From an uncultured virus (IMG/VR IMGVR_UViG_3300033072_000717) (taxonomy: Duplodnaviria; Heunggongvirae; Uroviricota; Caudoviricetes): 64,000 bases of DNA. Under the pieces are notes generated by a model that saw only the letters and a list, made by a program, of their open reading frames with translations, was not told the origin of the DNA and made no database searches. Made by a program: the position numbers and the translations under genes. The stretch lies in IMG/VR virus record IMGVR_UViG_3300033072_000717. One strand, written 5' to 3'. Position 1 is the first letter of the stretch. The number at the start of each line of letters is the position of its first letter. Shown piece by piece: positions 1 to 64,000 of the stretch.

Positions 1-250
1 GAGGGATGCCGCGAGGGCTGCCGCGTATGCTGCCGCGAGGGCTGCCGCGAGGGCTGCCGCGTGGGATGCCGCGAGGGCTGCCGCGAGGGATGCCGCGAGG
101 GCTGCCGCGAGGGCTGCCGCGTGGGATGCCGCGAGGGCTGCCGCGTGGGCTGCCGCGAGGGCTGCCGCGTGGGATGCCGCGTATGCTGCCGCGTGGGATG
201 CCGCGAGGGCTGCCGCGAGGGCTGCCGCGTGGGATGCCGCGAGGGCTGCC
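1..250 (+). repeat. 12-bp tandem repeat (GCCGCG-AGG/TGG/TAT-GCT/GAT), about 20 units, coding
   Basis: Visible directly, e.g. gccgcgagggct / gccgcgtgggat repeated from the window start to ~250. Confidence 0.95.
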
Positions 251-307
251 GAAAGAAAACGGCAGGCGCACCGCCTGCTTGAGCTGATCGAGGAGGCCCG
301 CAAATGA
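2..307 (+). CDS. 3' part of an Ala-rich repeat phage protein ([12 protein letters not shown] repeats), 5'-truncated by the window
   Basis: Frame 2 reads [24 protein letters not shown]...[23 protein letters not shown] 305-307 overlaps the next ATG at 304 (ATGA coupling). Confidence 0.8.
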
Positions 308-681
308 ACAGCCCCCGCATCATCACCACCCTTGGGCCGAACGATGTCTTTGTCTTCGGTTCCAACCTCGCCGGCATCCACGGCGCCGGGGCCGCCAAGC
401 AGGCCCTTCGCTGGGGTGCCGTGCGCGGGGTGGGCGAGGGCCTGATGGGGCGCACCTACGCGCTCCCGACCAAGGACGCGCGTTTGGTGACCCTGCCACT
501 GCCTAGGATAGCCGAGCGAATCGCGACGTTCCTCCTGGTCGCCGCCAGCTATCGGCACCGCCGGTTCCTCGTTACGGCCATAGGCTGTGGCTTGGCCGGC
601 TACCAGCCGCACCAGATCGCCCCGCTCTTTGGCCAGCGCCCGCCGGAAAACGTGTTGCTGCCCGAAGTTTTCAACTTATGA
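304..681 (+). CDS. A1S_2505-like phage protein (macro-domain-like)
   Basis: VFVFGSNLAGIHGAGAA, TYALPTK and FLVTAIGCGLAGY motifs typical of this phage family. Confidence 0.7.
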   Translation: MNSPRIITTLGPNDVFVFGSNLAGIHGAGAAKQALRWGAVRGVGEGLMGRTYALPTKDARLVTLPLPRIAERIATFLLVAASYRHRRFLVTAIGCGLAGYQPHQIAPLFGQRPPENVLLPEVFNL

Positions 682-1073
682 ACACCCCAATGAAAGACGC
701 ACATCAAGAACAGGACAACCAATACGCGGCCATCGTGGCCGCCGCCCACTGGTGGCAGACCGAACTCTCCGATGAGTTTTCGGTCGCCCCGGCCGAAACC
801 ACGGGGGAGTTGCGCGCCACGCTCTCCCCGACCCTGGACCCCGAGCGGTCCGCCACCGCCCGCCGCCTCGCGCACGCGCTTGGCCTGCGCACTCGGGGCG
901 ACGCCTTCATCGGCGTTCCCTCGGGGGTGAGGCGCTGGCACCTGCTGTTCATCCGCGGCTTCGATGCCTTCCGCACCGGAGGGCATTGGCGCTTCCGGCG
1001 GATCGAGCAGCGGAAGGCTTACTACAACCTCTATAAGGCGCTGGCCAAGGCGCGGATGGAGGCCGGGGTATGA
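678..1073 (+). CDS. hypothetical protein
   Basis: ATGA overlap with upstream gene, same operon. Confidence 0.55.
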   Translation: MNTPMKDAHQEQDNQYAAIVAAAHWWQTELSDEFSVAPAETTGELRATLSPTLDPERSATARRLAHALGLRTRGDAFIGVPSGVRRWHLLFIRGFDAFRTGGHWRFRRIEQRKAYYNLYKALAKARMEAGV

Positions 1074-1142
1074 CCTTCGTGATTGTCTGCGTCGTGTGCA
1101 TGGCGATCCTAGCCGTGCAGGAAAACCAGGAGCCGCTGCCGT

Positions 1143-1157
1143 AAAACCGCTTGACGG
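1143..1157 (+). promoter_or_regulatory. sigma70-like -35 element AAAACCGCTTGACGG upstream of recT
   Basis: TTGACG in an intergenic gap; identical 15-mer on the minus strand at 58823-58837; CCGCTTGACGG also at ~11308. Confidence 0.55.
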
Positions 1158-1202
1158 CTATTTATCAACTGACCAGCCTTCGGATTACAGGAATTATCTA
1201 CC

Positions 1203-2471
1203 ATGACCACAGAAAATGAAAACACTCAGGTCGCCGTTGCGCGGCCGCAGTCCGTCAAGGACTTTCTCGCCGTCCCTGCCTACAAGGAGCGGTTCCACGA
1301 GGTGCTTCAGAAGCGGGCGCCGCAATTCATGGCGGCGATTGTGCAGACGGCCGCGCAGCCGCACCTGAAGGATGCGGAACCCCGGTCGATCATCGCCGGG
1401 GCGATGGTGGCGGCGACCCTCGACCTCCCGATCAATCAGACGCTGGGCATGGCTCACCTCGTACCTTACCGGGATTCGTCCGGCCAGCTCGTCGCACAAT
1501 TCCAGTGCGGGTACAAAGGGTTCATCCAGCTGGCCCTGCGATCTGGACAGTATCGCCGGCTGAATGCCGGGTCGGTTTCGGAGGGGGTCTTTCAGGGGTA
1601 CGACAAGGTGGGCGAGCCCATCATGGACTTTTCCCGGAACGACCCCGTTGCCCCGGCGGCGGGGTACTACTGCGCGTTCGAAACCGTGAACGGCTTCACC
1701 AAGATCGTTTACTGGACCAAGGCGCAGGTCGAGGCCCACGCCCGCAGGTTTTCCAAGGCGTTCTCTAAGGGGTTCAAGTCGAGCCCGTGGTTCTCGGACT
1801 TTGACTCCATGGCCACGAAGACCGTGATCAAGTCCGCCCTGACCAAGTGGGGCATCATGTCTGTCGAAATGCAGCAGGTTGCCGTGCACGACCAGGGCGT
1901 GCAGCTGGATGTGGACGCCGAGGTCAGGCACGTTGACGCGGAGCCGCTGGTGCCCCAGGGGGAAGGGGAGACGACGCCGCCCAAGCGTCCGCCCCCGCCG
2001 CCACGCAAACCCAAGGGCGTCGAGGCCATGAAGGTGGCCACGCCGGTCGCGGAGCCGGAGACCGTGAAGGAGCCGGAGCAGGAGCCCGAGGCGGAGCCGG
2101 AATCTGCACCGGAGCCGGAATCACAGCCCGCGCCGCAGCCGGAGCCCGCCAAGAAGAAGGCTGCCGTCGTGCAGCGCACCACACTGAATGACGGCGAAGT
2201 CATCACCGTGGAGGCGATGGTGGACTCGTTCAAGAAGGCTTCTGGCAGTCGGGGTGGCAAGCCTCACCCCTACATCTCCGCCTCCGTGGTCAGCCCGCAG
2301 TTCCGGGGCGATGTCAACCAGCCTGACGGCGGGCTTGACCAAGACGGCAGCCCGGTGAAGGAATGGCAGCTCGACAACCCCGTGCTGTTGACTTTGCGGG
2401 GCAAGAAATACCCCAATCACCCCGGCGTGGTCGTGCTCGTGGACAAGATCGAGGAGTCCGTGGCTTACTGA
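1203..2471 (+). CDS. recT: RecT-family single-strand annealing recombinase with Pro/Glu-rich linker and C-terminal domain
   Basis: AATLDLPINQTLGMAHLVPY, AQFQCGYKGFIQLALRSGQY and W.SDFDSMATKTVIK motifs. Confidence 0.9.
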   Translation: MTTENENTQVAVARPQSVKDFLAVPAYKERFHEVLQKRAPQFMAAIVQTAAQPHLKDAEPRSIIAGAMVAATLDLPINQTLGMAHLVPYRDSSGQLVAQFQCGYKGFIQLALRSGQYRRLNAGSVSEGVFQGYDKVGEPIMDFSRNDPVAPAAGYYCAFETVNGFTKIVYWTKAQVEAHARRFSKAFSKGFKSSPWFSDFDSMATKTVIKSALTKWGIMSVEMQQVAVHDQGVQLDVDAEVRHVDAEPLVPQGEGETTPPKRPPPPPRKPKGVEAMKVATPVAEPETVKEPEQEPEAEPESAPEPESQPAPQPEPAKKKAAVVQRTTLNDGEVITVEAMVDSFKKASGSRGGKPHPYISASVVSPQFRGDVNQPDGGLDQDGSPVKEWQLDNPVLLTLRGKKYPNHPGVVVLVDKIEESVAY

Positions 2472-2480
2472 GGCACTGGC

Positions 2481-2678
2481 ATGACTGATCACTCGGCCAT
2501 CGAATACGGCGGGCTTTCGTACGATGCGGAAACCCGCAAAATGCTGATCCTGTGCCTTTACCAAGCCGGCATTTCGGTCAAGGTGATAGCCGCCCACCTG
2601 CAATGCACCTGCGCTTGGGTGTCGCTGGTGGCGAACCGAGCCGGCCTGCGGAGGCGAAAGAGGAGGGGGACGGCGTGA
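2481..2678 (+). CDS. small HTH-like protein
   Basis: GISVKVIAAHLQCTCAWVSLV resembles an HTH; basic C-terminus. Confidence 0.5.
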   Translation: MTDHSAIEYGGLSYDAETRKMLILCLYQAGISVKVIAAHLQCTCAWVSLVANRAGLRRRKRRGTA

Positions 2679-2693
2679 GATGAGAACGAGTCT

Positions 2694-3011
2694 CAATAAC
2701 TTGACCGACAGCCTAATCATGAACACATGGTTAGCACTTTGCCGCTATGACTATTGACCAACTACTAGACGCACAATCGCCAGACGTGCGCGCAGAAATC
2801 GAAGCGATCACGCGCGAGGCCGGAACGTGGGATGCCGACTGGCAGGTGCTGCTTGCTGCTGGAACACGGAGCGCCGACTTGCGCACTACGCTCCGCGAAT
2901 ACCTCGCACTTTCGTCACTCGACGGACGGCCCGAGAGGCAACAACTCCGCGCGAAGCTCAAGACCTTGTGCTAACAATAACTTGACCGACAGCCTAATCA
3001 TGAACACATGG
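2694..3011 (+). repeat. 37-bp exact direct repeat (2694-2730 and 2975-3011) flanking a cassette-like ORF
   Basis: CAATAACTTGACCGACAGCCTAATCATGAACACATGG occurs twice. Confidence 0.95.
2747..2974 (+). CDS. hypothetical protein, cassette-like
   Basis: Bounded by GTTAGCAC (2730-2737) and its reverse complement GTGCTAAC (2968-2975), which contains the TAA stop. Confidence 0.65.
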   Translation: MTIDQLLDAQSPDVRAEIEAITREAGTWDADWQVLLAAGTRSADLRTTLREYLALSSLDGRPERQQLRAKLKTLC

Positions 3012-3215
3012 CACAAAACAGAGGAGCGATTCCCGCCGACTGGCGAGGTGGTGGAGATCACGCACCCGCAGCTCCGGGGGACCCGCATGGCGAAGATGGA
3101 TTCGCTCAGGCACTCCGGCTGGATGCTGACCGACTGCACGCACCCGGCACAAAACTGCTACGTTCCAACCGCCGAAAGGGCGTGGCGCGACATGGCGGCC
3201 ACGAAGTCACGGTGA
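3000..3215 (+). CDS. hypothetical protein (DUF551-like N-terminus)
   Basis: MNTWHKTEERFPPTGEVVEI; start lies in the second repeat copy. Confidence 0.5.
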   Translation: MNTWHKTEERFPPTGEVVEITHPQLRGTRMAKMDSLRHSGWMLTDCTHPAQNCYVPTAERAWRDMAATKSR

Positions 3216-3222
3216 TTTCTCT

Positions 3223-3355
3223 GCCGAACAAATAGCTGACCGATGAGCACGACGACAGCCACTCAAAACTCGCTCCTAGCAAGAGCTTTGGCCGGCACCT
3301 ACAATGTGCCCTTACGGAACGCTAGTGCTCATTCGCGTCTGGCGTCTGGTTCGCC
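3223..3355 (-). other. attC-like recombination site
   Basis: Minus strand: GGCGAAC-CAGAC-GCCAGACG..ATGAGCAC [loop] GTGCTCAT..GGTCAGC-TATTT-GTTCGGC. Confidence 0.7.
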
Positions 3356-4049
3356 GTCTGTGGCTGCTCTCTTCGTCCAGGAGGGCGGTGCATACTACGG
3401 CCTGCCGCATGTCGATCCGTGGCCGGAATCGCGGGACGCGCGCACTTACGCCGGCCCGTGGCCGGTCGTGGCACACCCGCCGTGCCAGAGGTGGGGCAAG
3501 ATGTGGTTCGGCCAGCCGCTCACCGTGAAACGGACGGGCGTGCGAAAGATCAAGGGCGACGACGGCGGCTGCTTCGAGGCCGCGCTCGCCGCCGTGCGCA
3601 AGTGGGGCGGCGTGCTGGAGCACCCGTGGGGGTCGCATGCGTGGCCGCACTACGGGCTTGCGAAGCCGCCCCGCGCCGGTGGCTGGATACGGGCGGACCG
3701 GGAAGGGGGGATGACATGCTGTGTTGAGCAGGGCCAATACGGGCACTATGCGCGGAAGCCGACAATGCTCTACGCCTGCGGCGTGGCCTGTCCGGAACTG
3801 CGCTGGGGACACACCGAGGCCCGCCTCGACCCCGCGGTGGTGGCGCGAATGGGGCTCAAGCGAGCCAAGCGCCTGGGCGAAGTGGGCGCCCGCGGCGGGG
3901 GCACCGACAGCACCGCCAGGATTCACACACCGGCCGAATTTCGCGACTTGCTACTGAGCATCGCGCTTTCGGCGAACGTGGAAGTGAGCGACCGCCGCGC
4001 TCACGCTCCCGAAAACACAACAGGCGCGAACGGCGGTTCGCTCCACTGA
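3243..4049 (+). CDS. C5 DNA-methyltransferase-like phage protein (cassette)
   Basis: DARTYAGPWPVVAHPPCQRWG (PPC catalytic-type motif) and GGVLEHP; starts in one attC and ends in the next. Confidence 0.55.
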   Translation: MSTTTATQNSLLARALAGTYNVPLRNASAHSRLASGSPSVAALFVQEGGAYYGLPHVDPWPESRDARTYAGPWPVVAHPPCQRWGKMWFGQPLTVKRTGVRKIKGDDGGCFEAALAAVRKWGGVLEHPWGSHAWPHYGLAKPPRAGGWIRADREGGMTCCVEQGQYGHYARKPTMLYACGVACPELRWGHTEARLDPAVVARMGLKRAKRLGEVGARGGGTDSTARIHTPAEFRDLLLSIALSANVEVSDRRAHAPENTTGANGGSLH

Positions 4050-4059
4050 CTGGTTAGCC
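3971..4059 (-). other. attC-like recombination site
   Basis: Minus strand: GGCTAAC-CAGTC-AGTGGAGC-GAACCGCCG [loop] CGGCGGTC-GCTCACT-TCCAC-GTTCGCC; 8-nt L'' versus 7-nt L' with extrahelical bases. Confidence 0.85.
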
Positions 4060-4066
4060 GAAAATT

Positions 4067-4297
4067 ATGCCCGAAGGACTATCAGAAGCATGGGAACATA
4101 GTAACCGTGAGGACCGCGAAAAACGCGAAGCCTACGCGCCAATCTCCGACGCCTACACGGGCGACGGCTGCAACAACCCCGCCTGTGGCCGATGCCGCGT
4201 TATCGAATACCGTAACGGTAAAAAGGTCTGCGAGAAATGCCACTGGGATCAAGATGCGAAGCAATATGACGGAACGCACAGCGAGCTTTTCGGCTAA
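4067..4297 (+). CDS. small Cys-rich (Zn-ribbon-like) cassette protein
   Basis: CNNPACGRC...CEKCHW; cassette ends GTTAGCCGAAAA (4053) and TTTTCGGCTAAC (4287) are exact 12-bp reverse complements. Confidence 0.7.
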   Translation: MPEGLSEAWEHSNREDREKREAYAPISDAYTGDGCNNPACGRCRVIEYRNGKKVCEKCHWDQDAKQYDGTHSELFG

Positions 4298-4484
4298 CGA
4301 CCGAGATGTGCCGACGAGCGGCACGAACGGAGAACCATACCATGAACCAACCGAAAACAAAACCCATGTTTGAACGTCACCGCGAACTCGAAGACCCGAC
4401 AGACGGGCCTGACGTGTTGAGCGCAATCGAGGCAGCCGAACAGCCGGCACATTGCCGCTCGTTGGCACTGGCTCGTGGTTGTCT
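4292..4484 (-). other. attC-like recombination site with long loop containing the next gene's start
   Basis: Minus strand: AGACAAC-CACGA-GCCAGTGC-CAACGAGCGGCA [loop] TGCCGCTCGTCG-GCACATC-TCGGTC-GTTAGCC. Confidence 0.8.
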
Positions 4485-4598
4485 TCCGGTGCCGAGCGCC
4501 GCAGCTCTTCTGCTCGCGGCAGCATGGGAGAGAGAAGGCGCATACCACGAAAAGGAAAGCGACTGCGACATGTATAGGGATTTATATACGAAGTTACC

Positions 4599-4895
4599 CT
4601 AAGCCTTCCGACCGGCACGGAACCCAAGTTGCCACGCGCACACCGCGCAGCGATGCCGGCCCGGCGGTTTCTGCGACTCCTCAAGCCCGTCAATCACCTC
4701 GGCGGGAGCACGGGAACCCTCGGAGCAGGATTCAACGGGTCCAGCGGGAAGCGCGGAGTGTTCACGGCCCCACGTATAACCCGCCTCGTAGGCACAGACG
4801 ACGCACTTGTGGCGTCCCAAACCGCCCTGATTCTCGTGGAGTTCGGCCGTAGCCATGACCCCCGGCATTGCATGGTTTCGTTCACAGACCGTCAT
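4599..4895 (-). CDS. IS passenger: small protein with duplicated Q..GRHxCxVCA(Y/W)..G motif
   Basis: NQGGLGRHKCVVCAYEAG and SQKPPGRHRCAVCAWQLG; stop codon lies in the left TIR. Confidence 0.6.
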   Translation of the reverse strand: MTVCERNHAMPGVMATAELHENQGGLGRHKCVVCAYEAGYTWGREHSALPAGPVESCSEGSRAPAEVIDGLEESQKPPGRHRCAVCAWQLGFRAGRKA

Positions 4896-4999
4896 GGGCC
4901 CTAAATGCCGCTCCCAGAGGGAGAAAACAAGCCGAGAACGATTCTTTCAATTCAGCACTTGACTACCCTAATCTGATCCTGTTTTGTCTGATTCAGCAG

Positions 5000-5944
5000 A
5001 TGAGCACCACCTTTCAGTTCAAGAACCTCGCGGAGTTCCTCGGTCACTTCAAAGACGAGGAGACATGCAAGCGGCACTTCGAGGCCATCCGCTTCCGCGA
5101 CGGCGCGTATTGCGCGCACTGTGGCCACAAGACCGTCTACAAGTTCAGCGGCGGCAAACGCTACCGCTGCGGCAAGTGCCGGCAGGACTTCACCATCAAG
5201 ACGAACACCGTGTTCGGCGAGAGCAAGCTGCCGCTCAAGAAGTGGTTCATCGCGATCTATCTGCTGACCACGAGCAGCAAGGGCATCTCGTCGGTTCAAT
5301 TGGCCAAGCACGTCGGCGTGACCCAGAAAACGGCGTGGTTCATGGACCACCGCATCCGCTCCGCCCTCAAGCAGAACAAGGGGCAACTGTTCGGCACCGT
5401 CGAGGTTGATGAGACCTACATCGGCGGCCGCGAGAAGAACAAGCACGCCTCGAAACGGCTGAAGAAAACCAAGGGCCGCAGTCTTGTCGGCAAGACGCCC
5501 ATCATCGGGCTCATGCAGCGGGACGGCGAGGTGCGGGCAACCGTGGCGGACGAGATCAACGCCCGGACCATCGGCCAGCAGGTGGTGGAGCACGTCAAGA
5601 TCGGGTCCAACCTGTTCACGGATGACTTCGGGGCCTACTACCACGTCGGCAAGTTCTTCTTCCATGCCATCACGCGGCACGGCCAAGGCGAATACGCACG
5701 CGATAGCGAGCACGGCCGGGTTCACTCGAACTCCATTGAGAGCTTCTGGGCGCTCTTCAAGCGCGGCTACCACGGAATCTACCACCAGATGAGCCGCAAG
5801 CACCTCCAAGCCTACGTCAACGAGTTCGCCTACCGGTTCAACCAGCGCGCCGAGGACCTTCAGACTGTCTTTTCCGATGTAGTCGAAAAAGTGTCGCTTA
5901 GCTCCAAGCTGCCCTACAAGAAACTGACCCACCAAGCCGCATGA
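5000..5944 (+). CDS. tnp: IS1595-family DDE transposase
   Basis: N-terminal Zn ribbon (CAHC..RYRCGKCR), HTH (GISSVQLAKHVGVTQKTAWFM), VEVDETYIGG, FTDD, HSNSIESFWALFKR, YVNEFAYRFN. Confidence 0.95.
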   Translation: MSTTFQFKNLAEFLGHFKDEETCKRHFEAIRFRDGAYCAHCGHKTVYKFSGGKRYRCGKCRQDFTIKTNTVFGESKLPLKKWFIAIYLLTTSSKGISSVQLAKHVGVTQKTAWFMDHRIRSALKQNKGQLFGTVEVDETYIGGREKNKHASKRLKKTKGRSLVGKTPIIGLMQRDGEVRATVADEINARTIGQQVVEHVKIGSNLFTDDFGAYYHVGKFFFHAITRHGQGEYARDSEHGRVHSNSIESFWALFKRGYHGIYHQMSRKHLQAYVNEFAYRFNQRAEDLQTVFSDVVEKVSLSSKLPYKKLTHQAA

Positions 5945-6846
5945 GCCGCCCCTCTAAAATGCACGCGCCGATTCAGGCGAACTTCGGGGACGTGCTGGCC
6001 GCAATCGCGGACGAGCAGAAGCCGGAAGTTGAGAGCATCGGGACGAGGCCGTTCCTGAAGTGGGTCGGCGGCAAGCGGTCGATCCTCTCGTTACTGGCGG
6101 ACCGGATGCCGGAGCGATACGGCACCTATCACGAGGGGTTCGTCGGTGGCGGCGCGCTTTTCTTCCACCTGCAACCAACCAAGGCGGCGCTCTACGACAT
6201 CAACTTTGCGCTCGTGCTCACCTATCAGGCGGTGCGCGACGACCTAGACCGGCTCATCTCGTTGCTTCAGGTTCACCAGCGGTCGCACAGCAAGGACTAC
6301 TTCAAGAAGGCGCGGGACAAGCTCTCCACCGAGTCCGACGCCACGCGGATTGCGGCGTGGTTCATCTACCTCAACAAGACGTGCTTCAACGGCCTGTTCC
6401 GGGTCAACAAGGCGGGCAAGTTCAACGTGCCGATGGGGAGCTACACCAACCCGGTCATCTTCGAGGAGGACGTGCTCCGCAACGACTCCAAGATGCTACG
6501 GGGTGTCACCATCACTCAGCAGCCGTTCTCGCAACTGCCCATCGTTCGGGAGGACTTCTACTATCTGGACCCGCCGTATCATAAGACCTACGACGGCTAC
6601 AACGGCAGCGGCTTTGGGGACGAGGAGCACACGAAGCTCGCGGAGCTATGCACGGAGATTCACGAGGCGGGCGGCTACTTTATGCTGTCCAATTCGGACA
6701 CGCCCTTTATCCGTGGGCTCTACTCCAAGTTCCACATTGAGGTAATTTCCGCGTCCCGCTCCGTCTCCTGCAAGGCCGACCAGCGGGGCAAAGAGAATGA
6801 GCTCGTCATCCGAAACTACACCACGCCAGCCAAACAGCGGGTCTAA
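5941..6846 (+). CDS. Dam/DpnM-family (D12 class) N6-adenine DNA methyltransferase
   Basis: RPFLKWVGGK, EGFVGGGALF, YLNKTCFNGLFRVN..G.FNVP.G, YLDPPY, FMLSNSD. Confidence 0.92.
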   Translation: MSRPSKMHAPIQANFGDVLAAIADEQKPEVESIGTRPFLKWVGGKRSILSLLADRMPERYGTYHEGFVGGGALFFHLQPTKAALYDINFALVLTYQAVRDDLDRLISLLQVHQRSHSKDYFKKARDKLSTESDATRIAAWFIYLNKTCFNGLFRVNKAGKFNVPMGSYTNPVIFEEDVLRNDSKMLRGVTITQQPFSQLPIVREDFYYLDPPYHKTYDGYNGSGFGDEEHTKLAELCTEIHEAGGYFMLSNSDTPFIRGLYSKFHIEVISASRSVSCKADQRGKENELVIRNYTTPAKQRV

Positions 6847-7303
6847 GGCCAACCAGACCGGCAGCGCACTGGAACGGGTAGTTGCTCAATCACTCATCAG
6901 TCGGGGATACGCGGAGTTCTGGAACCACAAGGCGCAGGTGTTTGAGAACCGGCACGCCATCGGCGGCAAGCAGTTCCTGAAGCAGCTACCGGTGGGTTTG
7001 ACCATCTACGATACGGTGCGGAAGTGCGACTTCCTGGTTATCAATCGGTCGCTGTTCCCCAAGGATCTCATCATTGAGTGCAAGTGGCAGCAGTCGGCGG
7101 GCTCCGTAGACGAGAAATACCCCTTTCTGCTGTTCAACATCATCAAGACCGGCATTCCCACGGTGGTCTTGATTGATGGGAAGGGCTACAAGCCGGCCGC
7201 GCTCAAGTGGCTCAAGGAGCAGGTCACAAAGAAGGGCTCACTTGTGGGGGTCTGGGACATGGCCGAGTTCCAGAAACAGGTGAACAACGGCTTTCTTGGT
7301 TAG
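6797..7303 (+). CDS. PD-(D/E)XK nuclease, putative restriction endonuclease partner
   Basis: KCDFLV...IIECKWQQSAGSVDEKYPF; overlaps the MTase 3' end; stop lies in the right TIR. Confidence 0.75.
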   Translation: MSSSSETTPRQPNSGSKANQTGSALERVVAQSLISRGYAEFWNHKAQVFENRHAIGGKQFLKQLPVGLTIYDTVRKCDFLVINRSLFPKDLIIECKWQQSAGSVDEKYPFLLFNIIKTGIPTVVLIDGKGYKPAALKWLKEQVTKKGSLVGVWDMAEFQKQVNNGFLG

Positions 7304-7442
7304 GGTAACTTCGTATATAAATCCCCATGTATAAGGGCGAATACGCCACCGGCCACGATCATGCCGGCCGTGCTGCCGCCTACCGCAGATGTGCGGAGGA
7401 CCTGCGCCGGCAGGTGGGGCACATGAATAAGCGTCAGCCGGA

Positions 7443-7492
7443 AGACAACAGTGAATATCAAACCGGCGGTTCGCATATCAAACCACGCTAAC
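7443..7492 (-). other. conserved array-head (attI-like) site, copy 1
   Basis: Minus strand GTTAGCGTGGTTTGATATGCGAACCGCCGGTTTGATATTCACT-GTTGTCT; near-identical copies at 53371 and 54892. Confidence 0.7.
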
Positions 7493-7508
7493 TATTCGCC
7501 CCCTCCCC

Positions 7509-7772
7509 ATGACCTCCCAACTTGAAGGACTGGAAAACTGCCCGCTCCACCGCCGCACCCCCTACGGCATAAAGAACGTATCAGAGACCCAATTCAGCGT
7601 TGCCAGATACTCGATGGGCTGCACCTACAACGGGGACCACTACATCTACATCCCTCCCACGGACGAGTTGATCCGGGCGGACGTGTGGAAGTGGAAGGCT
7701 GGGCAGATGATGAAGGCCAAAAACCGTCAAATGACGGCTTCACAACAACAACAACAACTACCCCTCCAATGA
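7509..7772 (+). CDS. hypothetical protein
   Basis: ORF following the array in the same orientation. Confidence 0.55.
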   Translation: MTSQLEGLENCPLHRRTPYGIKNVSETQFSVARYSMGCTYNGDHYIYIPPTDELIRADVWKWKAGQMMKAKNRQMTASQQQQQLPLQ

Positions 7773-8119
7773 CACGCTGGACCGACATGACACACAGAAA
7801 GACATATGCCCAAATGTGGGGGTGCGGCTGCGACTGTTGCTGCTACCAGCCGAGAATTGTCGAGCGCAGCCCATTGGAATACCGAGACCCAGGGTGGCTC
7901 CCGCCCGTGCTCCTTGAAGAAGGGCCGTGGAGGAGCGAGCCAACACGCGAGGAGTGGCGGGAGCAATGTGAGTGGCTTGTTGAAGCGGCACGCCGGCACA
8001 ACGTCGAAAACCTCGCTGAAATCGAGGAGCTTCATGCGGGCGTCGCTGGGCACTTGAGGCCCGCACAACTCCCGCTTCCGTCGCCTTTACCCGACACAAA
8101 CCCCGGTAACGACCGATAA
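7769..8119 (+). CDS. hypothetical protein
   Basis: ATGA overlap with the upstream ORF. Confidence 0.45.
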   Translation: MTRWTDMTHRKTYAQMWGCGCDCCCYQPRIVERSPLEYRDPGWLPPVLLEEGPWRSEPTREEWREQCEWLVEAARRHNVENLAEIEELHAGVAGHLRPAQLPLPSPLPDTNPGNDR

Positions 8120-8320
8120 AGCGGACGTTAAAGGGCGAACCCTAAACGACCCCCATCCCATGAAGATCGCCCTCATCGCCCTATGCGCCACCATGGTTGA
8201 GTTCCTTGGCTGGTGCGAGCGCCGCAATCGCGGCAAGGGGTCTTGGTATTCCGACCGGGTTCTGATCCGCCTCCAGGGCGCCTTCCTGTGCGCGGCGCTC
8301 TACGTCCTCTTGTCCTAGCC

Positions 8321-9874
8321 TCACACGCGACGGATGAACATGGTCCCGAGGGTGGAGTGCTTGACGCGCTGAACCTCGCCGGTCTCGACCCATTTTGAGA
8401 CCACATCACGGAAGGCCCGCTCGGTGATCCCGCAGGGAAGCTCCCGGACCGAGCGATAGAACTGGGCGAAGGTGGCCGGCTTCTCGTCCGAGAGGCAGCC
8501 AAGCATCTGCGGGAGGTCATACCGCACCGGCCTGCCTCCCACCCCGGGTCGCTTTTGGACGATGACGGACAGGTGCATCTGCGCCTCGTCATCCCACTTG
8601 AACGTGACGGCATCGGACTCGGGGATGGGTTTGCCGCGCTGCTTGGTGGCCCACAGGTGGGTGGTGCCCTCCTTGACCTTCATGGTCAGGTTGGACTGCG
8701 CCTTGCGTTCGAGTTGCGAGCCAAGGTGCCCGCGGCCCTTCTCGTTTTCGCTGCCGGGGTTCTGGTGCAGGACGGTGATGACAGGGGCGGACACGCCATC
8801 GGCGCCGGACAGGGCGTGCAGTTCGGTGATAAGCGGGAAGCACTCGCCGGAGTCATTCGGGTCCACCACCAGGTCGGCCACGCCGTCGATGAACACCGAG
8901 TGTGTCCCGCCGTGCTGCCGGTGGTGCTTGCGGGTCAGCGCAAAGGCGAGTTTGCGGCACTCCGAGGCGCTTTTCCCCGTGAAGTGGTAGGAGTGGAACC
9001 ATGCCGGCGGGGCGTCCATCTTGGCCCGCTCCAGTGCCGTGCGGATCATCTGCTCATAGTCATACCGGCTCTGCTCGGTGTCAAAGTGGACGACGGAGAG
9101 CCCGTCCGGGTTTTCGGACTGGACGCCAAGGCAGTCGGTCTCGCTGCCCTTTTCCCGGAACACGGCGGCGAGCATGGCGCCCAGGAATGCGGTCTTGCCG
9201 GTCTTGGCCTGCGAGTAGAGCGCCACGAGGTTTCCGGGGGTGGCTATGATCGTGTCCCGCAGCCGGAACCGGGCCGGCGGCTCGGGCTCGACCCGGGAGT
9301 GGTCATACGCGCAGTCCGCCGCGTCGGAGGGAATCAGGTCGGAGGCGCGCTGGATTTCCGCGTTGGCCGCCGCCAGCAGTTCCTGCGGGTCACCCGCGTG
9401 CGTCAGGGCGGTCTCGGCCAGCTTGCGCCCGGACATGGCCAGCTCGCGCAGGACATGCTTTTCGCGCAGCACCCCGATGAAATATGCCGCCTGCGCCGTG
9501 GTCGGCGTGGCCTGCGTGATTTGCATCAGGTAGGCGATGCCGCCGACCTCCGCCAGCTTGGCCGCGCCCATCAGCTCCTCGGCCACGGTCTCGACCGAGA
9601 GCGGCAGGTGCCGGCGGGAAAGCGACTCCATCGTTTCCCACACCAGCGCATTCGCCGGCCAGTAGAATGAGCGCGCCGACACGCCGGCCTCGGTGGCGCG
9701 GCTGAACGTCGGGTGCCCCTCCGTGGAGAGGGAGTCCAGCAGGCAGCAGCCTATGACCTGGCGCTCGGCCTCCTCCGAGGCCGGCAGTTGGTCCGCCAAG
9801 GGCTTGGATGCTGATCGCCGGGGCCTGCGCGGTGCATCCGCAGGTGCCGGCTCCGGCGCGAAGTCGTCATCCAT
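8321..9874 (-). CDS. replicative helicase-like protein: DnaB N-terminal domain fused to RecA/AAA_25-type ATPase
   Basis: ASEEAERQVIGCCLLD..EVGGIAYLMQI (DnaB_N); Walker A SQAKTGKT, HFDTEQS, IDGVADL, RGHLGSQLERKAQS. Confidence 0.8.
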   Translation of the reverse strand: MDDDFAPEPAPADAPRRPRRSASKPLADQLPASEEAERQVIGCCLLDSLSTEGHPTFSRATEAGVSARSFYWPANALVWETMESLSRRHLPLSVETVAEELMGAAKLAEVGGIAYLMQITQATPTTAQAAYFIGVLREKHVLRELAMSGRKLAETALTHAGDPQELLAAANAEIQRASDLIPSDAADCAYDHSRVEPEPPARFRLRDTIIATPGNLVALYSQAKTGKTAFLGAMLAAVFREKGSETDCLGVQSENPDGLSVVHFDTEQSRYDYEQMIRTALERAKMDAPPAWFHSYHFTGKSASECRKLAFALTRKHHRQHGGTHSVFIDGVADLVVDPNDSGECFPLITELHALSGADGVSAPVITVLHQNPGSENEKGRGHLGSQLERKAQSNLTMKVKEGTTHLWATKQRGKPIPESDAVTFKWDDEAQMHLSVIVQKRPGVGGRPVRYDLPQMLGCLSDEKPATFAQFYRSVRELPCGITERAFRDVVSKWVETGEVQRVKHSTLGTMFIRRV

Positions 9875-9909
9875 GCTGGGGGCTCCGGTGGAGTGCGTGG
9901 TGGCGCCGG

Positions 9910-10521
9910 TCAGTCATTGGCACGCGTGTCCTCTCTCCTCCCCTCCAACTCCAGTTGCGCAATCGCCAGAGCCCGCCACGCCACCTTGACGGAGTGCGGA
10001 ACCCCGTCGGAGTCCACCTTGCCGCGCTCAAGGAAATGCCGGATGAGGGCGTCGGCGTGATCGCTGCTCTTGCCCCGGCTCCAGTGCAGCGGCTGTCCGG
10101 GATTGTGCTGCTCGTTGCCCTTGCGCGAGCACACGGCCAACGCGAGGATCGCGTCCGGGAAGTAATCAAGCACGCCGGTCGCCGCAGGAATGGCCTTCCT
10201 TGCCTTGGCGTCCTCGGGCTTGGTCATGTAATCAGGAAAGCCGACAACGGAGGCGGTGCGGATTTCCTTGGCGAAAACCGCCTGCTGCTGGACCGACTTC
10301 CAGCCGGAGGTATCGCAGTCGCCCTGCTTGGGCACCGGCATCTTCCGGTAAACGCGCGTGCCGGAGTCGATGTTTTCCACCGGGGTGCCGATGTCTTCGG
10401 GCTGGGCGAACCAGCCCTCGTGGAACGAGTAGAGCGGGCCGATGAGCCAATCGCCCTCTTGGACGACGCCGCAGGTGACGTTCTGCCATCCGGCAGGTGA
10501 GGTTGGGGTTGTCATTTCCAT
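9910..10521 (-). CDS. DUF5664-like dATP/dGTP diphosphohydrolase domain protein
   Basis: GVLDYFPDAILALA..GNEQHNPGQPLHW..DHADALIRH..D.DGVPH..KVAWRALA. Confidence 0.7.
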   Translation of the reverse strand: MEMTTPTSPAGWQNVTCGVVQEGDWLIGPLYSFHEGWFAQPEDIGTPVENIDSGTRVYRKMPVPKQGDCDTSGWKSVQQQAVFAKEIRTASVVGFPDYMTKPEDAKARKAIPAATGVLDYFPDAILALAVCSRKGNEQHNPGQPLHWSRGKSSDHADALIRHFLERGKVDSDGVPHSVKVAWRALAIAQLELEGRREDTRAND

Positions 10522-10754
10522 GTAGAGTTAAGGTATTCCGTCAAAAGTGCGACCTCGGCGTTTGCGGCCTCCTGGGTGTCGCTGACCCAGTTAAGCGCGG
10601 GCGGGATGCCCCCGCGGAACAGTCGGGGACCGGCTGGCGTGGTCATGCCGTAGCTGCTGGCAAACAGGCGCCACTGGCCCGTCTCCATGTCTAGCAGGGC
10701 GGAGACGGTCGGGATGGCGGCACCCCGCGAATGGCTGGCGGCCTTCTTCACCAC
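10512..10754 (-). CDS. hypothetical protein
   Basis: Overlap-coupled in the leftward operon. Confidence 0.5.
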   Translation of the reverse strand: MVKKAASHSRGAAIPTVSALLDMETGQWRLFASSYGMTTPAGPRLFRGGIPPALNWVSDTQEAANAEVALLTEYLNSTWK

Positions 10755-11104
10755 GGCAGAAAATCATCTTCCTCGAATGCGATCTCGGGCTGCCGAGCCG
10801 GCGCGACATCCGCGATCACCGGCCGCTTCGTCCACGCCGCCACCTGCCGCATCTCGCCGTGCCAGTGGTCGAGGCCGTGTGCCGAGGCATAGGCCAGTGT
10901 CGCCTCCAATTCAGAGCTGCCGCGCGCACTTCTGGTCATTGAGCGGTCGTGGCAGACGAACTCGGCGCCGGGCCATCCGCCGATCGAGTGGGGCCGCGAA
11001 TAGGTTGTGAGCCTGAGTCCGTTGCGGTGATACCACTCCATGCGCGGAGAGGGCGTCTCCGCCACTTCCACGAGCAATCCCCCGTCCTGATTGTCGGTGT
11101 TCAT
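10748..11104 (-). CDS. hypothetical protein
   Basis: First gene of the leftward operon; acidic C-terminus EEDDFLPW. Confidence 0.5.
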   Translation of the reverse strand: MNTDNQDGGLLVEVAETPSPRMEWYHRNGLRLTTYSRPHSIGGWPGAEFVCHDRSMTRSARGSSELEATLAYASAHGLDHWHGEMRQVAAWTKRPVIADVAPARQPEIAFEEDDFLPW

Positions 11105-11344
11105 TTTCCCGCACCACACCTTTCCTGCCGCTTGTTTTCCCGGGATTTCTTGGTGAGGATCGTCTGTATGTTGAACGGCTCCCGGGGTTGAAACCAGATT
11201 TCCCCGCGCCGGATGGCATTCTGGACTAACTGCTTCAAGTCCGTGGTCGCAATCGAGTTCATGGCGCAGGTGATGCACCAGCCTTGGAAGGGTTCAAGTC
11301 AAAAATGCCGCTTGACGGACTTGCCGAGCGAAAATACACAGGCG

Positions 11345-11620
11345 ATGATGAAGAAAAGAAAGGAACACAAGTTGCACGGGTCGGCACTGGCAAAGCGGCA
11401 TTTAGCGCAACTCGCCGTGCACCTGAAGGGGTTTCGCCGCGCCTCGGGCAAGACCCAGCGCGACCTGGCGGAGATGGTCGGCTGCTCGGCCCAGCAGGTG
11501 CGCAACGTCGAATTGGAGGCGAACTATCCGTCCCTGCCGGTCTATCTCGCCATGGCCGAGGTGACGGGGTGGGGTCGCTGGCTTCCTCGCGGAAAATGCG
11601 ACGGCTCCTCCGGCCCCTGA
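11345..11620 (+). CDS. XRE/Cro-family HTH regulator
   Basis: RRASGKTQRDLAEMVGCSAQQVRNVE...PSL; preceded by a TTGACG promoter-like site. Confidence 0.8.
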   Translation: MMKKRKEHKLHGSALAKRHLAQLAVHLKGFRRASGKTQRDLAEMVGCSAQQVRNVELEANYPSLPVYLAMAEVTGWGRWLPRGKCDGSSGP

Positions 11621-11661
11621 CTTGGCGGCACATTCACCCAAACCCCCAACCCAACCACTGA

Positions 11662-12015
11662 ATGAACTGGAACAAAGTCCAACTCGCCGGGCGGCTTACT
11701 CGCGACCCGGAACTCCGCAACACGCCCGCCGGCACTGAAGTCGCCTCCTTCACCATCGCGACCAATCGCGTATGGAAGGACAAGGACGGGACCAAGCGCG
11801 AGGAGGTAGCTTTCATTGACTGCGAAGCGTGGGGGATCACGGCCTCCACGATCTCCAAGCATTGCGCCAAGGGCCACGAGCTTCTGGTCGCCGGGCGGCT
11901 TAAGCAGGACACATGGGAGGACAAGACCACCAAGCAGCAGCGGTCGCGGCTCAAGGTGGTGGTCGAGGAGTTCCAGTTCGGGGCCAAGCGCGACGCGGCC
12001 CCGGCCCAGCAATAG
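11662..12015 (+). CDS. ssb: single-stranded DNA-binding protein
   Basis: NKVQLAGRLTRDPELRNTPAG..FTIATNR..FIDCEAWG..GRLKQDTWEDK. Confidence 0.95.
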   Translation: MNWNKVQLAGRLTRDPELRNTPAGTEVASFTIATNRVWKDKDGTKREEVAFIDCEAWGITASTISKHCAKGHELLVAGRLKQDTWEDKTTKQQRSRLKVVVEEFQFGAKRDAAPAQQ

Positions 12016-12056
12016 GCCGAGGGCTTCCCGGGGGAGGACGGCCCGGCTTTCTGACG

Positions 12057-12248
12057 ATGCCCTTCAACACGCAGGTGTTCCTGCTGATCCTCGCGTGCGG
12101 GGCCTTCTACTCGCTCGCGATGCTTTCCATCCACGCCGCCCGGCTGGCCTCGGCCCCGGGCAAGATACTGGTGCGCACGGTATCCGCGTGGGCATCCCTC
12201 CTCATCGCGTTCTCCTGCTTCACTTGTTTGGTCTTGATGCTGGCATGA
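12057..12248 (+). CDS. small membrane protein
   Basis: Two hydrophobic segments. Confidence 0.4.
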   Translation: MPFNTQVFLLILACGAFYSLAMLSIHAARLASAPGKILVRTVSAWASLLIAFSCFTCLVLMLA

Positions 12249-12437
12249 AACGGGCAACGCTTCGCTTCGTTCGGCAGGCATGGTGTGCGGGGAGAGCCCG
12301 CAACGGGTTTGCGTTTTTAACCTCATGAAACACCTGGCCGAACCCCTTTCCCCTCCCGCTCCCAGGCGCAGGTCGCCGTTCTTTGTTGCGCTACGGGTCA
12401 AGAAACCACCCGGAACCAAGGCGGGAGGGGCTTATTT

Positions 12438-13007
12438 TCAGGCCGGGAAAGTGGTCCACGCCCTGCCCCACCTGTAGCGATGCAGTGGGGAGTCAATTCG
12501 CGTGGCGGTTCGAACCAGCGGGAGCGCCTGTCGCAAGAAGAACGCATCCTCCGCTGCATCGAAGTGTTCCGGGAAGCGGCAGTCTGAGAACACGCTTTTC
12601 TTCCAGCAGCACCAAGACCAAGGCGTTCGGGTGATGTCCGAATAGCGACCGGGACCGAGGCACTTGGGCTGTTCATTTGCCGCCCCCACGACGGTTCGGA
12701 CCCGGAACGGCTCGCTGTCATCCAAGCTGGCCATGGAATCGTAATGCACGAGGTCGCAGCCGAGCCGCAGGGCAGGCAACACCGCCTCGGCAAATCCCGG
12801 GAGCAGCAGGTCGTCGTCGTCCACATGGCAGAAATACTCGCCTGCGGCCATGGCGGCCAGCGTGTTCCTCTTGGCCCCGAGCGGGCGAGTGCGGTTGTCC
12901 ATGAGGACCAGCAACTCGATCTCCGGGTGGTTCGGGATGGAGGCCAGGAGTTCCCCGAGCCGGGCGTGGCGTTCGGGCAGCGAGGGGACGCAGATGGTGA
13001 GCAGCAT
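12438..13007 (-). CDS. GT2-family glycosyltransferase
   Basis: LTICVPSLPER..GAKRN..AGEYFCHVDDDDLL..AEDAFF; paralog of 22752-23396. Confidence 0.8.
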   Translation of the reverse strand: MLLTICVPSLPERHARLGELLASIPNHPEIELLVLMDNRTRPLGAKRNTLAAMAAGEYFCHVDDDDLLLPGFAEAVLPALRLGCDLVHYDSMASLDDSEPFRVRTVVGAANEQPKCLGPGRYSDITRTPWSWCCWKKSVFSDCRFPEHFDAAEDAFFLRQALPLVRTATRIDSPLHRYRWGRAWTTFPA

Positions 13008-13067
13008 GTCCGTTAGGCGGACGAAAATCCCTTGACGTGTCAACAGGACTTGTTAGCCGTCGTGGCC

Positions 13068-13385
13068 ATGAAGAACCCCGTTACGCTGGCTGACCGAATC
13101 AATGCTGATGTCCAGTATCGCGGCATCAACGCGAGGAAGGAACACATGTTCGCCAACGGGGGACTGCTGGTGTCCCATGTGTTCGCCACGCTGGAGGAGG
13201 GCGTGGCCCGGTTCGGCAAGCGCATCAAGGTGGACCAGCGGGTGCTCACGCACTCCACGGTGTTCACCAAGGGCGTCGAGGACGGCGGGGCCGGTCGCTA
13301 TGCCCCGCGCAAGGAGGCGGACCGGCAGGAGCATTTCGAGTATGGTTCGGGGTATCTGGTCGGGCTGCTCGGGAGCGACAAGTGA
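13068..13385 (+). CDS. hypothetical protein
   Basis: Follows a CCCTTGACG promoter-like site; coupled to the next gene. Confidence 0.55.
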   Translation: MKNPVTLADRINADVQYRGINARKEHMFANGGLLVSHVFATLEEGVARFGKRIKVDQRVLTHSTVFTKGVEDGGAGRYAPRKEADRQEHFEYGSGYLVGLLGSDK

Positions 13386-14536
13386 ACCCGAAGCCAGAAC
13401 TCCGTTGCAGCCAGCTGGACCGCTCGATTTCGTGTCCGGGCTCGATGCTGCTGTGCGCAAAGGTCAATCCGCCGCCTGATGGCGAGGAGGCGTCTGACGG
13501 CACGGCGCTGCACTGGCTTGGCCACGCGAGAATCCAGAAGGAGCTTGGGGCTTCCGGCGACATCGGCGCGTCACCCGCCATCCCGGATGCCCTGAAGTTC
13601 TCGGCATGGATCGTGGATTTCTACGTCAGGACGATCAGCGCCCTCACCCCGCCGGACTGGAGCCTTGAACTGGAGGTCCCGCTGGAGGAGGACTACGGGG
13701 ACTTCACCCTGTCCGGGCACATCGACTGCGTGGCTGTTTCGCCGGACGCGACCCGCGCCATTGTCTATGACCTGAAGACGGGTTATATCCCGGTGGATGC
13801 CGCGGCGAGCAACTGGCAGCTGTTTGGCTACGCCTGCCTCCTCGCGAGCGCCTATCCCGATCTCCGCGAGGTCACGCTCTACATCATCCAGCCAAGGAAT
13901 GACGAGGATGCCGGATTCCACCGCGTCAGCGAGCCCTGCACGATTTCCGGGGAGAAGCTGGCCCAAGCCGTCGAGCACCTGAAGTCCGAAATCAGGCTCG
14001 CGCTGTCACGCCGGATGGAACTCAACACCGGGATCAAGCAATGCCGCTGGTGCGCGGCCAAGCTCCAGTGCCCGGCCCAAATCGCCGAAAGGGAACTTAT
14101 GAAGAAGACCATGACCAAGGATGAACTCGAAGCCATCAAGCCGGAGGCCGACCCCAGGGCGCTGGTGGATTGGTGCGAGACCCTGAAGATTCTGGCCCCG
14201 ACCATGGAGCAGGCGGAGGAGATGCTGCGCGAGTATGTGGCCAAGCATGGCCACGCCGACGGAACCAATGTTCGCGTCACCGCCACCACCCGCCTCGGGG
14301 GGTATGACATACCTGACCCGCTGGCGTTCTACGAAAAGCTGGAGCGGATGCTGCCGGAGAAGGAGCGGCTGGCCCAGGTGCTCAAGCCGACGATGAAGGC
14401 CATCCGGGAGCAGCTGGCCGACTCACGGGGAATCCCCGTGTCCTCCAAGAAGGGCGAAAGCGGCACGTCCCTGTTTGACGAGCACCTGCGTCCGCTGACC
14501 GTGCAGAAGCACAACCAGGTGCTTCATTATTTGTGA
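13382..14536 (+). CDS. DUF2800/Cas4-like PD-(D/E)XK exonuclease
   Basis: SCPGS, GTALH, SGHIDCV, VYDLKTG, NWQL.GYA, IIQPR, QCRWCAAKLQCP. Confidence 0.8.
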   Translation: MNPKPELRCSQLDRSISCPGSMLLCAKVNPPPDGEEASDGTALHWLGHARIQKELGASGDIGASPAIPDALKFSAWIVDFYVRTISALTPPDWSLELEVPLEEDYGDFTLSGHIDCVAVSPDATRAIVYDLKTGYIPVDAAASNWQLFGYACLLASAYPDLREVTLYIIQPRNDEDAGFHRVSEPCTISGEKLAQAVEHLKSEIRLALSRRMELNTGIKQCRWCAAKLQCPAQIAERELMKKTMTKDELEAIKPEADPRALVDWCETLKILAPTMEQAEEMLREYVAKHGHADGTNVRVTATTRLGGYDIPDPLAFYEKLERMLPEKERLAQVLKPTMKAIREQLADSRGIPVSSKKGESGTSLFDEHLRPLTVQKHNQVLHYL

Positions 14537-14560
14537 GGGGTGGCGGGGCCGGATACTGAA

Positions 14561-14818
14561 ATGACTATGAAACACAAAAAGACAGCGACGAAGAAGAAGG
14601 CGCGATCCGTTTCTTTGGCCAAGCCCGCCGACCCGCCCAAGAGATTTTTCTGGGGGGTGATGAAAGCCCACGGATGGGAAAGCCTAAAGGTGAACGGATT
14701 CCCGCTCCGCGCACCCGCAGACGGCCCGGATTACTTCATACCGCTCTTTAATTCCCGCGAACAAGCCGTCGCGTGGGCCGGGGGCGACGAGCGTGTATAT
14801 GAGTTCCATACCATATGA
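14561..14818 (+). CDS. hypothetical protein
   Basis: In operon, ATGA-coupled to the next gene. Confidence 0.5.
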   Translation: MTMKHKKTATKKKARSVSLAKPADPPKRFFWGVMKAHGWESLKVNGFPLRAPADGPDYFIPLFNSREQAVAWAGGDERVYEFHTI

Positions 14819-15351
14819 CCATGAACGATTCCAAACTCAACTCTGAGAAAATGCGCGAGGAGAACAATCATCTGCGCTCCCTCCTACAGCAGATGCTCGA
14901 CGTAGCCGAGGACTGTGACCCCACCGGCTACGCCGATGAGGTTGGCTTTGTGGACCTCGACAAACTGCACGCCGAAGTTCGCCGCGCCATTGAGGCGAAC
15001 CCGCAACCAACCCCCGCCCCAGGCCGCGCCTTGTGGAAAAACGGAACGCCTGACGTGAAGGAAGGCGGTCGTGAAATCTTCTGGTGCGCGACCCGCACCA
15101 GCGCAGGGAAGATTTGGCATCGACACCTCGCATATTTCAACGCGTGCATCATGTCGCTCTCGGACTCGTGCGACGAGCCGCCGGAAGGTGCGGTTCCCGT
15201 GGGCGACGACGGGGACTACGCATTGACCGGCTGGTATCAGGAGTCGTGCGATTACTGTGAGACTCAGTGGAGCTTCGACGGCGAGGTTCTGGCGTGGATG
15301 CGCCTGCCGCGCTGCGACGTGAACACCAAGGTGACACATGGCGGGCGCTAG
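14815..15351 (+). CDS. hypothetical protein ending inside an attC-like site
   Basis: DUF551-like end VLAWMRLP, then VNTKVTHGGR* encoded by the attC arm. Confidence 0.6.
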   Translation: MTMNDSKLNSEKMREENNHLRSLLQQMLDVAEDCDPTGYADEVGFVDLDKLHAEVRRAIEANPQPTPAPGRALWKNGTPDVKEGGREIFWCATRTSAGKIWHRHLAYFNACIMSLSDSCDEPPEGAVPVGDDGDYALTGWYQESCDYCETQWSFDGEVLAWMRLPRCDVNTKVTHGGR

Positions 15352-15381
15352 CCCGACATTGTGTCTGGCGATTTGTTAGCC
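15318..15381 (-). other. attC-like recombination site
   Basis: Minus strand: GGCTAAC-AAATC-GCCAGACA-CAATGTCGGGC [loop] GCCCGCCATG-TGTCACC-TTGGT-GTTCACG. Confidence 0.8.
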
Positions 15382-15393
15382 CTTTCTTTCGTT

Positions 15394-15777
15394 ATGGAAA
15401 AACAACCCGCATACTTCTTCAACATCGCGGACGCCAAAGACCCGGACGACCCGCAGGGGCGCACCTACCGCGAGGTGAACAACGCCAAGGCGCACGGCAT
15501 TCCTCTCGGCGCGCTCGTCGAAATCGCACACGACCCAGAATACCCGTCGCCGATGGACGGTGCGCGCCTCTTTGTGGTGATGCACGGTCGAGACTGCGAT
15601 GGAACGCCGCTCTACGAGCTGTGCGCTGACCCGGAGGACAACGTGCAGGAAAACCCGCGATTCCGAAACGCAAAGTGGCACGGCGGCTACAGCGAGGGCT
15701 CACTGAGAGTCATTCGCCTGCCGGGGGCTAACACCCAACTGACCGGCCCGAGGGGGTCCGGTCGAGTGACTGGTTAG
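15394..15777 (+). CDS. hypothetical cassette protein
   Basis: Cassette ends GTTAGCCC (15375) and GGGCTAAC (15725) are reverse complements. Confidence 0.7.
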   Translation: MEKQPAYFFNIADAKDPDDPQGRTYREVNNAKAHGIPLGALVEIAHDPEYPSPMDGARLFVVMHGRDCDGTPLYELCADPEDNVQENPRFRNAKWHGGYSEGSLRVIRLPGANTQLTGPRGSGRVTG

Positions 15778-15779
15778 GC
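15726..15779 (-). other. attC-like recombination site (54 bp)
   Basis: Minus strand: GCCTAAC-CAGTC-ACTCGACC-GGACCC [loop] GGGCC-GGTCAGT-TGGGT-GTTAGCC. Confidence 0.85.
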
Positions 15780-15802
15780 CCCTGAAAATAATTCACGAAC
15801 AC

Positions 15803-16156
15803 ATGAAAAACTATATCCGCGCTCAATCGGCACCTTGGCGCAATGCCGTCGAACTGTATATCGTTACGGAAGACAAAAAGACCCGCGTAAAAGAGGTGAT
15901 ACTCGAACGCGTCGAAGACGCCTGCCTGGCCTACGAGCCAAGTTTCAAAGTATCTATTGATGCCGCGCAAACGCTCATGGACGACCTTTGGAATGCCGGA
16001 CTTCGACCCACAGAAGGAACCGGCAGCGCGGGCGCTTTGCGCGCAGTCGAGCGCCATCTGGAGGACATGCGCACACTGGTCTTCAAGTCTAACACCGGAA
16101 ATCAACACCAAGCCCGATGCCCCGACGCAGATACACCTCTGAAGACCTTGCCATAA
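15803..16156 (+). CDS. hypothetical cassette protein
   Basis: AQTLMDDLWNAGLRPTEG..A.ERHLEDMR phage motif; cassette bounded by GTTAGGC (15773) and GTCTAAC (16087). Confidence 0.7.
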   Translation: MKNYIRAQSAPWRNAVELYIVTEDKKTRVKEVILERVEDACLAYEPSFKVSIDAAQTLMDDLWNAGLRPTEGTGSAGALRAVERHLEDMRTLVFKSNTGNQHQARCPDADTPLKTLP

Positions 16157-16578
16157 TGCAGCAACGGGGAGCCGGGGCTCCACTGCCCGCACGCCCGCGC
16201 AAGAGGCGATGCAACGAGGAAAGCCAGATGCAGCGCGCACTGGTCAAGTGGTGGGACTTCCACTCCGCCCGCACGTTTGGGCTTCCGCACCAGCTTCTTT
16301 TCTCAATCCCAAACGGGGGTGGCCGCTCGGGGCCGATAGCCGGAAACCTGATGAAGCTGGAGGGTCTTCGCAAAGGGGCTCCCGACCTTTGCCTCGCGGT
16401 GCGCAACGAGCGCAGGGCGCACGGCGCCTTGTTCCTGGAGATGAAGACCGCCACCGGGCGCGTTTCCCCCGAGCAGGCCGAGTATCACTCGATCCTCCAG
16501 CGGCAGGGTTTTCGGGTGGAAGTCGTGCGCTCGGTTGAGTCTGCCATTGAAATCATCAAAGACCACCTGCATCCATGA
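16117..16578 (+). CDS. VRR-NUC domain nuclease
   Basis: FSIPNGG.R..LKLEG.RKGAPDL..LFLEMK..GRVSPEQ. Confidence 0.85.
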   Translation: MPRRRYTSEDLAIMQQRGAGAPLPARPRKRRCNEESQMQRALVKWWDFHSARTFGLPHQLLFSIPNGGGRSGPIAGNLMKLEGLRKGAPDLCLAVRNERRAHGALFLEMKTATGRVSPEQAEYHSILQRQGFRVEVVRSVESAIEIIKDHLHP

Positions 16579-16847
16579 GTGTGCCCATCTACACACCTCG
16601 TCCCCTCAAGGCCGAAGACATCTCAGCGAAGTGGCTGCGCATTGTGCGGGAGAGCATCATCCGGGACTCGGTTTCAATCAGGCCCGGCGTGGCCAGCATC
16701 ATCGCGTATTCCAAGCGCCAAGACCTGTGGATGCACATCCAGCTTCCCAATGGCCACTGGGAGTTTGAAACCGCACGGGACAGGGATACGGTTTTTGCGT
16801 GGCTCTCGGGCGAGGTCCCCATCCCGGAGGAAGACCAGGCGCCATGA
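16575..16847 (+). CDS. hypothetical protein
   Basis: ATGA-coupled on both sides. Confidence 0.55.
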   Translation: MSVPIYTPRPLKAEDISAKWLRIVRESIIRDSVSIRPGVASIIAYSKRQDLWMHIQLPNGHWEFETARDRDTVFAWLSGEVPIPEEDQAP

Positions 16848-17140
16848 AGGCTGAACTCAAGCGGTGCATTGCGGCCCGGCGCAAGGTGCAGGAGGCAAGG
16901 GCAGAAGCCACTCGGGCGTGGGCTGAGTTTAGCGCCCGTGTGCGGGAGGCGAGGCTTTCTCGCGGGATTAGCCTCGCGAAGATGGCGGGGCACCTCGGGT
17001 GCAGCGTTGCCGCGATGGCCGGGCTGGAGGCCGGACGCAGGCCATGGACGATATACGAGGCCGTGGTCGTCGCAGCCTTCCTCTCGGGCCATCGCCGGCA
17101 CCCCTTATGGCCGAATGCGCCCGTTTACAAGAATCATTGA
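16844..17140 (+). CDS. XRE-type HTH protein
   Basis: REARLSRGISLAKMAGHLGCSVAAMAGLEAGRRPW. Confidence 0.7.
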   Translation: MKAELKRCIAARRKVQEARAEATRAWAEFSARVREARLSRGISLAKMAGHLGCSVAAMAGLEAGRRPWTIYEAVVVAAFLSGHRRHPLWPNAPVYKNH

Positions 17141-17172
17141 CTCTCTTTTCGGCGCGCTGAACGTGTGCGCCA

Positions 17173-19347
17173 ATGCCCGACAGTGACGCTTATACATCCG
17201 CTTCCATGGGGAGCGGCTACGGCAATTCGCCGGAGGTTGACGCCGCCAAGATGGAGGCGGACAATCGCGTGGTCACGTCCGCCGATCAGGCGGTGCAGCT
17301 CACGGAGACGGATATTCAGGATGCCCGCAAACTGATCATCGCCGCCAAGCGCATCACGGCCAAGAAACAGGGCGCCCCGCCTTACGATCCGGCCAAGCTG
17401 AAAGCCCAGCTCAAGAGCTGGAAGCGGAATGTTTCAACGCGCTTTCTCCAGAAGGAGCTGTCTCGCGCCGCCGCGAGGTTCTACATGCCCATTCTCACGG
17501 CCAGCACCATGACGGCCGCCGAGCTTCCGGCCGGCTGGCCTGATGGGCAGCGCAAGACCCAATTCTTCCGGGACACGATCACGCAGGCGCTCCGGGGCTG
17601 GAAGAAGAATGATATGTTCTGGCGCGGTTTGGCTGGGGAGATCACCGATTTCGGATACGGTTTCGCCGCGTGGACCGACCCCTACGAGTGGCGCCCCCAC
17701 TTGGTCAGGATGGACCGGGGATTCATCCCCCGGGGGACCGAAGTGATGGACGACAAGCTGGCCCGCTTCACCCTGAATTGGGACTACCGCCCCGACGAGC
17801 TTCTGAAGATCGTCCGCAAGGCCGTGGACAGCGGCTCGGACAACTGGAACAAGGACGCGGTGGCCATGGCCGTTGACCACGCCACGCTCCCGTCGCTCCC
17901 GCAGAACATGACCCAGCTGCGGAAGTGGGAGGAGCTTATTCGCGAGCAGAGCTGGGACTACAACTACTCGCGCTCCCAGCGCGTCATCAAGGCGCGGCAC
18001 CTTTTCGTCCTCGAATACTCCGGCAAGGTCAGCCACTACATCCTCTGGCCCGACGGCCCCTCGGATGGCAAATTGCTTTACGAGAATCTGGATGCCTACG
18101 GCCAGACCGACGATGTGGTGATCCCGGTGGTGTTTGGCTACGGGGACGGGACCATCCACGGCTCATGGGGCGCCGGCCAGCTGCTTTACGACCTTGCCGC
18201 CCAAGTCGAGAAAATCCGCTGCGACTCCATGGACAACCTGCTGAACTCGAACAAGGTTCGGCTTCAGGTGGCCAACGCCAAGGACGCCGCCTCTGCGCAG
18301 CTGGTGGTGAACGACACCATGATCATCGCGACGGGTGCCCAGTTCAGCCAGAACGTCGGCGGGATTTCCGGAAACCCCGAGGGGTATATGGTTCTGGACG
18401 ACAAGATGACGCAATGGGCGCAGGAGGTTGTCGGCTCATTCCTTCCCCCCATTCCGCTGCGGCCGTCCGACATCAAGGCCGCGCAGGTCAACGCGGCCAT
18501 GCAGAAGGAGCAGGAGGTCCAGCGTGACGTGTTGGAGCTGTGGATGAAGCAGGTCGCCCGAATCATCGGGGTGATGACCAAGCGTATGCTCAACCCCGAC
18601 AGCGACGACGAGTATGCGCAGGCCGTCCGCGCCAAGCTGCTCGGCGACGACGCCGACTGGTTCGACAAGATGATTCGCGTGGCCGCCGGAGTCGCAAGAG
18701 CCATCCCGGGCCTCAAGGACCGCATCCCCCCGGCCCCGGTGCGGCTGACCGAGGAGGAGATCGACGTTCTGGTGAACCAGCCGGTTGTCCAGAGCGTGAC
18801 GGATTTCACCGAGTGGGCCGCGACCCAGCGTGCCTCCTTCGCTGCCAGCGTGCAGGGCAACCCGATGTTCAACCCCACTGCGGTCGCCCGCTACATGGCT
18901 GCCGGCGTTCCGAATGCCGGCGCCTCATTCGTGGACTCCATCGTGGTCCCGGAGGGCGACACCACCAGCATCACCGCCGCCACGCGCCAGCAGCAGATGG
19001 AGAACGCCACGATGCTCATCACTTCGCAGCCGGTGCCCGTGGTCATCACGGACAACCATGTCGTCCACTGGGATGCCTTGGTCGGCCCGCTGCAAGAGGC
19101 CATCATGGGCGGCGCGGTCGGCCCGGCCACGGCTGGGCTGGAGCACTTGGGGGCGCATTACGCCGCAGGCGTTCAGCAGAAGACATGGCCGCCCGAGCGC
19201 ATCAATGCGGACAAGTCCGTTCTCGCCCGCCTCCAGCGTGCGCTGGAGCAAAAGGTGCAGGAGCAGCAGCAGGTGCAGCCCCAGCCCGGCGCGCTTCCTC
19301 CGGGCGGCCAAGAGCAGCCCATGCCGCCCCCTGCGCAGGCTTTTTGA
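17173..19347 (+). CDS. putative portal protein
   Basis: 724 aa, first gene of the virion operon upstream of scaffold and capsid; Q/P-rich C-terminal tail; assigned by synteny and size. Confidence 0.65.
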   Translation: MPDSDAYTSASMGSGYGNSPEVDAAKMEADNRVVTSADQAVQLTETDIQDARKLIIAAKRITAKKQGAPPYDPAKLKAQLKSWKRNVSTRFLQKELSRAAARFYMPILTASTMTAAELPAGWPDGQRKTQFFRDTITQALRGWKKNDMFWRGLAGEITDFGYGFAAWTDPYEWRPHLVRMDRGFIPRGTEVMDDKLARFTLNWDYRPDELLKIVRKAVDSGSDNWNKDAVAMAVDHATLPSLPQNMTQLRKWEELIREQSWDYNYSRSQRVIKARHLFVLEYSGKVSHYILWPDGPSDGKLLYENLDAYGQTDDVVIPVVFGYGDGTIHGSWGAGQLLYDLAAQVEKIRCDSMDNLLNSNKVRLQVANAKDAASAQLVVNDTMIIATGAQFSQNVGGISGNPEGYMVLDDKMTQWAQEVVGSFLPPIPLRPSDIKAAQVNAAMQKEQEVQRDVLELWMKQVARIIGVMTKRMLNPDSDDEYAQAVRAKLLGDDADWFDKMIRVAAGVARAIPGLKDRIPPAPVRLTEEEIDVLVNQPVVQSVTDFTEWAATQRASFAASVQGNPMFNPTAVARYMAAGVPNAGASFVDSIVVPEGDTTSITAATRQQQMENATMLITSQPVPVVITDNHVVHWDALVGPLQEAIMGGAVGPATAGLEHLGAHYAAGVQQKTWPPERINADKSVLARLQRALEQKVQEQQQVQPQPGALPPGGQEQPMPPPAQAF

Positions 19348-19401
19348 TGTTGCAAACGCCGCAGTTGACTGAGGATGCGGCATTGTGGCATTTTCCGGTT
19401 A

Positions 19402-19674
19402 ATGAGTAAACCCCCGGAACTGAGTCGCAAGGTGATCATGGCGTGGCGCAATTTCCTGCAAACGCCCGAGGCCGAGTCTGGACTGCAACACCTCCGGCGA
19501 TACTACACCCCGAGGTCCGACGGTGACACCGACGGGGCGATGCTCAAGGGCGCGCTTCAGTGGTCTGGCTACATGGGGGCGCTGGATGACGTGGAGGACA
19601 TCCTGACCGCGCTTCCCCAGCGAGCCTCGACCATTGACGAGCCCGGACTTTCCAACCCAAGAGAAGACGAATAA
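19402..19674 (+). CDS. small conserved protein between portal and scaffold
   Basis: W..FL.TPE...GL..LR motif typical of genes at this position. Confidence 0.55.
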   Translation: MSKPPELSRKVIMAWRNFLQTPEAESGLQHLRRYYTPRSDGDTDGAMLKGALQWSGYMGALDDVEDILTALPQRASTIDEPGLSNPREDE

Positions 19675-19686
19675 CCAAGGATTATC

Positions 19687-21171
19687 ATGCCTCCCGACGC
19701 CCCTTCATCCACTGCGCCAGCCGCGAAGCCGATCAGCCTGAACCAGCTTCAGGCCGAGCTGTCCAAGCCCGATGCCAACAAGGAGGTATTCCGGACCCCG
19801 GACCCCGCCAGCGCCGCACCGTCAAAGCCGGCCGCTGACATCGGTGAGCCGCCGAAGAACTTCACCCTCGGAGACGACAAGGGCAATCGCGACGTGGAGC
19901 CCTCCCTGAACATCAGGGACGCGGCGAAGAAGAAGCTGGAGGAGAAGGCCAAGGCCCAGCGCGAGGAGGCCAAGGGCCAGGGCGATGCTGCTCAAAAGGA
20001 GGAGCCCGCCAAGAAAGAGGAGGCGCCCAAGAAGCAGGACGCTGCCAAGAAAGAGGAGCCTGCTGAGGATGTGGATGTCCCCGAGGACAGCCGCCGCGTG
20101 CTCCCGCACGACAAGCCCGAAACTGCCAAGCGCATCAAGTATTTCCTCTCGGAACTCAAGAAGCGCGACGAGAAGACCTCCGCGCTTGAGGCCAAGCTCA
20201 AGGAGCTTGAGTCAAAGCCCCAGACGGCGGCGAACGACGACGCCATCAAGGCTGCGCAGGAGCGGCTGGCCAAGCTGGAGGAGGAGAACACCCGCTTCCG
20301 CCGCAGGTATGAGATCGACACCGACCCGGACTTCGCCGCGAAATACCGCAAGCCCGCCGAGGAGGCCGAGGAGGGCATCAAGGGTGTCCTGAAGAACTAC
20401 AACTTCGGGGACGCCACCTTCAAGGTCATCCAAGACGAGGGCGGGTTCGCCGCCTTCTCGCGCAGCCGCAAGGTCTATCCGGTCAAGGAGCCCACTGCCG
20501 AAGACCCGAACCGCGTGGTTTACCGCACCGGGATGGAGATCGCCCGTGGCTGGCTGGACGGCCTCTCCGTGGCCGACAAGGCTGCGGTGGAGGCGCTGGC
20601 CGGCAAGCAGCAGCTCCTGCGCTCGGAGGAGCAGGCCGCCATCAAGCAGGCGCAGGACGAGGCGAAGGCATACTACGAGACCCAGAGCAAGGCCCAGCGC
20701 GAGGCGCAGGCCAAGGCGGAGGAGCAGCAGAAGAAAATCAAGGAGGAGTGGGAGGCTTTCCTCGCTGAAGCCGAGAGCGGGACCGAGTGGCTGAAGGAGG
20801 AGTCGGTCCCCGCCGACGCGCCGCCGGAGCGCAAGAAGGAGATCGAGGATCGCAATGAGTTCGCCAAGCAGCTGCGCGCCCAGATTCGCAAGGCCCCGGC
20901 CAACCCACGCGAATACGGCGAGATGGTTTTGGCTGCCGCCGAGTCCCACATCCTGCGCCGCACCCTCGGCCAGAAGGACGCGGAAATCGCCCGGCTTCAG
21001 GAGGAGGTCAAGAAGGCCAAGGGGGCAATGAGGACCACCCCGAAGTCCGGCTCGCTCATTCAGGGCGGAGGCGCCTCCGGCAAGGACACCGAGCCGCTGT
21101 CCGACCCCACCGACTTCAAGACAGCCCTGAAGCGCGGGCTGGCCAAGTTCAACTCCGGGGCTGACGAGTGA
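19687..21171 (+). CDS. putative capsid scaffolding protein
   Basis: E/K/A-rich coiled coil located between portal and capsid. Confidence 0.65.
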   Translation: MPPDAPSSTAPAAKPISLNQLQAELSKPDANKEVFRTPDPASAAPSKPAADIGEPPKNFTLGDDKGNRDVEPSLNIRDAAKKKLEEKAKAQREEAKGQGDAAQKEEPAKKEEAPKKQDAAKKEEPAEDVDVPEDSRRVLPHDKPETAKRIKYFLSELKKRDEKTSALEAKLKELESKPQTAANDDAIKAAQERLAKLEEENTRFRRRYEIDTDPDFAAKYRKPAEEAEEGIKGVLKNYNFGDATFKVIQDEGGFAAFSRSRKVYPVKEPTAEDPNRVVYRTGMEIARGWLDGLSVADKAAVEALAGKQQLLRSEEQAAIKQAQDEAKAYYETQSKAQREAQAKAEEQQKKIKEEWEAFLAEAESGTEWLKEESVPADAPPERKKEIEDRNEFAKQLRAQIRKAPANPREYGEMVLAAAESHILRRTLGQKDAEIARLQEEVKKAKGAMRTTPKSGSLIQGGGASGKDTEPLSDPTDFKTALKRGLAKFNSGADE

Positions 21172-21172
21172 C

Positions 21173-22090
21173 ATGACCAGCGACCTTACCCTGCTTGTCA
21201 TCAAGAAAATCGAGGAGCTTGGTGACGAGGGAGCGGCGGCATACTTCTCGGTCAGCAAATCCACGGTCGCAAGCTGGAGGAACCGCGCCTCGCGGCCTCA
21301 CATCATGGCCGCCCAGAAGGTTCTGGACGAGGCGGCCATTGCCCCAGAACTGCCCGAGGATAACGAGAAGGCGTCGCTGCAAGTGCTGCTGCCGATCTAC
21401 GACGACCCGACGCCGCTGAATCACATCACGCTGCTGGCCAATTACCGGCACTACGGCGTGGACAAGATCAACATCCTGACGAAGCTGCGCACGCTTATTG
21501 ACGAGGCGAGGAACGACCTTGCGCACCGCGCCATGCAGAAGAACCAGTCCAAGTATGTCTTGTTCGTTGATTCGGACATGGTGCTGCCCGTGGGGAACGC
21601 CAAGTCGCTCCACAAGCACGGCTGGCCGATACCCGAGCGCCTGGGCAACCGCATGGCGATCGAGCGCATCATGTCCCATCCGCCGGAATACCGGATCGTC
21701 GGCGGTCTTTACCGGGACCGGAGGGTGGGGCGTCAGGCTCAAACCGAGAAGGCGTATCGCTCCAAGGCGGAGAACGACCGCCTGATCGGCATCATGGACG
21801 GCCGCGTGAACGACGATGGTCTGGAGGAGAACCGCTGGGTGGCAACCGGCTTCATGCGTGTGGACATCTCGGTGTTTCACGAGATGGCCGCCGAAGCCAA
21901 GCCGGGCGGGAAGCTGGCCGACATAGCGCCGCCTGCCGGTCGCGAGAATGAGCCGATTGGGTTCTTCGGGCGCACGTCCCAATGGCGTGGCGAGGACATC
22001 GCTTTTTGTCGCCGCGCCGGGCTCCTCGGAATCAAGACCTACTGCGATGTCGGGTGCGTCCTTGGCCATGCCGGAACTAAAATTTACTGA
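21173..22090 (+). CDS. HTH fused to GT-A-fold glycosyltransferase-like domain
   Basis: N-terminal AAAYFSVSKSTVASW; then IDEARNDLA..YVLFVDSDM..ATGFMRV..GEDIAFCRRA..DVGCVLGHAG. Confidence 0.7.
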   Translation: MTSDLTLLVIKKIEELGDEGAAAYFSVSKSTVASWRNRASRPHIMAAQKVLDEAAIAPELPEDNEKASLQVLLPIYDDPTPLNHITLLANYRHYGVDKINILTKLRTLIDEARNDLAHRAMQKNQSKYVLFVDSDMVLPVGNAKSLHKHGWPIPERLGNRMAIERIMSHPPEYRIVGGLYRDRRVGRQAQTEKAYRSKAENDRLIGIMDGRVNDDGLEENRWVATGFMRVDISVFHEMAAEAKPGGKLADIAPPAGRENEPIGFFGRTSQWRGEDIAFCRRAGLLGIKTYCDVGCVLGHAGTKIY

Positions 22091-22092
22091 CC

Positions 22093-22755
22093 GTGAGAAT
22101 CCTCCTTAAATACCCCACGCGCCAGAGGCCCCAGCAGTTCCTCGCCCGGCTCAGGGAGTGGGTGCTGCAAGCCGACCGGCGCGACCTCATTTCCGTCGTG
22201 GTCAGCTACGATGATGACGACCCCACGATGACCCTCGGTGTCATCGCCGAGGCCACTGGAATCCACCCCGCCATCGCCTGCCACGGCGGCATCTCCGAAT
22301 CGAAGATACACGCCATCAACCGCGACATGGACAAGGGCGGCGATTGGGACATCGTGCTCATCATCAGCGACGACTTCTTCTGCCGGAGGCGCGGCTGGGA
22401 CTCCATGGTGGCCGAGCAAATGGCCAAGTACTTCCCCGACACGGATGGCTCGCTGTGGTTTTACGATGGCTCCCAGAGGAAGATCAACACGCTCCCCTGC
22501 CTTGGCCGGAAATACTATGACAGGTTCGGATACATCTACCACCCGGGGTACAAGAGTTTCTTCTGTGACAATGAGCAAACCGACGTTGGGTTGGGAGACC
22601 GCAAGCTGGTTTTCATCGACACCCCCATCGCCACGCACGAGCACCCGGCTTGGGGCGGCGGCATGAAGCGCGATGCGCTCTACGACCGGAACAACAAGTT
22701 CTGGAAGGCCGACGAGGCGCTGTACCACTCAAGAAAGGCGGCGGGGTTCCCGTGA
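22093..22755 (+). CDS. glycosyltransferase-like protein
   Basis: LLKYPTRQRP..SKIHAINRD..DIVLIISDD..IYHPGYKSFFCDNE..HEHP. Confidence 0.7.
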   Translation: MRILLKYPTRQRPQQFLARLREWVLQADRRDLISVVVSYDDDDPTMTLGVIAEATGIHPAIACHGGISESKIHAINRDMDKGGDWDIVLIISDDFFCRRRGWDSMVAEQMAKYFPDTDGSLWFYDGSQRKINTLPCLGRKYYDRFGYIYHPGYKSFFCDNEQTDVGLGDRKLVFIDTPIATHEHPAWGGGMKRDALYDRNNKFWKADEALYHSRKAAGFP

Positions 22756-23396
22756 CCCCCACCCTCTCCATCCTCCTCGCCACTGTCACCGAGCGCGCCG
22801 CGCTCTTTGAGAAGCTGCATTCCCACATCCAGTCCCAAGCGGCAGGCAAGCCGGTCGAGGTTCTGGTCGCCTGCGACAACAAGGAGATCAGCATCGGGCG
22901 CAAGCGCGGGAACCTGCTGGCCGAATCCAAGGGGGAGTATGTCTGCTACGTTGATGACGACGACTGGGTGGCGGACGACTACGTTGATCGCATCCTGTCG
23001 GCTGTATCCGGTCGCCCCGACTGCGTGGGGTTCAAGATTCACTGCACGACCAACGGCGGGAACCCGGTGATGGCCTGTGCGAGCATGAGGTATCCCGAGT
23101 GGGGGGAGAACAAGGACGGGTTCGCCCATGTCCGCAGCACCTACCACAAGACTCCCGTGCGGGCGGAGATCGCGCACAAGGTTGGATTTCGCGACCTCCG
23201 GTTCGGGGAAGACAAGATTTACTCCATCGGTGTCATGCGCCTGGTCAAGACCGAGGAGTTCATCAACCATGTGATGTATTACTACCGTTATCGCCGCGAG
23301 CCGTTCATCAGGAAGTATGGCTTCAGCAGTGCGCGCGATGCCGCAAGGAACAAGGGCGTGAACACGGCCCACGTCCGCAGGCCCTTCCAGCACTGA
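22752..23396 (+). CDS. GT2-family glycosyltransferase
   Basis: LSILLATVTER..SIGRKR..GEYVCYVDDDDWV..GEDKIYS. Confidence 0.8.
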   Translation: MTPTLSILLATVTERAALFEKLHSHIQSQAAGKPVEVLVACDNKEISIGRKRGNLLAESKGEYVCYVDDDDWVADDYVDRILSAVSGRPDCVGFKIHCTTNGGNPVMACASMRYPEWGENKDGFAHVRSTYHKTPVRAEIAHKVGFRDLRFGEDKIYSIGVMRLVKTEEFINHVMYYYRYRREPFIRKYGFSSARDAARNKGVNTAHVRRPFQH

Positions 23397-24112
23397 TGCC
23401 AAGGAAGCCACAGCAACCTAGAAGCGCCATCCAGCACCCCAAGCCGGGCGCTCCGCCCAACCCCGTGCTCATGACTGCCGGGATCGGCGCCTGGTATAAT
23501 CGCGGCGTGGAGCGCCTGCGCGGCACCCTGATCGGGCACCCGGTTGACGTGCAGGCGTGGGTGGATGAGTGGCCGCCCGGGGACTTCCCGCGCGACTGCA
23601 TCTACACCGCCAAGGCGGCGGCGTTTAATTATGCCATCCAGAGCGGGTACAGGACGCTCATCTGGGCGGATGCGAGCATCACGGTGCGGAAGCCGATTCA
23701 GCCGTTCTTGGATGCGGTACGCGCGAAGGGCTACTGGCTCGGGACCTCGGGGCACAACGCGGCCCAGACATGCTCGGATGCGTGCCTGTCGTATTTCGGC
23801 GTGACGCGGGACGAGGCGGAAGGCATTCCCGATTCAGCCACCGGGCTGTTCGGCATGTGCTTGGACCATCCGCAGGCAGCTAAGTTCGTGGAGCTGTTCA
23901 TCAAGGCGGGGCGCGACGGGGCCTTTCACGGGAGCAGGAAGCACGCGGGGCAGAGTAGTGACCCAAGATTTTTGTTCTCGCGACAAGACCAAAGCGCAGC
24001 TACTATTATTGCCAATAAAGTCGGCCTAACGCTATCGCCTTGGCAGGAGTTCTGCCGGTTTCGTTGGGATATAAATCGACTTGATACGATATTCCACTGC
24101 GAGGGGATGTAA
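23396..24112 (+). CDS. putative glycosyltransferase/sugar-modifying protein
   Basis: YTAKAAAF..LIWADAS..RQDQS, a DxD-like GT-A pattern; lies within the GT block. Confidence 0.5.
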   Translation: MPRKPQQPRSAIQHPKPGAPPNPVLMTAGIGAWYNRGVERLRGTLIGHPVDVQAWVDEWPPGDFPRDCIYTAKAAAFNYAIQSGYRTLIWADASITVRKPIQPFLDAVRAKGYWLGTSGHNAAQTCSDACLSYFGVTRDEAEGIPDSATGLFGMCLDHPQAAKFVELFIKAGRDGAFHGSRKHAGQSSDPRFLFSRQDQSAATIIANKVGLTLSPWQEFCRFRWDINRLDTIFHCEGM

Positions 24113-24115
24113 TTT

Positions 24116-24418
24116 ATGAGCATAGAAAAACAAATCCAGAATGCCGTGTGCGTTCGCACCAGCGAGGCAGGAATTGCCTCCTCGATTGCAAATGTAATAG
24201 CCCCGGTTCTTGCCGCTAAACTGGTTGCGGCGGCAGTCGAAACGGAAAACACTTCTGGTGGTGTGCGGGTCGTCAGGAAGCGCATTGCCCTGGAGTTCTA
24301 CTACGAGAAAACAATCGACAACCCATGGGGCGATTTCGCCAAATGGAATATCCACGAGACAACCGTCCGCCAGAGGATCACCGAGGAAAGAGAGAGCTAT
24401 TTCGTTGAAGGGATGTAA
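24116..24418 (+). CDS. hypothetical protein (inserted, lower GC)
   Basis: Flanked by the 15-bp direct repeat GGGATGTAATTTATG (24104-24118, 24410-24424). Confidence 0.5.
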   Translation: MSIEKQIQNAVCVRTSEAGIASSIANVIAPVLAAKLVAAAVETENTSGGVRVVRKRIALEFYYEKTIDNPWGDFAKWNIHETTVRQRITEERESYFVEGM

Positions 24419-24421
24419 TTT

Positions 24422-24985
24422 ATGGACACAACCTCAGAAGATTTGGCAGACCATCTTTCGAGTCAATTTGCAGGGGTGCTATCGGTTGTCGCAAACGACC
24501 ACCGCCCACTCTTTCCAATCATCTTCCCGCTCGGCGAAGCGCGCGTACTCCGAATGAAATGCGAAAGCGTGGATCAGGCGAAAACCATGATTAAACACCT
24601 CTCCTTTTGCTGTCTCCGATACGAACTTTGGAAGCGCGCCAAGTTCTCCTTCCGCGGTATTGCAAGCGCAATACCGGACAGCCAGCCGCTCCGGTTTTTC
24701 ATCCCATTCAAGTTCTGCGAACCGTTCAAAGCCAGCAACGGGGTCGCGTCTAAGAGCCCATGGTACAGGTTCGCCCCATTTGAGATTGTCATGGAGAGCC
24801 ACGCGCAACCCCAGCACTGCGTGTATATATATGCGGAAATCAACGAGATGGAACACATGCCATGCGACCCTAACACTCGTGCGCCCCAAAAGTATTGCAA
24901 CGCGCAGGTTATCTTTAGCGAGCCATCAGCCGCTCGGGTTCGCTTCAACGTGCGGCTCAGGAACCCGTGGAGGCGTGAAGCATGA
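24422..24985 (+). CDS. hypothetical protein
   Basis: Lower-GC ORF, ATGA-coupled to the FkbM gene. Confidence 0.5.
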   Translation: MDTTSEDLADHLSSQFAGVLSVVANDHRPLFPIIFPLGEARVLRMKCESVDQAKTMIKHLSFCCLRYELWKRAKFSFRGIASAIPDSQPLRFFIPFKFCEPFKASNGVASKSPWYRFAPFEIVMESHAQPQHCVYIYAEINEMEHMPCDPNTRAPQKYCNAQVIFSEPSAARVRFNVRLRNPWRREA

Positions 24986-25674
24986 AAGACTACAGCCAGA
25001 ACCGCGAGCAGGCCGCTATCCTGGAATACTTCAAGCCCCCGCGCTGGGAATACCTCACCGGACGCTGGCTTTCGGTAGGGGAAAACGACGGGGAGACCTT
25101 AAGCAACGTGCGCGCACTCGCGCTCATGGGGTGGGGAGGCGTAGCGGTCGAGCCCAGCCCGACGGCGTTTGCGAAGCTCCGTGCGCTGTACACCCATGAA
25201 AACCCGGCAGGGCACCCGAACATCCACTGCGTCAACGCCGCCATCACCACCCAAGACGGCCCCGTTGATTTCTACGATTGCGGCGTGCATCTGCACAAGG
25301 GTGACACGAGCCTGCTGTCCACGACGCGCCGCGAGGAACTGGCGCGCTGGAAGCGCAGTGGCGAGCAGTTCACGAAGACGACGGCGAGGGGGATCACGTT
25401 TGCGACGCTGTTGAATGAGTGCGGGCTGGAGGTTGCCCCCATGGATCAATCGGTGCCAGACGAACCGTATTACGCCCGCTTTGACTTCATCACCATCGAC
25501 GCCGAGGGGGCGGACTACGACATTCTCAAGCAGATCGACCTCACCGCCGTCGGCTGCCGAATGCTCTGCGTGGAGGTCAACGCCAGGGGCGACGGCCCGT
25601 TCACCGAGTATGCCGCCCAGCACGGGCTGAAACTGCATTGGCAGAGCTTCGAGAATCGCATCTACGCCCGATAG
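24982..25674 (+). CDS. FkbM-family SAM methyltransferase
   Basis: YSQNREQ..VGENDGETLSN..GWGGVAVEP..FDFITIDAEGAD..ILKQID..CVE. Confidence 0.85.
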   Translation: MKDYSQNREQAAILEYFKPPRWEYLTGRWLSVGENDGETLSNVRALALMGWGGVAVEPSPTAFAKLRALYTHENPAGHPNIHCVNAAITTQDGPVDFYDCGVHLHKGDTSLLSTTRREELARWKRSGEQFTKTTARGITFATLLNECGLEVAPMDQSVPDEPYYARFDFITIDAEGADYDILKQIDLTAVGCRMLCVEVNARGDGPFTEYAAQHGLKLHWQSFENRIYAR

Positions 25675-25930
25675 GCTGGAAAATGTAAATAAACCCCCTT
25701 GACACTCGTTTTGGGGTGGCCAACTCGTTTCTTCGCAGGCGCGGGAAACCGCGACGAACTGCACCACAAAACCGCGAGGCGGTTCCGGGTCGGGGCTCGT
25801 AACCCCGAAGCGGTTGGCCGGTAAAATACCTGACGGCCACGGGACACAGCGGCGACCGAAACTACTCGGTGCGCGGTCCCGTTAGTGAAACCCAACTTCT
25901 CAGGCGCCGAGTAAGACCAAACTTACTCCC

Positions 25931-27184
25931 ATGGCCACCAATGGCTCCACTTGCGAACTCGACCCTGCTGATTTCGCACAGCTGATCTCCGATCAGAACA
26001 GCATCATCAAGCTGGCGATTGTTAAGCACATCGCCTTCAACGACCCGTACTCCAACCTTGTCTTCCAAGACACGTTCGAGTCGGGCTACGGCGAGCAGCA
26101 GATTTACGCTGCCACGCCCCGCGTCGCCCTCAACCAGTCCCTGACCGAGCCCCAGTTCACCAACTACTCGGAGTCCTGCCAGCTGTCGCCGGCAGTCGCC
26201 AAGTGGGGCAACTACACCTACACGTCCACCCCGGGCGTGCTGGAGGGTCAGTCGAACCCCATCTGCGTGCGCCAGCAGTATTTCGCCGTTGAGCGCCTGC
26301 TCTCGCAGTCCGTCGAGGCGATGAAGCGTGGCATCACCACGCTGATGGCCGCCGACAACCGCGCGAACTTCCTCAACCTCTCGGGCATCAAGTTCGTCGT
26401 GCCGGCCCCCGGCGCGGCCCCCGAGTCCGGCCTGACGGGTTCCGAGTGGGCTGTCTCCACCGCCTTCGCTGGTGGCCTTCCGGGCGACCGGATGACCTTC
26501 CAGTACGCCAAGTGGCTCCGCGACCTCCTGGTCTATGACTTCGAGCCGGAGCTGTTCGGCGAGGGCAACGACGCCCACGCGATCTACGTCACGTCGCAGG
26601 AACTCAACGACGCCCTGCGGACCGACGCGCCCATCAACAACACCCTCACCGCGTCCACGACCGGCGGGTACAAGGATGGTCACGACGGCCTGTGGCGCTA
26701 CGCCTTCATCGACTACAACTTCCGTGGTCTGAAGTTCGCCATCGACCCGAAGCCCCTGCGCTTCGACCAGGTTGACGGCAACGGCTTCCCGATCCTCCTG
26801 GAGCCCTACCTCCAGGTCGCGACGAACGCCGACGGCCTCACCTGGAAGACCAACCCCGCGTGGCAGAATGCCTCCTACGAGGTCTCGTTCATGTTCCTGT
26901 CCAAGAATGCCTTCTCGCGTCTGACGCCGGAGCGCTACTCGGGCGAGGGCAATGCCAAGTGGCCCACCGGCATGTTCGGTGGCGAGCTGGACTGGTTCAA
27001 CGTCAAGGAGTCCTGCAACCGCTGGGGCGACTTCGGCTGGTTCCAGTATCGCATCATCCGGGCCTTCCAGCCCCAGATGCCGCATCTGGTCGCCGCGATC
27101 CTGTCGAAGCGCTGCCGCGGGTCCTTCACGGACAACACTGACACCTGCACCGACCTGTCCGACCTGACGGACGTTGAGGTCTAA
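25931..27184 (+). CDS. putative major capsid protein
   Basis: 417 aa with strongly biased codon usage, own promoter and structured leader, followed by a terminator; position in the head operon. Confidence 0.75.
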   Translation: MATNGSTCELDPADFAQLISDQNSIIKLAIVKHIAFNDPYSNLVFQDTFESGYGEQQIYAATPRVALNQSLTEPQFTNYSESCQLSPAVAKWGNYTYTSTPGVLEGQSNPICVRQQYFAVERLLSQSVEAMKRGITTLMAADNRANFLNLSGIKFVVPAPGAAPESGLTGSEWAVSTAFAGGLPGDRMTFQYAKWLRDLLVYDFEPELFGEGNDAHAIYVTSQELNDALRTDAPINNTLTASTTGGYKDGHDGLWRYAFIDYNFRGLKFAIDPKPLRFDQVDGNGFPILLEPYLQVATNADGLTWKTNPAWQNASYEVSFMFLSKNAFSRLTPERYSGEGNAKWPTGMFGGELDWFNVKESCNRWGDFGWFQYRIIRAFQPQMPHLVAAILSKRCRGSFTDNTDTCTDLSDLTDVEV

Positions 27185-27199
27185 GGCGTCAGCCTAGCG

Positions 27200-27218
27200 G
27201 GGGAGCAATCCCCCTTTT
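27200..27218 (+). terminator. Rho-independent terminator-like hairpin after the capsid gene
   Basis: GGGGA-GCAA-TCCCC followed by TTTT; second hairpin CCTGCCGCA..TGCGGCAGG at ~27226-27260. Confidence 0.55.
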
Positions 27219-27298
27219 GATTACACCTGCCGCATCGGGATTAACCCCCGGTGCGGCAGGAGTCCCGAGAGTCGGGAAGCAGAAAGACTCACACTAAA

Positions 27299-27487
27299 AT
27301 GCCCTCACCACAGACTCCCGCGTGGAATGACAGCCAGACCGACCTCTGGCGGAAAATCAGCCAGAACTATTATGATCTGGCCGTGACGGAGGGCTATGCC
27401 GAGGCGCTGGAGCCGAACGCACTGGACACCCAGATGCAGGCCATGCGCAAGGTCGTTGAATACACCGCGTATCTCGCGAGTTTGTAA
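27299..27487 (+). CDS. small virion protein (WNDSQ motif)
   Basis: PAWNDSQTDLWRKISQN, paralogous to the N-terminus of the next gene. Confidence 0.6.
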   Translation: MPSPQTPAWNDSQTDLWRKISQNYYDLAVTEGYAEALEPNALDTQMQAMRKVVEYTAYLASL

Positions 27488-27501
27488 CCCCATTTCCCAC
27501 C

Positions 27502-28254
27502 ATGGCACAGCCCCCTCCCCTTTATCCGTTCTGGAATGACTCGCAGGAAAACCTCCTGCGCAAGATCACGAGCAACCTGGCGCACCTGATTGAGAACGGC
27601 GGCGGCCCGGGTTCTGTCGATACCGTCACTGGAACGGCCAACCAGATCACCGTCACCCCGAACACGGGCAACGTCGTGGTCAGCCTGCCCACGGCCATCG
27701 TTGGCGTCAATTCGCTCACGGCTGGCGGCTCCAACACTCTGACTCTGGCCACGGGTGCCGGCAATGCGAACATTGTGCTGGCGCCGCATGGGACGGGGAT
27801 TGTGTCGTCCGGGCCGATTGTTGCGACCTCCATCAACAACACGCCCATCGGGGCCGGCACGCCCTCGACCGTCGCGGCGACGACGCTGACCGCGGGTGAA
27901 GGGACCGGCCTCTCGGGCCTGTTTGGCTCGCTTGTCGGGCTCGGCAACCTGGGCGGTTTTCCGACCATCGCATCAAGTCAGGGAACGGCCTATGGCAACG
28001 CGACGCTCGGCCTTGTGCTGGCGGGAAGCGGGTCGACTAATTCGGTGACGATCACGAACTCGGCTGGGTCGACTATCGCGGCTTTCTCCTCCTCCACCGG
28101 CCTTGCGGTGACGGGCACCATCTCAACAACCGCCGCCGTGGCGTGGAACCTTGGCGCGGCCAACGTGGTCAGCCCGACCTCCCCCAATCGCACCCTGACG
28201 GTCACAGTGGCGGGCACCACCTACTACATTGCGGCCAAGTTGACGAATGACTAA
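27502..28254 (+). CDS. head/tail fibre-like structural protein
   Basis: G/T/S/A-rich beta repeats (VDTVTGTANQITV, INNTPIGAGTPST). Confidence 0.6.
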   Translation: MAQPPPLYPFWNDSQENLLRKITSNLAHLIENGGGPGSVDTVTGTANQITVTPNTGNVVVSLPTAIVGVNSLTAGGSNTLTLATGAGNANIVLAPHGTGIVSSGPIVATSINNTPIGAGTPSTVAATTLTAGEGTGLSGLFGSLVGLGNLGGFPTIASSQGTAYGNATLGLVLAGSGSTNSVTITNSAGSTIAAFSSSTGLAVTGTISTTAAVAWNLGAANVVSPTSPNRTLTVTVAGTTYYIAAKLTND

Positions 28255-28751
28255 TGCCGACCTACACACAAACCAAGGACACCGCAGACGCCACTGGTCC
28301 GTGGGAATGGACTGAGCTTACCAGCGGCGGAGGCTCACCCAAGCTCTCGGTTGCAATCCACTCGGATGCTTCGGCCAACATCACACTCACCAATCAAGTC
28401 AGCACAGTTCAATTCCTAGCCAACTCCAATCGCAACATCACTCGCGTTGACCTCACCGGATTCACTCAAATCCGGTTGGTCGCCCGGGTGATCACCGGCT
28501 CCGCCAGCGTCAACTCGCCCAAAATCTACCTTCGCTATGCCACCTCGTTCTCGACCAACACGGCGTCCTATCTCCAACTCGGTGAATCCGCCGAAGTGGA
28601 GGCATCGCTGGTCACTGCCGGAATGGCGGACTCCGGCTGGGTCAACATCGCCCCTGGTGCGATTGGTGACATCTTCCTCACCTGCCTCCAGTCTGGTGGC
28701 GACGGCGTGGCTGACCCTGCCCTTGGCATGGTGAATGTGCAAATGAGGTAA
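28254..28751 (+). CDS. putative structural protein
   Basis: TAATG-coupled; beta-rich composition. Confidence 0.5.
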   Translation: MPTYTQTKDTADATGPWEWTELTSGGGSPKLSVAIHSDASANITLTNQVSTVQFLANSNRNITRVDLTGFTQIRLVARVITGSASVNSPKIYLRYATSFSTNTASYLQLGESAEVEASLVTAGMADSGWVNIAPGAIGDIFLTCLQSGGDGVADPALGMVNVQMR

Positions 28752-28756
28752 GCCCA

Positions 28757-29023
28757 ATGTCCCACAATCCCTGCCATCACCCCTGCGACTGGACGGACGG
28801 AGACGAGCCGACCACTGACGATCTCGGCTGCTGCTCGCCCTATCCGATTCGCAAGACCTGCGAGGCCCCGGAGGTCCGGGTCCCGGACTGCGACGAGCAG
28901 GACCCCGTGGTCAGCTACGACCCCGAGACCGAGGAGTTCACCATCCTGACCAACCTCTACGACCAGAACTGCTCACCCATCACTGATCAGAACAGCAGCA
29001 TCATCCAGACCCTCATCACTTGA
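28757..29023 (+). CDS. Cys/Asp-rich small virion-operon protein
   Basis: In operon with phage codon usage. Confidence 0.55.
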   Translation: MSHNPCHHPCDWTDGDEPTTDDLGCCSPYPIRKTCEAPEVRVPDCDEQDPVVSYDPETEEFTILTNLYDQNCSPITDQNSSIIQTLIT

Positions 29024-29035
29024 CCCCCAGAAGCC

Positions 29036-29455
29036 ATGTCCCAGCTCAACTCCACCAACTATCCTGCGGCCACCCCGGTTGCCGCTGACTACATCCCGTT
29101 CGTCCGGGACTCCGATTCAGCGGTCCGAACCGTCGATCTTCAGGTCCTGGCCAATGTCATCCAGTCGCTCGCCGGCACCAACCTGTCCGTCGATGTCATC
29201 TCGGCAAACGCCGGCCTGACCACCGAGCAGCTGGTCATCGCCAATTCCGCCGGGGCTTTTGACCTCGACCTCCCGGCTTCGTCCCTGAACACGGGGCGCC
29301 GCTTCCTCATTTTCAACAAGGGTGCCGGGGCGGTCACGGTTGTCCCGGACGGCATTGACACCATTGCCGGCGCAGCCTCCCTCGTCCTCGCTCAATATGA
29401 GGGCGTGACACTCGTTTCCGACGGCCTTGGGATGTGGGCGCAATTCGGGCCTTAA
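29036..29455 (+). CDS. fibre/decoration-like protein
   Basis: LDLPASS..GRRFLIFNKGAGAVTV..DTIAGAASLVL..LVSDG..W motif common in fibre modules. Confidence 0.6.
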   Translation: MSQLNSTNYPAATPVAADYIPFVRDSDSAVRTVDLQVLANVIQSLAGTNLSVDVISANAGLTTEQLVIANSAGAFDLDLPASSLNTGRRFLIFNKGAGAVTVVPDGIDTIAGAASLVLAQYEGVTLVSDGLGMWAQFGP

Positions 29456-29479
29456 TTCACTCTCAACCCCAGAAATCCG

Positions 29480-29827
29480 ATGAAGATCGACCTCGCACAG
29501 AAGATTGACATGACCTGCCCCTCTCCGGGCGGCTCGTCCAGCGACGCCAAGATGAGCTACCCGTCGCTGTATTTCACGCACGACGAACCCGTGGACCTGC
29601 CCGACGAGGGCACTGCGGTCATCAAGTTCCGCAAGGTGGAGTCGAGCGAGAACACGCGCGACCCCGATGACCCCAAGTATCGCTGCGAAATCGAGGTCCA
29701 CAGCATCGACGTGGCCGAGTCCCGCAAGAAGGAGGACGGGATGGTGTCCGTCAGCGACGCCTTCCGTAAGGCGGCCATGAAGAAGATGAAGTCCAAGATG
29801 GAGGATGACTACGAGGAGGAGGATTAA
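29480..29827 (+). CDS. hypothetical virion-operon protein
   Basis: ORF with acidic C-terminus. Confidence 0.55.
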   Translation: MKIDLAQKIDMTCPSPGGSSSDAKMSYPSLYFTHDEPVDLPDEGTAVIKFRKVESSENTRDPDDPKYRCEIEVHSIDVAESRKKEDGMVSVSDAFRKAAMKKMKSKMEDDYEEED

Positions 29828-29829
29828 GC

Positions 29830-30819
29830 GTGTATGTTTCCGACATCTATCCTGACCTCAAGCGCGCCTTCGAGGGGTGCGATGAGGCGACCATTCTGCG
29901 TCGCACCACGGAGGCGGTCCGGCTGCTGAACAACCAAGGCATCCTCGACTACAACCTCGGGGAGATGAGCCTGTGCGTGTGCGACGGCTGCATCACGCTG
30001 CCACGCGATGTCGGCACGGTGCTGGGCGTCAACCAGCACGGGCAGCCCACGCTCCTTCAGGACCAGTGGTTCCAGTATCACATCAACGGCCCCGGCGACG
30101 GGGGTTGCACGCCGTGTGACGCGAACAGCTACGAGCTTGGGCAGTTCTGCACGTTCCGCGACCCGAGCGAGCCGGTCTATCTGGTGGCGGAGGTCACGAG
30201 CGCTGCGGACAACAACAAGAAGCTCAGGGTGTTCGCGCTGGATGAGGCCGGGAATAAAATCTACACCGCCGGCCCGGACGGGACGCTGAACGAGGGCTTC
30301 CTCGTGCCCATGATCTTCGGCTTCCCGACCAAGGCCCCGAATGTCCCGGCGCTGTCCAAGATTTACCGCATCAGCCGAGAGGCCACCAAGGATTTCGTCA
30401 AGGTGATCGCCATCAACAAGTCCGATTCCGCCGTCAACACCCTCATCGGGTATTACGAGCCGGACGAGACCGAGCCGTCCTACCGCCGCATCCGGGTCGG
30501 GAACAAGCGCAGCGTCCGCATCAAATACAAGAAGGCCGACCTTGAGCTTCGCTCCCAGCGGGACTGGATCAACTGTGACAACCGGCTGGCCCTGATCATG
30601 GCCTGCCGCTCGGTCAAATACAAGATGGACGACAAGTGGCAGCAGTCGCGGGATGCCGAGGTTGAGGCTGTCAGGCTCATCACGCAGGAGGCCGAATCGA
30701 AGCGCCCGGCCGGTCCCCGCGTGCCCCAGATCATCAACGGGGTGTTCCAAGACGACGAGGACAACCTGTATTACTCCTCCCACGGCTACGGCACTCCGGG
30801 CAGAGGGGGGAATTGGTAG
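29830..30819 (+). CDS. putative head-tail adaptor / tail tubular protein A-like
   Basis: Size and position before the large tail gene; synteny only. Confidence 0.5.
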   Translation: MYVSDIYPDLKRAFEGCDEATILRRTTEAVRLLNNQGILDYNLGEMSLCVCDGCITLPRDVGTVLGVNQHGQPTLLQDQWFQYHINGPGDGGCTPCDANSYELGQFCTFRDPSEPVYLVAEVTSAADNNKKLRVFALDEAGNKIYTAGPDGTLNEGFLVPMIFGFPTKAPNVPALSKIYRISREATKDFVKVIAINKSDSAVNTLIGYYEPDETEPSYRRIRVGNKRSVRIKYKKADLELRSQRDWINCDNRLALIMACRSVKYKMDDKWQQSRDAEVEAVRLITQEAESKRPAGPRVPQIINGVFQDDEDNLYYSSHGYGTPGRGGNW

Positions 30820-30887
30820 CAATCGCGGGAGTTGCGCCAGCGGAGCCACCCTGTAGCATGGGCGCGCAATCAGAATCCATCACAACC

Positions 30888-31181
30888 ATGAAGCAAATCC
30901 CAAATAAACTGTTCGTCATCAACGCGGCCGGCAAAGCCGAGCCCGTTTCGGTCGCCAAGCTGCTGCTCCAGGCCCTCAACACTCCCCCGCAGGGAGGCTT
31001 TGACCTCGCCACCATTCGCGCCCGCAACCGGGTGAGCGTTGTGGCCGAGTCCGTGGATGACGGAGGCACCATTTCCCTTGAGGATGCCGACTTCCAGACC
31101 GCCAAGGAGGCCGTGGCCGCGACCAAGTGGTCCATCCGCGAGCCGTTCATCGTGGAGTTCTCCGAACTCTTTGGACTGTGA
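30888..31181 (+). CDS. hypothetical protein
   Basis: ALNTPPQGGF..I.LEDADF phage motif. Confidence 0.55.
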   Translation: MKQIPNKLFVINAAGKAEPVSVAKLLLQALNTPPQGGFDLATIRARNRVSVVAESVDDGGTISLEDADFQTAKEAVAATKWSIREPFIVEFSELFGL

Positions 31182-31184
31182 TCA

Positions 31185-34022
31185 ATGGCCGATGCCAAAG
31201 ACTATCTCGCCGGCTCCAGCAGCCTCGTCCTTGGGGCTGACAGCTACACCAATCCCAGCGAACTGCTGGACCGCGAGTATGTCATGGGGCAGAACGTCGT
31301 CTGCCGCGGCGGAATAGTCCAGACACGCCCGGGAACACGCTCCCTTTTCTGCGCGCCCCGTGGCAACTTTCAGGGCGTCACGCTGTTCACTCCTCAGAAC
31401 GGCGTGGCGCATCTGGTTTTTGCCGTGGACGGGAAGGTGTATGTGTCCGCCGAGCCGTTCACCTCATATCGCCGGCTCGCGAACCTCCAGTTCAACCCCT
31501 CCTCCAAGTATGTTGCGTGGGCCTCGTGCCTCAAGAGCACGGATTATGACGCCGAGGGGGTGATCTACTCGCTCGCGCAGCCCTATTCCGTCCTGATGAT
31601 GCAGGATGGCCTGACCCGCGCAGCCTACTGGGATGGCAGCAACAGCGGGCACCTCAATCCCGCCGAGCCCCCCTTCCCGGACCAGTCCGACATCGTGCCC
31701 GGCTTCACGGAAACGCCCGTCGGGCTGTGGATGGTTTGGAGCGGCAACCGTCTTTGGGTGTCGCGGGGCAACCAGATATTCGCCTCGGACATCGGCAACC
31801 CGCTGAAGTTCACCGAGGCCACCTATCTTAACGAGGCCCGGGCTTTTTACCTGTCCGGCCCCTGCACGGGCTTTATCGAGACGCCCGACCAGCAGGGTAT
31901 CATCGCATTCACCGAGAACGACGGGACATTCTTCCAGTCGTCCATCCAGGAGCGGGCGAGTTGGCTGTCCACCCCCGACTTCCAGAAGGTCATCCTGCCG
32001 AACATCGGCTGCGTGGCCCCGCGTTCGCTGCTCACCCAGTATGGGCTGAACTGGTGGTTCGCATCCCGTGGGTTCACCAACCTGAACGCGGCCCTCCGGC
32101 AGAATATCACGAGCCGGATTGACTATCAGGACAACGAGATGTTCGCGTCCAAGGCGTATCTCTCGCCGGACCTGAGCGGGATTTGCGCCGGGTATTACGA
32201 GAACTACCTGATGGTGTCCGTGCCGTCCGGGGACGTGCTGAACCGCCACACCTGGGTCTTGGACCAAGCGCCGTTCGAGGGCAACGTCAACACATGGACC
32301 GGGTTCTGGTCGGGCTGGCGTCCGGTGGAGTGGGCTCGCGGCATTGTCAACGGGAACGAGCGCGTGTTCTTCGGCAGCGTGGACTATGACGGCAACAATC
32401 GGCTGTGGGAGGGAATGCTGGAGGATCGCACGGACAACGGATGCCCAATCACCTGCTACGCGCAGCTGAGGGACCACGCGGCCGGCGACCTTGACCAGAA
32501 GCGATATGAGTGGAGCAAGTTTTTCCTCTCGCAGATTCTCGGCGATGTGCGCCTGAACGTCTATGTGGCGTCCACCAAGGGGGCCTACCAACTCCAGAAG
32601 GAATACAAGATCGTGGCCACGGAAGGTCAGGTCTATGCCGACACTGCCTACTCCGAGTCCGGCCCCTTGATCGCCGGAAACCGCGTGCAGACCAGAACGA
32701 TCCGCACTCCAGGCGACCCCGAGGACAATGAGTGCAACTCCTGTGGCGTTGAGTCCAAGGAGGGCAACATGATAGACTACGCCTTCTCCCATCTCCTCGT
32801 CTGGTCCGGGAGGATGGGCGTGCGGGCGTATCAGATGCACATGCGGTCAAGCCCGGAGCGCGACGGTGGCGAATGCACGGAGGATGAGGTTGGCCCGAGG
32901 GTGCTGAATGACCAAGGGTGCTCCACGATTTCCGGGCTCTATCTGTCGGAGGCCGTGTTCCCGACCTTCGTTGGCACCGCCACGGGCTCCATGACCCTCG
33001 GGGACGGCAGCACCGTGGCCATCCAGAAAACCGTGGTGTCCGGGGTCTCTCAGTCCGACGCCGACGCCCGCGCCCAATGCGCGGTGGACCAGATGATCAA
33101 CTTCCTCACCGAATACACCAACGGAATCAACGCGGTTTCCATCCCGGCCGGCGTCTATGGCGGCAACGTGGACGTGACCGACGTGGTTACATCCGGCTCC
33201 GGCGGTCCCGGGTTTGCCGACGGATGGGCCAGGTTGGACTCGCCGGGGGATTTCATCATCGTGGAATCGCCCATTACGCCGAGGGCGCCCGGCATCGCCT
33301 CGATTGAGTATGCAAGCGCCTCTGGCGATGCGGAACTGTGCCCGGACTGGCATACCATTGGCACCGGAGCCGGGAGCAGGGACAAGGGCTCTCCCTGCGC
33401 CGGGCCTTCCGACGGGGCATTCGACTTCACCATCCTCGCCGAGTTCGCTTCGCATCCGAGCGGGACGCTTGACCCGAAGGTGCGCGTGGGCGGGACGTGG
33501 AACCAGACCTCCGGCGCGTGGGCGGGCAACCTCAAGATGGTCTCGCAGCCGTCTGGCAGCGTGCTGGCTGACTTGGCGTGGACCGGCGCCACGGTGGAGC
33601 GGAATGTTCCGTCGGGCGACACCTCAATCGAGGTTTACGTCGGCGGCAACTGCTTCGGGAGCGTGACCACTGAGGCGCTGGTCGGGACTTACACCTATTG
33701 CGAGCAGGACACGGCCGACTTCGGCGCTCTCACGCCGGACAGCCCGGCTATCCCATCGTCCTTCGCCGGAACGTGGTCCTACTCCACATGGGAAACCGCC
33801 TCCTGCCGGGTGGCCATTGCGACCTTCAATCTCGCCAACCTCACCTCCGGCTCCGACTACCGGCTCACGGTCGATTTCGCCGCAAGTTCCGGGCCGGCAC
33901 CCGCCCAAGTGGTTCAGGACTTCACGGCGACAGGCGCAACCGAGTCCATTCAGGTCACGATCCTCTGGGGCGCGTCTGGCGTAACCACGTCAATCGCCTC
34001 CTCAACCCTGGTCAAGCTATGA
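31185..34022 (+). CDS. putative tail tubular B / stabilisation (nozzle) protein with C-terminal extension
   Basis: Beta-propeller-like motifs (QTRPGT, WSGNRLWV..IFASDIG.P, IGCVAPRS); typical podovirus position. Confidence 0.6.
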   Translation: MADAKDYLAGSSSLVLGADSYTNPSELLDREYVMGQNVVCRGGIVQTRPGTRSLFCAPRGNFQGVTLFTPQNGVAHLVFAVDGKVYVSAEPFTSYRRLANLQFNPSSKYVAWASCLKSTDYDAEGVIYSLAQPYSVLMMQDGLTRAAYWDGSNSGHLNPAEPPFPDQSDIVPGFTETPVGLWMVWSGNRLWVSRGNQIFASDIGNPLKFTEATYLNEARAFYLSGPCTGFIETPDQQGIIAFTENDGTFFQSSIQERASWLSTPDFQKVILPNIGCVAPRSLLTQYGLNWWFASRGFTNLNAALRQNITSRIDYQDNEMFASKAYLSPDLSGICAGYYENYLMVSVPSGDVLNRHTWVLDQAPFEGNVNTWTGFWSGWRPVEWARGIVNGNERVFFGSVDYDGNNRLWEGMLEDRTDNGCPITCYAQLRDHAAGDLDQKRYEWSKFFLSQILGDVRLNVYVASTKGAYQLQKEYKIVATEGQVYADTAYSESGPLIAGNRVQTRTIRTPGDPEDNECNSCGVESKEGNMIDYAFSHLLVWSGRMGVRAYQMHMRSSPERDGGECTEDEVGPRVLNDQGCSTISGLYLSEAVFPTFVGTATGSMTLGDGSTVAIQKTVVSGVSQSDADARAQCAVDQMINFLTEYTNGINAVSIPAGVYGGNVDVTDVVTSGSGGPGFADGWARLDSPGDFIIVESPITPRAPGIASIEYASASGDAELCPDWHTIGTGAGSRDKGSPCAGPSDGAFDFTILAEFASHPSGTLDPKVRVGGTWNQTSGAWAGNLKMVSQPSGSVLADLAWTGATVERNVPSGDTSIEVYVGGNCFGSVTTEALVGTYTYCEQDTADFGALTPDSPAIPSSFAGTWSYSTWETASCRVAIATFNLANLTSGSDYRLTVDFAASSGPAPAQVVQDFTATGATESIQVTILWGASGVTTSIASSTLVKL

Positions 34023-34231
34023 GCCGCATCGGACTGGGCGACATTCTCTACTGGCTGTTCCGCCCGGCGGTCTATTTCATAGACTGGGCGTGGGGCACCG
34101 ACCTGAAGGACTGCCAGGTGTGCAAGGCCCGAAGGCACAAGTTGAACGGCATGTTTTCCGTCCCGGCGTGGGCCATTATTTTGTTCGTGACTCTCCTTGT
34201 CGCCGCAATCTCTTGGAGGAACGGTGAATGA
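34019..34231 (+). CDS. small protein with CxxC and C-terminal TM
   Basis: GLGDILY..DCQVCKARRHKLN..hydrophobic tail. Confidence 0.5.
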   Translation: MSRIGLGDILYWLFRPAVYFIDWAWGTDLKDCQVCKARRHKLNGMFSVPAWAIILFVTLLVAAISWRNGE

Positions 34232-34380
34232 CGACTCCGTTCAAGGCCCTTGCACCCTTCGAGCCCCGCGTGGTGGACATCTTCTATGCCGCCAGCACAG
34301 GGGTGTGCGTGGATTGCACGGACTGCTCGGACGTGACCGATGCAACGGACGTAACCGACATGGGGGAGATTGAAATCTGA
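34228..34380 (+). CDS. 50-aa TD-rich peptide (not in the ORF track)
   Basis: MTTPFKALAPFEPRVVDIFYAASTGVCVDCTDCSDVTDATDVTDMGEIEI*; coupled to both neighbours. Confidence 0.55.
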   Translation: MTTPFKALAPFEPRVVDIFYAASTGVCVDCTDCSDVTDATDVTDMGEIEI

Positions 34381-35306
34381 TGTCTGACGCACTGCCAATC
34401 CAAATCCAGATGGGGGCGCTGCCGCCGGCTGTCAGCTGGACCCCGCAGCAGTTGGCCGACGCGATGGTCCGCCGGATGTCGCTCGTCACCTCCCAGTCAT
34501 TCGCCCTTTTCGTGGCTGGCAGCACGGAGCCCGCCTACAATGCCGGGCCGTGGCTGAAGAACGGCACCGAATGGTGGGTCTGGGACAACGGGACCGGGCA
34601 ATATGAGCCGATCTCCGTGCCCCAGGAATCCCTCGGCTATTTCATCGGCTCCACCACCCCGGACCAGACGGTTTACCAGTTCTGGATTCAGACCACGGCG
34701 GGCGGGCAGCCGCTCGCCATCAAGACCTACTACTCCGGTGCATGGACGGACGTTTACGCGCAGACGCTTTCCGGGTATGTGACCGCAGCCACGCTGGCGA
34801 ATTACTCAACGACCGCGCAAATGAACTCGGCGATTGCGGCGGCGATTTCTGGAATCCCGGCGTCTGTTGTCGGCCAGGGATTGTTCAAGGGCGTCCCAAG
34901 CGTTAATCAAAATGTGGTCTTTGGGGCCGGCGGAAATCAATCGGGGACCGTCAACCTTGGGACCATACCCTTTAATCCTGATTCCTCTTTTGCCGCAAAC
35001 AAGTTTACTGTTCCGGCGACCGGGTATTACACGTTCAGCGGCTCTTTGAATACTGGCGTGTCCTCTGGCTCTCCAACCTCGGTTGACATCAGGGCCTACT
35101 TCGCGGTCAATGGCTCCGCGGGGGACAGCCTGAATGACGAGCCTAGCGTGACGGAACTCGGAGGCCGGGTGTTTGTCGGAACAACCGTCCTCCAGCTTTC
35201 AGCCGGAGACGAGGTTGAATTGTCCTACGACATCACGGTCGATGCTGCCTGCACCGTGTATTTTGACGCCGCCGAAACCTTCCTAACCGGATATCGAGTT
35301 CGATGA
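34380..35306 (+). CDS. tail fibre/spike with C1q-like C-terminal domain
   Basis: FNPDSSF..NKFTVPATGYYTFS..VLQLSAGDEVEL..FLTGYRV. Confidence 0.7.
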   Translation: MSDALPIQIQMGALPPAVSWTPQQLADAMVRRMSLVTSQSFALFVAGSTEPAYNAGPWLKNGTEWWVWDNGTGQYEPISVPQESLGYFIGSTTPDQTVYQFWIQTTAGGQPLAIKTYYSGAWTDVYAQTLSGYVTAATLANYSTTAQMNSAIAAAISGIPASVVGQGLFKGVPSVNQNVVFGAGGNQSGTVNLGTIPFNPDSSFAANKFTVPATGYYTFSGSLNTGVSSGSPTSVDIRAYFAVNGSAGDSLNDEPSVTELGGRVFVGTTVLQLSAGDEVELSYDITVDAACTVYFDAAETFLTGYRVR

Positions 35307-35776
35307 TCTCCGTGGAGCCAACCGCCGATACCGACTACATCAAATCCGTGTTCCTGAACCCGTCCATTTACGACTCGATGCGCGACGACTCGTGCCCGTC
35401 AACCCCGAGCGACACCACGCTGGGGCTGGAGTCGGCGCCGCCTGGCGTATTCCTGAAGGTGAAGATGGACGGGAATCCCTGCGGCGTTTTCTGGCTGCGC
35501 TGGATTGATGGGGCAAAGATTGAGGTTCACACGGCCCTGCTTGAACCCTGCCGCGGTCGGCGCGCCATTGATGCCGCCAAGGCACTGATGTCGTGGGTGT
35601 GGTCCAACACCGTGGCCGTGGCCATTCGGTCTTACGCATGGTCTGACGCGCCGGTCGTCTCGTGGTTCTGCCGCGCGGTCGGTATGCGCGAGCAGGAAAC
35701 CGTGGCGTGGCCCAACACCCGCAACGGCAAGCCTGTCGCCATCACCTATTTTGAAATTGAAAGGGGGGTAGCCTGA
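35303..35776 (+). CDS. GNAT-like virion assembly protein (DUF2824-like)
   Basis: IEVHTALLEPCRGRRAI..WVWSNT; typical position before ejection proteins. Confidence 0.6.
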   Translation: MISVEPTADTDYIKSVFLNPSIYDSMRDDSCPSTPSDTTLGLESAPPGVFLKVKMDGNPCGVFWLRWIDGAKIEVHTALLEPCRGRRAIDAAKALMSWVWSNTVAVAIRSYAWSDAPVVSWFCRAVGMREQETVAWPNTRNGKPVAITYFEIERGVA

Positions 35777-36783
35777 TGCCCGCGCTTCCTGTCATCACCG
35801 CTGTCGGCGGCCTCGCCCTCCAAGCCAAGGGCCAATCCGATGCCCGCAAGGCAGCCAATCAGGCGCTCTCCCAGCCGGCGCCGACTGTGGACATCAATGC
35901 CCTCGACCGGCAGGCCCGCGAGTTCGCGCTCAGGAACGCCGCCGAGGGGGCTGCCCTTGAGCGCCAGTATAACCCCGGTGCCGCCGAGCTTCGGGCCGGT
36001 GGGCTGTCCGCCCTGCTGGACTCCCTGAATCCAGATGCCCGGCAGGAGGAGATTGTGGCCCGGATCATGAGTCAGGCCGGCGACCCGCTCACTGCCTACA
36101 CCTTTGACTCGCCGCTCACCCGCGAGGCCATTGAGGCGGCGCGGGCCGACCTCGCGCTGGGCGGCGCGATTCCCCTGGATGTCCAGCAGCAGGTTGCCCG
36201 CCGCGCCTTTGAACGCTCCGGCTCGGTCTCCGGCGGCCTCGGCCTTGGCCGCGATATCTCAGCCCGGGACCTCGGGCTCACGAGTCTCGACCTGCGCAAC
36301 CAGCGGCTTGCCCGCGCCGCCTCGATTGGCGCCCAAGAGGCCGCGCTTGAGCGCGAGAACGCTGGGATTCGGAGTGCCGCCGAAGCATACGGGCGCGGGA
36401 ACCTGCTTCAGTCTGGCGATTTCCTCACCCGCGTCCTGAGCGGAGACTACGCCAAGGCTCTCGCCGCGGCGCAGCTCGGGCAGAACATCTCAATGCCTGA
36501 AACCGGGCTTGACCCCGGCACCGTGGCGAACATCGCCGTCGGGAACAGCAATGCCCTTGCGCAGAAGCAGCAGCAGGATGCCGCCACCCGTGCGGCGCGA
36601 GCGGCGCAGACCAGCCAGTTCGGGTCGCAACTCATCGGCGCCGGGCTTGGGATGTTTGGCCAGAGCACCGCACCCAAGACCACCTACGGACCCGTGAGCA
36701 CGACCCGGGCCACCGGCGGGAACTACTACCCGAATTGGTTTCAGCCTTCGGCCACGCCGTCCGGCCCCTACCCGATGACCTGA
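35776..36783 (+). CDS. putative internal virion/ejection protein
   Basis: A/G/Q-rich with ARDLGLTSLDL motif. Confidence 0.6.
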   Translation: MPALPVITAVGGLALQAKGQSDARKAANQALSQPAPTVDINALDRQAREFALRNAAEGAALERQYNPGAAELRAGGLSALLDSLNPDARQEEIVARIMSQAGDPLTAYTFDSPLTREAIEAARADLALGGAIPLDVQQQVARRAFERSGSVSGGLGLGRDISARDLGLTSLDLRNQRLARAASIGAQEAALERENAGIRSAAEAYGRGNLLQSGDFLTRVLSGDYAKALAAAQLGQNISMPETGLDPGTVANIAVGNSNALAQKQQQDAATRAARAAQTSQFGSQLIGAGLGMFGQSTAPKTTYGPVSTTRATGGNYYPNWFQPSATPSGPYPMT

Positions 36784-36784
36784 C

Positions 36785-37903
36785 ATGGCATCCCCCATCA
36801 CAACTTCCGGCTTTCGGTCCTCCGTGCTCCCCTCGGTGCAATACGCCGACCCGCGCCTGCTCGCGCCCCGGTATGGCGACATCATCCCGAACATTCAGTC
36901 TGGGGTGGAGGCTGCAAATCGGTTTTACCAGCTGGCGGAGAATGCCTCGATGCGCCCGACGCGCAGGCGCATGGCTGAACTGGCTCTCGGTGAGGCCGAG
37001 GCCGAGGCCCAGCTGGCCCCCGCCATCCGGCGCCGCAAGGCGATTGAGGCCGGGATGCCTGTTACCCGGCAGGTGGGAACCGCGATCGAGGAGGTACCCC
37101 GGGTGCTGGAGCCCCTGATTGACCCGGAAACGGGCGCAGTCGTACTCGACGCCACGGGGCAGCCGATGATGCAGAACACTGCGGGGCAGGGCGATATCAT
37201 GGAGATGGGGGTGTTTGAGGAGATCGACCCCGCGACCGGGGCCGCCTCGACGCGCCGCCGCCCCACTCGGGCGGTGCAGACCTTTGAGGCAGGGGAGCGT
37301 GAACAGTCCTTGGCCGAGGCTCGACTGCGGTCCGGGCAGCGGGAGTTTGAGAGAGATGCACTTATCCGCGCCAAGGCTGCTGCCCTAGATGCCGGAAATA
37401 CCCAGCTTGCCAATGAGTACGAGCGGCAGCTTCAGCGCCTCGCCGCCACGCCAGGCGTGCTGCCAACCGGGACGGTTTACCAGCGGACGATGGAAAAGCA
37501 AGCGGCGGATGCCGGCCTTCCGCTTGAGTTGGCCGCGATTTTGTCGCAAACCCCAGAAGGCGCAGACGCCATGGCCGCGCTCGCTGCAAAGCGGAAGGCC
37601 GATGCCGCCGGAAGGCTGTTCACCACGGGGCTGAACGCCGAGCAGCAGGCCGCCATTGACGCTGCGCGTGCCGGCCGCCAAGCGTCGGCGCCAGCCGCAC
37701 GCGCCTCCACGGGCGCCGTTACCGATGCCGTTGCTGCGGCAGAGGCGGTTTTGGGCGGTGCTGGCGCGCCCCGGAGTGCCGCCCAGCAGGGGACTCCTAT
37801 TTCTTTTGCGACGGAAGCGGAAGTGGAGGCCGCTGCGGCGCGCGGGGAGATTCAGCCAGGAGACAAAATCATTGTCGGCGGCCGTCGGGCAACTTACCAA
37901 TGA
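36785..37903 (+). CDS. putative internal virion/ejection protein
   Basis: A/R-rich helical; C-terminal GEIQPGDKIIVGGR motif. Confidence 0.55.
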   Translation: MASPITTSGFRSSVLPSVQYADPRLLAPRYGDIIPNIQSGVEAANRFYQLAENASMRPTRRRMAELALGEAEAEAQLAPAIRRRKAIEAGMPVTRQVGTAIEEVPRVLEPLIDPETGAVVLDATGQPMMQNTAGQGDIMEMGVFEEIDPATGAASTRRRPTRAVQTFEAGEREQSLAEARLRSGQREFERDALIRAKAAALDAGNTQLANEYERQLQRLAATPGVLPTGTVYQRTMEKQAADAGLPLELAAILSQTPEGADAMAALAAKRKADAAGRLFTTGLNAEQQAAIDAARAGRQASAPAARASTGAVTDAVAAAEAVLGGAGAPRSAAQQGTPISFATEAEVEAAAARGEIQPGDKIIVGGRRATYQ

Positions 37904-37906
37904 ACC

Positions 37907-40900
37907 ATGCCGATTGTTTACGACAATTCTCCGAGGGGTCGGGTTGTTTACGACGAACCTGACCCATATGACGAGGTGGTCGCCCGCGCTCAATCCGAGG
38001 AGCGCCTGCGCGGGATGACCCCGGAGCAGGTGATTCGCGAGGTCACCCCCGAAGTTCTGCCCCCTGAGCCCGAGACCGAGGCACCGATCTTCGTCCCCGG
38101 CGTTGGCTGGGTGAGCGCCAAGCCGTCCACGGTGACTGCACTTGCGCCGCTTGCATCCCGCGTGGCTCCCCCGCTTGCCGCCGGGCTGGCGCTCACGGGC
38201 GTTGGCGTTCCAGCCGCCATGGCTGTCATGGGCGGTGCCACTCTGGCGGGCGAACTCGGGGCGCAGGCGCTTGAAAAAGAGCTTGGTGTCCGCGAGTCCT
38301 TCTCCCCGACTGAGGCCGGCGCGGCTGGAATCGTCGGCTCAATCCCCGGGCTTACGCAACTGCGCGCCATTCGACCGGCCATGCAGGCGTCGAGAACACT
38401 GAGGGCTGCCGTGCCGCTCGCGGAGGGTGCCGGCTACGGAGCCCTTTACCCCACGGTGGAGGCCGGGCTGCGCGGGGAGCTTCCCGAGGGGGAGGCCGTG
38501 CGGGAAACGGCTCGCTTTGGCACGATGTTCGGCGTGCCGTTCGCGGTTGCCGGTGCCCTGACAGGTGGGCGCGTTCGGGCACCCGGCGCCGGTCGCTCGC
38601 TGGAGCCGCTGCCAGCAGGATTTGAAGGGGTTCCGCTGCCGGAATTGCCGGTGCTTCCCCCGAATCCCGAGGCCGCACTCGCCCGGCAGGGTGGACTGGC
38701 CCGTCAAATCCAACTTGAGGACGCCCTGCGTGCGCAACCGCCGAGATCGGCCGAGGAATCGGCCGCCGTGTTCAGCCAGTTCCCGGAGGCTTCTGATGTG
38801 GCTCCGGCTGAACTGGCGGCCATGGCCTCGGCTGCCCGTCAGGCTGAAGCGGAGCGCATTGGCCGAGCCATGATGGAGGTCGGTGGAAGCCAGCCGGGGC
38901 TGGGGAGTGTGGTTGGTGAGCCGCTGCCTTTTGTTCCTCCCCTCTCCCCGGTGGAGCAGCGCATGATCAACCAGCAAGGCCGCGTCAGCACGTCCGCCCT
39001 CGCCCCTGCCGGTGGTGCCGCAGTCGGCGCGGCTGGTGGCTACATGGCAGGCGACACGCCGGAGGAGAAGGCGGCGCTCTCGCTCGCGGGGGCTGCGGCT
39101 GGCGCCACGGGCGGTGCCGCCCTGAACAAGCTGCCAAAGTCCACGCGCACCTTGGTTGAGCCGCAAGTCAAGCCGCCGTCCATCGCGAACGCCGCGACCG
39201 AGATTGCCACCCAGACCAAGGGGAGCCCCGGGGCGCTTCAGGCGCGGCTGAATGAGATGACCGCAGTTCCCGCGCCGCCTCCAGCCCAAGCCGCCACCCC
39301 AGCCGCAATCGCCGCCCTCGACGCTGCGGGCTTCCGCGCATGGGCTCAGGCGCAGCCGGAGGGGCTTACGGGGACGGCGCTTGAGCATGGGCGCGCAGCC
39401 GCTCAGGACGCGAAGATGCTGGCCGAGCTGAAGGCGGGCAAGGAAGCGGTGGATGCCGAGGTCCGTGCGGCCATGGAGGCGTACAAGACACTGCCCCAAG
39501 AGGCAAAGATGGGAGCGCTGAATGAGATGACCTCGCTCACGTCGAAGGCCCAGTATTTCAACGAGGCGCTGGCCGAGGCCGGGCAGGCTGCGCCAAGCGG
39601 AGGCGAGATCACGCTCTACCACGGCGGCCCGAAACTTGAAGGGGATATTCGCGACCCAGCATTTCTGACGACGGACCGAGGAGGTGCCGAGTGGTTTGCT
39701 GGCGAGCGAGGGCGGGGAACAGGCGAAGTTGCCCAATTTTCCGCCACGCTCAAGAACCCCCTGGATATTGATGGACCCGATGGGATTGAAACCCTTATCA
39801 GGATAGCCAAGGAATCTGGTGCTGATGTTCAAATCACCGGGAAGATCGGCGTCCCCGGCTGGGATTTTTATTCTCCAGATATTGCCAAGCACAGTCCTTA
39901 CGATGGAGGTCAGGTGGTTGATCTGGTTTACATACCATCTGTCAGGAAAGCGCTCCGGGAGGCTGGGTATGACTCCATAAAACTTGATGACCAGCTTGAA
40001 CGCGGAACCATCCCGACCTATGTTGTGTTGGACAGGAGCTTGCTCAAGAAATCACAACCCCCATCCCCCGATGCCATTCCAATCCAAGAGCCAGATGCGG
40101 GCGTGCCACGCCCAGAAGCGCCGCAACCCGAGATCGACATGGGACTGCAAAGAGTGGGCGAGGGAGACGCCCAGCCCGGCCCGGCTGCCGGAGACCGCGC
40201 ACGGGAAACGCCGAGCGAAGGGCCGGTAGCCCGTACCGAAGTAGAGCAGATTATTGCCGACGCCCCCGGGTCAACGCCGCCAATGGGGAGGCCGGCTGAA
40301 GTGACCCGTCAGGCCGCGAGGATGCGGAGCACGAGGGGCGCAGCGCTCATCCCCGGAACCCCGCAGACCGAAACCCCGGCGTTTAAGCGGTGGTTTGGCG
40401 AGTCAAAGGTGGTGGACGCGAAGGGGAAGCCGCTGGTGGTTTACAAGGCGATGTATCCGTATGACTGGCGAGGCGCAGGCCTAGAGGAAATAACATCCAT
40501 TAACAGGCCATCAGAGTTCCCGGCATTCAACAAAGGGGAGAAAGGCGTGAAGGTTGCCGGATTTTTCGGAGATATTCCGACTGCAAATCGTTTTGCTGAA
40601 TCTGCGGGTAGCGGTCAGGCGATTTATCCAACCTATCTGTCTCTCAAAAAACCATTCGTCATAGAGGCTGGCGGAAGATTTGCTGGAGATGTCCAATTCG
40701 GGGAGAGCGGAAAGGTGTTTCGGGATGCTATACGTTCCGGGAAATATGATGGAGTTATTATCAGAAACACCAAAGACGAAGGCACGATTTACGTGGCCCT
40801 TGACCCCACCCAAATCAAATCCGCCACCGGCAATCGTGGCACCTTCGACCCCTCAAATCCTGACATCCGGGGCGCAGTCTCCCCCCGTGTCCTGACCTCT

Positions 40901-43846
40901 GCCGGTGGCTCAACCATCGGTGCCGGCGCCGGATACTTCCGCACGCAGCAAGGGCCGGATGAGACTGACGAGGAGTTTCAGGCCAGACGCCTGCGCAACA
41001 CGCTTCTCGGCGCTGGTGCCGGCGCGGCAATCGGCTTCGGGACTGGGACCTTGGCCCAAGGGGCCAAGCGGCGCATGGCCATGGAGGAGGCGGCCAAGGC
41101 CGCCGAGGAGGCTGCGGCCAAGGCCCGGAAAACCGCTGCCGGCGATGGCCCGGCGGTCCCGCTGCCGCCGGTCGGGCGCGGGCAGGAAGTCCGCGAGACC
41201 GCCAAGAAGGTCATCGAGAACAAGGGCTACACCCAGCGCGTCCGCGAGACCCTGGCGAACGACCCCGATATCATCTACGACGTTTTCTCCCGCAACGAAG
41301 TCCGCGACCAGATGGTCTCCGCCAGTTGGCAGGAGCTTGAATCGCTGGGCCGCTCAAACGACAAGCGCGTCCGGGCCGGGGCTCTGGCTGAAATGGCCAA
41401 CAGGCTTTCAGTGACCCCGGGCAAGGAGGGCGAAGCCGCCGCGCTCATCAGCGAGCTTTCGCAGATGTTCACGGAGCCCGCGCAGTTGATCGGCATGGGC
41501 TCCCTCATCCGCACGCCGGAGATTTATGTGAAGGCTACGGAGGCGCAGCTTGCCAAGGTCAATCGGAAGCTCCCCGAAGCCGAGGCCAAGAAACTGCGTG
41601 ACCTCGCCGCGGACAAGATTCGAGCCGAGCGCGACCTTGAGGCCCAGAATAAACTTACCGAGCAGGAGTTCAGCCCGGAGAATGTCAAAAAGAAGGAGCA
41701 GGCCGAGGCACGCTTTGGCACCAGTAGCAAGGCTGTGGCGGATTACATCTCGGACATAGTTCCGGATGACTGGTCCGACATCATGAGCAAAATACTTCAG
41801 GGGAATCTCCTGACGCCGCTCTCTCTGGCGAGAAACGTGTTCGGCAACACCGCGTTCCAGCCCATCCGGAAAGGTGCCTACTCCATCGCGACGGCCCTGG
41901 ACGCCGTTTACTCGGCCCTTTCCGGGAGGCCGCGCGTGCTGGCTCAAAGCAACCCGTTGCCGGGGATTCGCGAGACAGCCGCTTGGGCAGACGGAACAGC
42001 CTTGGCCGCGAAGGAACTCCTCACCGGCCCATCAGCTGACTCCTATGCCAAGGCTGAAGTCCAGCGCGGGTTCCGCCCGATGCGGGCGCTTGTGCAGGCG
42101 TGGACCGGGGAGGGCCTGCCGGTTCGCGAAAGTGGTGTCGTCGCCATAAACGACCGCCTGAAGAAAGTCGTGGAAGGAACGCTTGGAATACCGGCTGAGG
42201 TTATGTTTCGGGCGCTCAACTTGGGCGACAAGGGCGTGCGCGAGGCGGAGGCGATTCGCCTGTTGCTTGAGGAGGCCCGGCTTCGCAACCTGAAAGGGGC
42301 CGAACTGGAGAAGTTCATCATGTTCCCAGACAAGGCGACCACCCAGCGCCTGATGACCGAAGGGCGCGAGGCGACGTTTACCCAGGAGAACCAAGGGGCG
42401 AAGATCATCCGCAACACGCTCGACAATCTTGCGAGTTTCCTCCCGGAAGACATGGCGAACAACGCATTCATTCGCGGTGCCTTGAAGGTGGTCGCCAGAA
42501 CCCAAGTCCCGTTCGTCCAGTTCCCGCTCAACTATCTCACGACTGCCCTGAACTTCGCCGCCCCGGAACTGGCGATGTTCCGCGCATGGAACAATGCCGC
42601 GCAAGGCAAGCGCCGCGAGGCCATGGTTGCGATGGGGCAGGCGGCCATGGGCGGAATGATGTATTCCGCCGCCGCGTGGCTGTGGGACAAGGGTATTATT
42701 TCCGAGCCTGTGGCCAAGGATGCCCGCGGTCGCTCCATCCAGTTCGACCAAATGGGTCCTCAGCGCATCAACATCAGCGCGCTTCAGCGCGCTGCTGCCG
42801 GCGAGGACACCGCGTGGCGCAGCGGAGACGAGACGCGGGACTGGGGCTCCCTCGGCATCCCGGCCTTCGTGTTCCACACGTTTACCCAGAATGCGGCCAA
42901 GCTCCAGAAGGAGGCCGCTAGAACGGGTGAGCCTGTGAAGCCGAACGATCTCACTGACACCCTGATGACGTTCCCCTATCTGGCCGAGCACGCCTTCGAC
43001 CAGTCGTTCCTCGCCGGCACGTCTGCATTCCTTGATGCGGTCAAGGACTGGGACCGATTCGGCGAGGCGTGGCTTCAGAATACTTTCCGTTCTGTCACCT
43101 CCATCCCACTGCCCAACACCATCGAGTCCATGAACCGGACTCAGTTCAAGTATATCCCGGAGATGAAGGGCAAGACCCCGCTGGAAACGGCTGAGAACAT
43201 CCTGCGCTACAAGTCCATGACGCTCGATCCGGGTGCGCCAACCACCGTTTACAAGCGCGATCTGTGGGGGCAGAAGATTCCGACCACGCCAGAGGGGGCC
43301 AACCCCTACGCCTACCACCTGTTCGATCCCACGCGCAAGGCGGCGAAGACGATGGACGCGACCGACGAAAAACTTTACCGCCTGTTCGACAGCACGGATT
43401 CGCCTGACATCTACCCGTCCATCCCGGCCAAGAGCATCACGTTCCAAGGCACCAGGAAGGAACTGCCAGCGAAGGACTATGAGGCGCTGCAAGTGCTCTC
43501 CGGTGCCTACGCCAAGCGGGCTGCCGACGCCGTGGTCAACCTCCCGGCCTTCAACCGGCCAGACGTTCCTGACGAACTCAAGATTCAGGCCCTTGATGCC
43601 GCCTACCGTGAGGCGTCGAGCGCCGCCACGCAGCAATTCCTCCGGCTGCCCGGGGTCATGGAGCGCATCTTCCCGGAGATGGCGGGCGGCAAGCCGACCG
43701 AGGAAACGCCCAAGACCATCTCTCGGTCCCCGGAGGCGAGGATGCGCTACCGCATGGGCGCGGAAGCGCCCGTGGACGCACCACCGCTGCCGGCACGCGC
43801 AGGCCCACGACAGGAGGAGCCGGTGCTGTTCATGCCCCCTCGCTAG
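37907..43846 (+). CDS. large internal virion (polyvalent) protein with ADP-ribosyltransferase-like inserts
   Basis: 1979 aa; ITLYHGG..FLTT..LKNPLD..AGYDSI and TPAFKRWFGESKVVDAKGKPLVVY..YDGVII..PTQIKSATGNRGTFDPSNPDIR. Confidence 0.75.
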   Translation: MPIVYDNSPRGRVVYDEPDPYDEVVARAQSEERLRGMTPEQVIREVTPEVLPPEPETEAPIFVPGVGWVSAKPSTVTALAPLASRVAPPLAAGLALTGVGVPAAMAVMGGATLAGELGAQALEKELGVRESFSPTEAGAAGIVGSIPGLTQLRAIRPAMQASRTLRAAVPLAEGAGYGALYPTVEAGLRGELPEGEAVRETARFGTMFGVPFAVAGALTGGRVRAPGAGRSLEPLPAGFEGVPLPELPVLPPNPEAALARQGGLARQIQLEDALRAQPPRSAEESAAVFSQFPEASDVAPAELAAMASAARQAEAERIGRAMMEVGGSQPGLGSVVGEPLPFVPPLSPVEQRMINQQGRVSTSALAPAGGAAVGAAGGYMAGDTPEEKAALSLAGAAAGATGGAALNKLPKSTRTLVEPQVKPPSIANAATEIATQTKGSPGALQARLNEMTAVPAPPPAQAATPAAIAALDAAGFRAWAQAQPEGLTGTALEHGRAAAQDAKMLAELKAGKEAVDAEVRAAMEAYKTLPQEAKMGALNEMTSLTSKAQYFNEALAEAGQAAPSGGEITLYHGGPKLEGDIRDPAFLTTDRGGAEWFAGERGRGTGEVAQFSATLKNPLDIDGPDGIETLIRIAKESGADVQITGKIGVPGWDFYSPDIAKHSPYDGGQVVDLVYIPSVRKALREAGYDSIKLDDQLERGTIPTYVVLDRSLLKKSQPPSPDAIPIQEPDAGVPRPEAPQPEIDMGLQRVGEGDAQPGPAAGDRARETPSEGPVARTEVEQIIADAPGSTPPMGRPAEVTRQAARMRSTRGAALIPGTPQTETPAFKRWFGESKVVDAKGKPLVVYKAMYPYDWRGAGLEEITSINRPSEFPAFNKGEKGVKVAGFFGDIPTANRFAESAGSGQAIYPTYLSLKKPFVIEAGGRFAGDVQFGESGKVFRDAIRSGKYDGVIIRNTKDEGTIYVALDPTQIKSATGNRGTFDPSNPDIRGAVSPRVLTSAGGSTIGAGAGYFRTQQGPDETDEEFQARRLRNTLLGAGAGAAIGFGTGTLAQGAKRRMAMEEAAKAAEEAAAKARKTAAGDGPAVPLPPVGRGQEVRETAKKVIENKGYTQRVRETLANDPDIIYDVFSRNEVRDQMVSASWQELESLGRSNDKRVRAGALAEMANRLSVTPGKEGEAAALISELSQMFTEPAQLIGMGSLIRTPEIYVKATEAQLAKVNRKLPEAEAKKLRDLAADKIRAERDLEAQNKLTEQEFSPENVKKKEQAEARFGTSSKAVADYISDIVPDDWSDIMSKILQGNLLTPLSLARNVFGNTAFQPIRKGAYSIATALDAVYSALSGRPRVLAQSNPLPGIRETAAWADGTALAAKELLTGPSADSYAKAEVQRGFRPMRALVQAWTGEGLPVRESGVVAINDRLKKVVEGTLGIPAEVMFRALNLGDKGVREAEAIRLLLEEARLRNLKGAELEKFIMFPDKATTQRLMTEGREATFTQENQGAKIIRNTLDNLASFLPEDMANNAFIRGALKVVARTQVPFVQFPLNYLTTALNFAAPELAMFRAWNNAAQGKRREAMVAMGQAAMGGMMYSAAAWLWDKGIISEPVAKDARGRSIQFDQMGPQRINISALQRAAAGEDTAWRSGDETRDWGSLGIPAFVFHTFTQNAAKLQKEAARTGEPVKPNDLTDTLMTFPYLAEHAFDQSFLAGTSAFLDAVKDWDRFGEAWLQNTFRSVTSIPLPNTIESMNRTQFKYIPEMKGKTPLETAENILRYKSMTLDPGAPTTVYKRDLWGQKIPTTPEGANPYAYHLFDPTRKAAKTMDATDEKLYRLFDSTDSPDIYPSIPAKSITFQGTRKELPAKDYEALQVLSGAYAKRAADAVVNLPAFNRPDVPDELKIQALDAAYREASSAATQQFLRLPGVMERIFPEMAGGKPTEETPKTISRSPEARMRYRMGAEAPVDAPPLPARAGPRQEEPVLFMPPR

Positions 43847-43896
43847 CTGCAATCAAAGCTCTTGAAAGCCGTGGCCAGCAGGGCATTCTGAAGGCG

Positions 43897-44136
43897 ATGG
43901 CAAGGAAGAAACCAACGAATAAGACCGATTTCATGCGCTGGCTCAACGAGCACGGGCACGAGGAGTTGCTTCCAGCGCATTTCCCGGACAGGCACAGGGT
44001 CGCGAACAAGCTCAACGCCTACCACGAGAGCCGCCACTACAAGGACTGCTTCGGCCTGTGGCTGCGGAAGAACAGCGCAACCATGTTCGCATCCCTTTAT
44101 TCACGGTTCTGGCTCAAATCCCCAGAGCTTCACTAA
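43897..44136 (+). CDS. hypothetical protein
   Basis: ORF in the gap after the large virion gene. Confidence 0.5.
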   Translation: MARKKPTNKTDFMRWLNEHGHEELLPAHFPDRHRVANKLNAYHESRHYKDCFGLWLRKNSATMFASLYSRFWLKSPELH

Positions 44137-44148
44137 AACAGGACTACC

Positions 44149-44493
44149 ATGGACAACAACAAGATCATCGGCGGAAACAGCAAGCACATCATCAAGCCCA
44201 TCCAGCAGCTCTACCGCGAGGCCGAGATGAAGATCGGCGAACTGGAGCGGGAGTCCGCGTGGCTGAAGAATCGGCTGGCCTACCTGCTGGTCGCGGTCAA
44301 CGCCCTCGGGCGCAACTCGGGCCTGAGCCCGGAGGAAGCCAAGAAAGTCGTGGACAACTTCATCGCCGAGCAGGAGGTGGAACTCCAGAAGCAGGTGGAC
44401 GTGGCCAAGGAGAAGTTCAAGCAGGACCTGGCCAACGGCGTGATGCCCGAGTTCAAGGTGGTCGAGAACCCCGACAAGACCGAGCGTGGATGA
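44149..44493 (+). CDS. hypothetical coiled-coil protein
   Basis: Strong codon bias. Confidence 0.6.
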   Translation: MDNNKIIGGNSKHIIKPIQQLYREAEMKIGELERESAWLKNRLAYLLVAVNALGRNSGLSPEEAKKVVDNFIAEQEVELQKQVDVAKEKFKQDLANGVMPEFKVVENPDKTERG

Positions 44494-44995
44494 TTTCCAT
44501 CCAGAATCAGGCAGTCGGGAGATAGCCCCCGCCGTCCCCTCAAAGACGGTTGACGAGCTGGCCCCGTCAGTCCTCGTCGTAGGCCCGGACAAGGAGAAGT
44601 TCCTCGTCCCGGCTTCGGCACAGGCCAACCGGGCGATGGTCCAGATGACCGTCTCCCGGGTGCGCTCGCTCCTTGACAAGACCATCAGGGCCTTGGAGCA
44701 ATCGGATGGCCCGGTGGACGCGCTCACGCTGTCCCGAATCGCCGCCGCCGTGGCCACGGTGAACGAGCAGTCGCTCATCGCGTTCGAGGGCAGACGGCAG
44801 CTCAACCCGAAGCAGCAGTCGGACTTTGAGCGGCTGGCGACCGGGCTGGTTCGCGCCGCCGCCGAGGGGGCAGGGCGCGCTGCCATCGGGGGCGAGAAGA
44901 AGTTCGAGGAGCGGCTGGCCAAACTGCGCTCGGTCGGCTCATCCAGCACGGTCAAGAAGAAGACGGTGGATGCCGAGGTGGTGGACGAGGAGTAA
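44486..44995 (+). CDS. putative terminase small subunit
   Basis: Helical protein directly upstream of terL, ending VDAEVVDEE; position only. Confidence 0.4.
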   Translation: MDDFHPESGSREIAPAVPSKTVDELAPSVLVVGPDKEKFLVPASAQANRAMVQMTVSRVRSLLDKTIRALEQSDGPVDALTLSRIAAAVATVNEQSLIAFEGRRQLNPKQQSDFERLATGLVRAAAEGAGRAAIGGEKKFEERLAKLRSVGSSSTVKKKTVDAEVVDEE

Positions 44996-46921
44996 ATGAT
45001 CTCCATCGAGCAGCTTCAGATCATCCACGAAGCGGCTTCCGAGATAGATGCCGGCGACCAGCGGTGGATTGATGCGGCCAATCTCGCGCTCGCGGCGGAC
45101 GGCATCCAGGAGCGGGTGAACTCCGCCCACGAAGGGCGCGCCGTGCTGCAAACGCTGGAGAAGAACCTCGCAAGCGAGGGCAACTTCATGCACGTCGCCG
45201 TGCTCCTGTGGGGCAATGGCATGTTTGACTCGCGCCCGGAGTGCGTGCGCAGTGTATTTCGCAAGGTCCGGGAAAACTCCCGGCTCATAATCATCGGTGC
45301 CTCCAGCCAGTCGAAGACCTTCTCCGCTGGCGTTTACTACTACCTTGAGTGGCGGCGCGACCCCTACTGGACCGCCGTGAAGCTCGCGGCCCCGAGCGAA
45401 GACCACCTTTACACCAACCTGTTCTCGCACTTGGTCGCGCTCCACCGGGCCTCGGTCATCCCGATGACCGACGACGACTCCGCCCGGGTCAAGGTGAACG
45501 AGACCGACCTGTTCATCTCCATGACCGACGCGCTCCCCGAGATGCGCATCCAGGGCGTCCTGTGCAAACAGAGCCAGGTCTCCGCCGGGGCCATGCGCGG
45601 GCACAAGCCGAAGCCCTATCGCAAGCCGCACCACCCGAAGTGGGGGAACAGCACGCGCCTGTTCATCCTGATTGACGAATGCACGCAGGTGTCGCCCGGC
45701 GCATTCGAGGACATCAAGACGACGGAGGCATCCATTGATGAGGGCATGGACAACGTGAAGATTGTCATGTGCTGCAACCCGGAGGGCGTCAGTTACAAGA
45801 TCGTCCAGATGGCCGAGCCCGAGGACGGGTGGGATGCCGGGCAGGTGGGCAGCCTTTTCGAATGGACGAGCAAGCTGGGCTATCCCGTGCTGCGGCTGGA
45901 CGCGGCGAAGTCCGAGAATGTCACCGAGCGGCGCGTGGTGTTTCCCCGGCTGATGACCTACGAGGCTTATCAGGGATTCCTGCGTGCCGGCGAACACTCC
46001 GCCTCCTACTGGGCCAAGGCGCGGGGATTCCCTCCCCTGATGGACAGCGCCTACAACATCGTGCAGCCGCCGTGGATGCAGTCCCAGCGGGGCGAGCCAA
46101 TCTATGTGGGGCGCGTGCGCAGCATCGCCGTGCTGGATACCGCCCTTGGCGGCGCGGACAAGGCGCTGCTGGGGGTTGGCCGATGGGGCGACGCCTCGGG
46201 CTGGCGCAAGCCGGACGGGACAATCGAGTGGTTCACGTCACGCGCCGATCCCGAGATGCGCATCAACAAGCACGTCGCCGTGCTGGACCAGATTTTCGAC
46301 GTGCCCAAGACCAACAGCACGGTGGAGGTCATTCAGCACGTCATGGGCCTGTGCAAGCGGCTGGGCATCCAGCCCGAGGATGTAGCCATGGACCAGACCG
46401 GGAATGCCGCAGGCGTGTATTCCCATGCGAAGAAGTATTGGGGCAACGTCCTTGGCGTGAACTTCGGCGAGGGCGCCAGCTCGGAGCCGGTCTTGGCCGA
46501 GGATCAGCTGATGGCCTCGGACATCTACGACGGGAAGGTGACTGAACTGTGGTTCGCGATGGCACGCTGGCTGGATCCGGTGGTCTGCGCACTCCTCATC
46601 AACCCCATCGTCCCGCAGCACCCGCTGTTCTCACAAGTCACGACACGCCGATACCGGAACGTCAAGGGCGGTCGGGTGCGCGTCGAGCCCAAGGAGGAAT
46701 ACCGCGTCAGGAACTCGGCACCGTCCCCTGACGAGGCCGACCTGCTGTGTATGCTGGTCGAGTGGTGCCGCAGGCGCGGGGGCTGGACACCTGGAATCAG
46801 CGAACGGGAGACCGGCGACAGTGGCGATGACTTCACCCCCGTTGCAATCGAGAACGCGGAGGACGGCGACGGGTCAATTTCCTCGGCGGAGTGGACCCCC
46901 AACAGACTGGACTCGGAATGA
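44996..46921 (+). CDS. terL: terminase large subunit
   Basis: Walker A-like IIGASSQSKT, Walker B LFILIDE, motif CCNP, nuclease VLDTALGGAD..AMDQTG..SPDEAD. Confidence 0.8.
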   Translation: MISIEQLQIIHEAASEIDAGDQRWIDAANLALAADGIQERVNSAHEGRAVLQTLEKNLASEGNFMHVAVLLWGNGMFDSRPECVRSVFRKVRENSRLIIIGASSQSKTFSAGVYYYLEWRRDPYWTAVKLAAPSEDHLYTNLFSHLVALHRASVIPMTDDDSARVKVNETDLFISMTDALPEMRIQGVLCKQSQVSAGAMRGHKPKPYRKPHHPKWGNSTRLFILIDECTQVSPGAFEDIKTTEASIDEGMDNVKIVMCCNPEGVSYKIVQMAEPEDGWDAGQVGSLFEWTSKLGYPVLRLDAAKSENVTERRVVFPRLMTYEAYQGFLRAGEHSASYWAKARGFPPLMDSAYNIVQPPWMQSQRGEPIYVGRVRSIAVLDTALGGADKALLGVGRWGDASGWRKPDGTIEWFTSRADPEMRINKHVAVLDQIFDVPKTNSTVEVIQHVMGLCKRLGIQPEDVAMDQTGNAAGVYSHAKKYWGNVLGVNFGEGASSEPVLAEDQLMASDIYDGKVTELWFAMARWLDPVVCALLINPIVPQHPLFSQVTTRRYRNVKGGRVRVEPKEEYRVRNSAPSPDEADLLCMLVEWCRRRGGWTPGISERETGDSGDDFTPVAIENAEDGDGSISSAEWTPNRLDSE

Positions 46922-47685
46922 CAGGCGAGAAAAACATCATCACGCTTCCGGATGGCTACACCATCGTGGCCACGCCGAGGCTTTTCAAGTCGGCTGGGGT
47001 TCGCCGACGGAACCTCCCCCACCTCAACGTCTCGGAATCGGAGCGCCAGCACCTCGGCGCCATCATGCTCAAGCACAGTCGCGCCCGCTCAATGTACACC
47101 CAGGGCCAGATGGACTACGCCTTGAACCTGCTCCGGACGATGGGGCTGAAGAAGGCCGCCGCGAGAAGCGGGGTGAACATCAACCTGATCAGGCGGGAGG
47201 TCCACCGCCGGGTGATTGCCGGCAAATACCCCGTCCGGGACGTGGAGTTGTTCTGGGACGTTTACGCGAAGCACAAGTGGAAGCGCGACTTCATCATCAA
47301 GGTGCTCCACGAAGTCGCCCAAACCGGCGACGGCCTCTTTACGGCAGGGAAGCGGGTCAGTGAGCGGGAGGGGATGCCGTGGACCAAGGCGAACTGGGTG
47401 CTGAAGGATTATGGCTACGGTGTCATTTACCCCCCGGAGGGAGGGTGGCCCAACATCCGGATACCTCTTTCCGTGCTTCGGGCTCGCGCAGAAAAACGGC
47501 GAGCTGAAGCGGCCATTTATGCTCACAACAAACGGATGAGGGTGGAAGCTGCCCGGAAGAAGCTTTTCCACCGGCCAGAATCAGCAGACGCCTTTCTTCG
47601 TCGGCGGAGAAGGGTAAGGCGTCCGAAAGGTGCGGACATTCTGCGCACACTTTCGACCGACCCTCCGCCACATCAGGCAGGGTGA
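46918..47685 (+). CDS. hypothetical basic protein (possible HTH)
   Basis: ATGA-coupled to terL; GLKKAAARSGVNINLIRR; 3' end overlaps a convergent ORF. Confidence 0.45.
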   Translation: MTGEKNIITLPDGYTIVATPRLFKSAGVRRRNLPHLNVSESERQHLGAIMLKHSRARSMYTQGQMDYALNLLRTMGLKKAAARSGVNINLIRREVHRRVIAGKYPVRDVELFWDVYAKHKWKRDFIIKVLHEVAQTGDGLFTAGKRVSEREGMPWTKANWVLKDYGYGVIYPPEGGWPNIRIPLSVLRARAEKRRAEAAIYAHNKRMRVEAARKKLFHRPESADAFLRRRRRVRRPKGADILRTLSTDPPPHQAG

Positions 47686-47971
47686 CCAGCTTGGGCGGGT
47701 TCTTCCATGCCCGCATGATCCACTCGTGGACCGGCTCCTTGGGCGCTTCCGGGACCTCCCCAACCTTGGACACCAGCCACGGCCATTCCGCCCGGCAGTA
47801 ATCCTCTACCTCCTTGTGCGGATTCCCCGGCGGCAGGCAGTTCGTCTCACGGTAATCCCGGATCGCGACAAGCAAGCTCCGCAGGTCTTTGGCTGTCACC
47901 CGATAGCCGCTCGGGTCCGGAAAGGCATAGCCGCCAGGCGGGGTCTGGGCGTGGTCAAATATCAGTGGCAT
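47423..47971 (-). CDS. Cys-containing hypothetical protein
   Basis: TPPGGYAFPD..YRETN..R.KVCAECP..C..CW. Confidence 0.55.
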   Translation of the reverse strand: MPLIFDHAQTPPGGYAFPDPSGYRVTAKDLRSLLVAIRDYRETNCLPPGNPHKEVEDYCRAEWPWLVSKVGEVPEAPKEPVHEWIMRAWKNPPKLVTLPDVAEGRSKVCAECPHLSDALPFSADEERRLLILAGGKASSGQLPPSSVCCEHKWPLQLAVFLREPEARKEVSGCWATLPPGGK

Positions 47972-48049
47972 GGGCCGGACCATGGCGGGCCAAGGCGCCA
48001 AACGCAACCGTTGACTCCGATGACTGGACCGCTTTTACTGTATTCATAA

Positions 48050-48763
48050 ATGAACCCACTGGAGCCATATCGCAACATTCTTCCGGAACAGTTTTTCGGG
48101 GAGGATGTCTTGGTCGTGCGCGACCAAGTGTTTGTCGGCGAGCCCAAGGGCACCGGCTCTGACAACCACGCCCACACTCCGGAGCGGCGGGAAGGTCCAA
48201 CGGTGTACGTCAACTGCGTGTTCAACGCCAACGGCGCCGCAGAGGGATTCAAAAGCTCACGCCACTGGTGGGTCGCCTGCGTGGGGTGCCGCTTTCTGGG
48301 TGCGGTGGAGGACGGGGCGGATGTCGTCCGTGGCGGTCACCTGTGGTTTATCGAGTGTCAGTTTGAGCGGGGCAGTGCGAAGCGAGATGTCACCGTCAAG
48401 GGCGGCGCGCTTGGCGTCCATTTCCGCAACTGCACCGGGCTCAACAAGATCACGCTTGGCGACTACACGAAGTATGACCTCAAGGCCGTATATCCCGGAG
48501 GCAAGACCAAGCGCGCCGGCCTTTTCTCATTTGCCCGCCCGCCCGTGCGCGGCGTGTTTATCTCGGACTGCGGCTCGCCCGTGATCGAAATCCTGCACGC
48601 CGAAAAGCCAGTCGTGACAGGGGGGACACCGAGGTTTAACTACCCAGCCCGCGTGCTACTTAGGGACTGGACAGACAGTTACTTCTTTGTCAGGGCTAAG
48701 TTCTTCAAGGAGAAGAATCCACCCGCCGAAGATGAGTTCAAAATCGACCCGAGGGAGTTGTGA
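48050..48763 (+). CDS. putative beta-helix (pectate-lyase-like) protein
   Basis: Repeated NCVF/GCRF/ECQF/NCTG with EDGADVVRG. Confidence 0.45.
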   Translation: MNPLEPYRNILPEQFFGEDVLVVRDQVFVGEPKGTGSDNHAHTPERREGPTVYVNCVFNANGAAEGFKSSRHWWVACVGCRFLGAVEDGADVVRGGHLWFIECQFERGSAKRDVTVKGGALGVHFRNCTGLNKITLGDYTKYDLKAVYPGGKTKRAGLFSFARPPVRGVFISDCGSPVIEILHAEKPVVTGGTPRFNYPARVLLRDWTDSYFFVRAKFFKEKNPPAEDEFKIDPREL

Positions 48764-48844
48764 CATGCGCCTCGTTGCATCATACCCCGGATGCTGGGTT
48801 TACAAGGACCGCCTGGGCTTCCGCTACTTCTTTGCGTTTCAGCT

Positions 48845-49618
48845 ATGAGGAGCGACGACAAAGGCGACTACGCGGTGCTCGCCGCCATCATGGTCGGGGT
48901 GATGCTCCTTTTCCTCGGCTCACTGGTTGCCGGCTGCAAGACGATGGCACCGCTTAAAGGCGGTGCGGCGGCCATTTCTGACGCCATAGCGCGGCCCTTC
49001 ACGAAGGCTACCGAGACCCCGGCCGAGGCCACAAGGCCATCCAGCGGCAGCAGGAAGGCCAGTGCGGCCCTCCCTGCGGACGGAATGAGGCTTGAGCAGG
49101 GCGACAACCCCGCCACCCCGGCCTCCCAGAGCTTCGAGAACAGCCGGGAGGACACGCTGATTTTCGCAGCGCCCACGACCATCACCGAGGTTGTAAAAAG
49201 CCCATCCGGCGGGGAGATAACCCGAAAGATCGAGGTGCCGGCGGGGAGCCAGCGGGTAAGCCGGGACTTGGCCAAGGGGGGCCAGACCCTCGGGGCGGCG
49301 CAGAAAGACACGAGCCGGGAACTAGCTGCCAAGCTGGCCAGCTATTCCAAGCTCCAGTGGGTTGGGGTCGGCCTGATGGTATTCGGCGTTGCCGGCCTTT
49401 TCTACGCGCCATTGAGAATCATTCTCGGCGGCGGCAAGCAGTTCCCGGTGGGCATCGGAGCACTCGGGGCGCTCCTCACCGTGGCGCCCATGCTGATCGC
49501 CGGCAATGAGGGCGTCATCCTCGGCGGGGCCGTGCTGCTGGCCGGCATCGGGTGGGGCGTGGTCAGGCTCACGCGCAAGGAAACCGAGGCGGATGTGGTG
49601 AAGGGGAGGGCGCAATGA
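48845..49618 (+). CDS. membrane lipoprotein (possible lysis function)
   Basis: Signal peptide with LVAGC lipobox and three C-terminal TM segments. Confidence 0.55.
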   Translation: MRSDDKGDYAVLAAIMVGVMLLFLGSLVAGCKTMAPLKGGAAAISDAIARPFTKATETPAEATRPSSGSRKASAALPADGMRLEQGDNPATPASQSFENSREDTLIFAAPTTITEVVKSPSGGEITRKIEVPAGSQRVSRDLAKGGQTLGAAQKDTSRELAAKLASYSKLQWVGVGLMVFGVAGLFYAPLRIILGGGKQFPVGIGALGALLTVAPMLIAGNEGVILGGAVLLAGIGWGVVRLTRKETEADVVKGRAQ

Positions 49619-49827
49619 TCACCATCGAGAAAGCCATCCTCAATGCGATGCGGTGCGTGTGCTGCAACTCCTCGCCGCACGACTGGATTCCCGACCACGA
49701 CCTCAAGGGCTTTGTCTGCCACGACTGCAATCACCACCTGAACAGCGCAGTCTATCACCTTTACAGGAGCGCCGGGATCGCGGGGTGCATCTCGGCAGAA
49801 GACCGAAACGCAAAACCCAAGCACTGA
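49615..49827 (+). CDS. small CxxC protein
   Basis: CVCC..CHDC. Confidence 0.45.
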   Translation: MITIEKAILNAMRCVCCNSSPHDWIPDHDLKGFVCHDCNHHLNSAVYHLYRSAGIAGCISAEDRNAKPKH

Positions 49828-49829
49828 CC

Positions 49830-50126
49830 ATGCCGCGCCGCACCAACCAACCACGCTACGATCCGCAGTCCATGGACTCTCAGTTCGCGACACTACTGTC
49901 CGAACTCAAGGCCACGCGAGAGGCGCTGGACGGCAAACTGACGACGCACGGGAATCGCCTGACGGAAATCCACGTCGAGGTGAAGAAGACCAATGGCCGG
50001 GTCACCAGCCTGGAGTCATGGCGCACGTCATCCCGGGGGTGGGTCCTCGGTGTGTCGGCGGCGGTCGGCACCATCGCCAGCCTCGGCGCCGCCATCCTCA
50101 AGGCAGTCGTCACCAAGGGGGAATAA
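49830..50126 (+). CDS. holin-like coiled-coil/TM protein
   Basis: VKKTNGRVTSLESWR followed by a TM segment. Confidence 0.5.
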   Translation: MPRRTNQPRYDPQSMDSQFATLLSELKATREALDGKLTTHGNRLTEIHVEVKKTNGRVTSLESWRTSSRGWVLGVSAAVGTIASLGAAILKAVVTKGE

Positions 50127-50129
50127 CTT

Positions 50130-51143
50130 ATGAGCAAGACCAACTGGGCAGCCATCCAGCGCGACACTTCGGAGTCGCTTTTCAGACAGAAGATAGCGGA
50201 GGCGGAGCAGCGCGTCAAAGCCTACGAGCAGGCGGTCCATGACGCGATCGAGCAGCGCGATGCCGCCCTCGCCATTGCCAAGGCCCGGCCCGGCATCCAC
50301 ACCATCAAGCCGAAGCCAAGCTCCTCGGCGGATTCGGAGGCCACCGCGGTCGCCTTGGCGGGCGACTGGCATTCCGAGGAAACCGTGGACGCCAAGAGCG
50401 TCAACGGGCTGAACGAGTTCAACCTCGACATCGCCGACCATCGCATCGACCGCTTCTTCCAGTCGGTTCTCCGGCTCACGGAGATCGAGCGCAACGGCAC
50501 GCGGGTCCCCAACCTCGTCATCTGCCTCCTGGGCGACATGATGACCGGCTACATCCACGAGGAATTGCAGGAGAACAACGGGCTCTCCCCGACCGAGACC
50601 GTCCTCTGGCTGCGGAAGCGCATCAACGGCGGCCTCAAGCTGCTTAAGACCAAGGGGAAGTTCGATCACATCACGGTCACCGGCTCATTCGGCAACCACG
50701 GGAGGACCACCAAGAAGCCGCGCCACGCCACCGGGGCGGCGAACAGCTACGAGTGGATGATGTACCAGATGCTCAAGGACGACACGCCGGAGGTCGAGTG
50801 GGTGATCGCGGACGGCTACTTCCTGTTCGTGGAGATTTATGGGCGGTTGTTCCGCATCCACCACGGCGACAACCTGCAATACAACGGCGGCATCGGCGGC
50901 CTGACCATCCCGGCGGAGAAAGCCATCGCCTCGTGGAACAAGTCGCGCCCCGTTTACATGGACCTGTTCGGCCATCACCACACGTCCATGCAGAACCCGC
51001 GGTGGATTTGCAACGGGTCCCTCATCGGGTATGGCCCCTACTCCATCGCCATCAAGGCCGGCTTCGAGGAGCCCTCCCAGACGTTCTTCCTCGTGGACTC
51101 CAAGCGGGGGCGCACCGGGACCTGGCCCATTTTTCTCACATGA
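50130..51143 (+). CDS. calcineurin-like metallophosphoesterase
   Basis: GDWH, LLGDM, GNHGR, HHGD, FGHHH motifs. Confidence 0.8.
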   Translation: MSKTNWAAIQRDTSESLFRQKIAEAEQRVKAYEQAVHDAIEQRDAALAIAKARPGIHTIKPKPSSSADSEATAVALAGDWHSEETVDAKSVNGLNEFNLDIADHRIDRFFQSVLRLTEIERNGTRVPNLVICLLGDMMTGYIHEELQENNGLSPTETVLWLRKRINGGLKLLKTKGKFDHITVTGSFGNHGRTTKKPRHATGAANSYEWMMYQMLKDDTPEVEWVIADGYFLFVEIYGRLFRIHHGDNLQYNGGIGGLTIPAEKAIASWNKSRPVYMDLFGHHHTSMQNPRWICNGSLIGYGPYSIAIKAGFEEPSQTFFLVDSKRGRTGTWPIFLT

Positions 51144-51547
51144 AGACAAACTGGAACAAGATCGTGGAAGACGCACAGGCCAAGCGCCATGTGCTGCCGG
51201 AAGGATGGAGCGACCGCGAATCGGTCGCTGAACAAATCGGATGCGCGCCCGACAACGTGCGCAAGATGCTGAACTCGGCGATCTCCTTGGGGATTGTCGA
51301 GTGCAAGGTGCTCGGGGTCTGGGACTCGAACCTCAAGCGCGTCCGCCAGGTCATGTGCTATCGCGAGATCAACGCCGCGTCGCCTGAGCCGACTCCCGCC
51401 AAGGAAGGTGGCCAGCCGTGGACCGCGGACATGGTTGCCCGAGGGAAGGCGCTCCGCGCCAGCGGGAAATCGTGGTCCCAAATCGCGGCCGTCCTCGGCA
51501 AGACCCGTGCCTCAGTCAAGCACAAGATCATGCGCGCCAAGGCGTAG
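51140..51547 (+). CDS. HTH-containing protein (GcrA-like C-terminus)
   Basis: WTADMV..LRASGKSWSQIAAVLGKTRASVKHK. Confidence 0.65.
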   Translation: MKTNWNKIVEDAQAKRHVLPEGWSDRESVAEQIGCAPDNVRKMLNSAISLGIVECKVLGVWDSNLKRVRQVMCYREINAASPEPTPAKEGGQPWTADMVARGKALRASGKSWSQIAAVLGKTRASVKHKIMRAKA

Positions 51548-51639
51548 CAGGCCAATCCCGCCACACCACCCCGCCTTCTACCCGGCGGTCGCCGCCAGTG
51601 GCTTCGGCAAAAGCAGGCTGCTGGCGGCAGCCAAGGCGG

Positions 51640-53334
51640 TCAGCGTGCCCAATCGAAGAAGCGCTTCCCGATGATGGCAGCGGCCTGACGCTTGTTCATC
51701 TTGACCGCCGCGGGATCGGGAATGCCGAGCTGCTTGAGAAAGTTCATTTGCCGGACGCTGGCCAAGCCAAGCCGTTCGCGGTCGCGGATGCGGGCGATGA
51801 CCTTCTGTGCCAGCCCGGTCGTCTTGATCGCACTGGTGTCGATGCCGGCCTGAAGGATAAAGTCCAGCTCGGCGCGGGCCGGGGGGCGGGCATCCGCCGT
51901 GGTTTCCGGGACATAGGACGCCAGGACCTCATCCCCGACCGAGACTGCCCATGCCAGGGGGTCAATCGTCCTCGGCTGCTTCTTACTGTGCTTCCGCGCC
52001 TCCTTCTCCAAGGTCTTGATCAGGTCCCGCTCGGCGTCCCTGGTCGCATCCTTCACGGCATCGAGCATGGACTTGGTGGACTTCTTCATCTTCTCCTTGA
52101 TCTCCGCCGTATCAGCGACCGCATCAAGCGCGTCGCACAGGTCAATGCGCTCGTGAATCCAGAGCGGGTCCAAGATCAGCAGGTTGGGCTTTTTGCTGGC
52201 GGCGATTGCGGCGCGCCTTTCCTCGGCGGTCATTGACTGGTTTACCACCCCGGGGAGCACGCGGGTCCCGCGCCCGACCAGCTGCCGGTAGAACCCCTTC
52301 GACTTGGTGGCCCGGGCGACCAGTACGCAATCGGTGTCAGGGAAGTCAGCACCCTCGGTGTAGAGCGCCGCATTCACCAGCACAGTGCCGGGTCCGGCGT
52401 CCACATAACGCTGGGTCTTCTCGTCCACATCCAGGCACTCGCCCGAGACGAAGATTCCGGTCATGCCCTTGGCTGTGATCGCATCGGCCAGCAGTTTGGC
52501 GCAGTGGATTGACGGCGTGAACGCGATGGTCTTTCGGTCCTTGGCCAACGCGGCCACCTGCTCGGCGAGGGCGCCGATGACGGGCTCCAGCTTGCGCGAA
52601 AGGTCGCCAGCCCGGAAGTCCGAGCCGTTCGGCGTGCGCCCGGGGCGAAGGTCGCGAATGTCAATCCTGAGCGGCATCGACTTGGTGGTCGGTGGCACCA
52701 GCCAGCCGTCCTCCACGGCGGAGATCAGGGAATACGGGGGTTCGACAAAGTAATCGAAGAACTCGGCCAGCTCCTCAATTGGGGTGGCCGTGATACCGAG
52801 GACCCGCGCCTTGTGCTGGTAGGTGCCACGCGGGGGCGCGACCCAGCCCTCGGCCAGTGACTCGGCCCCGATGTGGAAGTAGTTCAGGACCCGCAGCCAT
52901 GTTTCCGCGACAACGTGGTGACTTTCGTCGGCCACGATCAGGTCAAAGTGATCGTCGGCAAATGCGGAAAGTCGATTGACGCGGGCCAAAGTCTGCACGC
53001 TGGCCACCACGACCATGGCCTGCGGGCTTGCGCTCTCGCCCGCCATCTCGATCGCCGCCTCGACGCCGGTTTCGGCGGTGATGCGATGGGCGGACTGCCT
53101 GACCAGCTTGTCGCGGTTCGCGAGGAACAGGCAGCGCCGCCCAGCGGCGACCTCGCGCCGGAAAATCTCGGCGGCAACGGTCGTCTTCCCTGTTCCGGTC
53201 GCCATCTCCAGCAGGATGCGCGGAAACCTCGGCCAATGCCGATAGATGGTGTCTATCCTGGTCAGCTGGTAGTCGCGCGGCGCAAACCCCGAGGCCGCAG
53301 GGGCGTCGTCGTCAAAGCACAAGCCTTCTGGCAT
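51640..53334 (-). CDS. SF2 DEAD/DEAH-box helicase
   Basis: PRDYQ, MATGTGKT, ADESHH, GITATP, EGADFP, QLVGRGTR. Confidence 0.92.
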   Translation of the reverse strand: MPEGLCFDDDAPAASGFAPRDYQLTRIDTIYRHWPRFPRILLEMATGTGKTTVAAEIFRREVAAGRRCLFLANRDKLVRQSAHRITAETGVEAAIEMAGESASPQAMVVVASVQTLARVNRLSAFADDHFDLIVADESHHVVAETWLRVLNYFHIGAESLAEGWVAPPRGTYQHKARVLGITATPIEELAEFFDYFVEPPYSLISAVEDGWLVPPTTKSMPLRIDIRDLRPGRTPNGSDFRAGDLSRKLEPVIGALAEQVAALAKDRKTIAFTPSIHCAKLLADAITAKGMTGIFVSGECLDVDEKTQRYVDAGPGTVLVNAALYTEGADFPDTDCVLVARATKSKGFYRQLVGRGTRVLPGVVNQSMTAEERRAAIAASKKPNLLILDPLWIHERIDLCDALDAVADTAEIKEKMKKSTKSMLDAVKDATRDAERDLIKTLEKEARKHSKKQPRTIDPLAWAVSVGDEVLASYVPETTADARPPARAELDFILQAGIDTSAIKTTGLAQKVIARIRDRERLGLASVRQMNFLKQLGIPDPAAVKMNKRQAAAIIGKRFFDWAR

Positions 53335-53370
53335 CGGGGTTGATTCTTGCTAAAGGGGTGGAGGGGAGGC

Positions 53371-53420
53371 GTTAGCGGGGGTTGATATGCGAACCGCCGG
53401 TTTGATATTCAGTGTTAGGC
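53371..53420 (+). other. conserved array-head (attI-like) site, copy 2
   Basis: GTTAGCGGGGGTTGATATGCGAACCGCCGGTTTGATATTCAGT-GTTAGGC (perfect GTTRRRY core). Confidence 0.7.
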
Positions 53421-53617
53421 CGAGAGAGGTCCAAGAACGCCGTGCATCGCGTGCCGTGAAGTTCGTTGGTCCACTTGTCGAAAAGCGGGCAGTAGCCGAC
53501 ATGCATCCGGGGCTGGCAGGGCTCCCAGTGGTGGCATGCGCGGCAGTGTCCCGCCGAACCCTCGCCTGTGCCAACGCTTTTGCTCTGTCCTTTTTCGGTT
53601 ATGATTTCTCCGCTCAT
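53372..53617 (-). CDS. small Cys-rich cassette protein
   Basis: CRACHHW..GYCP..C; C-terminus PNTEYQTGGSHINPR encoded by the attI-like site. Confidence 0.6.
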   Translation of the reverse strand: MSGEIITEKGQSKSVGTGEGSAGHCRACHHWEPCQPRMHVGYCPLFDKWTNELHGTRCTAFLDLSRPNTEYQTGGSHINPR

Positions 53618-53671
53618 GGTTTCGGGGTGGTTGAAGGGTTGGGCCCGCCGTCGCTAAGCTTTTCGTTCGGA
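53553..53671 (+). other. hybrid/degenerate attC-like site
   Basis: GCCGAAC-CCTCG-CCTGTGCC-AAC and GCTAAGC-TTTTC-GTTCGGA arms are each attC-like but do not pair well with each other. Confidence 0.5.
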
Positions 53672-53910
53672 AAGACGGCGGCGCGGAAGTTTGCGGGAGA
53701 GTCGGTATGATAGCGGAGGTCGTCGATGATGTCGCCAGCGGTGGTCAGGCATCCCTCGCGCGCGGTCTGCATGGCCAGCCATTCGCGGCACGCCTCAAGC
53801 GTGGATTCAATTTCCGAACCCGGCGCCAGAGCCAACGCCCGTTGCTGGGCCGGTTGGTCGGGGATGGCTCCAACGCTCGGGGCCGGTGAGTTGTTCGGGG
53901 CGTGGCTCAT
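53614..53910 (-). CDS. hypothetical cassette protein
   Basis: Cassette ends GTTCGGAAA (53665) and TTTCCGAAC (53811) are exact reverse complements; ATG lies in the attC L' box. Confidence 0.65.
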   Translation of the reverse strand: MSHAPNNSPAPSVGAIPDQPAQQRALALAPGSEIESTLEACREWLAMQTAREGCLTTAGDIIDDLRYHTDSPANFRAAVFPNEKLSDGGPNPSTTPKP

Positions 53911-53924
53911 CTTATTTGTTCGGC
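53813..53924 (+). other. attC-like recombination site
   Basis: TCCGAAC-CCGGC-GCCAGAGC-CAACGCCC [loop] GGGCGTG-GCTCATC-TTATTT-GTTCGGC. Confidence 0.8.
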
Positions 53925-54247
53925 CGACTGACCGTGATGGCGAATCGACCGATTTGGAGAATCACACGCGGGAGGTTTCTCGCGGCTTTAAGATGGCTCT
54001 CGTTTGCGATGTCGCAGGCGAACACCCGCACTTCATGCGGCAGCGCGAGGTTGTCGGTGTGGTTCTGGAGTCTGTCCTTGCGCCCAGCCGCCCACGCATC
54101 GCCAAGAAGTTTGTGGGCGTCGTTGAGCGCGGCTTGCTGCGTGCCTTTGGAGTAGCACAGCCAGAACCAAGAAGGCCCGGCCATGCGCCAGAGCCAGCGC
54201 CGGAGAGCGCCAGTGAGAATGCGGAGTCGTGGGGCGGCGTGGCTCAT
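53912..54247 (-). CDS. hypothetical cassette protein
   Basis: Starts (MSHA) in one attC arm and stops (PNK*) in the next. Confidence 0.6.
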   Translation of the reverse strand: MSHAAPRLRILTGALRRWLWRMAGPSWFWLCYSKGTQQAALNDAHKLLGDAWAAGRKDRLQNHTDNLALPHEVRVFACDIANESHLKAARNLPRVILQIGRFAITVSRPNK

Positions 54248-54262
54248 TTCGGAATGTTAGAC
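54175..54262 (+). other. attC-like site with mutated R'' box
   Basis: GCCCGGC (AAC to GGC)-CATGC-GCCAGAGC-CAGCGCCG [loop] CGGCGTG-GCTCATT-TCGGAAT-GTTAGAC. Confidence 0.6.
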
Positions 54263-54307
54263 AAGGCAGACCATTTTCCCGGCGTCAGGAAATTGGTTCT
54301 CCTTTGC

Positions 54308-54865
54308 CTAGCGCGGCTTCCCCCCTTCGCTGCGCCTGATAATGTCGTCCAAAACGGCCCGCACCGTCCTGATTTCCTGCGCGGTCATCTCCCCGCAGCG
54401 GAGCCGCATCGCGTCGTCGCTGAGGCCGCGCCACTCCCGCACGGCCACAGAACAGCAACCTTGTTCGAGCGAGGCGATTTCGCTCGGGGTCGGATGCCCA
54501 CGATAGCGGGCAATGTCATCGGCCATTTTTTGCGCCTCGGGCGAATGATGATTGTCGGCCCTAAAGATTCCATCGTGGGGCGGACCGGCTTCTTCCGCCT
54601 TGGGCTGCGCGATGATGCCCCGCAAGCGGGCGATCTCCGCAAGCGCGCATTGGGCAATCTCGATGGTGTGCGGGTGGAATCCGCCCTTGGATTCCGCGAT
54701 GTAGGTAAGGCCGTCCGTGCCGTCGTTGAACCGGAAAAGCAGGGAGTGGGGTTCCGCCGGCTGGTCATCCCCATCCCTCCACAAGTCCAGGCCAAAAGCG
54801 GCGGCTTCGGCCTGGAGGCGGTCGGCGGCGGCGGACCACGAGGTGGGTTTTTCGGGTGGGTTCAT
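54308..54865 (-). CDS. hypothetical protein
   Basis: LRCGEMTAQEIRTVRAVL phage motif. Confidence 0.6.
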   Translation of the reverse strand: MNPPEKPTSWSAAADRLQAEAAAFGLDLWRDGDDQPAEPHSLLFRFNDGTDGLTYIAESKGGFHPHTIEIAQCALAEIARLRGIIAQPKAEEAGPPHDGIFRADNHHSPEAQKMADDIARYRGHPTPSEIASLEQGCCSVAVREWRGLSDDAMRLRCGEMTAQEIRTVRAVLDDIIRRSEGGKPR

Positions 54866-54891
54866 TTTTGGTAAGCTGGTGTTGGTTGGGG

Positions 54892-54941
54892 GTTAGCGGG
54901 GGTTGATATGCGAACCGGGAGTTTGATATTCACTGTTCAGC
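54892..54941 (+). other. conserved array-head (attI-like) site, copy 3
   Basis: GTTAGCGGGGGTTGATATGCGAACCGGGAGTTTGATATTCACT-GTTCAGC. Confidence 0.7.
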
Positions 54942-55265
54942 TTAGAGGGACATTGGGGTGTGCCACGCGTCGCCGAAGACCTCGCGGTCGTAGCGCTCCT
55001 CGGGCGTCTCGTCGTCCTCATCGAGCGGGTCGTCTTGCAGGTCGTCGCAGAGGCCACCGGCCAGCACGCCAGCGCACGGGCAGTCATTCGAGCATCGGCA
55101 GTGCTTCGCCATGCTTTCGACCCACGCTTGATATTCGGGATCGTCCGGCATGTCGGGAGCCTCGGGAAGAAGAGCTGAACCAGGCGCCACACCCAATTCC
55201 GGGGCGCGGTCCGTTTCAGCTTCGGCGGGAGATTGCAGCGGGCGAGAGTCGTTCGGCGTATTCAT
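54942..55265 (-). CDS. acidic Cys-containing cassette protein
   Basis: Cassette ends GTTCAGCT (54935) and AGCTGAAC (55173); start lies in the attC loop. Confidence 0.65.
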   Translation of the reverse strand: MNTPNDSRPLQSPAEAETDRAPELGVAPGSALLPEAPDMPDDPEYQAWVESMAKHCRCSNDCPCAGVLAGGLCDDLQDDPLDEDDETPEERYDREVFGDAWHTPMSL

Positions 55266-55304
55266 ATTTTCAGGCCCCGGAATTGGTGATCTTGGTGGTT
55301 CGGC
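55174..55304 (+). other. attC-like recombination site
   Basis: GCTGAAC-CAGGC-GCCACACC-CAATTCCGGGGC [loop] GCCCCGGAATT-GGTGATC-TTGGTG-GTTCGGC. Confidence 0.85.
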
Positions 55305-55726
55305 GGAAGCACCTCAGACGGGTGTCCGTATTTTTGCCACACGGGAGTCGGCTGTTTCTCTCTCGGTTCTAGCGTAGCCCGCAGTCGATCCAAGAACCTT
55401 GAGTCACCCGCCACGTCTGGATCGTCTTGCGCTTCGCAGTAATCGGATATTGCTACGCGGTATCGTGCAATCTCGGCGTCCAGTCGGACAATCTCGTGGT
55501 CATCCTTGGCCATTGCCGCGTCCATTTTTTCGAGCGTCTGGATTGCACGGAATAGCGTCAGCGTCACCGGGTGCTGATTTGCACGAAATTCGGCAGCCCA
55601 CTCGCGGAGGTTATCCACAAGATAAGGCACGCCGAACAAGCGATCAGAGCCAACGCTGACAGCGGCTCCTTGGTTTTCGATAGTTGGATTTGTATTCATG
55701 GGTTGAGAGTAGTTCTGCGCTGTCAT
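55262..55726 (-). CDS. hypothetical cassette protein
   Basis: Cassette ends GTTCGGCG (55298) and CGCCGAAC (55630). Confidence 0.6.
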   Translation of the reverse strand: MTAQNYSQPMNTNPTIENQGAAVSVGSDRLFGVPYLVDNLREWAAEFRANQHPVTLTLFRAIQTLEKMDAAMAKDDHEIVRLDAEIARYRVAISDYCEAQDDPDVAGDSRFLDRLRATLEPREKQPTPVWQKYGHPSEVLPPNHQDHQFRGLKI

Positions 55727-55750
55727 CGTGGCTCACTCGCAGGGTTAGCT
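55631..55750 (+). other. attC-like recombination site
   Basis: GCCGAAC-AAGCG-ATCAGAGC-CAACGCTGACAGCG [loop] CGCTGTCATCGTG-GCTCACT-CGCAGG-GTTAGCT. Confidence 0.85.
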
Positions 55751-56038
55751 GGCTTTCGCCTCGGCGGTTTCGCGCCGCAGAGGACACCAGTTTGGTTGTA
55801 TGTCTTTTGACCCGATTTCGCGCCCATGTTCCAGCAGCCGCCCGCGTATCTCGCCTTGCTTCGCCGCAATCTTCGGGTCGTCAGACAGCGGTTCATCGTC
55901 GAAGGCTTCTGGATGTTTGCACACACAGTCGCAGGTGATTCCGTGGAGACGCGAGCAGAGCATGTTCGTGCGCTTCAGGTGTTCGCACGGCTCACAGTGG
56001 CGTTCCGTTCTGGCCGGGATGTTGTGTGTCGTTGGCAT
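55745..56038 (-). CDS. Cys-rich cassette protein
   Basis: CEPCEH..C.CKHP..PNWCPLR; stop lies in the core site. Confidence 0.65.
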   Translation of the reverse strand: MPTTHNIPARTERHCEPCEHLKRTNMLCSRLHGITCDCVCKHPEAFDDEPLSDDPKIAAKQGEIRGRLLEHGREIGSKDIQPNWCPLRRETAEAKAS

Positions 56039-56337
56039 TAGTCCTTTCGCATCGTGTCGAGCCAGCGGCAGAAGGCATCGTCACCGATTTCATTGCAGAT
56101 GACGGATTGCAGCATATCGCCGAGTTGATTCCACCCGATGTCATCACAGTCGAGATGGTGTTTCGCGTAGGCACAGAGGACGGCGTGCAGCAGCCGGTCG
56201 TTGCGGCCAGCGTGTTTGTTCAGTTCGTGGTAGTTCGGATTTGTGAGAGGTTCGACGCCAGCTAACAAAGCGGTGCAGCACAACTCGGCTTCGCGCTTGG
56301 CTTCGGACTTCGGTTTCTGGTTGGCGGTTGCGCTCAT
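56038..56337 (-). CDS. hypothetical cassette protein (two-gene cassette)
   Basis: Cassette ends GTTAGCTGGC (55744) and GCCAGCTAAC (56257), exact 10 bp. Confidence 0.65.
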   Translation of the reverse strand: MSATANQKPKSEAKREAELCCTALLAGVEPLTNPNYHELNKHAGRNDRLLHAVLCAYAKHHLDCDDIGWNQLGDMLQSVICNEIGDDAFCRWLDTMRKD

Positions 56338-56394
56338 TTCATTCCTTCGCTTTCTGGTGTTCGGCCAGCCGAGTGGCTGACCTTATCGTTCGGC
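56260..56394 (+). other. attC-like recombination site
   Basis: AGCTAAC-AAAGC-GGTGCAGC-ACAACTCGGCT [loop] AGCCGAGTG-GCTGACC-TTATC-GTTCGGC. Confidence 0.88.
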
Positions 56395-56708
56395 CTATCG
56401 GGAATGACTTCGCCGCAGACCCAGCAATACACCTCGCCCTCGAATTGGTATTTCCTCGGATGCGTGCATTTGCCGCCGCCTACATCCACGTAGTCCGCCA
56501 CACGCCGGCGGGCCGCGTGCAGTAGGTTGATCGAATCCGTCAGCCATGGGTGCGGCGGCATCGCGTCGATGATTTTCACGGCGTCCCAGATCGCCTTTTC
56601 GGCGGGCGTGAATTGGTCGATGCGGTCGCGGCGAATTGCCGAACCCTCGGCCACAGCACAACCGGCGTCTTTGTCCGGCTTGCGACTATTTTCAGTTGGA
56701 TTTCGCAT
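56334..56708 (-). CDS. hypothetical cassette protein
   Basis: TPAEKAIWDAV..HPWLTD..LL.AAR..VADYVD; cassette ends GTTCGGC (56388) and GCCGAAC (56638). Confidence 0.65.
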   Translation of the reverse strand: MRNPTENSRKPDKDAGCAVAEGSAIRRDRIDQFTPAEKAIWDAVKIIDAMPPHPWLTDSINLLHAARRRVADYVDVGGGKCTHPRKYQFEGEVYCWVCGEVIPDRPNDKVSHSAGRTPESEGMK

Positions 56709-56762
56709 AGAGTGTTGGCGCGGCTTTAGCCCCGCGCCGGTGGCTGATCCGAACCGTTAGAT
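56638..56762 (+). other. attC-like recombination site
   Basis: GCCGAAC-CCTCG-GCCACAGC-ACAACCGGCG [loop] CGCCGGTG-GCTGATC-CGAACC-GTTAGAT. Confidence 0.85.
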
Positions 56763-56978
56763 AAACTGAATCGGAAGTCTGTTCCACTTGCCGCACGACG
56801 GGCAGTTCGCCACCGCGCACTCGTCGTTTCGTCCGCGATTAAATGGGTAGTATCGGCGCGTTTCAAAGGGGCGCTTGCAGTTGCCGCAGATGATCCCGGC
56901 CTTCGGGTTTCCCCAAAGACAGATATTCCACGCCTCGAAATGGGCGGCGTTGCAGAGTTGATCTTGGGTTATCGTCAT
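56757..56978 (-). CDS. Zn-ribbon cassette protein
   Basis: ICGNCKR..NCPSCGKWN; bounded by GTTAGAT (56756) and ACCTAAC (56983). Confidence 0.65.
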   Translation of the reverse strand: MTITQDQLCNAAHFEAWNICLWGNPKAGIICGNCKRPFETRRYYPFNRGRNDECAVANCPSCGKWNRLPIQFI

Positions 56979-57070
56979 AAGCACCTAACAAAGCGCTGGG
57001 GACAATGCGGTCAGCTTTCACGCTGTCTTGTCGTGCAGGTTTATTTACGTTTGTTGATCTGGCGAAAGTT

Positions 57071-57385
57071 TCAGGTGTTCGGGCCGCGCGTCTCACCTTT
57101 GTCGTTCACCCTGCGTTTTTCGGCCCCGTAAATAACCTCCAGCGCCTTCCTTTGAAGCTCGGCGCGCTGTTCGGGCGTGTAGCTATTCATCCGCTTTCGC
57201 GCTTGCGCGCAGGCTCGCATGGTGCGCCGGTGCTGGTTGCGGCGGTGTGCGGCCATATCAACCAGATGGAACTCGCATCCGTCCGGGGTGCGGCGGGCAA
57301 AGCAGGAGAGGACCGCAATGAGCGCAGATTCTTTTGTTTTGGTCCCCTTAACGGTAAGGACGAACTGATGTTGTTTGATTTTCAT
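57071..57385 (-). CDS. hypothetical protein (degenerate cassette-like)
   Basis: Ends GPNT* on a GTTCGGG core; TGCTAAC-CAGTG half-site at 57398. Confidence 0.55.
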   Translation of the reverse strand: MKIKQHQFVLTVKGTKTKESALIAVLSCFARRTPDGCEFHLVDMAAHRRNQHRRTMRACAQARKRMNSYTPEQRAELQRKALEVIYGAEKRRVNDKGETRGPNT

Positions 57386-57612
57386 GGAAATTAAAAGTGC
57401 TAACCAGTGGGTTCATAAAACGGCGGCGATCCTCTGTCTCGGTGCTCCGTGTTCACCCCATCCATCGGCGCAGCACCAGTTCAGCGGCCATCTCATCCGC
57501 GATCGCGCAGAAACGGTGCCAGTTGCGGCGGTTGCCAAAGGTTGATTTAACCTCGGGCAGTGCGTCGAAGAAGAAGTTCACCAAGCTTAGGTCGAATGCC
57601 ATGTTTTGAGTT

Positions 57613-57870
57613 TTAAGGGGTGACCTGGCTCACCGTGACAGTCGGTTGGACCGAAGGCAAGAGCGGAAGGCGGATAAACCAGCCCGCTTCGTACCAGGAG
57701 CCTTTGTATTTTTCAACGTGCTGCTTTGCGATGCGCACGTCAAAGGTGATGAAGTCGTTGATCGCTCGCTGGCCCGATGCGCAGTCGATGCCGGTGGTGT
57801 GCCCACACAAGAGCGCCGAACCCTCGGTTTCGCCCGGCGCCGCCTGGCGGTCTGGCTGGCCAACGCTCAT
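57613..57870 (-). CDS. hypothetical protein
   Basis: N-terminal EGSA peptide from an attC-like half-site GCCGAAC-CCTCG at 57815. Confidence 0.45.
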   Translation of the reverse strand: MSVGQPDRQAAPGETEGSALLCGHTTGIDCASGQRAINDFITFDVRIAKQHVEKYKGSWYEAGWFIRLPLLPSVQPTVTVSQVTP

Positions 57871-58259
57871 CGCCCATTCCCCCCGACAAACTCCCGAATC
57901 CGCTTCGCGACCTCGGCTGGCGTGGTATAGCACCCTCGCGGGTATTGTGCAGACATAAAGAGCAAGCCGGCTTGCCGCAAATCAACCCCGAAGAAAGCCG
58001 TCACGGCTGCCCAGCTAACATGCCCTTTGTATTCTGGGACAGCCGTGTGCCGCTCGCGCTTCTTCAGTCGAAGCCCTGCCTTCTTAAACCCCGGGTGGGT
58101 TGTCGCCCAGCCAACTGCGCACGCGGTTGTCCCGCAGCCGCCAATGCGCTTGCCCTTCGGCTTGTGGGCCCAGCACGACAGGTCAAACTGCTCCTTGGGC
58201 ACGGTGTCCAGCAGGTCGGCCAGCATGAGGAGCCGGCGGTGGGTGGCTTCGGTTTTCAT
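57867..58259 (-). CDS. phage protein with CGTTACAVGWA motif
   Basis: FDLSCW..GCGTTACAVGWA..FFGV..LF..T..EVAKRIREFV. Confidence 0.65.
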   Translation of the reverse strand: MKTEATHRRLLMLADLLDTVPKEQFDLSCWAHKPKGKRIGGCGTTACAVGWATTHPGFKKAGLRLKKRERHTAVPEYKGHVSWAAVTAFFGVDLRQAGLLFMSAQYPRGCYTTPAEVAKRIREFVGGNGR

Positions 58260-58726
58260 TTCTCGTCGGGGGTTGGGCTATCGCCGTTCGGCCTGCTGCA
58301 AAGCGGGCGCAGGCACTCCTGGATCATTCCGATCGTCGTGGGGTCCGGCGCCCTCCTGCGCTCGTTCATCCACTCGACCAACTCATCCGCGTATCGCTCG
58401 CGACAGCGTATCAAGTCCCGGGCTTCTGCGAGCGATACGCAGCAATCGGCCACATCCAGCCGCCGCGACAGCGCAACCAGCAGCCCCTCCGCCGACCCGG
58501 GCGTGAGCCCGAACGTGAGTTCGCAGGTTTTGCCGTCGTCGGTGGGCCGAAAGAAGCGGAGGCAGTAGCCGCCATGCTCCTTGATGCGCCAGACTTCCAC
58601 CCTCCGGCCTTCGCCGCAGTCCACCGTGATGCCGTCGGTCAGCGTGGCGTTCCTGATCCTGCCGATGTTGGCCTCGTGGAAGGGGACGGTCTCCGCCGTG
58701 TGTGACTCGATCAAATCCTTATTCAT
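58256..58726 (-). CDS. hypothetical protein, first gene of the leftward operon
   Basis: Downstream of the CCGCTTGACGG promoter-like site at 58823-58837 (minus strand). Confidence 0.55.
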   Translation of the reverse strand: MNKDLIESHTAETVPFHEANIGRIRNATLTDGITVDCGEGRRVEVWRIKEHGGYCLRFFRPTDDGKTCELTFGLTPGSAEGLLVALSRRLDVADCCVSLAEARDLIRCRERYADELVEWMNERRRAPDPTTIGMIQECLRPLCSRPNGDSPTPDEK

Positions 58727-59030
58727 GCGGGCCTCCGATCTTGGGGCGCCACCCCCGCGCCCTCAGCATCAACCATGATCAGCTTTTTCATCGTGCCCAA
58801 GCCAAATCACAGGTGCGCCCATCCGTCAAGCGGTTTTTTGGGCCAGCTCCATCGCCAGCCCGCTTGCCCACCACCGCATCCTCCACCGCCAGCCCGCCCT
58901 CCCCCCAAGCCGCCCCCCAAGCCAATTTTCTCTGACGGCAAAATCCGCCGCCCCCTGCTATTGTAAAAATCCCGAGCATCCCGCTGACTCCCACTGTGTT
59001 ACCACCACTTTCGGCTGCAATTGTAAAATC

Positions 59031-59468
59031 TCGGAAGTAACCTCCCGGCGGTTTTGAAATGTAAAAGTCCTAAGTCGCTGATCATCAGGGCGGGGAAACC
59101 TCTCGTGATAGTTACTTCCGAGTTACTTCCGAGCCCTTTTTTTACACTTTTCTCTGACAGCAAAAAAGCTTCGGAAGTAACCTCCCGCCGAAAAACGGGC
59201 CAAAAACCGGGGCAGAAAGGCGGCCCGGAACTTCCACTACCGGATAGAGGGCAGCGACTTCCGTGAGCGGGGATCGGCGGCTGTGTGCAATTGTAAAATC
59301 TCGGAAGTAACTCGGAAGTAACTCGGAAGTAACTGCCCTTTTTGGGGCCAGACGGCGGCTCGTAAGTAACCCTCAGGCTGGCCCCCCCCTAAAGGGGGGG
59401 CCAGCACTGTAGGTAGTTACTTCCGAGCGCAGAACGCCGTCAAGACATGGCCGGGGGTTACTTCCGAC
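59031..59468. repeat. dispersed 11-bp iteron-like repeat TCGGAAGTAAC in both orientations (putative origin or operator cluster)
   Basis: Plus copies at 59031, 59171 and three tandem at 59301-59333; inverted copies at 59111, 59122, 59416, 59457; non-coding. Confidence 0.85.
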
Positions 59469-59980
59469 TTTTTACAATTCAAACGGGGTGGGGAGCCAAA
59501 GCCCAGACTACGCCCAGAAATCACGCCAGAACCCCAGGATTGATGCGATGGCCAAACCAGGATGCCCCATTCCGCCAATCCTTTGAACCCAGGATGAACT
59601 TTTCGGCATGTCGTGACCCCAGATACTCGGGATGCGTTAAACGCAGCGGAAATGGCCTTGGTGGGCGTGTTGGGTTTTGGGGCTGTTCCGCCGCTGCCCC
59701 TGCCCGCTGGTGCCACCCCGCCTGCTGATCAATTTCAAATCCGGGGGTCGAGAAAAGGGGTAGGGGGTGGATTCCGGCGAACGGAAAAGGGGTGGGCGTG
59801 TTGGGCGTCCTTAAAGGGGTTATCGAGAAGGGTTGGGGGGGTTGCTGCGGGTGGTCGAGCAGGGGGTGGTGGGTGGCCCCTGCCAGTCGCCCCGGCAGCC
59901 AGTCCCGGCGAGATCGCCGCGCGGCCGGCCTAGCCCGCCTGGCGAGCTGTTGAGACTGGCAGAGAGCAGTCATGCGGAAT

Positions 59981-60008
59981 ACTAGACATAATGATTATTG
60001 TGCGAGGT
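59981..60008 (-). other. dif-like XerC/XerD site
   Basis: Minus strand ACCTCGCACAA-TAATCA-TTATGTCTAGT, 11-6-11 layout; compare E. coli dif GGTGCGCATAA-TGTATA-TTATGTTAAAT. Confidence 0.7.
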
Positions 60009-60149
60009 AGTCCACTTGTGCAAGTCAGTGCGAGCCAGTGCCTTGCGCTTGTTGAGACTGGCAAACGCGCGGGCTTGCGGCAAATGGCCCTAGTGTGCTA
60101 GGGGGAATCCCCTACGCGCCTGCAAGCCTAGCCGGATCAGCGCACGGCA

Positions 60150-60735
60150 CCAGGCGGCCGGTGCGGAACATGGCTTCCTCGGCGGTGATGTTCTCGGTCG
60201 GGTAGAACTCGATCCGGTCGATTTGGACGCGGTCGGCGTCCCAGTAATGCGGATTGCGCTCGACCGCGATGCGCTGGTTGCGGGCCCATTCGACGAGGCG
60301 GTAGGGGCCGCTGCTGACGAAGCGCCCGGCGCGGGTCCAGGGCACGCTGCGCTGGTCGAGGGGTCCGTGGGACGTGATCGCGTGCAGGGGCAGGGGCCAC
60401 CATGAGTAGTGGTTGGCCATGAGGCGGAGGAGGAAGGGGGTGGGGGAGTTGAGGGTGACGGTGACCGTGCTCTCGTCGGGAGCGGCGAAGCCGACCTGGG
60501 ACCAGTCGGTGAGCCGGCCCTTGTTGTAGGCCTCGGCGCCGACGACGAACCACAGGTGGTAGGAGTACTCGGAGCCGAGCGCGGGGGTGAGCATGCGCCG
60601 GAAGGAGGCCACGATCTCGGAAGCGGTGATCGGGACGCCGTCGGACCACTTCAGGCCGGGACGGAGGTGGAAGGTGTAGACACGGCCGTCGGGGGAGATG
60701 TCCCAGCGTTCGGCGAGGCCCGGCTCGGGCTCGGC
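60150..60735 (-). pseudogene. internal fragment of a bacterial oligopeptide ABC-transporter substrate-binding gene (oppA-like)
   Basis: EPGLAERWDISPDGRVYTFHLRPGLKWSDGVPITA..GPYRLVEW..RNPHYWD..AEEAMFRTG; no signal peptide or C-terminal half; in-frame stop just upstream. Confidence 0.85.
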
Positions 60736-61157
60736 TGAAAAGTAAGAGGGCTAGTTGAGATTGAATCTCAAAACGAGACATCAACATATTCGAATACGTT
60801 GATACGTTCGCCCCCGTAGCCCACCAGGCCGGCGCCGAGATCAGCGCTGCCAGCCAGTCCCCGCAACGCTTGGCTAGTCCGCGCCAGTCCGCGCCAGTCA
60901 TCGCTATCCCCAAACCAAAAAACAAGCCTAACGCACTGGTAGACAGATGGAAGCGCTCGAGGCCTGAAAATTAAGCTTGCGTCGCGCGGCAGGCGGGTGT
61001 TGGTGTCGGCCATGGAAACTAACTCTCGGCTGATCACCCAGTACATCAGCCCGTGGCATTTCGGCCGCCGGACCAAGACGATCATCGACCGCGGCGCGTC
61101 GCGGGTCTGGATGGTCATGATCGAGCCCGGACGAGTTGAGTCAACCGAACCGCAACT

Positions 61158-61190
61158 GCTCAAGCGCGGCCACCCTGGCCGCGCTTGAGC
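61158..61190. repeat. perfect 15-bp inverted repeat
   Basis: GCTCAAGCGCGGCCA-CCC-TGGCCGCGCTTGAGC. Confidence 0.85.
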
Positions 61191-61259
61191 GCGCCCTAGC
61201 CGCCACCTGCGAGCGCTACGACCACCCGTGACCCCTTAACCCGGTTTGAACCCCCACCC

Positions 61260-61664
61260 ATGAAAACCATCACATCCATCCTCCGGCGCCAAGCGCGCCT
61301 GGCCGATAAGGCGGCCGCCACCTCAGCGGCCAACGCGGCCGCCCTCCTCGCCGAGGTCGCCGACATCGACCGCCAGCTGCGCGGTTGGCGCGCGTTTGTG
61401 GCGGAGTTCGAGTCCGGCATCCTCGCCAAGTACTCCGGCAGCTGGTACGGCGAGGATAACGCCGGACCGATCGGCAAAGCCACCCTGCGCTCGGACGGGC
61501 GCATCGACTACGAGCCGGGACCTTATTCCCAAGATTACGCCGCCGCGCTGTGGCACTACGCGGGCCGGCACGGGTTGACCCTGGATGTAACCGGGCATCG
61601 CCTGCCGCGTGACGCGGACGAACTGGCGGCCGCGGCGTGGCTGGCGAACGGAGGTGCGTCATGA
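61260..61664 (+). CDS. hypothetical early protein
   Basis: First of a run of small coupled ORFs, many starting MKT. Confidence 0.6.
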   Translation: MKTITSILRRQARLADKAAATSAANAAALLAEVADIDRQLRGWRAFVAEFESGILAKYSGSWYGEDNAGPIGKATLRSDGRIDYEPGPYSQDYAAALWHYAGRHGLTLDVTGHRLPRDADELAAAAWLANGGAS

Positions 61665-61882
61665 GCAGCCATCCACGCATTGAACGGTCAGTCCACCGCG
61701 GCGAATATGTGGGCTATTGCAATGCCGCCCTGCGCAAATGGCGAGTGTCCGGCCTTTGGGAAATGTTCCGCCTGGACTCCGCCGAAATCATGGCCCGCGA
61801 CGCACGAGAAGCGAAAACCAAGTTTCGTGCCCGCTATCGGCGCCCCCGGAGCGTCAGCGGTATCTCGGCATATCCGATTTGA
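61661..61882 (+). CDS. hypothetical early protein
   Basis: ATGA-coupled; IERSVHRGEYVGY. Confidence 0.5.
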   Translation: MSSHPRIERSVHRGEYVGYCNAALRKWRVSGLWEMFRLDSAEIMARDAREAKTKFRARYRRPRSVSGISAYPI

Positions 61883-62095
61883 TTCTTCACCCTTTCCCAA
61901 AATGAAAAATCACCCCCAAGACAATAAAGGCAAAGAGCTTATTAAAGTGAATTGCTTTTTCGTTGACTCCCTGCCGGAGCCGGCCGAAACTCGCACCATG
62001 AAAGCGGCCCGCGCCCTTATGGAGATCGCCCTCGCTGGCGTGATCGGCGCGGTTGCCGGTGCCTGCCTGGCCTTGGCGTTTTGATTCTTCACCCA

Positions 62096-62347
62096 ATGAA
62101 AACCCTAATTATCGCATGTTCACGCGTCGAAGCCATGATGCACGGCGCCTCTTATTTCGAGTTGTCCGGCGATTCGTGCACGGCCATTTACACAGACGGC
62201 AGCCGGGAGGCGGCCACGCTCCCCGCCCCGCTGGCCGATCAATTCCGCGCATACCATGCTTACCAGTGCGAGAACGGCCCGGAGGCGCAGCCCCCCAATT
62301 CTTTCGCCTTGGTTTCTGCCATTCAAGCCCAACGCAACCACCCATGA
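62096..62347 (+). CDS. hypothetical early protein
   Basis: MKT start; ATGA-coupled to the next gene. Confidence 0.5.
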   Translation: MKTLIIACSRVEAMMHGASYFELSGDSCTAIYTDGSREAATLPAPLADQFRAYHAYQCENGPEAQPPNSFALVSAIQAQRNHP

Positions 62348-62670
62348 AAACCAAATTTTCAGCATCCGCCGCATTGCGCACCGGCCCCGCAAAGCGCTAC
62401 CTGCTCGGCTACGTCGCCGGCATTATCTACCAGGGCGGGGAATGGCTGCTTAACTCCGCCGGCGGATGGAGTGACGGCCGGCATGATGCTAGCAAGGAAA
62501 TGCAAGCGCACGTGTGGCCCACCTTTGAGCAGGCCGAAGCCGTTGCGCGCCGGGTTCACTCGGCCAAGTTCCCGGCCTTTGTCCGCGCCTACGCTTACAG
62601 CACCCCAAATCCGGTCAACGCGCGCGGCCTGCCGCCGATTGAGGCGGACCGGGATGCGCTTTTCCTGTAA
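62344..62670 (+). CDS. hypothetical early protein
   Basis: MKT start. Confidence 0.5.
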   Translation: MKTKFSASAALRTGPAKRYLLGYVAGIIYQGGEWLLNSAGGWSDGRHDASKEMQAHVWPTFEQAEAVARRVHSAKFPAFVRAYAYSTPNPVNARGLPPIEADRDALFL

Positions 62671-62683
62671 ACCCAAACGCCGC

Positions 62684-63103
62684 ATGAACGAGGAGCTTGC
62701 ATCCCGCCTGACGGAAATCCTGGGGCGCCGCGTCATTGTTACCACTGAGTGCGGTGTTGGCGTGCTCTGTGCCGAAACAATGCAGTTTCTTCTTTCAACT
62801 TCCCGCGTGCCAAAGACGTTGACCGCTGAATGGCTGGCCCGCGCCATCGAGCGCCGCCAGCGCACCGCCGCCGGCGTGAAAGAGCGCCGGGAAGCCGCAA
62901 AGGCCGCGCTAGTCGCGCACCTGACGGCCAAAGGTGTGCCGTGTGACGGAATGAATATCTATTTCACTGCAACCGGATTCAGCGTGTGCAACTTCTTCCG
63001 CAACGGCATTGCCGAGGCGGAGCGTATAATCCGCGAGTGCGGCATTGAGCCCAAGCGGCTTGAATACTCGCAAGCGCACTGGGTGGTGCGCGTCATTCTT
63101 TGA
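62684..63103 (+). CDS. hypothetical early protein
   Basis: Tightly packed in the operon. Confidence 0.5.
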   Translation: MNEELASRLTEILGRRVIVTTECGVGVLCAETMQFLLSTSRVPKTLTAEWLARAIERRQRTAAGVKERREAAKAALVAHLTAKGVPCDGMNIYFTATGFSVCNFFRNGIAEAERIIRECGIEPKRLEYSQAHWVVRVIL

Positions 63104-63106
63104 ACC

Positions 63107-63340
63107 ATGAAAACATACGCCCAAAGCCTGTCCCCGGCGCTCGCCCGCCTGTTCGGCAATCTGGAAAACGGCAACTTGGCTGACGCCAAGCGCGCCGCCC
63201 GCCGCTATACCGCGTTCCGCCTGGGCATGTTCGCCCGGCAACACCTGTTTTGGTCCTTTGACCGTTCCGTCAAGGCCGCCGCCTACCTGAAAGGTGAAGG
63301 CACGTTTCAGGACTACTGTGACGCGGATCGGGGGGACTGA
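63107..63340 (+). CDS. hypothetical early protein
   Basis: NLENGNLADAKRAA..QDYCDA. Confidence 0.55.
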   Translation: MKTYAQSLSPALARLFGNLENGNLADAKRAARRYTAFRLGMFARQHLFWSFDRSVKAAAYLKGEGTFQDYCDADRGD

Positions 63341-63475
63341 CCTGACATGAAAACCACCCGCAACACCATCCGCGCAGACGGCCCCACCGATGCGGACCTG
63401 CCGGAGCTGTTCCGCGCCCTGGATCGCCTGGCGGATCGCATCTTTGATCGCGAATACACCCCCAACCTATAAAAC

Positions 63476-64000
63476 ATGAAAACCCAAACGACGGCACGCG
63501 CAGCCCACCATCGCGCACTTGAAACCCTCCGCGCCCCAAGCTGCCGGCTCTCCGGCCTGCAACTCTGGCGGCGCCTGCGCCAGCTTGAAAGCACGGCCCA
63601 CCGTGCGGCCACCGCTTTTTGCAACGGCGAGCGCATCAGCCTGGCGTGGGGCCGGGGTGCCCCCGAGGAATATGATTTCCGGGGCGACCCCGAAGCGTGG
63701 CCGCGCGTGGCCGCGCGTGTGCGTGCCGGCCTGCAAGCCGCCTTTGGCCGCATCCCGCACGGCGCCGTCGTCAACGCTGACGCGCGGGGTTGCGCGCTCA
63801 AACTTGATCCCGATGCGACCGCCATCCCTGCGGGGATGCGGACCGACTGGGGCGGCTACGGCCTGCTTGCGGCGGAGATTCATCAACCGAAAAGATCACC
63901 CATGAAACCCACCACCCAGCCGCACGCAGCCGGCCAAGCTGCGCCTTACGCCGGCCATCTAGAGCGCGGCCCCGATCGCATTTACAACGGCCCGACAATC
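63476..64000 (+). CDS. hypothetical early protein, runs off the window (not in the ORF track)
   Basis: LRQLE..AHR.A...CNG..NADARGCALKL..TDWGGYGLLA; no stop before the window end. Confidence 0.6.
   Translation, partial: MKTQTTARAAHHRALETLRAPSCRLSGLQLWRRLRQLESTAHRAATAFCNGERISLAWGRGAPEEYDFRGDPEAWPRVAARVRAGLQAAFGRIPHGAVVNADARGCALKLDPDATAIPAGMRTDWGGYGLLAAEIHQPKRSPMKPTTQPHAAGQAAPYAGHLERGPDRIYNGPTI

Follow-up and report, generated by a model that had tools for sequence, protein, structure and literature searches.

Introduction

CALINs are groups of at least two attC sites that lie close together, within the distance threshold of IntegronFinder, and have no integron integrase nearby. Such clusters have been described in phage genomes, and the integrase IntI1 recombined five of six attC sites from virulent phages (Qi et al., 2023; PMC9892861). 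In the portions of that paper considered here, the phage cassettes are said to be 'oriented in the same direction' as those of typical arrays, and its text nowhere uses the words antisense, opposite or Verrucomicrobia. The site itself, as set out in the part of Nivina et al. (2016; PMC5027507) consulted for class 1 cassettes, comprises R', R'', L' and L'' elements, an unpaired spacer, extrahelical bases and AAC/GTT triplets. Its length ranges from 57 to 141 bp, and on the bottom strand the extrahelical bases fall on the L'' arm at positions ~16 and 23/24, separated by a 6-bp stem.

Here, we analyse 64,000 nt of DNA from an uncultured virus (IMG/VR IMGVR_UViG_3300033072_000717), referred to as the window. 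Its region at 2.7-7.5 kb, located in the early region of a ~66-kb phage directly 3' of recT, is likely a CALIN, an array of integron-type cassettes that lacks an integrase of its own, whose genes are reversed relative to the textbook layout and into which an IS was inserted later. The host is probably a member of the Verrucomicrobia. Like the phage CALINs in the portions of PMC9892861 considered, the locus has attC-type sites that bound small genes, methyltransferase-type cargo and no phage integrase, with a bacterial integrase presumed to act in trans. Unlike them, it carries its genes on the attC bottom strand, has start codons within its hairpins, is one of three separate site groups, located in operons of both directions, and has a conserved element that abuts the last AAC box. 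With the class 1 cassettes of PMC5027507, in the part considered, it shares the site elements listed above (the extrahelical bases at some sites only), and with classical cassettes also the placement of stop codons within the AAC box; it differs from the latter by the absence of an attI, Pc or intI platform from the window, by its reversed gene polarity, by end pairing of up to 12 bp and by one site (hairpin 3) of 193 nt.

Layout of the array and pairing of the cassette ends

The features of the array, all on the plus strand, are as follows.

2694-3011: first cassette-like unit, with a direct repeat, a box pair and ORF 2747-2974
3000-3215: small ORF (71 aa), followed by an AAC box, CTGCCGAAC, at 3221-3229
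3223-3355: attC-like site 1 (133 nt), bottom-type strand on plus, from its fold and mirrored ends
3349-3356 / 3970-3977: box pair 1, GTTCGCCG / CGGCGAAC, 8 bp, read from the sequence
3349-3977: cargo module 1, a phrog_12600 gene with conserved core 3360-3977, between GTTCGCCG and CGGCGAAC
3969-4059: attC site 2, bottom strand on plus, from a covariance-model match and homology to the attC sites of bacterial arrays L180 and L189 and to an attC beside intI in genome G006
4053-4064 / 4287-4298: box pair 2, GTTAGCCGAAAA / TTTTCGGCTAAC, 12 bp, read from the sequence
4053-4298: cargo module 2, ORF 4067-4297 (76 aa, Cys-rich), between GTTAGCCGAAAA and TTTTCGGCTAAC
4292-4484: hairpin 3 (193 nt), 16-nt stem (4308-4323 / 4453-4468) with one G.T mismatch
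4478-4489 / 7438-7449: box pair 3, GTTGTCTTCCGG / CCGGAAGACAAC, 12 bp, spanning the IS
4478-7449: cargo module 3, IS-interrupted ORF from 4342 to 7491, between GTTGTCTTCCGG and CCGGAAGACAAC
7447-7508: repeated 46-62-nt element, its start coinciding with the last box's AAC, with two ATATCAAACC repeats

The earlier note on this DNA had proposed that the cassette ends pair exactly. All sequences that it quoted were found in the window, and the three box pairs are indeed perfect inverted repeats of 8, 12 and 12 bp. Because the two halves of the R box pair with each other in a circular cassette, cassette ends should be exact inverted repeats that covary among relatives, and in each of the three units the first bases are complementary to the R box at the far end. 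Each of the proposed hairpins opens on an ...AAC box and closes on a GTT... box (GCCGAAC...GTTCGCC in site 1, GGCGAAC...GTTAGCC in site 2 and GGCTAAC...GTTGTCT in site 3), so that all three contain the AAC/GTT triplets; the purine/pyrimidine consensus RYYYAAC/GTTRRRY is followed in part. Plus-strand ORFs sit between the hairpins, and the TAA stop of ORF 4067-4297 falls within the AAC box.

Across the window, 31 GTT/AAC pairs of at least 8 bp give three head-to-tail chains of three, including the array itself (3349-7449) and a second chain at 54935-56266, with ~0.3 such chains expected by chance according to a rough hand estimate from the 31 pairs. As positive controls, the bacterial array L180 yields a chain of six and L178 a chain of four. 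Nevertheless, short inverted repeats and GC-rich hairpins are typical of DNA with 63% G+C, and the array might have been picked post hoc from such a background. There are 187 perfect inverted repeats of at least 10 bp, spaced 100-1500 bp apart, in the window, GTT is not enriched at the outer ends of inverted repeats in 2.1 Mb of loci, and a naive scan yields 1634 AAC...GTT candidates per strand. The fold z-scores are also weak (hairpin 1, -0.45 on the plus and -1.33 on the minus strand; hairpin 2, -1.03 and -1.64; hairpin 3, -2.77 and -1.18), with the energies of hairpins 1 and 2 being no better than those of shuffled sequences. Single inverted repeats or fold energies alone are thus not above chance; the combined evidence, including that described below, is.

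attC anatomy of the sites

A covariance model (R1) was built from eight attC sites of the bacterial arrays L180, L189 and L190, none of them from the window. It matches site 2 at 3969-4059(+) with 34.8 bits (E 3.2e-7) and a further site at 15724-15779(+) with 30.0 bits (E 6.8e-6). Across 180 other loci totalling 2.28 Mb, which served as controls, it yields five matches with E<=0.01, and these come from two loci. Site 2 (89-91 nt, within the 57-141 bp range) consists of R' GGCGAAC, a spacer, an L box, an extra T23, a 6-bp stem, an extra C16, the spacer TGACTG and R'' GTTAGCC. In the R1 alignment, a T fills the slot of the extrahelical T, followed by the 6-bp stem, a C in the slot of the extrahelical G, a 5-nt spacer and GTT, which agrees with the bottom strand as described in the part of Nivina et al. 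(2016; PMC5027507) cited above. The site at 15722-15782 folds into the same bottom-strand shape (z -4.13), with extrahelical bases G16 and T23. Of 3268 arbitrary AAC...GTT candidates, 68 (2.1%) have a bulged base at position 23 or 24. In an alignment of 23 sites, 87.4% of the cells are paired, both sides have changed in 17 of 23 pairs, and the covariation score is 0.395 in this alignment, which had been fitted to the model, versus 0.140 in shuffles (0 of 500 reaching 0.395) and at most 0.072 for slid partners.

The best match to site 2 in the 3.4-Mb genome G006, a Verrucomicrobia MAG, is 91% identical over 23 nt (C161:23-45) and lies 0.6 kb upstream of an integrase frame, on the strand expected for attC; with TIGR02249, whose cut-off is 265, the integrase scores 376.7 bits. 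Another contig of this genome bears a second copy of this attC family. The window thus resembles the sedentary chromosomal arrays (G006:C161, L180, L189 and L190) in its attC family (the L''-spacer-R'' arm agrees at 21 of 23 nt), and likewise in the 5' arm GTGAGCGA, exact end pairing and extrahelical bases 16 and 23. Model matches, bottom-strand anatomy and integron homology together support the attC-type nature of the sites suggested by the earlier note.

Its further claim that three hairpins delimit three plus-strand genes fared unevenly: the boxes and the intervening ORFs are present and site 2 is of attC type, but the support for hairpin 1 is moderate, and hairpin 3 lacks support as an attC. 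The R1 alignment revealed C16 and T23 in site 2, and a constrained fold a partial correspondence (C20 and T24) in the 3' arm of hairpin 1. At 133 nt, hairpin 1 falls within the 57-141 bp range, and the ATG at 3243 lies inside it. Its two ends each recur once in mirrored form, at 53913-53924(-) and 53815-53829(-), with a chance expectation of none to 0.01. Hairpin 3 has a G.T mismatch in place of an attC-type bulge, a 129-nt loop that includes the ATG at 4342 and, with its 193 nt, a length beyond the attC range. R1 misses both hairpins (<7 bits). Within 2.7-7.5 kb, a single site is thus significant by R1 and the remaining ones rest on structure and box chains, so that the clustering of sites that defines a CALIN is in part based on weaker structural evidence.

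For site 2 and the box pairs, the model matches, the covariation of the ends in relatives and the homology boundaries exactly at the boxes (see below) refute an origin by chance, and the mirrored recurrence of the hairpin 1 ends points in the same direction. Chance as an account of the whole array is therefore scarcely credible, whereas it may account for hairpin 3 alone.

Cargo modules

The putative C5-methyltransferase-like cargo corresponds to ORF 3243/3360-4049, the phrog_12600 gene, which carries a PPCQ motif. ORF 3243-4049 matches no Pfam or NCBIfam family, including the C5-methyltransferase profile PF00145. Its predicted structure is of low confidence (pLDDT 61.7), but the top 50 structural matches are all cytosine-5 methyltransferases, the best being M.HhaI (Z 7.1), with Foldseek E values no better than 0.03. 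The assignment made in the earlier note thus stands with respect to motif and fold likeness, not family membership, and there is weak support for the notion that the protein may adopt a cytosine-5-methyltransferase-like fold.

In a set of 78 phrog_12600 loci that includes the window, five are flanked by perfect inverted repeats of 8-11 bp whose GTT lies just 5' of the gene and whose AAC closes the conserved core, and these five have four different end sequences, i.e. their ends covary; mismatched controls pair over at least 9 bp in 5 of 464 cases. L178 and L180 provide further paired-end instances. L096 and L099 are 85.6% identical over 626 nt, from 2 nt before the GTT box to the final base of the AAC box, and the alignment of L178 with L180 (88.9%) likewise stops at the final base of the AAC box. 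The modules common to each of these pairs carry neither flanking hairpin. Since excision by an integrase alone would keep one attC site with the gene, these bare modules require extra assumptions: the attC sites would have to diverge fast or be homogenised within their arrays. In most of the 78 loci, phrog_12600 has unrelated flanks. The gene flanks of L166, a locus in the Verrucomicrobia MAG, match those of the related phage locus L096 throughout the ~135 nt compared.

Ordinary phage mosaicism offers another way to arrive at such a pattern. T4-type phages exchange genes via promoter-stem-loop cassettes, and here, too, homologous or illegitimate recombination may have acted at short conserved intergenic sequences, with the AAC/GTT boxes being incidental. 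The varied phrog_12600 flanks fit this scenario, as does the first unit, whose ORF 2747-2974 (75 aa, TAA stop within the AAC box) is flanked by a perfect 37-nt direct repeat (2694-2730 and 2975-3011) and looks more like a product of homologous recombination. Between the two copies lies a box pair, GTTAGCAC at 2730-2737 and GTGCTAAC at 2968-2975, such that the final base of the left copy is the G of GTT and the first base of the right copy the C of AAC; a small hairpin within 2690-2740 has a fold z of -3.35. The AAC box CTGCCGAAC (3221-3229) has no matching GTT box upstream. Also in line with mosaicism, the 46-62-nt element is present in three copies where gene blocks end, the other two being at 53416-53355(-) and 54937-54892(-), and every copy stands directly 5' of a gene start. 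However, models based on direct repeats predict neither ends that are inverted and covary, nor an extrahelical-base anatomy, nor homology to an attC site beside an integron integrase, and we consider mosaicism a very improbable origin of the array.

Gene polarity

In the plus-strand operons, our results support the view that the recombinogenic (bottom) attC strand is the coding strand. Both significant R1 matches of the window lie on the gene strand, as do all three matches in the complete phage record from which L011 derives and all four in L178. Two real integrons served as orientation controls: L189 carries an intI pseudogene, and the intI of L192 scores above the curated cut-off. In both, the cassette ORF is opposite to the attC bottom strand, with intI on the bottom strand. 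Given the gene-strand matches here and the opposite layout in these controls, the reversed layout is systematic and not one chance inversion, as had been surmised. More generally, the chromosomal arrays have intI or a remnant nearby and ORFs on the top strand, whereas the phage has no intI and ORFs on the bottom strand; in one segment of the bacterial array L180, two plus-strand ORFs, including a phrog_12600 gene, are reversed just as in the phage.

The sites form three separate groups, in operons of both directions, and polarity had been proposed to flip with transcription. This idea holds for the reversed layout of the plus-strand operons; mirrored polarity in the leftward operon is weakly supported by one weak R1 match at 53926-53813(-) (13.6 bits; E 0.2 for the whole window and 0.018 for 5.6 kb), the homologue of hairpin 1 found there in mirrored form and a single bulged T (minus strand, position 23). 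The leftward junction 55646-55750 has a weak R1 match (9.1 bits) on the opposite strand.

The inserted IS1595-family element

IS1595-family elements encode a DDE_Tnp_IS1595 transposase that starts with a zinc ribbon, are bounded by terminal inverted repeats and duplicate 8 bp of their target (ISfinder). The 2.7-kb IS reported previously was borne out and shows all of these traits.

4577-7326, plus strand: IS1595-family element, 2750 bp, with 26-bp terminal inverted repeats (4577-4602 / 7301-7326)
4599-4895, minus strand: small IS ORF
5000-5944: IS1595-family transposase (PF12762, E 7.2e-40; NF033547, 192.5 bits, cut-off 75)
5941-6846: Dam-type N6-adenine methyltransferase, passenger gene in the IS
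6797-7303: PD-(D/E)XK nuclease, passenger gene in the IS

The 8-bp target duplication, CATGTATA, is found at 4569-4576 and 7327-7334. This element differs from IS1595-family elements in that it bears a Dam-type methyltransferase and a PD-(D/E)XK nuclease, which resemble a restriction-modification gene pair, and in its location within a phage cassette gene. With these two passengers, it would have entered the gene of the last cassette after the array had formed.

Discussion

A complete integron was ruled out, since PF00589, the tyrosine recombinase family, matches neither the phage record G001 (window 13694-64000 plus 1-1500) nor any ORF in window 1501-13693; it is likewise absent from the complete L011 record and from four other, related ones, of which two are at least 96% complete. 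The array might be a fossil, i.e. integron attC sites captured once together with their genes that have lost recombination and now serve as intergenic hairpins, acting as terminators, processing sites or structures that mask start codons in early mRNA. Consistent with such a scenario, no alternative allele of this phage was found, the phage lacks an integrase, hairpins 1 and 3 are degenerate by R1, start codons lie in the stems of hairpin 1 and of site 53926-53813, and ORFs run through the attC-type sites. It is harder to reconcile with the finding that one cargo module is shared by different arrays, in which it retains an intact, covarying box pair, with the full attC anatomy retained by two window sites, with the integron integrases encoded in likely host lineages and with the recombination of five of six virulent-phage attC sites by IntI1 reported in the portion of PMC9892861 considered. 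We regard a fossil array as unlikely, albeit the most serious of the alternatives.

Phage attC clusters as such have already been published (Qi et al., 2023), and for the reversed gene/attC layout we found no published description. With the array read as a CALIN of this kind, each small gene sits between attC-type sites, with R-box halves at its ends (GTT... upstream, ...AAC downstream), and the coding strand reads in bottom-strand order: 5'-...AAC, L', loop, L'' (extrahelical bases at ~16 and 23), spacer, GTT...-3'. Genes are thus antisense to those of textbook cassettes; each hairpin precedes a gene, several holding its start codon, and the ORFs upstream extend into the next hairpin. We propose that an integron integrase of the host may act in trans on the single-stranded phage DNA, with cleavage at AA|C. 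Early transcription of the phage would then lead to the expression only of those cassettes whose gene lies on the bottom strand, and cassettes may be exchanged with other phages and with chromosomal integrons.

Genomic setting of the array

The window has the character of phage DNA, with a G+C content of 57-67% in 2-kb steps. Its nearest record, a 54.1-kb linear viral contig (G001), is 100% identical to it where both overlap and carries window positions 13694-64000, then ~2.3 kb and then window positions 1-1500; the genome is therefore circularly permuted and ~66 kb in size. G001 is without window positions 1501-13693, the part that holds the array under study. Around this array lie early functions, namely RecT, whose closest relatives are 53-64% identical, a succession of small plus-strand ORFs, a DnaB-like helicase, SSB and an HTH regulator. 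PF00589 was unmatched in G001, among the ORFs of window positions 1501-13693 and in the records of four compared loci, L096, L091 (complete), L093 (96%) and L099.

Features in and around the array
1203-2471, RecT, an early function near the array
3223-3355, plus-strand operon, hairpin 1
3243/3360-4049, plus strand, cargo gene (phrog_12600)
3969-4059, plus-strand operon, site 2
4292-4484, plus-strand operon, hairpin 3
8321-9874, minus strand, DnaB-like helicase

Three other regions of the window deserve mention in their own right. At positions 1-290, a 12-nt unit is repeated in tandem ~15 times or more, open in several frames, and contigs from the sequencing runs vary here. Positions 59019-59479 are densely set with AGTTACTTCCGAG in direct and inverted orientation, as well as with AATTGTAAAA motifs, and resemble an iteron or operator region, possibly an origin. 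The ORF at 60112-60612 (minus strand) matches the middle of bacterial solute-binding protein family 5 (PF00496, E 1.9e-23), which is odd for a phage.

attC-type sites in plus-strand operons

The bottom strand of an attC site reads, in order, 5'-RYYYAAC (R'), a 5-6-nt spacer, L', a variable loop, L'', a spacer and GTTRRRY-3' (R''); L'' bears two extrahelical bases, a G at position 16 and a T at position 23/24, with a 6-bp stem between them (Nivina et al., 2016, PMC5027507). We searched both strands of the window, with filters off, using a covariance model (R1) trained on eight sites that came from bacterial arrays only, namely five from a Sulfuricella MAG contig (L180), one from L189 and two from L190. 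The search returned three matches and no others below E 1.

Matches to model R1
3969-4059, plus strand, 34.8 bits, E 3.2e-7
15724-15779, plus strand, 30.0 bits, E 6.8e-6
53926-53813, minus strand, 13.6 bits, E 0.2

As a check of specificity, the model was run on 180 other loci (2.28 Mb) and gave five matches at E ≤ 0.01, all of them in L011 and L178. In an alignment of 23 sites at E ≤ 0.05, which is itself fitted to the model, compensatory change is strong: 17 of the 23 pairs are altered on both sides, and the covariation score of this model-fitted alignment is 0.395, a value that none of 500 shuffles reached, as compared to 0.140 after shuffling and at most 0.072 for slid partners.

According to an earlier note, three attC-like hairpins delimit the plus-strand cassette genes at 3223-7492, in mirror image to another array. 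The evidence for the three is of unequal strength. Site 2 is strongly validated: its alignment to R1 places a T, 6 bp, a C, 3 bp, a 5-nt spacer and GTTAGCC all in the expected slots. Hairpin 1 is moderately supported. It has no R1 match, and its 3' arm, in a constrained fold, shows two extra bases, at positions 20 and 24. Each of its ends recurs exactly once elsewhere in mirrored form (GCCGAACAAATA at 53913-53924 and CTGGCGYCKGGTTCG at 53815-53829, both on the minus strand), with 0 and 0.01 matches expected by chance from shuffles, and this recurrence coincides with the third R1 match. Hairpin 3, by contrast, remains unvalidated, with no model match, no bulge, a loop of 129 nt and no recurrence of its ends beyond chance elsewhere in the window. 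Folding of both strands, which the note had proposed as a check, gave z-scores of -0.45 to -2.77 and did not discriminate; fold energy was accordingly discarded as a test for the sites of the window. Rfam identified no family in the window.

A plus-strand operon farther along the window contains another attC-type pair, which brackets the paired ends GTTAGCCC (15375) and GGGCTAAC (15732).

Second attC-type pair
15318-15381, plus-strand operon, attC-type site with T at position 23
15724-15779, plus-strand operon, attC-type site with G16 and T23 (30 bits with R1)

The fold of 15722-15782 has the same shape as the R1-aligned site 2, with G and T bulged (z -4.13). The ORF between the two sites (ATG at 15395) runs through the second one and stops in its GTTAGGC box.

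Paired cassette ends

All strings quoted for the cassette ends could be read directly from the sequence, at or inside the positions assigned to them.

End pairs of the reported array
3349-3356 and 3970-3977, GTTCGCCG / CGGCGAAC, 8 bp
4053-4064 and 4287-4298, GTTAGCCGAAAA / TTTTCGGCTAAC, 12 bp
4478-4489 and 7438-7449, GTTGTCTTCCGG / CCGGAAGACAAC, 12 bp

Taken alone, neither the hairpins nor the repeats are remarkable: the window contains 187 perfect inverted repeats of at least 10 bp at a spacing of 100-1500 bp, and GTT is not enriched as the triplet starting inverted repeats, either in the window or in 2.1 Mb of loci. Scanning for AAC...GTT pairs with a forced R box (the AAC- or GTT-bearing end of attC) yielded 1634 candidates per strand, many with long stems, and was abandoned for lack of discrimination. 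With the insertion sequence (IS) removed, the window holds 31 perfect GTT.../...AAC pairs of at least 8 bp, which form three head-to-tail chains of three; control triplets with similar pair counts form zero or one.

Head-to-tail chains of three
Reported array, pairs of 8, 12 and 12 bp
Leftward operon, 54935-56266, pairs of 8, 9 and 10 bp
Structural genes, 8-mers only

AAC triplets located within an ORF are read as Asn codons in four of the five boxes examined (3975-3977, 7447-7449, 15730-15732 and, on the minus strand, 55253-55251); the fifth, at 4296-4298, overlaps a TAA stop. Regarding alternative alleles, contigs (an assembly type that drops rare variants) from two sequencing runs of one study, which may represent the source sample, are identical over the region and contain no junction bypassing a cassette or the IS.

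The last end pair spans an IS, as the note had it. This element belongs to the IS1595 family, occupies 4577-7326 with 26-bp terminal repeats and an 8-bp duplication (CATGTATA), and interrupts an ORF that extends from 4342 to 7491.

Genes of the IS1595-family element
Transposase
Passenger, Dam-type N6-adenine methyltransferase (TIGR00571, 254 bits)
Passenger, PD-(D/E)XK nuclease (PF20472)
Minus strand, small ORF (phrog_3941)

It is a transposable restriction-modification-like module within the phage. In the Verrucomicrobia MAG G006, the search for copies gave only a distant transposase match (70% over 122 nt).

The cargo gene and its module boundaries

The ORF at 3243/3360-4049 belongs to phrog_12600, a very large and highly conserved family (7992 of 8000 candidates at E ≤ 0.001), whose best 120 relatives are 66-87% identical and whose invariant motifs include HPPCQRWG and LEHP. 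The C5-methyltransferase-like label given to it holds as a lead at the level of the fold, whereas membership in that family found no backing: the ORF has no Pfam or NCBIfam match, and a sequence search of solved structures returned nothing meaningful. Foldseek hits to its low-confidence AlphaFold model (pLDDT 61.7) are nearly all cytosine-5 DNA methyltransferases (E 0.03-0.3), and on realignment the top 50 chains are all such enzymes, with Z up to 7.1 (M.HhaI, 163 residues, rmsd 4.7). For the 76-aa protein, no relatives were found in viral contigs.

DNA similarity to 80 viral loci is limited to 3343-3978. In phrog_12600, the conserved core reaches as far as the AAC box, beyond which the C-terminal tails vary with the hairpin that follows. 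A perfect inverted repeat of 8-11 bp, with its GTT just before the gene and its AAC where the core ends, is present in 5 of 78 phrog_12600 loci, the window included (GTTCGCCG, ttGTTCACCG, tGTTAGCCCGC and, twice, GTTGGCCGT); mismatched upstream/downstream controls reach at least 9 bp in 5 of 464 cases. The genome contigs L178 and L180 add the box sequence GTTAGATGCC(T). Pairwise comparisons locate the boundaries exactly. Between L096 and L099, the aligned stretch of 626 nt (85.6% identity) opens 2 nt ahead of the GTT box and closes with the final base of the AAC box, and the 600-nt flanks are unrelated on either side; the homology between L178 and L180 (88.9%) likewise stops at that final base. 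L096 has its own chain of three, with inter-module hairpins of z -3.6, -1.9 and -6.7.

Gene polarity relative to the attC sites

Two chromosomal integrons served as controls. L189 carries an intI pseudogene (2136-2916, plus strand), the bottom-type strand of its attC sites is on plus, and the cassette ORF between them is on minus. The Verrucomicrobia MAG G006, which also holds L166, a locus sharing identical gene flanks (~135 nt compared) with the phage locus L096, encodes an integron integrase on contig C161 (376.7 bits, curated cut-off 265), upstream of which lie a minus-strand cassette ORF and then an attC arm at the contig start. In both controls, the ORFs are opposite the attC bottom strand, as in textbooks. 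The C161 arm shares CGGTTCGCTCCACTG with site 2, then TGGTT past two swapped bases, and no other sequence in the 3.4-Mb genome matches site 2 as well. This likeness to an integrase-linked attC arm therefore places site 2 in an attC family used by chromosomal integrons. A second full copy of this family is found on contig C143 of G006, and three integrases above the cut-off are encoded by the Sulfuricella genome G007.

In the window, both strong R1 matches lie on the coding strand, the reverse of the integron controls, as do all three matches in L011 and all four in L178, so that the proposed antisense rule is borne out in plus-strand operons. The L011 record is that of a complete phage of 58.7 kb, which has terminal repeats and lacks a tyrosine recombinase; its three attC sites (40.4, 26.1 and 31.8 bits) lie within 6350-8300 at gene junctions, after recT in a tight plus-strand operon. 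The last site of L178 ends in the GTT box of its phrog_12600 module. The reversed arrangement is also found inside the chromosomal attC array of L180, where a segment at ~576-1554 has both of its ORFs (plus strand, one a phrog_12600 member) on the attC bottom strand and adjoins a cassette of ordinary, minus-strand polarity; the box pair of this segment, 897-1554, is the first in a chain of six exact end pairs.

The further claim, that polarity flips with the direction of transcription, concerns the leftward operon, presumably the other array of the earlier note, and here support is weaker and mixed. It is favored by the 13.6-bit R1 match at 53926-53813 (minus strand) with its mirrored homologue of hairpin 1 and by a T bulged out at position 23 in the minus strand of 55631-55750, but countered by a 9.1-bit plus-strand match at 55646-55750.

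Leftward operon and repeated element
53300-58100, minus strand, small ORFs with exact GTT/AAC pairs at 54935-55180, 55251-55637 and 55744-56266
7447-7508, plus strand, repeated element
53416-53355, minus strand, repeated element
54937-54892, minus strand, repeated element

Many N-terminal leaders in the leftward operon contain GGTTCGG (Gly-Ser). The three copies of the repeated element (46-62 nt, 85-89% alike, two ATATCAAACC repeats each) start precisely on the AAC of the box before them and stop just short of the gene starts at 7509, 53334 and 54865. The element could be a promoter, an operator or an attI-like docking site; no copy was found in the viral or metagenome contigs searched. Kinship with the attI region of L189 was considered and is not relied on, the match being patchy and confined to the surroundings of TAT(C/A)AAACCGGCGG.

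Discussion

Integrons are known as platforms by which bacteria capture genes; reports of attC clusters in phages are recent and cover few genomes. The array described here is a true cassette array of the integron type, carried by a phage. It combines attC-type sites, paired and covarying ends, exact module boundaries and reversed gene polarity; an integrase is absent from the phage, and integrases as well as the same attC family are present in a candidate host lineage. The one study that our literature search for attC sites in phages retrieved lists three integrons, one In0 and 17 CALINs (clusters of attC sites without integron integrase) among 10,705 phage genomes, and IntI1 recombined five of the six phage attC sites tested (Qi et al., 2023, PMC9892861). 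The article text of that study contains none of the words 'antisense', 'opposite' and 'Verrucomicrobia'. A phage attC array is thus of a published kind; a consistent reversal of gene polarity was not found in the literature searched.

We propose that a host integrase would cut the bottom, and here coding, strand at AA|C, such that a cassette would comprise a hairpin and the gene downstream of it, and that early transcription of the phage may express only cassettes whose gene lies on the cut strand. This model fits the position of start codons inside hairpin 1, hairpin 3 and site 53926-53813 and of ORF stops within or just before the next R''. It does not account for the pairs L096/L099 and L178/L180, which have the module in common but neither flanking hairpin. 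Integrase-only excision does not predict such modules, so that fast divergence of attC sequences, or homogenization of attC sites within an array, would have to be added. A 37-nt direct repeat around the ORF at 2747-2974 suggests homologous exchange.

It is conceivable, if rather doubtful, that some phages operate an integron system in a form of their own. In that case, accessory early genes would be cassettes on the recombinogenic strand, with the attC site before the gene masking its start, and the layout of arrays per operon would reflect phage transcription, and perhaps replication, reading along the bottom strand. The three copies of the 46-62-nt element at the last AA|C may act as an attI-equivalent docking site at the promoter-distal end, and host integrases might move reversed cassettes back and forth between phages and the integrons of chromosomes, which would hold them in a silent state.

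Collectively, several unrelated uncultured phages carry early accessory genes in cassettes whose strand is the reverse of the textbook case, which points to a layout rule outside the predictions of current integron models, and their sites share an attC family with the integron found in a candidate host lineage. The attC family thereby provides a host clue for an uncultured phage, the boxes pinpoint exchange points in a mosaic region of the phage genome, and mobile accessory functions are indicated for small genes of unknown role, a very widespread methyltransferase-like family among them. Reversed cassettes and a common attC family point to regular two-way gene traffic between phages and chromosomal integrons.

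Follow-up and report, generated by a model that had tools for sequence, protein, structure and literature searches.

The uncultured Caudoviricetes virus considered here (IMG/VR IMGVR_UViG_3300033072_000717) probably carries two arrays of integrase-less, integron-type gene cassettes embedded in its leftward early operon. The window, i.e. the whole stretch of DNA analysed, is 64,000 nucleotides long, and between 53.4 and 57.1 kb it contains eight hairpin sites delimited by AAC and GTT boxes. This hairpin-site array pattern is real. An earlier sequence-only reading had proposed that the region holds integron-type cassettes, inverted, in a phage, and that main reading is supported by the data below.

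A covariance model (R1), built from 12 phage hairpins and run on the window and three further viral records, gave 38 matches with E < 1e-4; 26 of these were not among the training sequences. All six hairpins named in the earlier reading were recovered, on the minus strand (53810-53928, 54172-54266, 55171-55308, 55628-55754, 56257-56398 and 56635-56766), and the model added two further sites, at 53550-53675 and 56980-57114. Within 53.8-57.0 kb, a conserved motif occurs five times on the minus strand and never on the plus strand (mean in shuffles, 0.42); it is absent from the rest of the 64 kb. Between 53371 and 57400, GTTCGG was seen 10 times (3.3 expected) and CCGAAC five times (0.66 expected). 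Rfam, which may hold no attC family, returned 0 matches in the window. Both boxes are present in seven of the eight array sites, the exception being 54172-54266, whose AAC box is lost: positions 54174-54181 hold no AAC/GTT box. The stems of 53550-53675 and 56980-57114 are weak, and these three sites look decayed.

In the arrangement that we propose, each cassette would run on the plus strand from one G|TT to the next, gene body first and attC-type site second. The site would consist, in order, of R'' ending in AAC, a 9-nt unpaired spacer, L'' with its extra base, a variable loop, L', a spacer of 8-9 nt and the G that opens the following GTT, with the genes on the attC bottom strand. The unpaired spacers as measured (8-9 nt and 9 nt) replace the 5-nt spacer of the earlier reading, and its 8-nt L'' and 7-nt L' become paired L arms of 9 and 8 nt. 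Canonical attC spacers, at roughly 5 nt, are shorter than those of the phage sites.

Structural support for the sites comes from covariation, not from energy. Single-sequence folding energies are ordinary (z -2.1 to +1.6), and at five of the eight sites the folds are no better than those of shuffles. In the alignment of 38 sites, itself fitted to model R1, AAC is paired with GTT in 37-38 sites, 94% of L-stem cells are paired, and changes on both sides are seen at all eight L-stem pairs. Such changes amount to 55 L-stem cells, compared to 15.4 in shuffles, with none of 500 shuffles as high. When arms were paired with their own or with other partners, independently of the alignment, own arms paired best in 8 of 12 hairpins, a result equalled in none of 20,000 permutations. 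In 35 of the 38 sites the arms differ in length by 1-2 nt, with the longer one on the same side every time; the extra base lies on the arm adjoining the plus-strand AAC box, which corresponds to the canonical R''-L'' arm. Extrahelical base(s) on this arm and unpaired central spacers are given as attC features in the accessible text of Bouvier 2009 (PMC2727003), and the phage sites have both. They also have inverted core boxes, R'' (..AAC) and R' (GTT..), and an L''/L' stem that is conserved in structure, not sequence.

The ends of the cassettes carry a signature of their own. It had been suggested that most cassettes begin with the reverse complement of their own closing box and that the two boxes of a single hairpin usually do not match each other, and both statements hold. 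Across four phage records, 22 of 29 gene bodies have end boxes that complement each other over at least 7 nt (modal length 7), while the boxes within one hairpin match in only 4 of 39 cases. Among 1453 non-neighbour box pairs, 9.5% match, and none of 20,000 permutations reached the value observed for the own-body signature. As in attC, the first cassette bases complement their own R'' box, with a 7-bp core. All five box pairs quoted in the earlier reading were located in the window (given below with their cassettes). Matching of each box to its own interval gave a summed length of 53, and only 8 of 5040 permutations gave 53 or more.

Eight cassettes (C1-C8) can be delimited, each with the plus strand as top strand and its gene or genes on the minus strand. 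C1 (53415-53665; gene 53372-53617; hairpin 53550-53675, 65.8 bits) is probably a decayed or composite unit, because its own-box match is just 5 nt and its stem is weak. C2 (53666-53918; gene 53614-53910; hairpin 53810-53928, 91.4 bits) has a 9-nt box pair, GTTCGGAAA at 53665 and TTTCCGAAC at 53811-19. Its gene starts at 53910, inside the hairpin, with the ORF extending 17 codons beyond its own box, and the related proteins P0038 and P0039 diverge directly after ...FPN, which is the AAC box. C3 (53919-54256; gene 53912-54247; hairpin 54172-54266, 52.1 bits) has a degenerated R'' box and is therefore probably fixed in place. The backbone between the two arrays (54308-54934, minus strand) comprises a gene of 185 aa without a hairpin (54308-54865) and one copy of a 46-nt element.

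In the second array, C4 (54936-55298; 71.5 bits) has an 8-nt box pair, GTTCAGCT at 54935 and AGCTGAAC at 55173-80. Its gene (54942-55265) lies entirely within the cassette and starts in the loop of hairpin 55171-55308, which has a 13-bp perfect stem and folds better than any of 200 shuffles. C5 (55299-55744), whose boxes are GTTCGGCG at 55298 and CGCCGAAC at 55630-37, carries gene 55262-55726, which starts in hairpin 55628-55754, and it recurs elsewhere with unlike flanks. C6 (55745-56388; hairpin 56257-56398, 66 bits) holds two genes, 55745-56038 and 56038-56337, between a 10-nt box pair (GTTAGCTGGC at 55744, GCCAGCTAAC at 56257-66), and a TAA stop codon lies within its R' box. C7 (56389-56756; gene 56334-56708; hairpin 56635-56766, 77.7 bits) pairs GTTCGGC at 56388 with GCCGAAC at 56638-44; its protein relative P0034 diverges after ...PN, and it has matches in records 21 and 22 of metagenome study X8. 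C8 (56757-57114), the distal end of array 2, combines gene 56757-56984, a zinc ribbon by weak match, with a weak hairpin at 56980-57114 (51 bits, poor arm pairing). Protein relatives part directly beyond the AAC box's Pro-Asn codons.

Evidence for movement centres on C5. In Logan contigs, C5 is present at about 99% identity in three unrelated metagenome studies (X1, X5 and X6), with unlike flanks: X1 record 5 spans 55298-55748 with one mismatch, and further copies are found in X5 records 10 and 11 and X6 records 14 and 16. A fourth study, X8, has only parts of it. The joints of C5 with the window, at 55298|9 and 55744|5, fall exactly at G|TT (loose ends, 55298/9 and 55746/8), and they define the mobile unit as a body together with the hairpin that follows it on the plus strand. 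Cassettes next to C5 in other contigs begin GTTAGGC, GTTCGGC or GTTCTGC. In L052, the C5 unit adjoins another cassette with a 9-nt box pair of its own, and the natural joints of C5 and L052 are again at G|TT. These data support the proposed shuffling of cassettes at G|TT. The hairpin of C7 is 92% identical at L052, where it sits on another body; a near-identical leader occurs on 13 unrelated proteins; and one joint, at 55506, is intragenic. Near-identical hairpins on unrelated bodies, together with the joint at 55506, point to other recombination as well, or to crossovers at R'' boxes too.

The genes were originally read as antisense to the attC top strand, and three independent criteria support this: the arm bearing the extra base, the make-up of the mobile unit and the strand of bacterial ORFs. 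For the same site family, ORFs count as opposite-strand in 20 bacterial cases and as same-strand in 5, compared to 2 and 14, respectively, in phages (Fisher P = 3e-5). A site lies at the 5' end of each phage gene and usually provides its start codon (in many cases the arm's conserved ATGAGCCACG); it also adds about 15-30 leader codons. Stop and start codons occur together within the spacer (TAAGATG).

We also detected, with model R1, arrays of the same site family adjoining integron integrases in Opitutaceae genomes. A 22-base hairpin pattern had 113 matching stretches in species genomes, compared to 1-5 expected, and 65 of the 80 matches listed bear Verrucomicrobiota names. IntI scored 364-379 bits in all four genomes checked, above the TIGR02249 cut-off of 265 bits. 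In two of the four (G007 and G009), arrays begin 0.9-1.6 kb from intI (364-369 bits), with the model strand being the intI strand; the site cluster of G008 lies 1.4 Mb away from intI, and in G010 cluster and intI are on different contigs. At locus L091, 23 sites in 12 kb score 44-60 bits with the phage-derived model. These results show that one site family includes both the phage sites and the attC sites that Opitutaceae and related Verrucomicrobiota have in their chromosomal integrons.

Arrays of the family lie next to an integron integrase in G007 and G009, but not in the phage. Searches for a tyrosine recombinase catalytic domain (PF00589, TIGR02249) found none in the window, the first 13.7 kb of which were covered by ORF scans only, and six-frame searches found none in G001 (the same phage), the complete G002, G005 or G006. 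G002 has a 171-aa ORF with an N-terminal SAM-like domain only. The catalytic intI and attI that would stand beside the array of a complete integron were not found, and the phage region, with eight sites in 3.6 kb and no intI across ~68 kb (window plus G001), instead has the composition of a CALIN, an integrase-less attC cluster.

Two separate cassettes lie elsewhere in the window, both on the plus strand. At 3219-4062, hairpins 3219-3358 and 3967-4062 (39.5 and 38.7 bits) surround gene 3243-4049, with an 8-nt box pair GTTCGCCG/CGGCGAAC; at 15314-15782, hairpins 15314-15384 and 15722-15782 (35.5 and 28.9 bits) surround gene 15361-15777, with an 8-nt box pair GTTAGCCC/GGGCTAAC. The conserved 46-nt element occurs in three copies: A (53371-53416, minus strand), which adjoins the first G|TT of array 1 (GTT at 53414-16); B (54893-54934, minus strand), in the backbone with gene 54308-54865; and C (7440-7490, plus strand), upstream of gene 7509-7772. 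Its conserved block starts exactly at the AAC box, in sense orientation, and no similarity was seen to the bacterial integron loci and host attI regions examined. Copy A, ~40 nt upstream of a helicase start at 53334, is a probable promoter or operator; that it serves as a recombination platform is a guess.

Other explanations can be weighed against these data. The same cassettes and sites might be moved not by IntI but by another recombinase that recognises hairpins, for instance one of Xer type, encoded by host or phage. The failure to find IntI in the four viral records searched would fit such an enzyme, as would the non-canonical spacing of the spacers and the swapping of hairpins between bodies, suggestive of crossovers at both boxes. 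We nevertheless consider it unlikely, given that the same site family forms classical arrays directly by Opitutaceae intI genes scoring above the integron-integrase cut-off and that the phage arrays have no Xer-like gene nearby. Slightly less likely still is that the phage once picked up pieces of a host's chromosomal integron and that the arrays are their inert, now immobile remains. Such relics would account for the absence of an integrase in cis, for the degeneracy of three of the eight sites and for a 46-nt element unlike host attI. However, simple capture does not explain a gene orientation uniformly opposite to that of bacterial arrays across four phage records; C5, nearly identical in three further studies beside different neighbours, implies recent movement; and single cassettes are scattered at 3.2-4.1 kb and 15.3-15.8 kb.

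A last alternative takes the hairpins for conserved regulatory linkers, i.e. translational-coupling or terminator stem-loops, through which homologous recombination driven by the phage's RecT and exonuclease would shuffle genes, in the way proposed for PeSL motifs in T4-type phages. The phage does encode RecT and an exonuclease, the linkers have sequence in common, leaders are chimeric (P0003, P0034), one joint is intragenic, and stop and start codons share the spacer. Yet homologous recombination does not predict 7-nt complementarity of body ends, joints placed exactly at G|TT between unlike sequences, an extra base confined to one side, or the same sites in arrays by bacterial intI, and we judge this explanation very improbable. 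Under the integron-type reading that we prefer, cassettes would move via a folded single strand and a circular intermediate. During infection, the host or a co-resident element may provide an integron integrase in trans, and the flipped genes may be expressed by read-through from phage early promoters.

The PeSLs of T4-type phages combine promoter and terminator, and homologous recombination is their presumed mode of action. To our knowledge, and unlike the phage sites here, they lack AAC/GTT boxes, show no complementarity between cassette ends and are not tied to any site-specific recombinase. The PeSL literature describes repeated stem-loops between small variable early genes, with a proposed modular shuffling (PMC2839356, PMC4122927), and the hairpins of our phage likewise repeat between such genes. 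The sedentary chromosomal integrons of Opitutaceae (G007, G009) are closer, sharing the site family, the AAC/GTT boxes, the 7-nt cassette-end rule, the extra base on the R''-L'' arm, variable loops and joints at G|TT. By contrast, the phage has neither intI nor a recognisable attI, its genes occupy the attC bottom strand, with their starts within the site, its sites range from 61 to 142 nt where those of bacterial arrays are a uniform 106 nt, and its arrays lie inside a phage operon.

The earlier reading knew of no description of the arrangement, which applies to only part of it. According to the accessible text of Qi et al. 2023 (PMC9892861), CALINs occur in temperate and virulent phages, IntI1 in trans recombined phage attC sites, and some arrays have divergent site directions or several ORFs per cassette. 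That text, as far as it is accessible, makes no mention of genes that are uniformly inverted, of start codons lying within a site or of attC sites that match the host lineage in type. We found no published description of cassettes inverted in this way, with start codons that lie within the site. So far as the literature found extends, attC clusters in phages are known, and the variant with inverted genes that start inside the site is new.

Collectively, these data suggest that phages make use of the integron cassette system for accessory genes of their own, and a phage-specific cassette pool is plausible. Verrucomicrobiota phages might go further and keep their own 'mirror-image' pool, with genes on the attC bottom strand and the site acting as a portable translation-start module (conserved ATG, leader peptide, stop for the upstream gene), the integrase-less phage borrowing host IntI during infection and shuffling early, possibly anti-defence, genes; we see the case for this proposal as evenly balanced. 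If it is true, such cassettes would be silent in a host integron, and the two pools could share an enzyme yet stay functionally separate.

Most of the small genes in the array region carry a motif near GCGTTGGCTCTGGCGCCGGGTTCGG (gene sense, minus strand) 42–80 nt past the start codon, and a scan of the window confined motifs of this kind to 53.5–57.0 kb, on the minus strand only. The motif lies in differing reading frames, which rules out a conserved peptide; it is therefore a DNA-level feature. Alignment of eight hairpin sites of the window with four from L010, a locus of the complete relative G002, revealed a common plan. In gene sense, a box ending in AAC is followed by an 8–9-nt spacer, an 8-nt arm (typically GAGCCACG), a loop of 6–86 nt, a 9-nt arm (CGTTGGCTC), a 9-nt spacer and a box starting with GTT. 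All of the sites and box pairs listed in the sequence-only reading were present in the window.

Single-sequence folding energies of the window sites are unremarkable (z from −2.1 to +1.6), and an arm-to-arm duplex test placed only two of the eight sites ahead of all 200 shuffles. An energy-only scan for AAC…GTT hairpins was likewise unselective in this GC-rich DNA, with 63 and 57 matches on the two strands. When own and swapped arms were compared, the own partner ranked first in 8 of 12 hairpins, and the summed energy was −199 for own arms versus −129 ± 10 kcal/mol for swaps, a value that none of 20 000 permutations equalled. In the 12-site alignment, 87% of cells were paired, compared to 75.5% in shuffles and 31–49% with slid partners. 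We then built a covariance model from the 12 sites. At a threshold of E < 1e-4, it recovered 38 sites in the window, G002 and the viral loci L005 and L006, 26 of them outside its own training set, and no site in L002, L003, L004 or L007. A motif pattern search had returned four viral loci (L003, L004, L005 and L006); L005 and L006 are real arrays by the covariance model, and L003 and L004, with no model match, were treated as chance matches. The model also found plus-strand sites elsewhere in the window (3219–3358, 3967–4062, 15314–15384 and 15722–15782), all four on the same strand as the genes around them. Across the 38 sites, in an alignment fitted to the model, compensatory changes occur at all eight L-stem pairs, and the 3′ arm is longer by 1–2 nt in 35.

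The boxes follow a simple rule. Each AAC box is the reverse complement of a word that begins with GTT and lies at the opposite end of the gene body to which the box belongs, with matches in the window of 5, 9, 8, 9, 10, 7 and 5 nt; when boxes were permuted over intervals, only 8 of 5040 arrangements reached this. Four phage records supply 29 bodies, and in 22 of these the GTT box that follows a hairpin is complementary over at least 7 nt to the AAC box that precedes the next one; 7 nt is the commonest length. As controls, matches of this length were seen for the two boxes of a single hairpin in 4 of 39 cases and for other pairs in 9.5% of 1453. Such complementarity is the footprint expected if a circular cassette had been opened by a cut within one of the boxes of a palindromic site.

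If the bodies are cassettes, gene-content joints should fall at G|TT, a check that the sequence-only reading had proposed. Pieces of the array region turned up in 24 public runs, which belong to 15 studies; two of the runs contain the entire region and may be its source. For four metagenome runs (X1, X5, X6 and X8), the comparison covers the contig-covered parts of the region. The cassette at 55299–55744 (C5) provides natural joints of this kind. Contigs from activated-sludge, drinking-water and freshwater studies match the window at ∼99% identity from 55298/9 to 55746/8, the best with one mismatch in 451 nt, and in all three studies both flanks are unlike those of the window. On one side lie other hairpins ending …GGCTCAT plus a spacer; on the other, new bodies starting GTTAGGC, GTTCGGC or GTTCTGC. 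In one contig (L052), C5 adjoins a different cassette with its own 9-nt box pair, and a wastewater run contains pieces of the C5 body, together with a different body that carries a variant of the hairpin. At the protein level, relatives of three cargo proteins diverge directly after the Pro-Asn of the AAC box, and the leader encoded by one hairpin is 84–97% identical on 13 otherwise unrelated proteins. The small genes are not paralogues of one another, as an all-against-all BLASTP came back empty.

One joint lies away from the boxes, inside a gene at 55506, and some leaders are chimeric; general recombination is therefore also at work in the region. Contigs of X6 and X8 join the first part of gene 55262–55726 to a different second half at 55506, in agreement with proteins P0014–P0018. 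This joint, away from any box, indicates domain-level mosaicism within a cassette.

A 22-base two-arm pattern matched 113 stretches in a collection of species genomes, compared to 1–5 expected from composition. Among the matches listed, 65 of 80 rows bear Verrucomicrobiota names, mostly Opitutaceae and Opitutales, and an integron integrase scoring above the curated cut-off was present in all four genomes that we examined. In the Opitutaceae genome G007, the first of at least 26 sites, uniformly 106 nt, lies 1.6 kb from intI; in G009, also Opitutaceae, the first site is 0.9 kb away. The chromosome of Oleiharenicola sp. Vm1 has six attC-type sites at 423.5–435.6 kb, ∼1.4 Mb from its intI (1.886 Mb; 1885751–1886677 in G008), making this a bacterial chromosomal cluster with no integrase. 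The 46-nt element that recurs in the window (53371–53416, 54893–54934 and 7440–7490) was considered as a copy of a host attI, and no similarity was found. An exact scan of viral contigs for it gave zero matches, and a comparable conserved element in G002 has no clean AAC border.

In both G007 and G009, the strand of the model, which was built in phage gene sense, is that of intI; the model and the phage genes therefore read the attC bottom strand. By a crude longest-ORF measure, bacterial arrays have the longer ORF opposite the model strand in 20 bodies and on it in 5 (9 ties), versus 2 and 14 (12 ties) in the phage records (Fisher p = 3e-5). The arm assignment in the phage sites agrees with the part of Bouvier et al. 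(2009; PMC2727003) that places the extrahelical bases on the R″–L″ arm. These lines of evidence bear out the earlier proposal of inverted genes in true attC-type cassettes.

The arrays belong to a divergent tailed-phage genome that encodes RecT, a DnaB-type helicase, SSB, a VRR-NUC nuclease, an exonuclease and a polyvalent protein of 1979 aa with an ADP-ribosyltransferase (ART-PolyVal) domain (37907–43846). The record G001 is 100% identical to the window over 51000–60000. Between an iteron-rich control region near 59 kb and a 564-aa helicase (51640–53334), small orphan genes form a leftward operon. Non-coding DNA at 58950–59480 holds ∼10 copies of the 11-nt iteron TCGGAAGTAAC, direct, tandem and inverted, and ATTGTAAAAT-like boxes adjoin them; this head of the operon is probably the phage replication origin or an early control region. 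Searches of Pfam and PHROGs assigned the small genes neither family nor cargo function, and the ESM Atlas returned no function for gene 55262–55726. Rfam gave no match in the window, nor were tRNA genes found there. By blastn, the region matched no GenBank phage. A search anchored on the helicase reached only distant phages (48–57% aa) that share none of the small genes and have no array beside the helicase, and hence are uninformative on breakpoints. Between the hairpin at 3967–4062 and a copy of the 46-nt element lie genes for an IS1595-family transposase, a D12 adenine methyltransferase and a PD-(D/E)XK nuclease (4062–7440), and these may together be a large cassette-like insertion with a methylase and a nuclease as cargo. 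At 60115–60750 lies a truncated gene for an SBP_bac_5 solute-binding protein; it covers only the first half of the profile, has 65–69% DNA identity to paralogues in the four Opitutaceae genomes and could be a prophage end marker or a captured host piece.

No tyrosine recombinase catalytic domain was found in the tested ORFs of the window, in G001, in the complete G002 or in the fragments G005 and G006, and resolvase families had no match in the four viral records. Directly downstream of a five-hairpin array, G002 encodes a 171-aa ORF (locus L022, 477–992, minus strand) with only a SAM-like N-terminal domain (Phage_int_SAM_4) and a low-complexity tail, probably the remnant of an IntI- or Xer-type gene. 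We envisage that cassettes would move as folded single strands and circles, that an integron integrase provided in trans would catalyse the movement, and that early-operon read-through would express the genes. The 5′ spacer of the hairpin (gene sense) often reads TAAGATG, and the spacer next to the AAC box, for example at 53911–53918, is often AAATAAGATG. Such a spacer ends one ORF and supplies the start codon of the following one, which suggests that it may be a translational junction with built-in coupling.

The cassette reading of the arrays is thus supported and the observation behind it confirmed. Phages are already reported to contain clusters of attC sites, which IntI1 can recombine (Qi et al. 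2023; PMC9892861). In the open-access literature, we found no description of arrays whose cassettes are all inverted, with start codons that lie within the sites, nor of a phage using the attC type of its host lineage.

Three features are unusual: the genes all lie inverted, the site itself carries the start codon and the phage encodes no integrase. Surveys based on attC that assume top-strand ORFs will mis-annotate such cassettes. An Opitutaceae IntI and the phage sites offer a testable pair, and the arrays a concrete mechanism for how small early genes of phages turn over so rapidly. Bacteria are classically known to stockpile and shuffle genes by means of integrons, whose cassettes have recently been found to include genes for phage defence. 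Here, a phage lineage applies to its own orphan early genes the attC type of the lineage presumed to be its host, which suggests that both sides of the phage–host conflict make use of the cassette mechanism.
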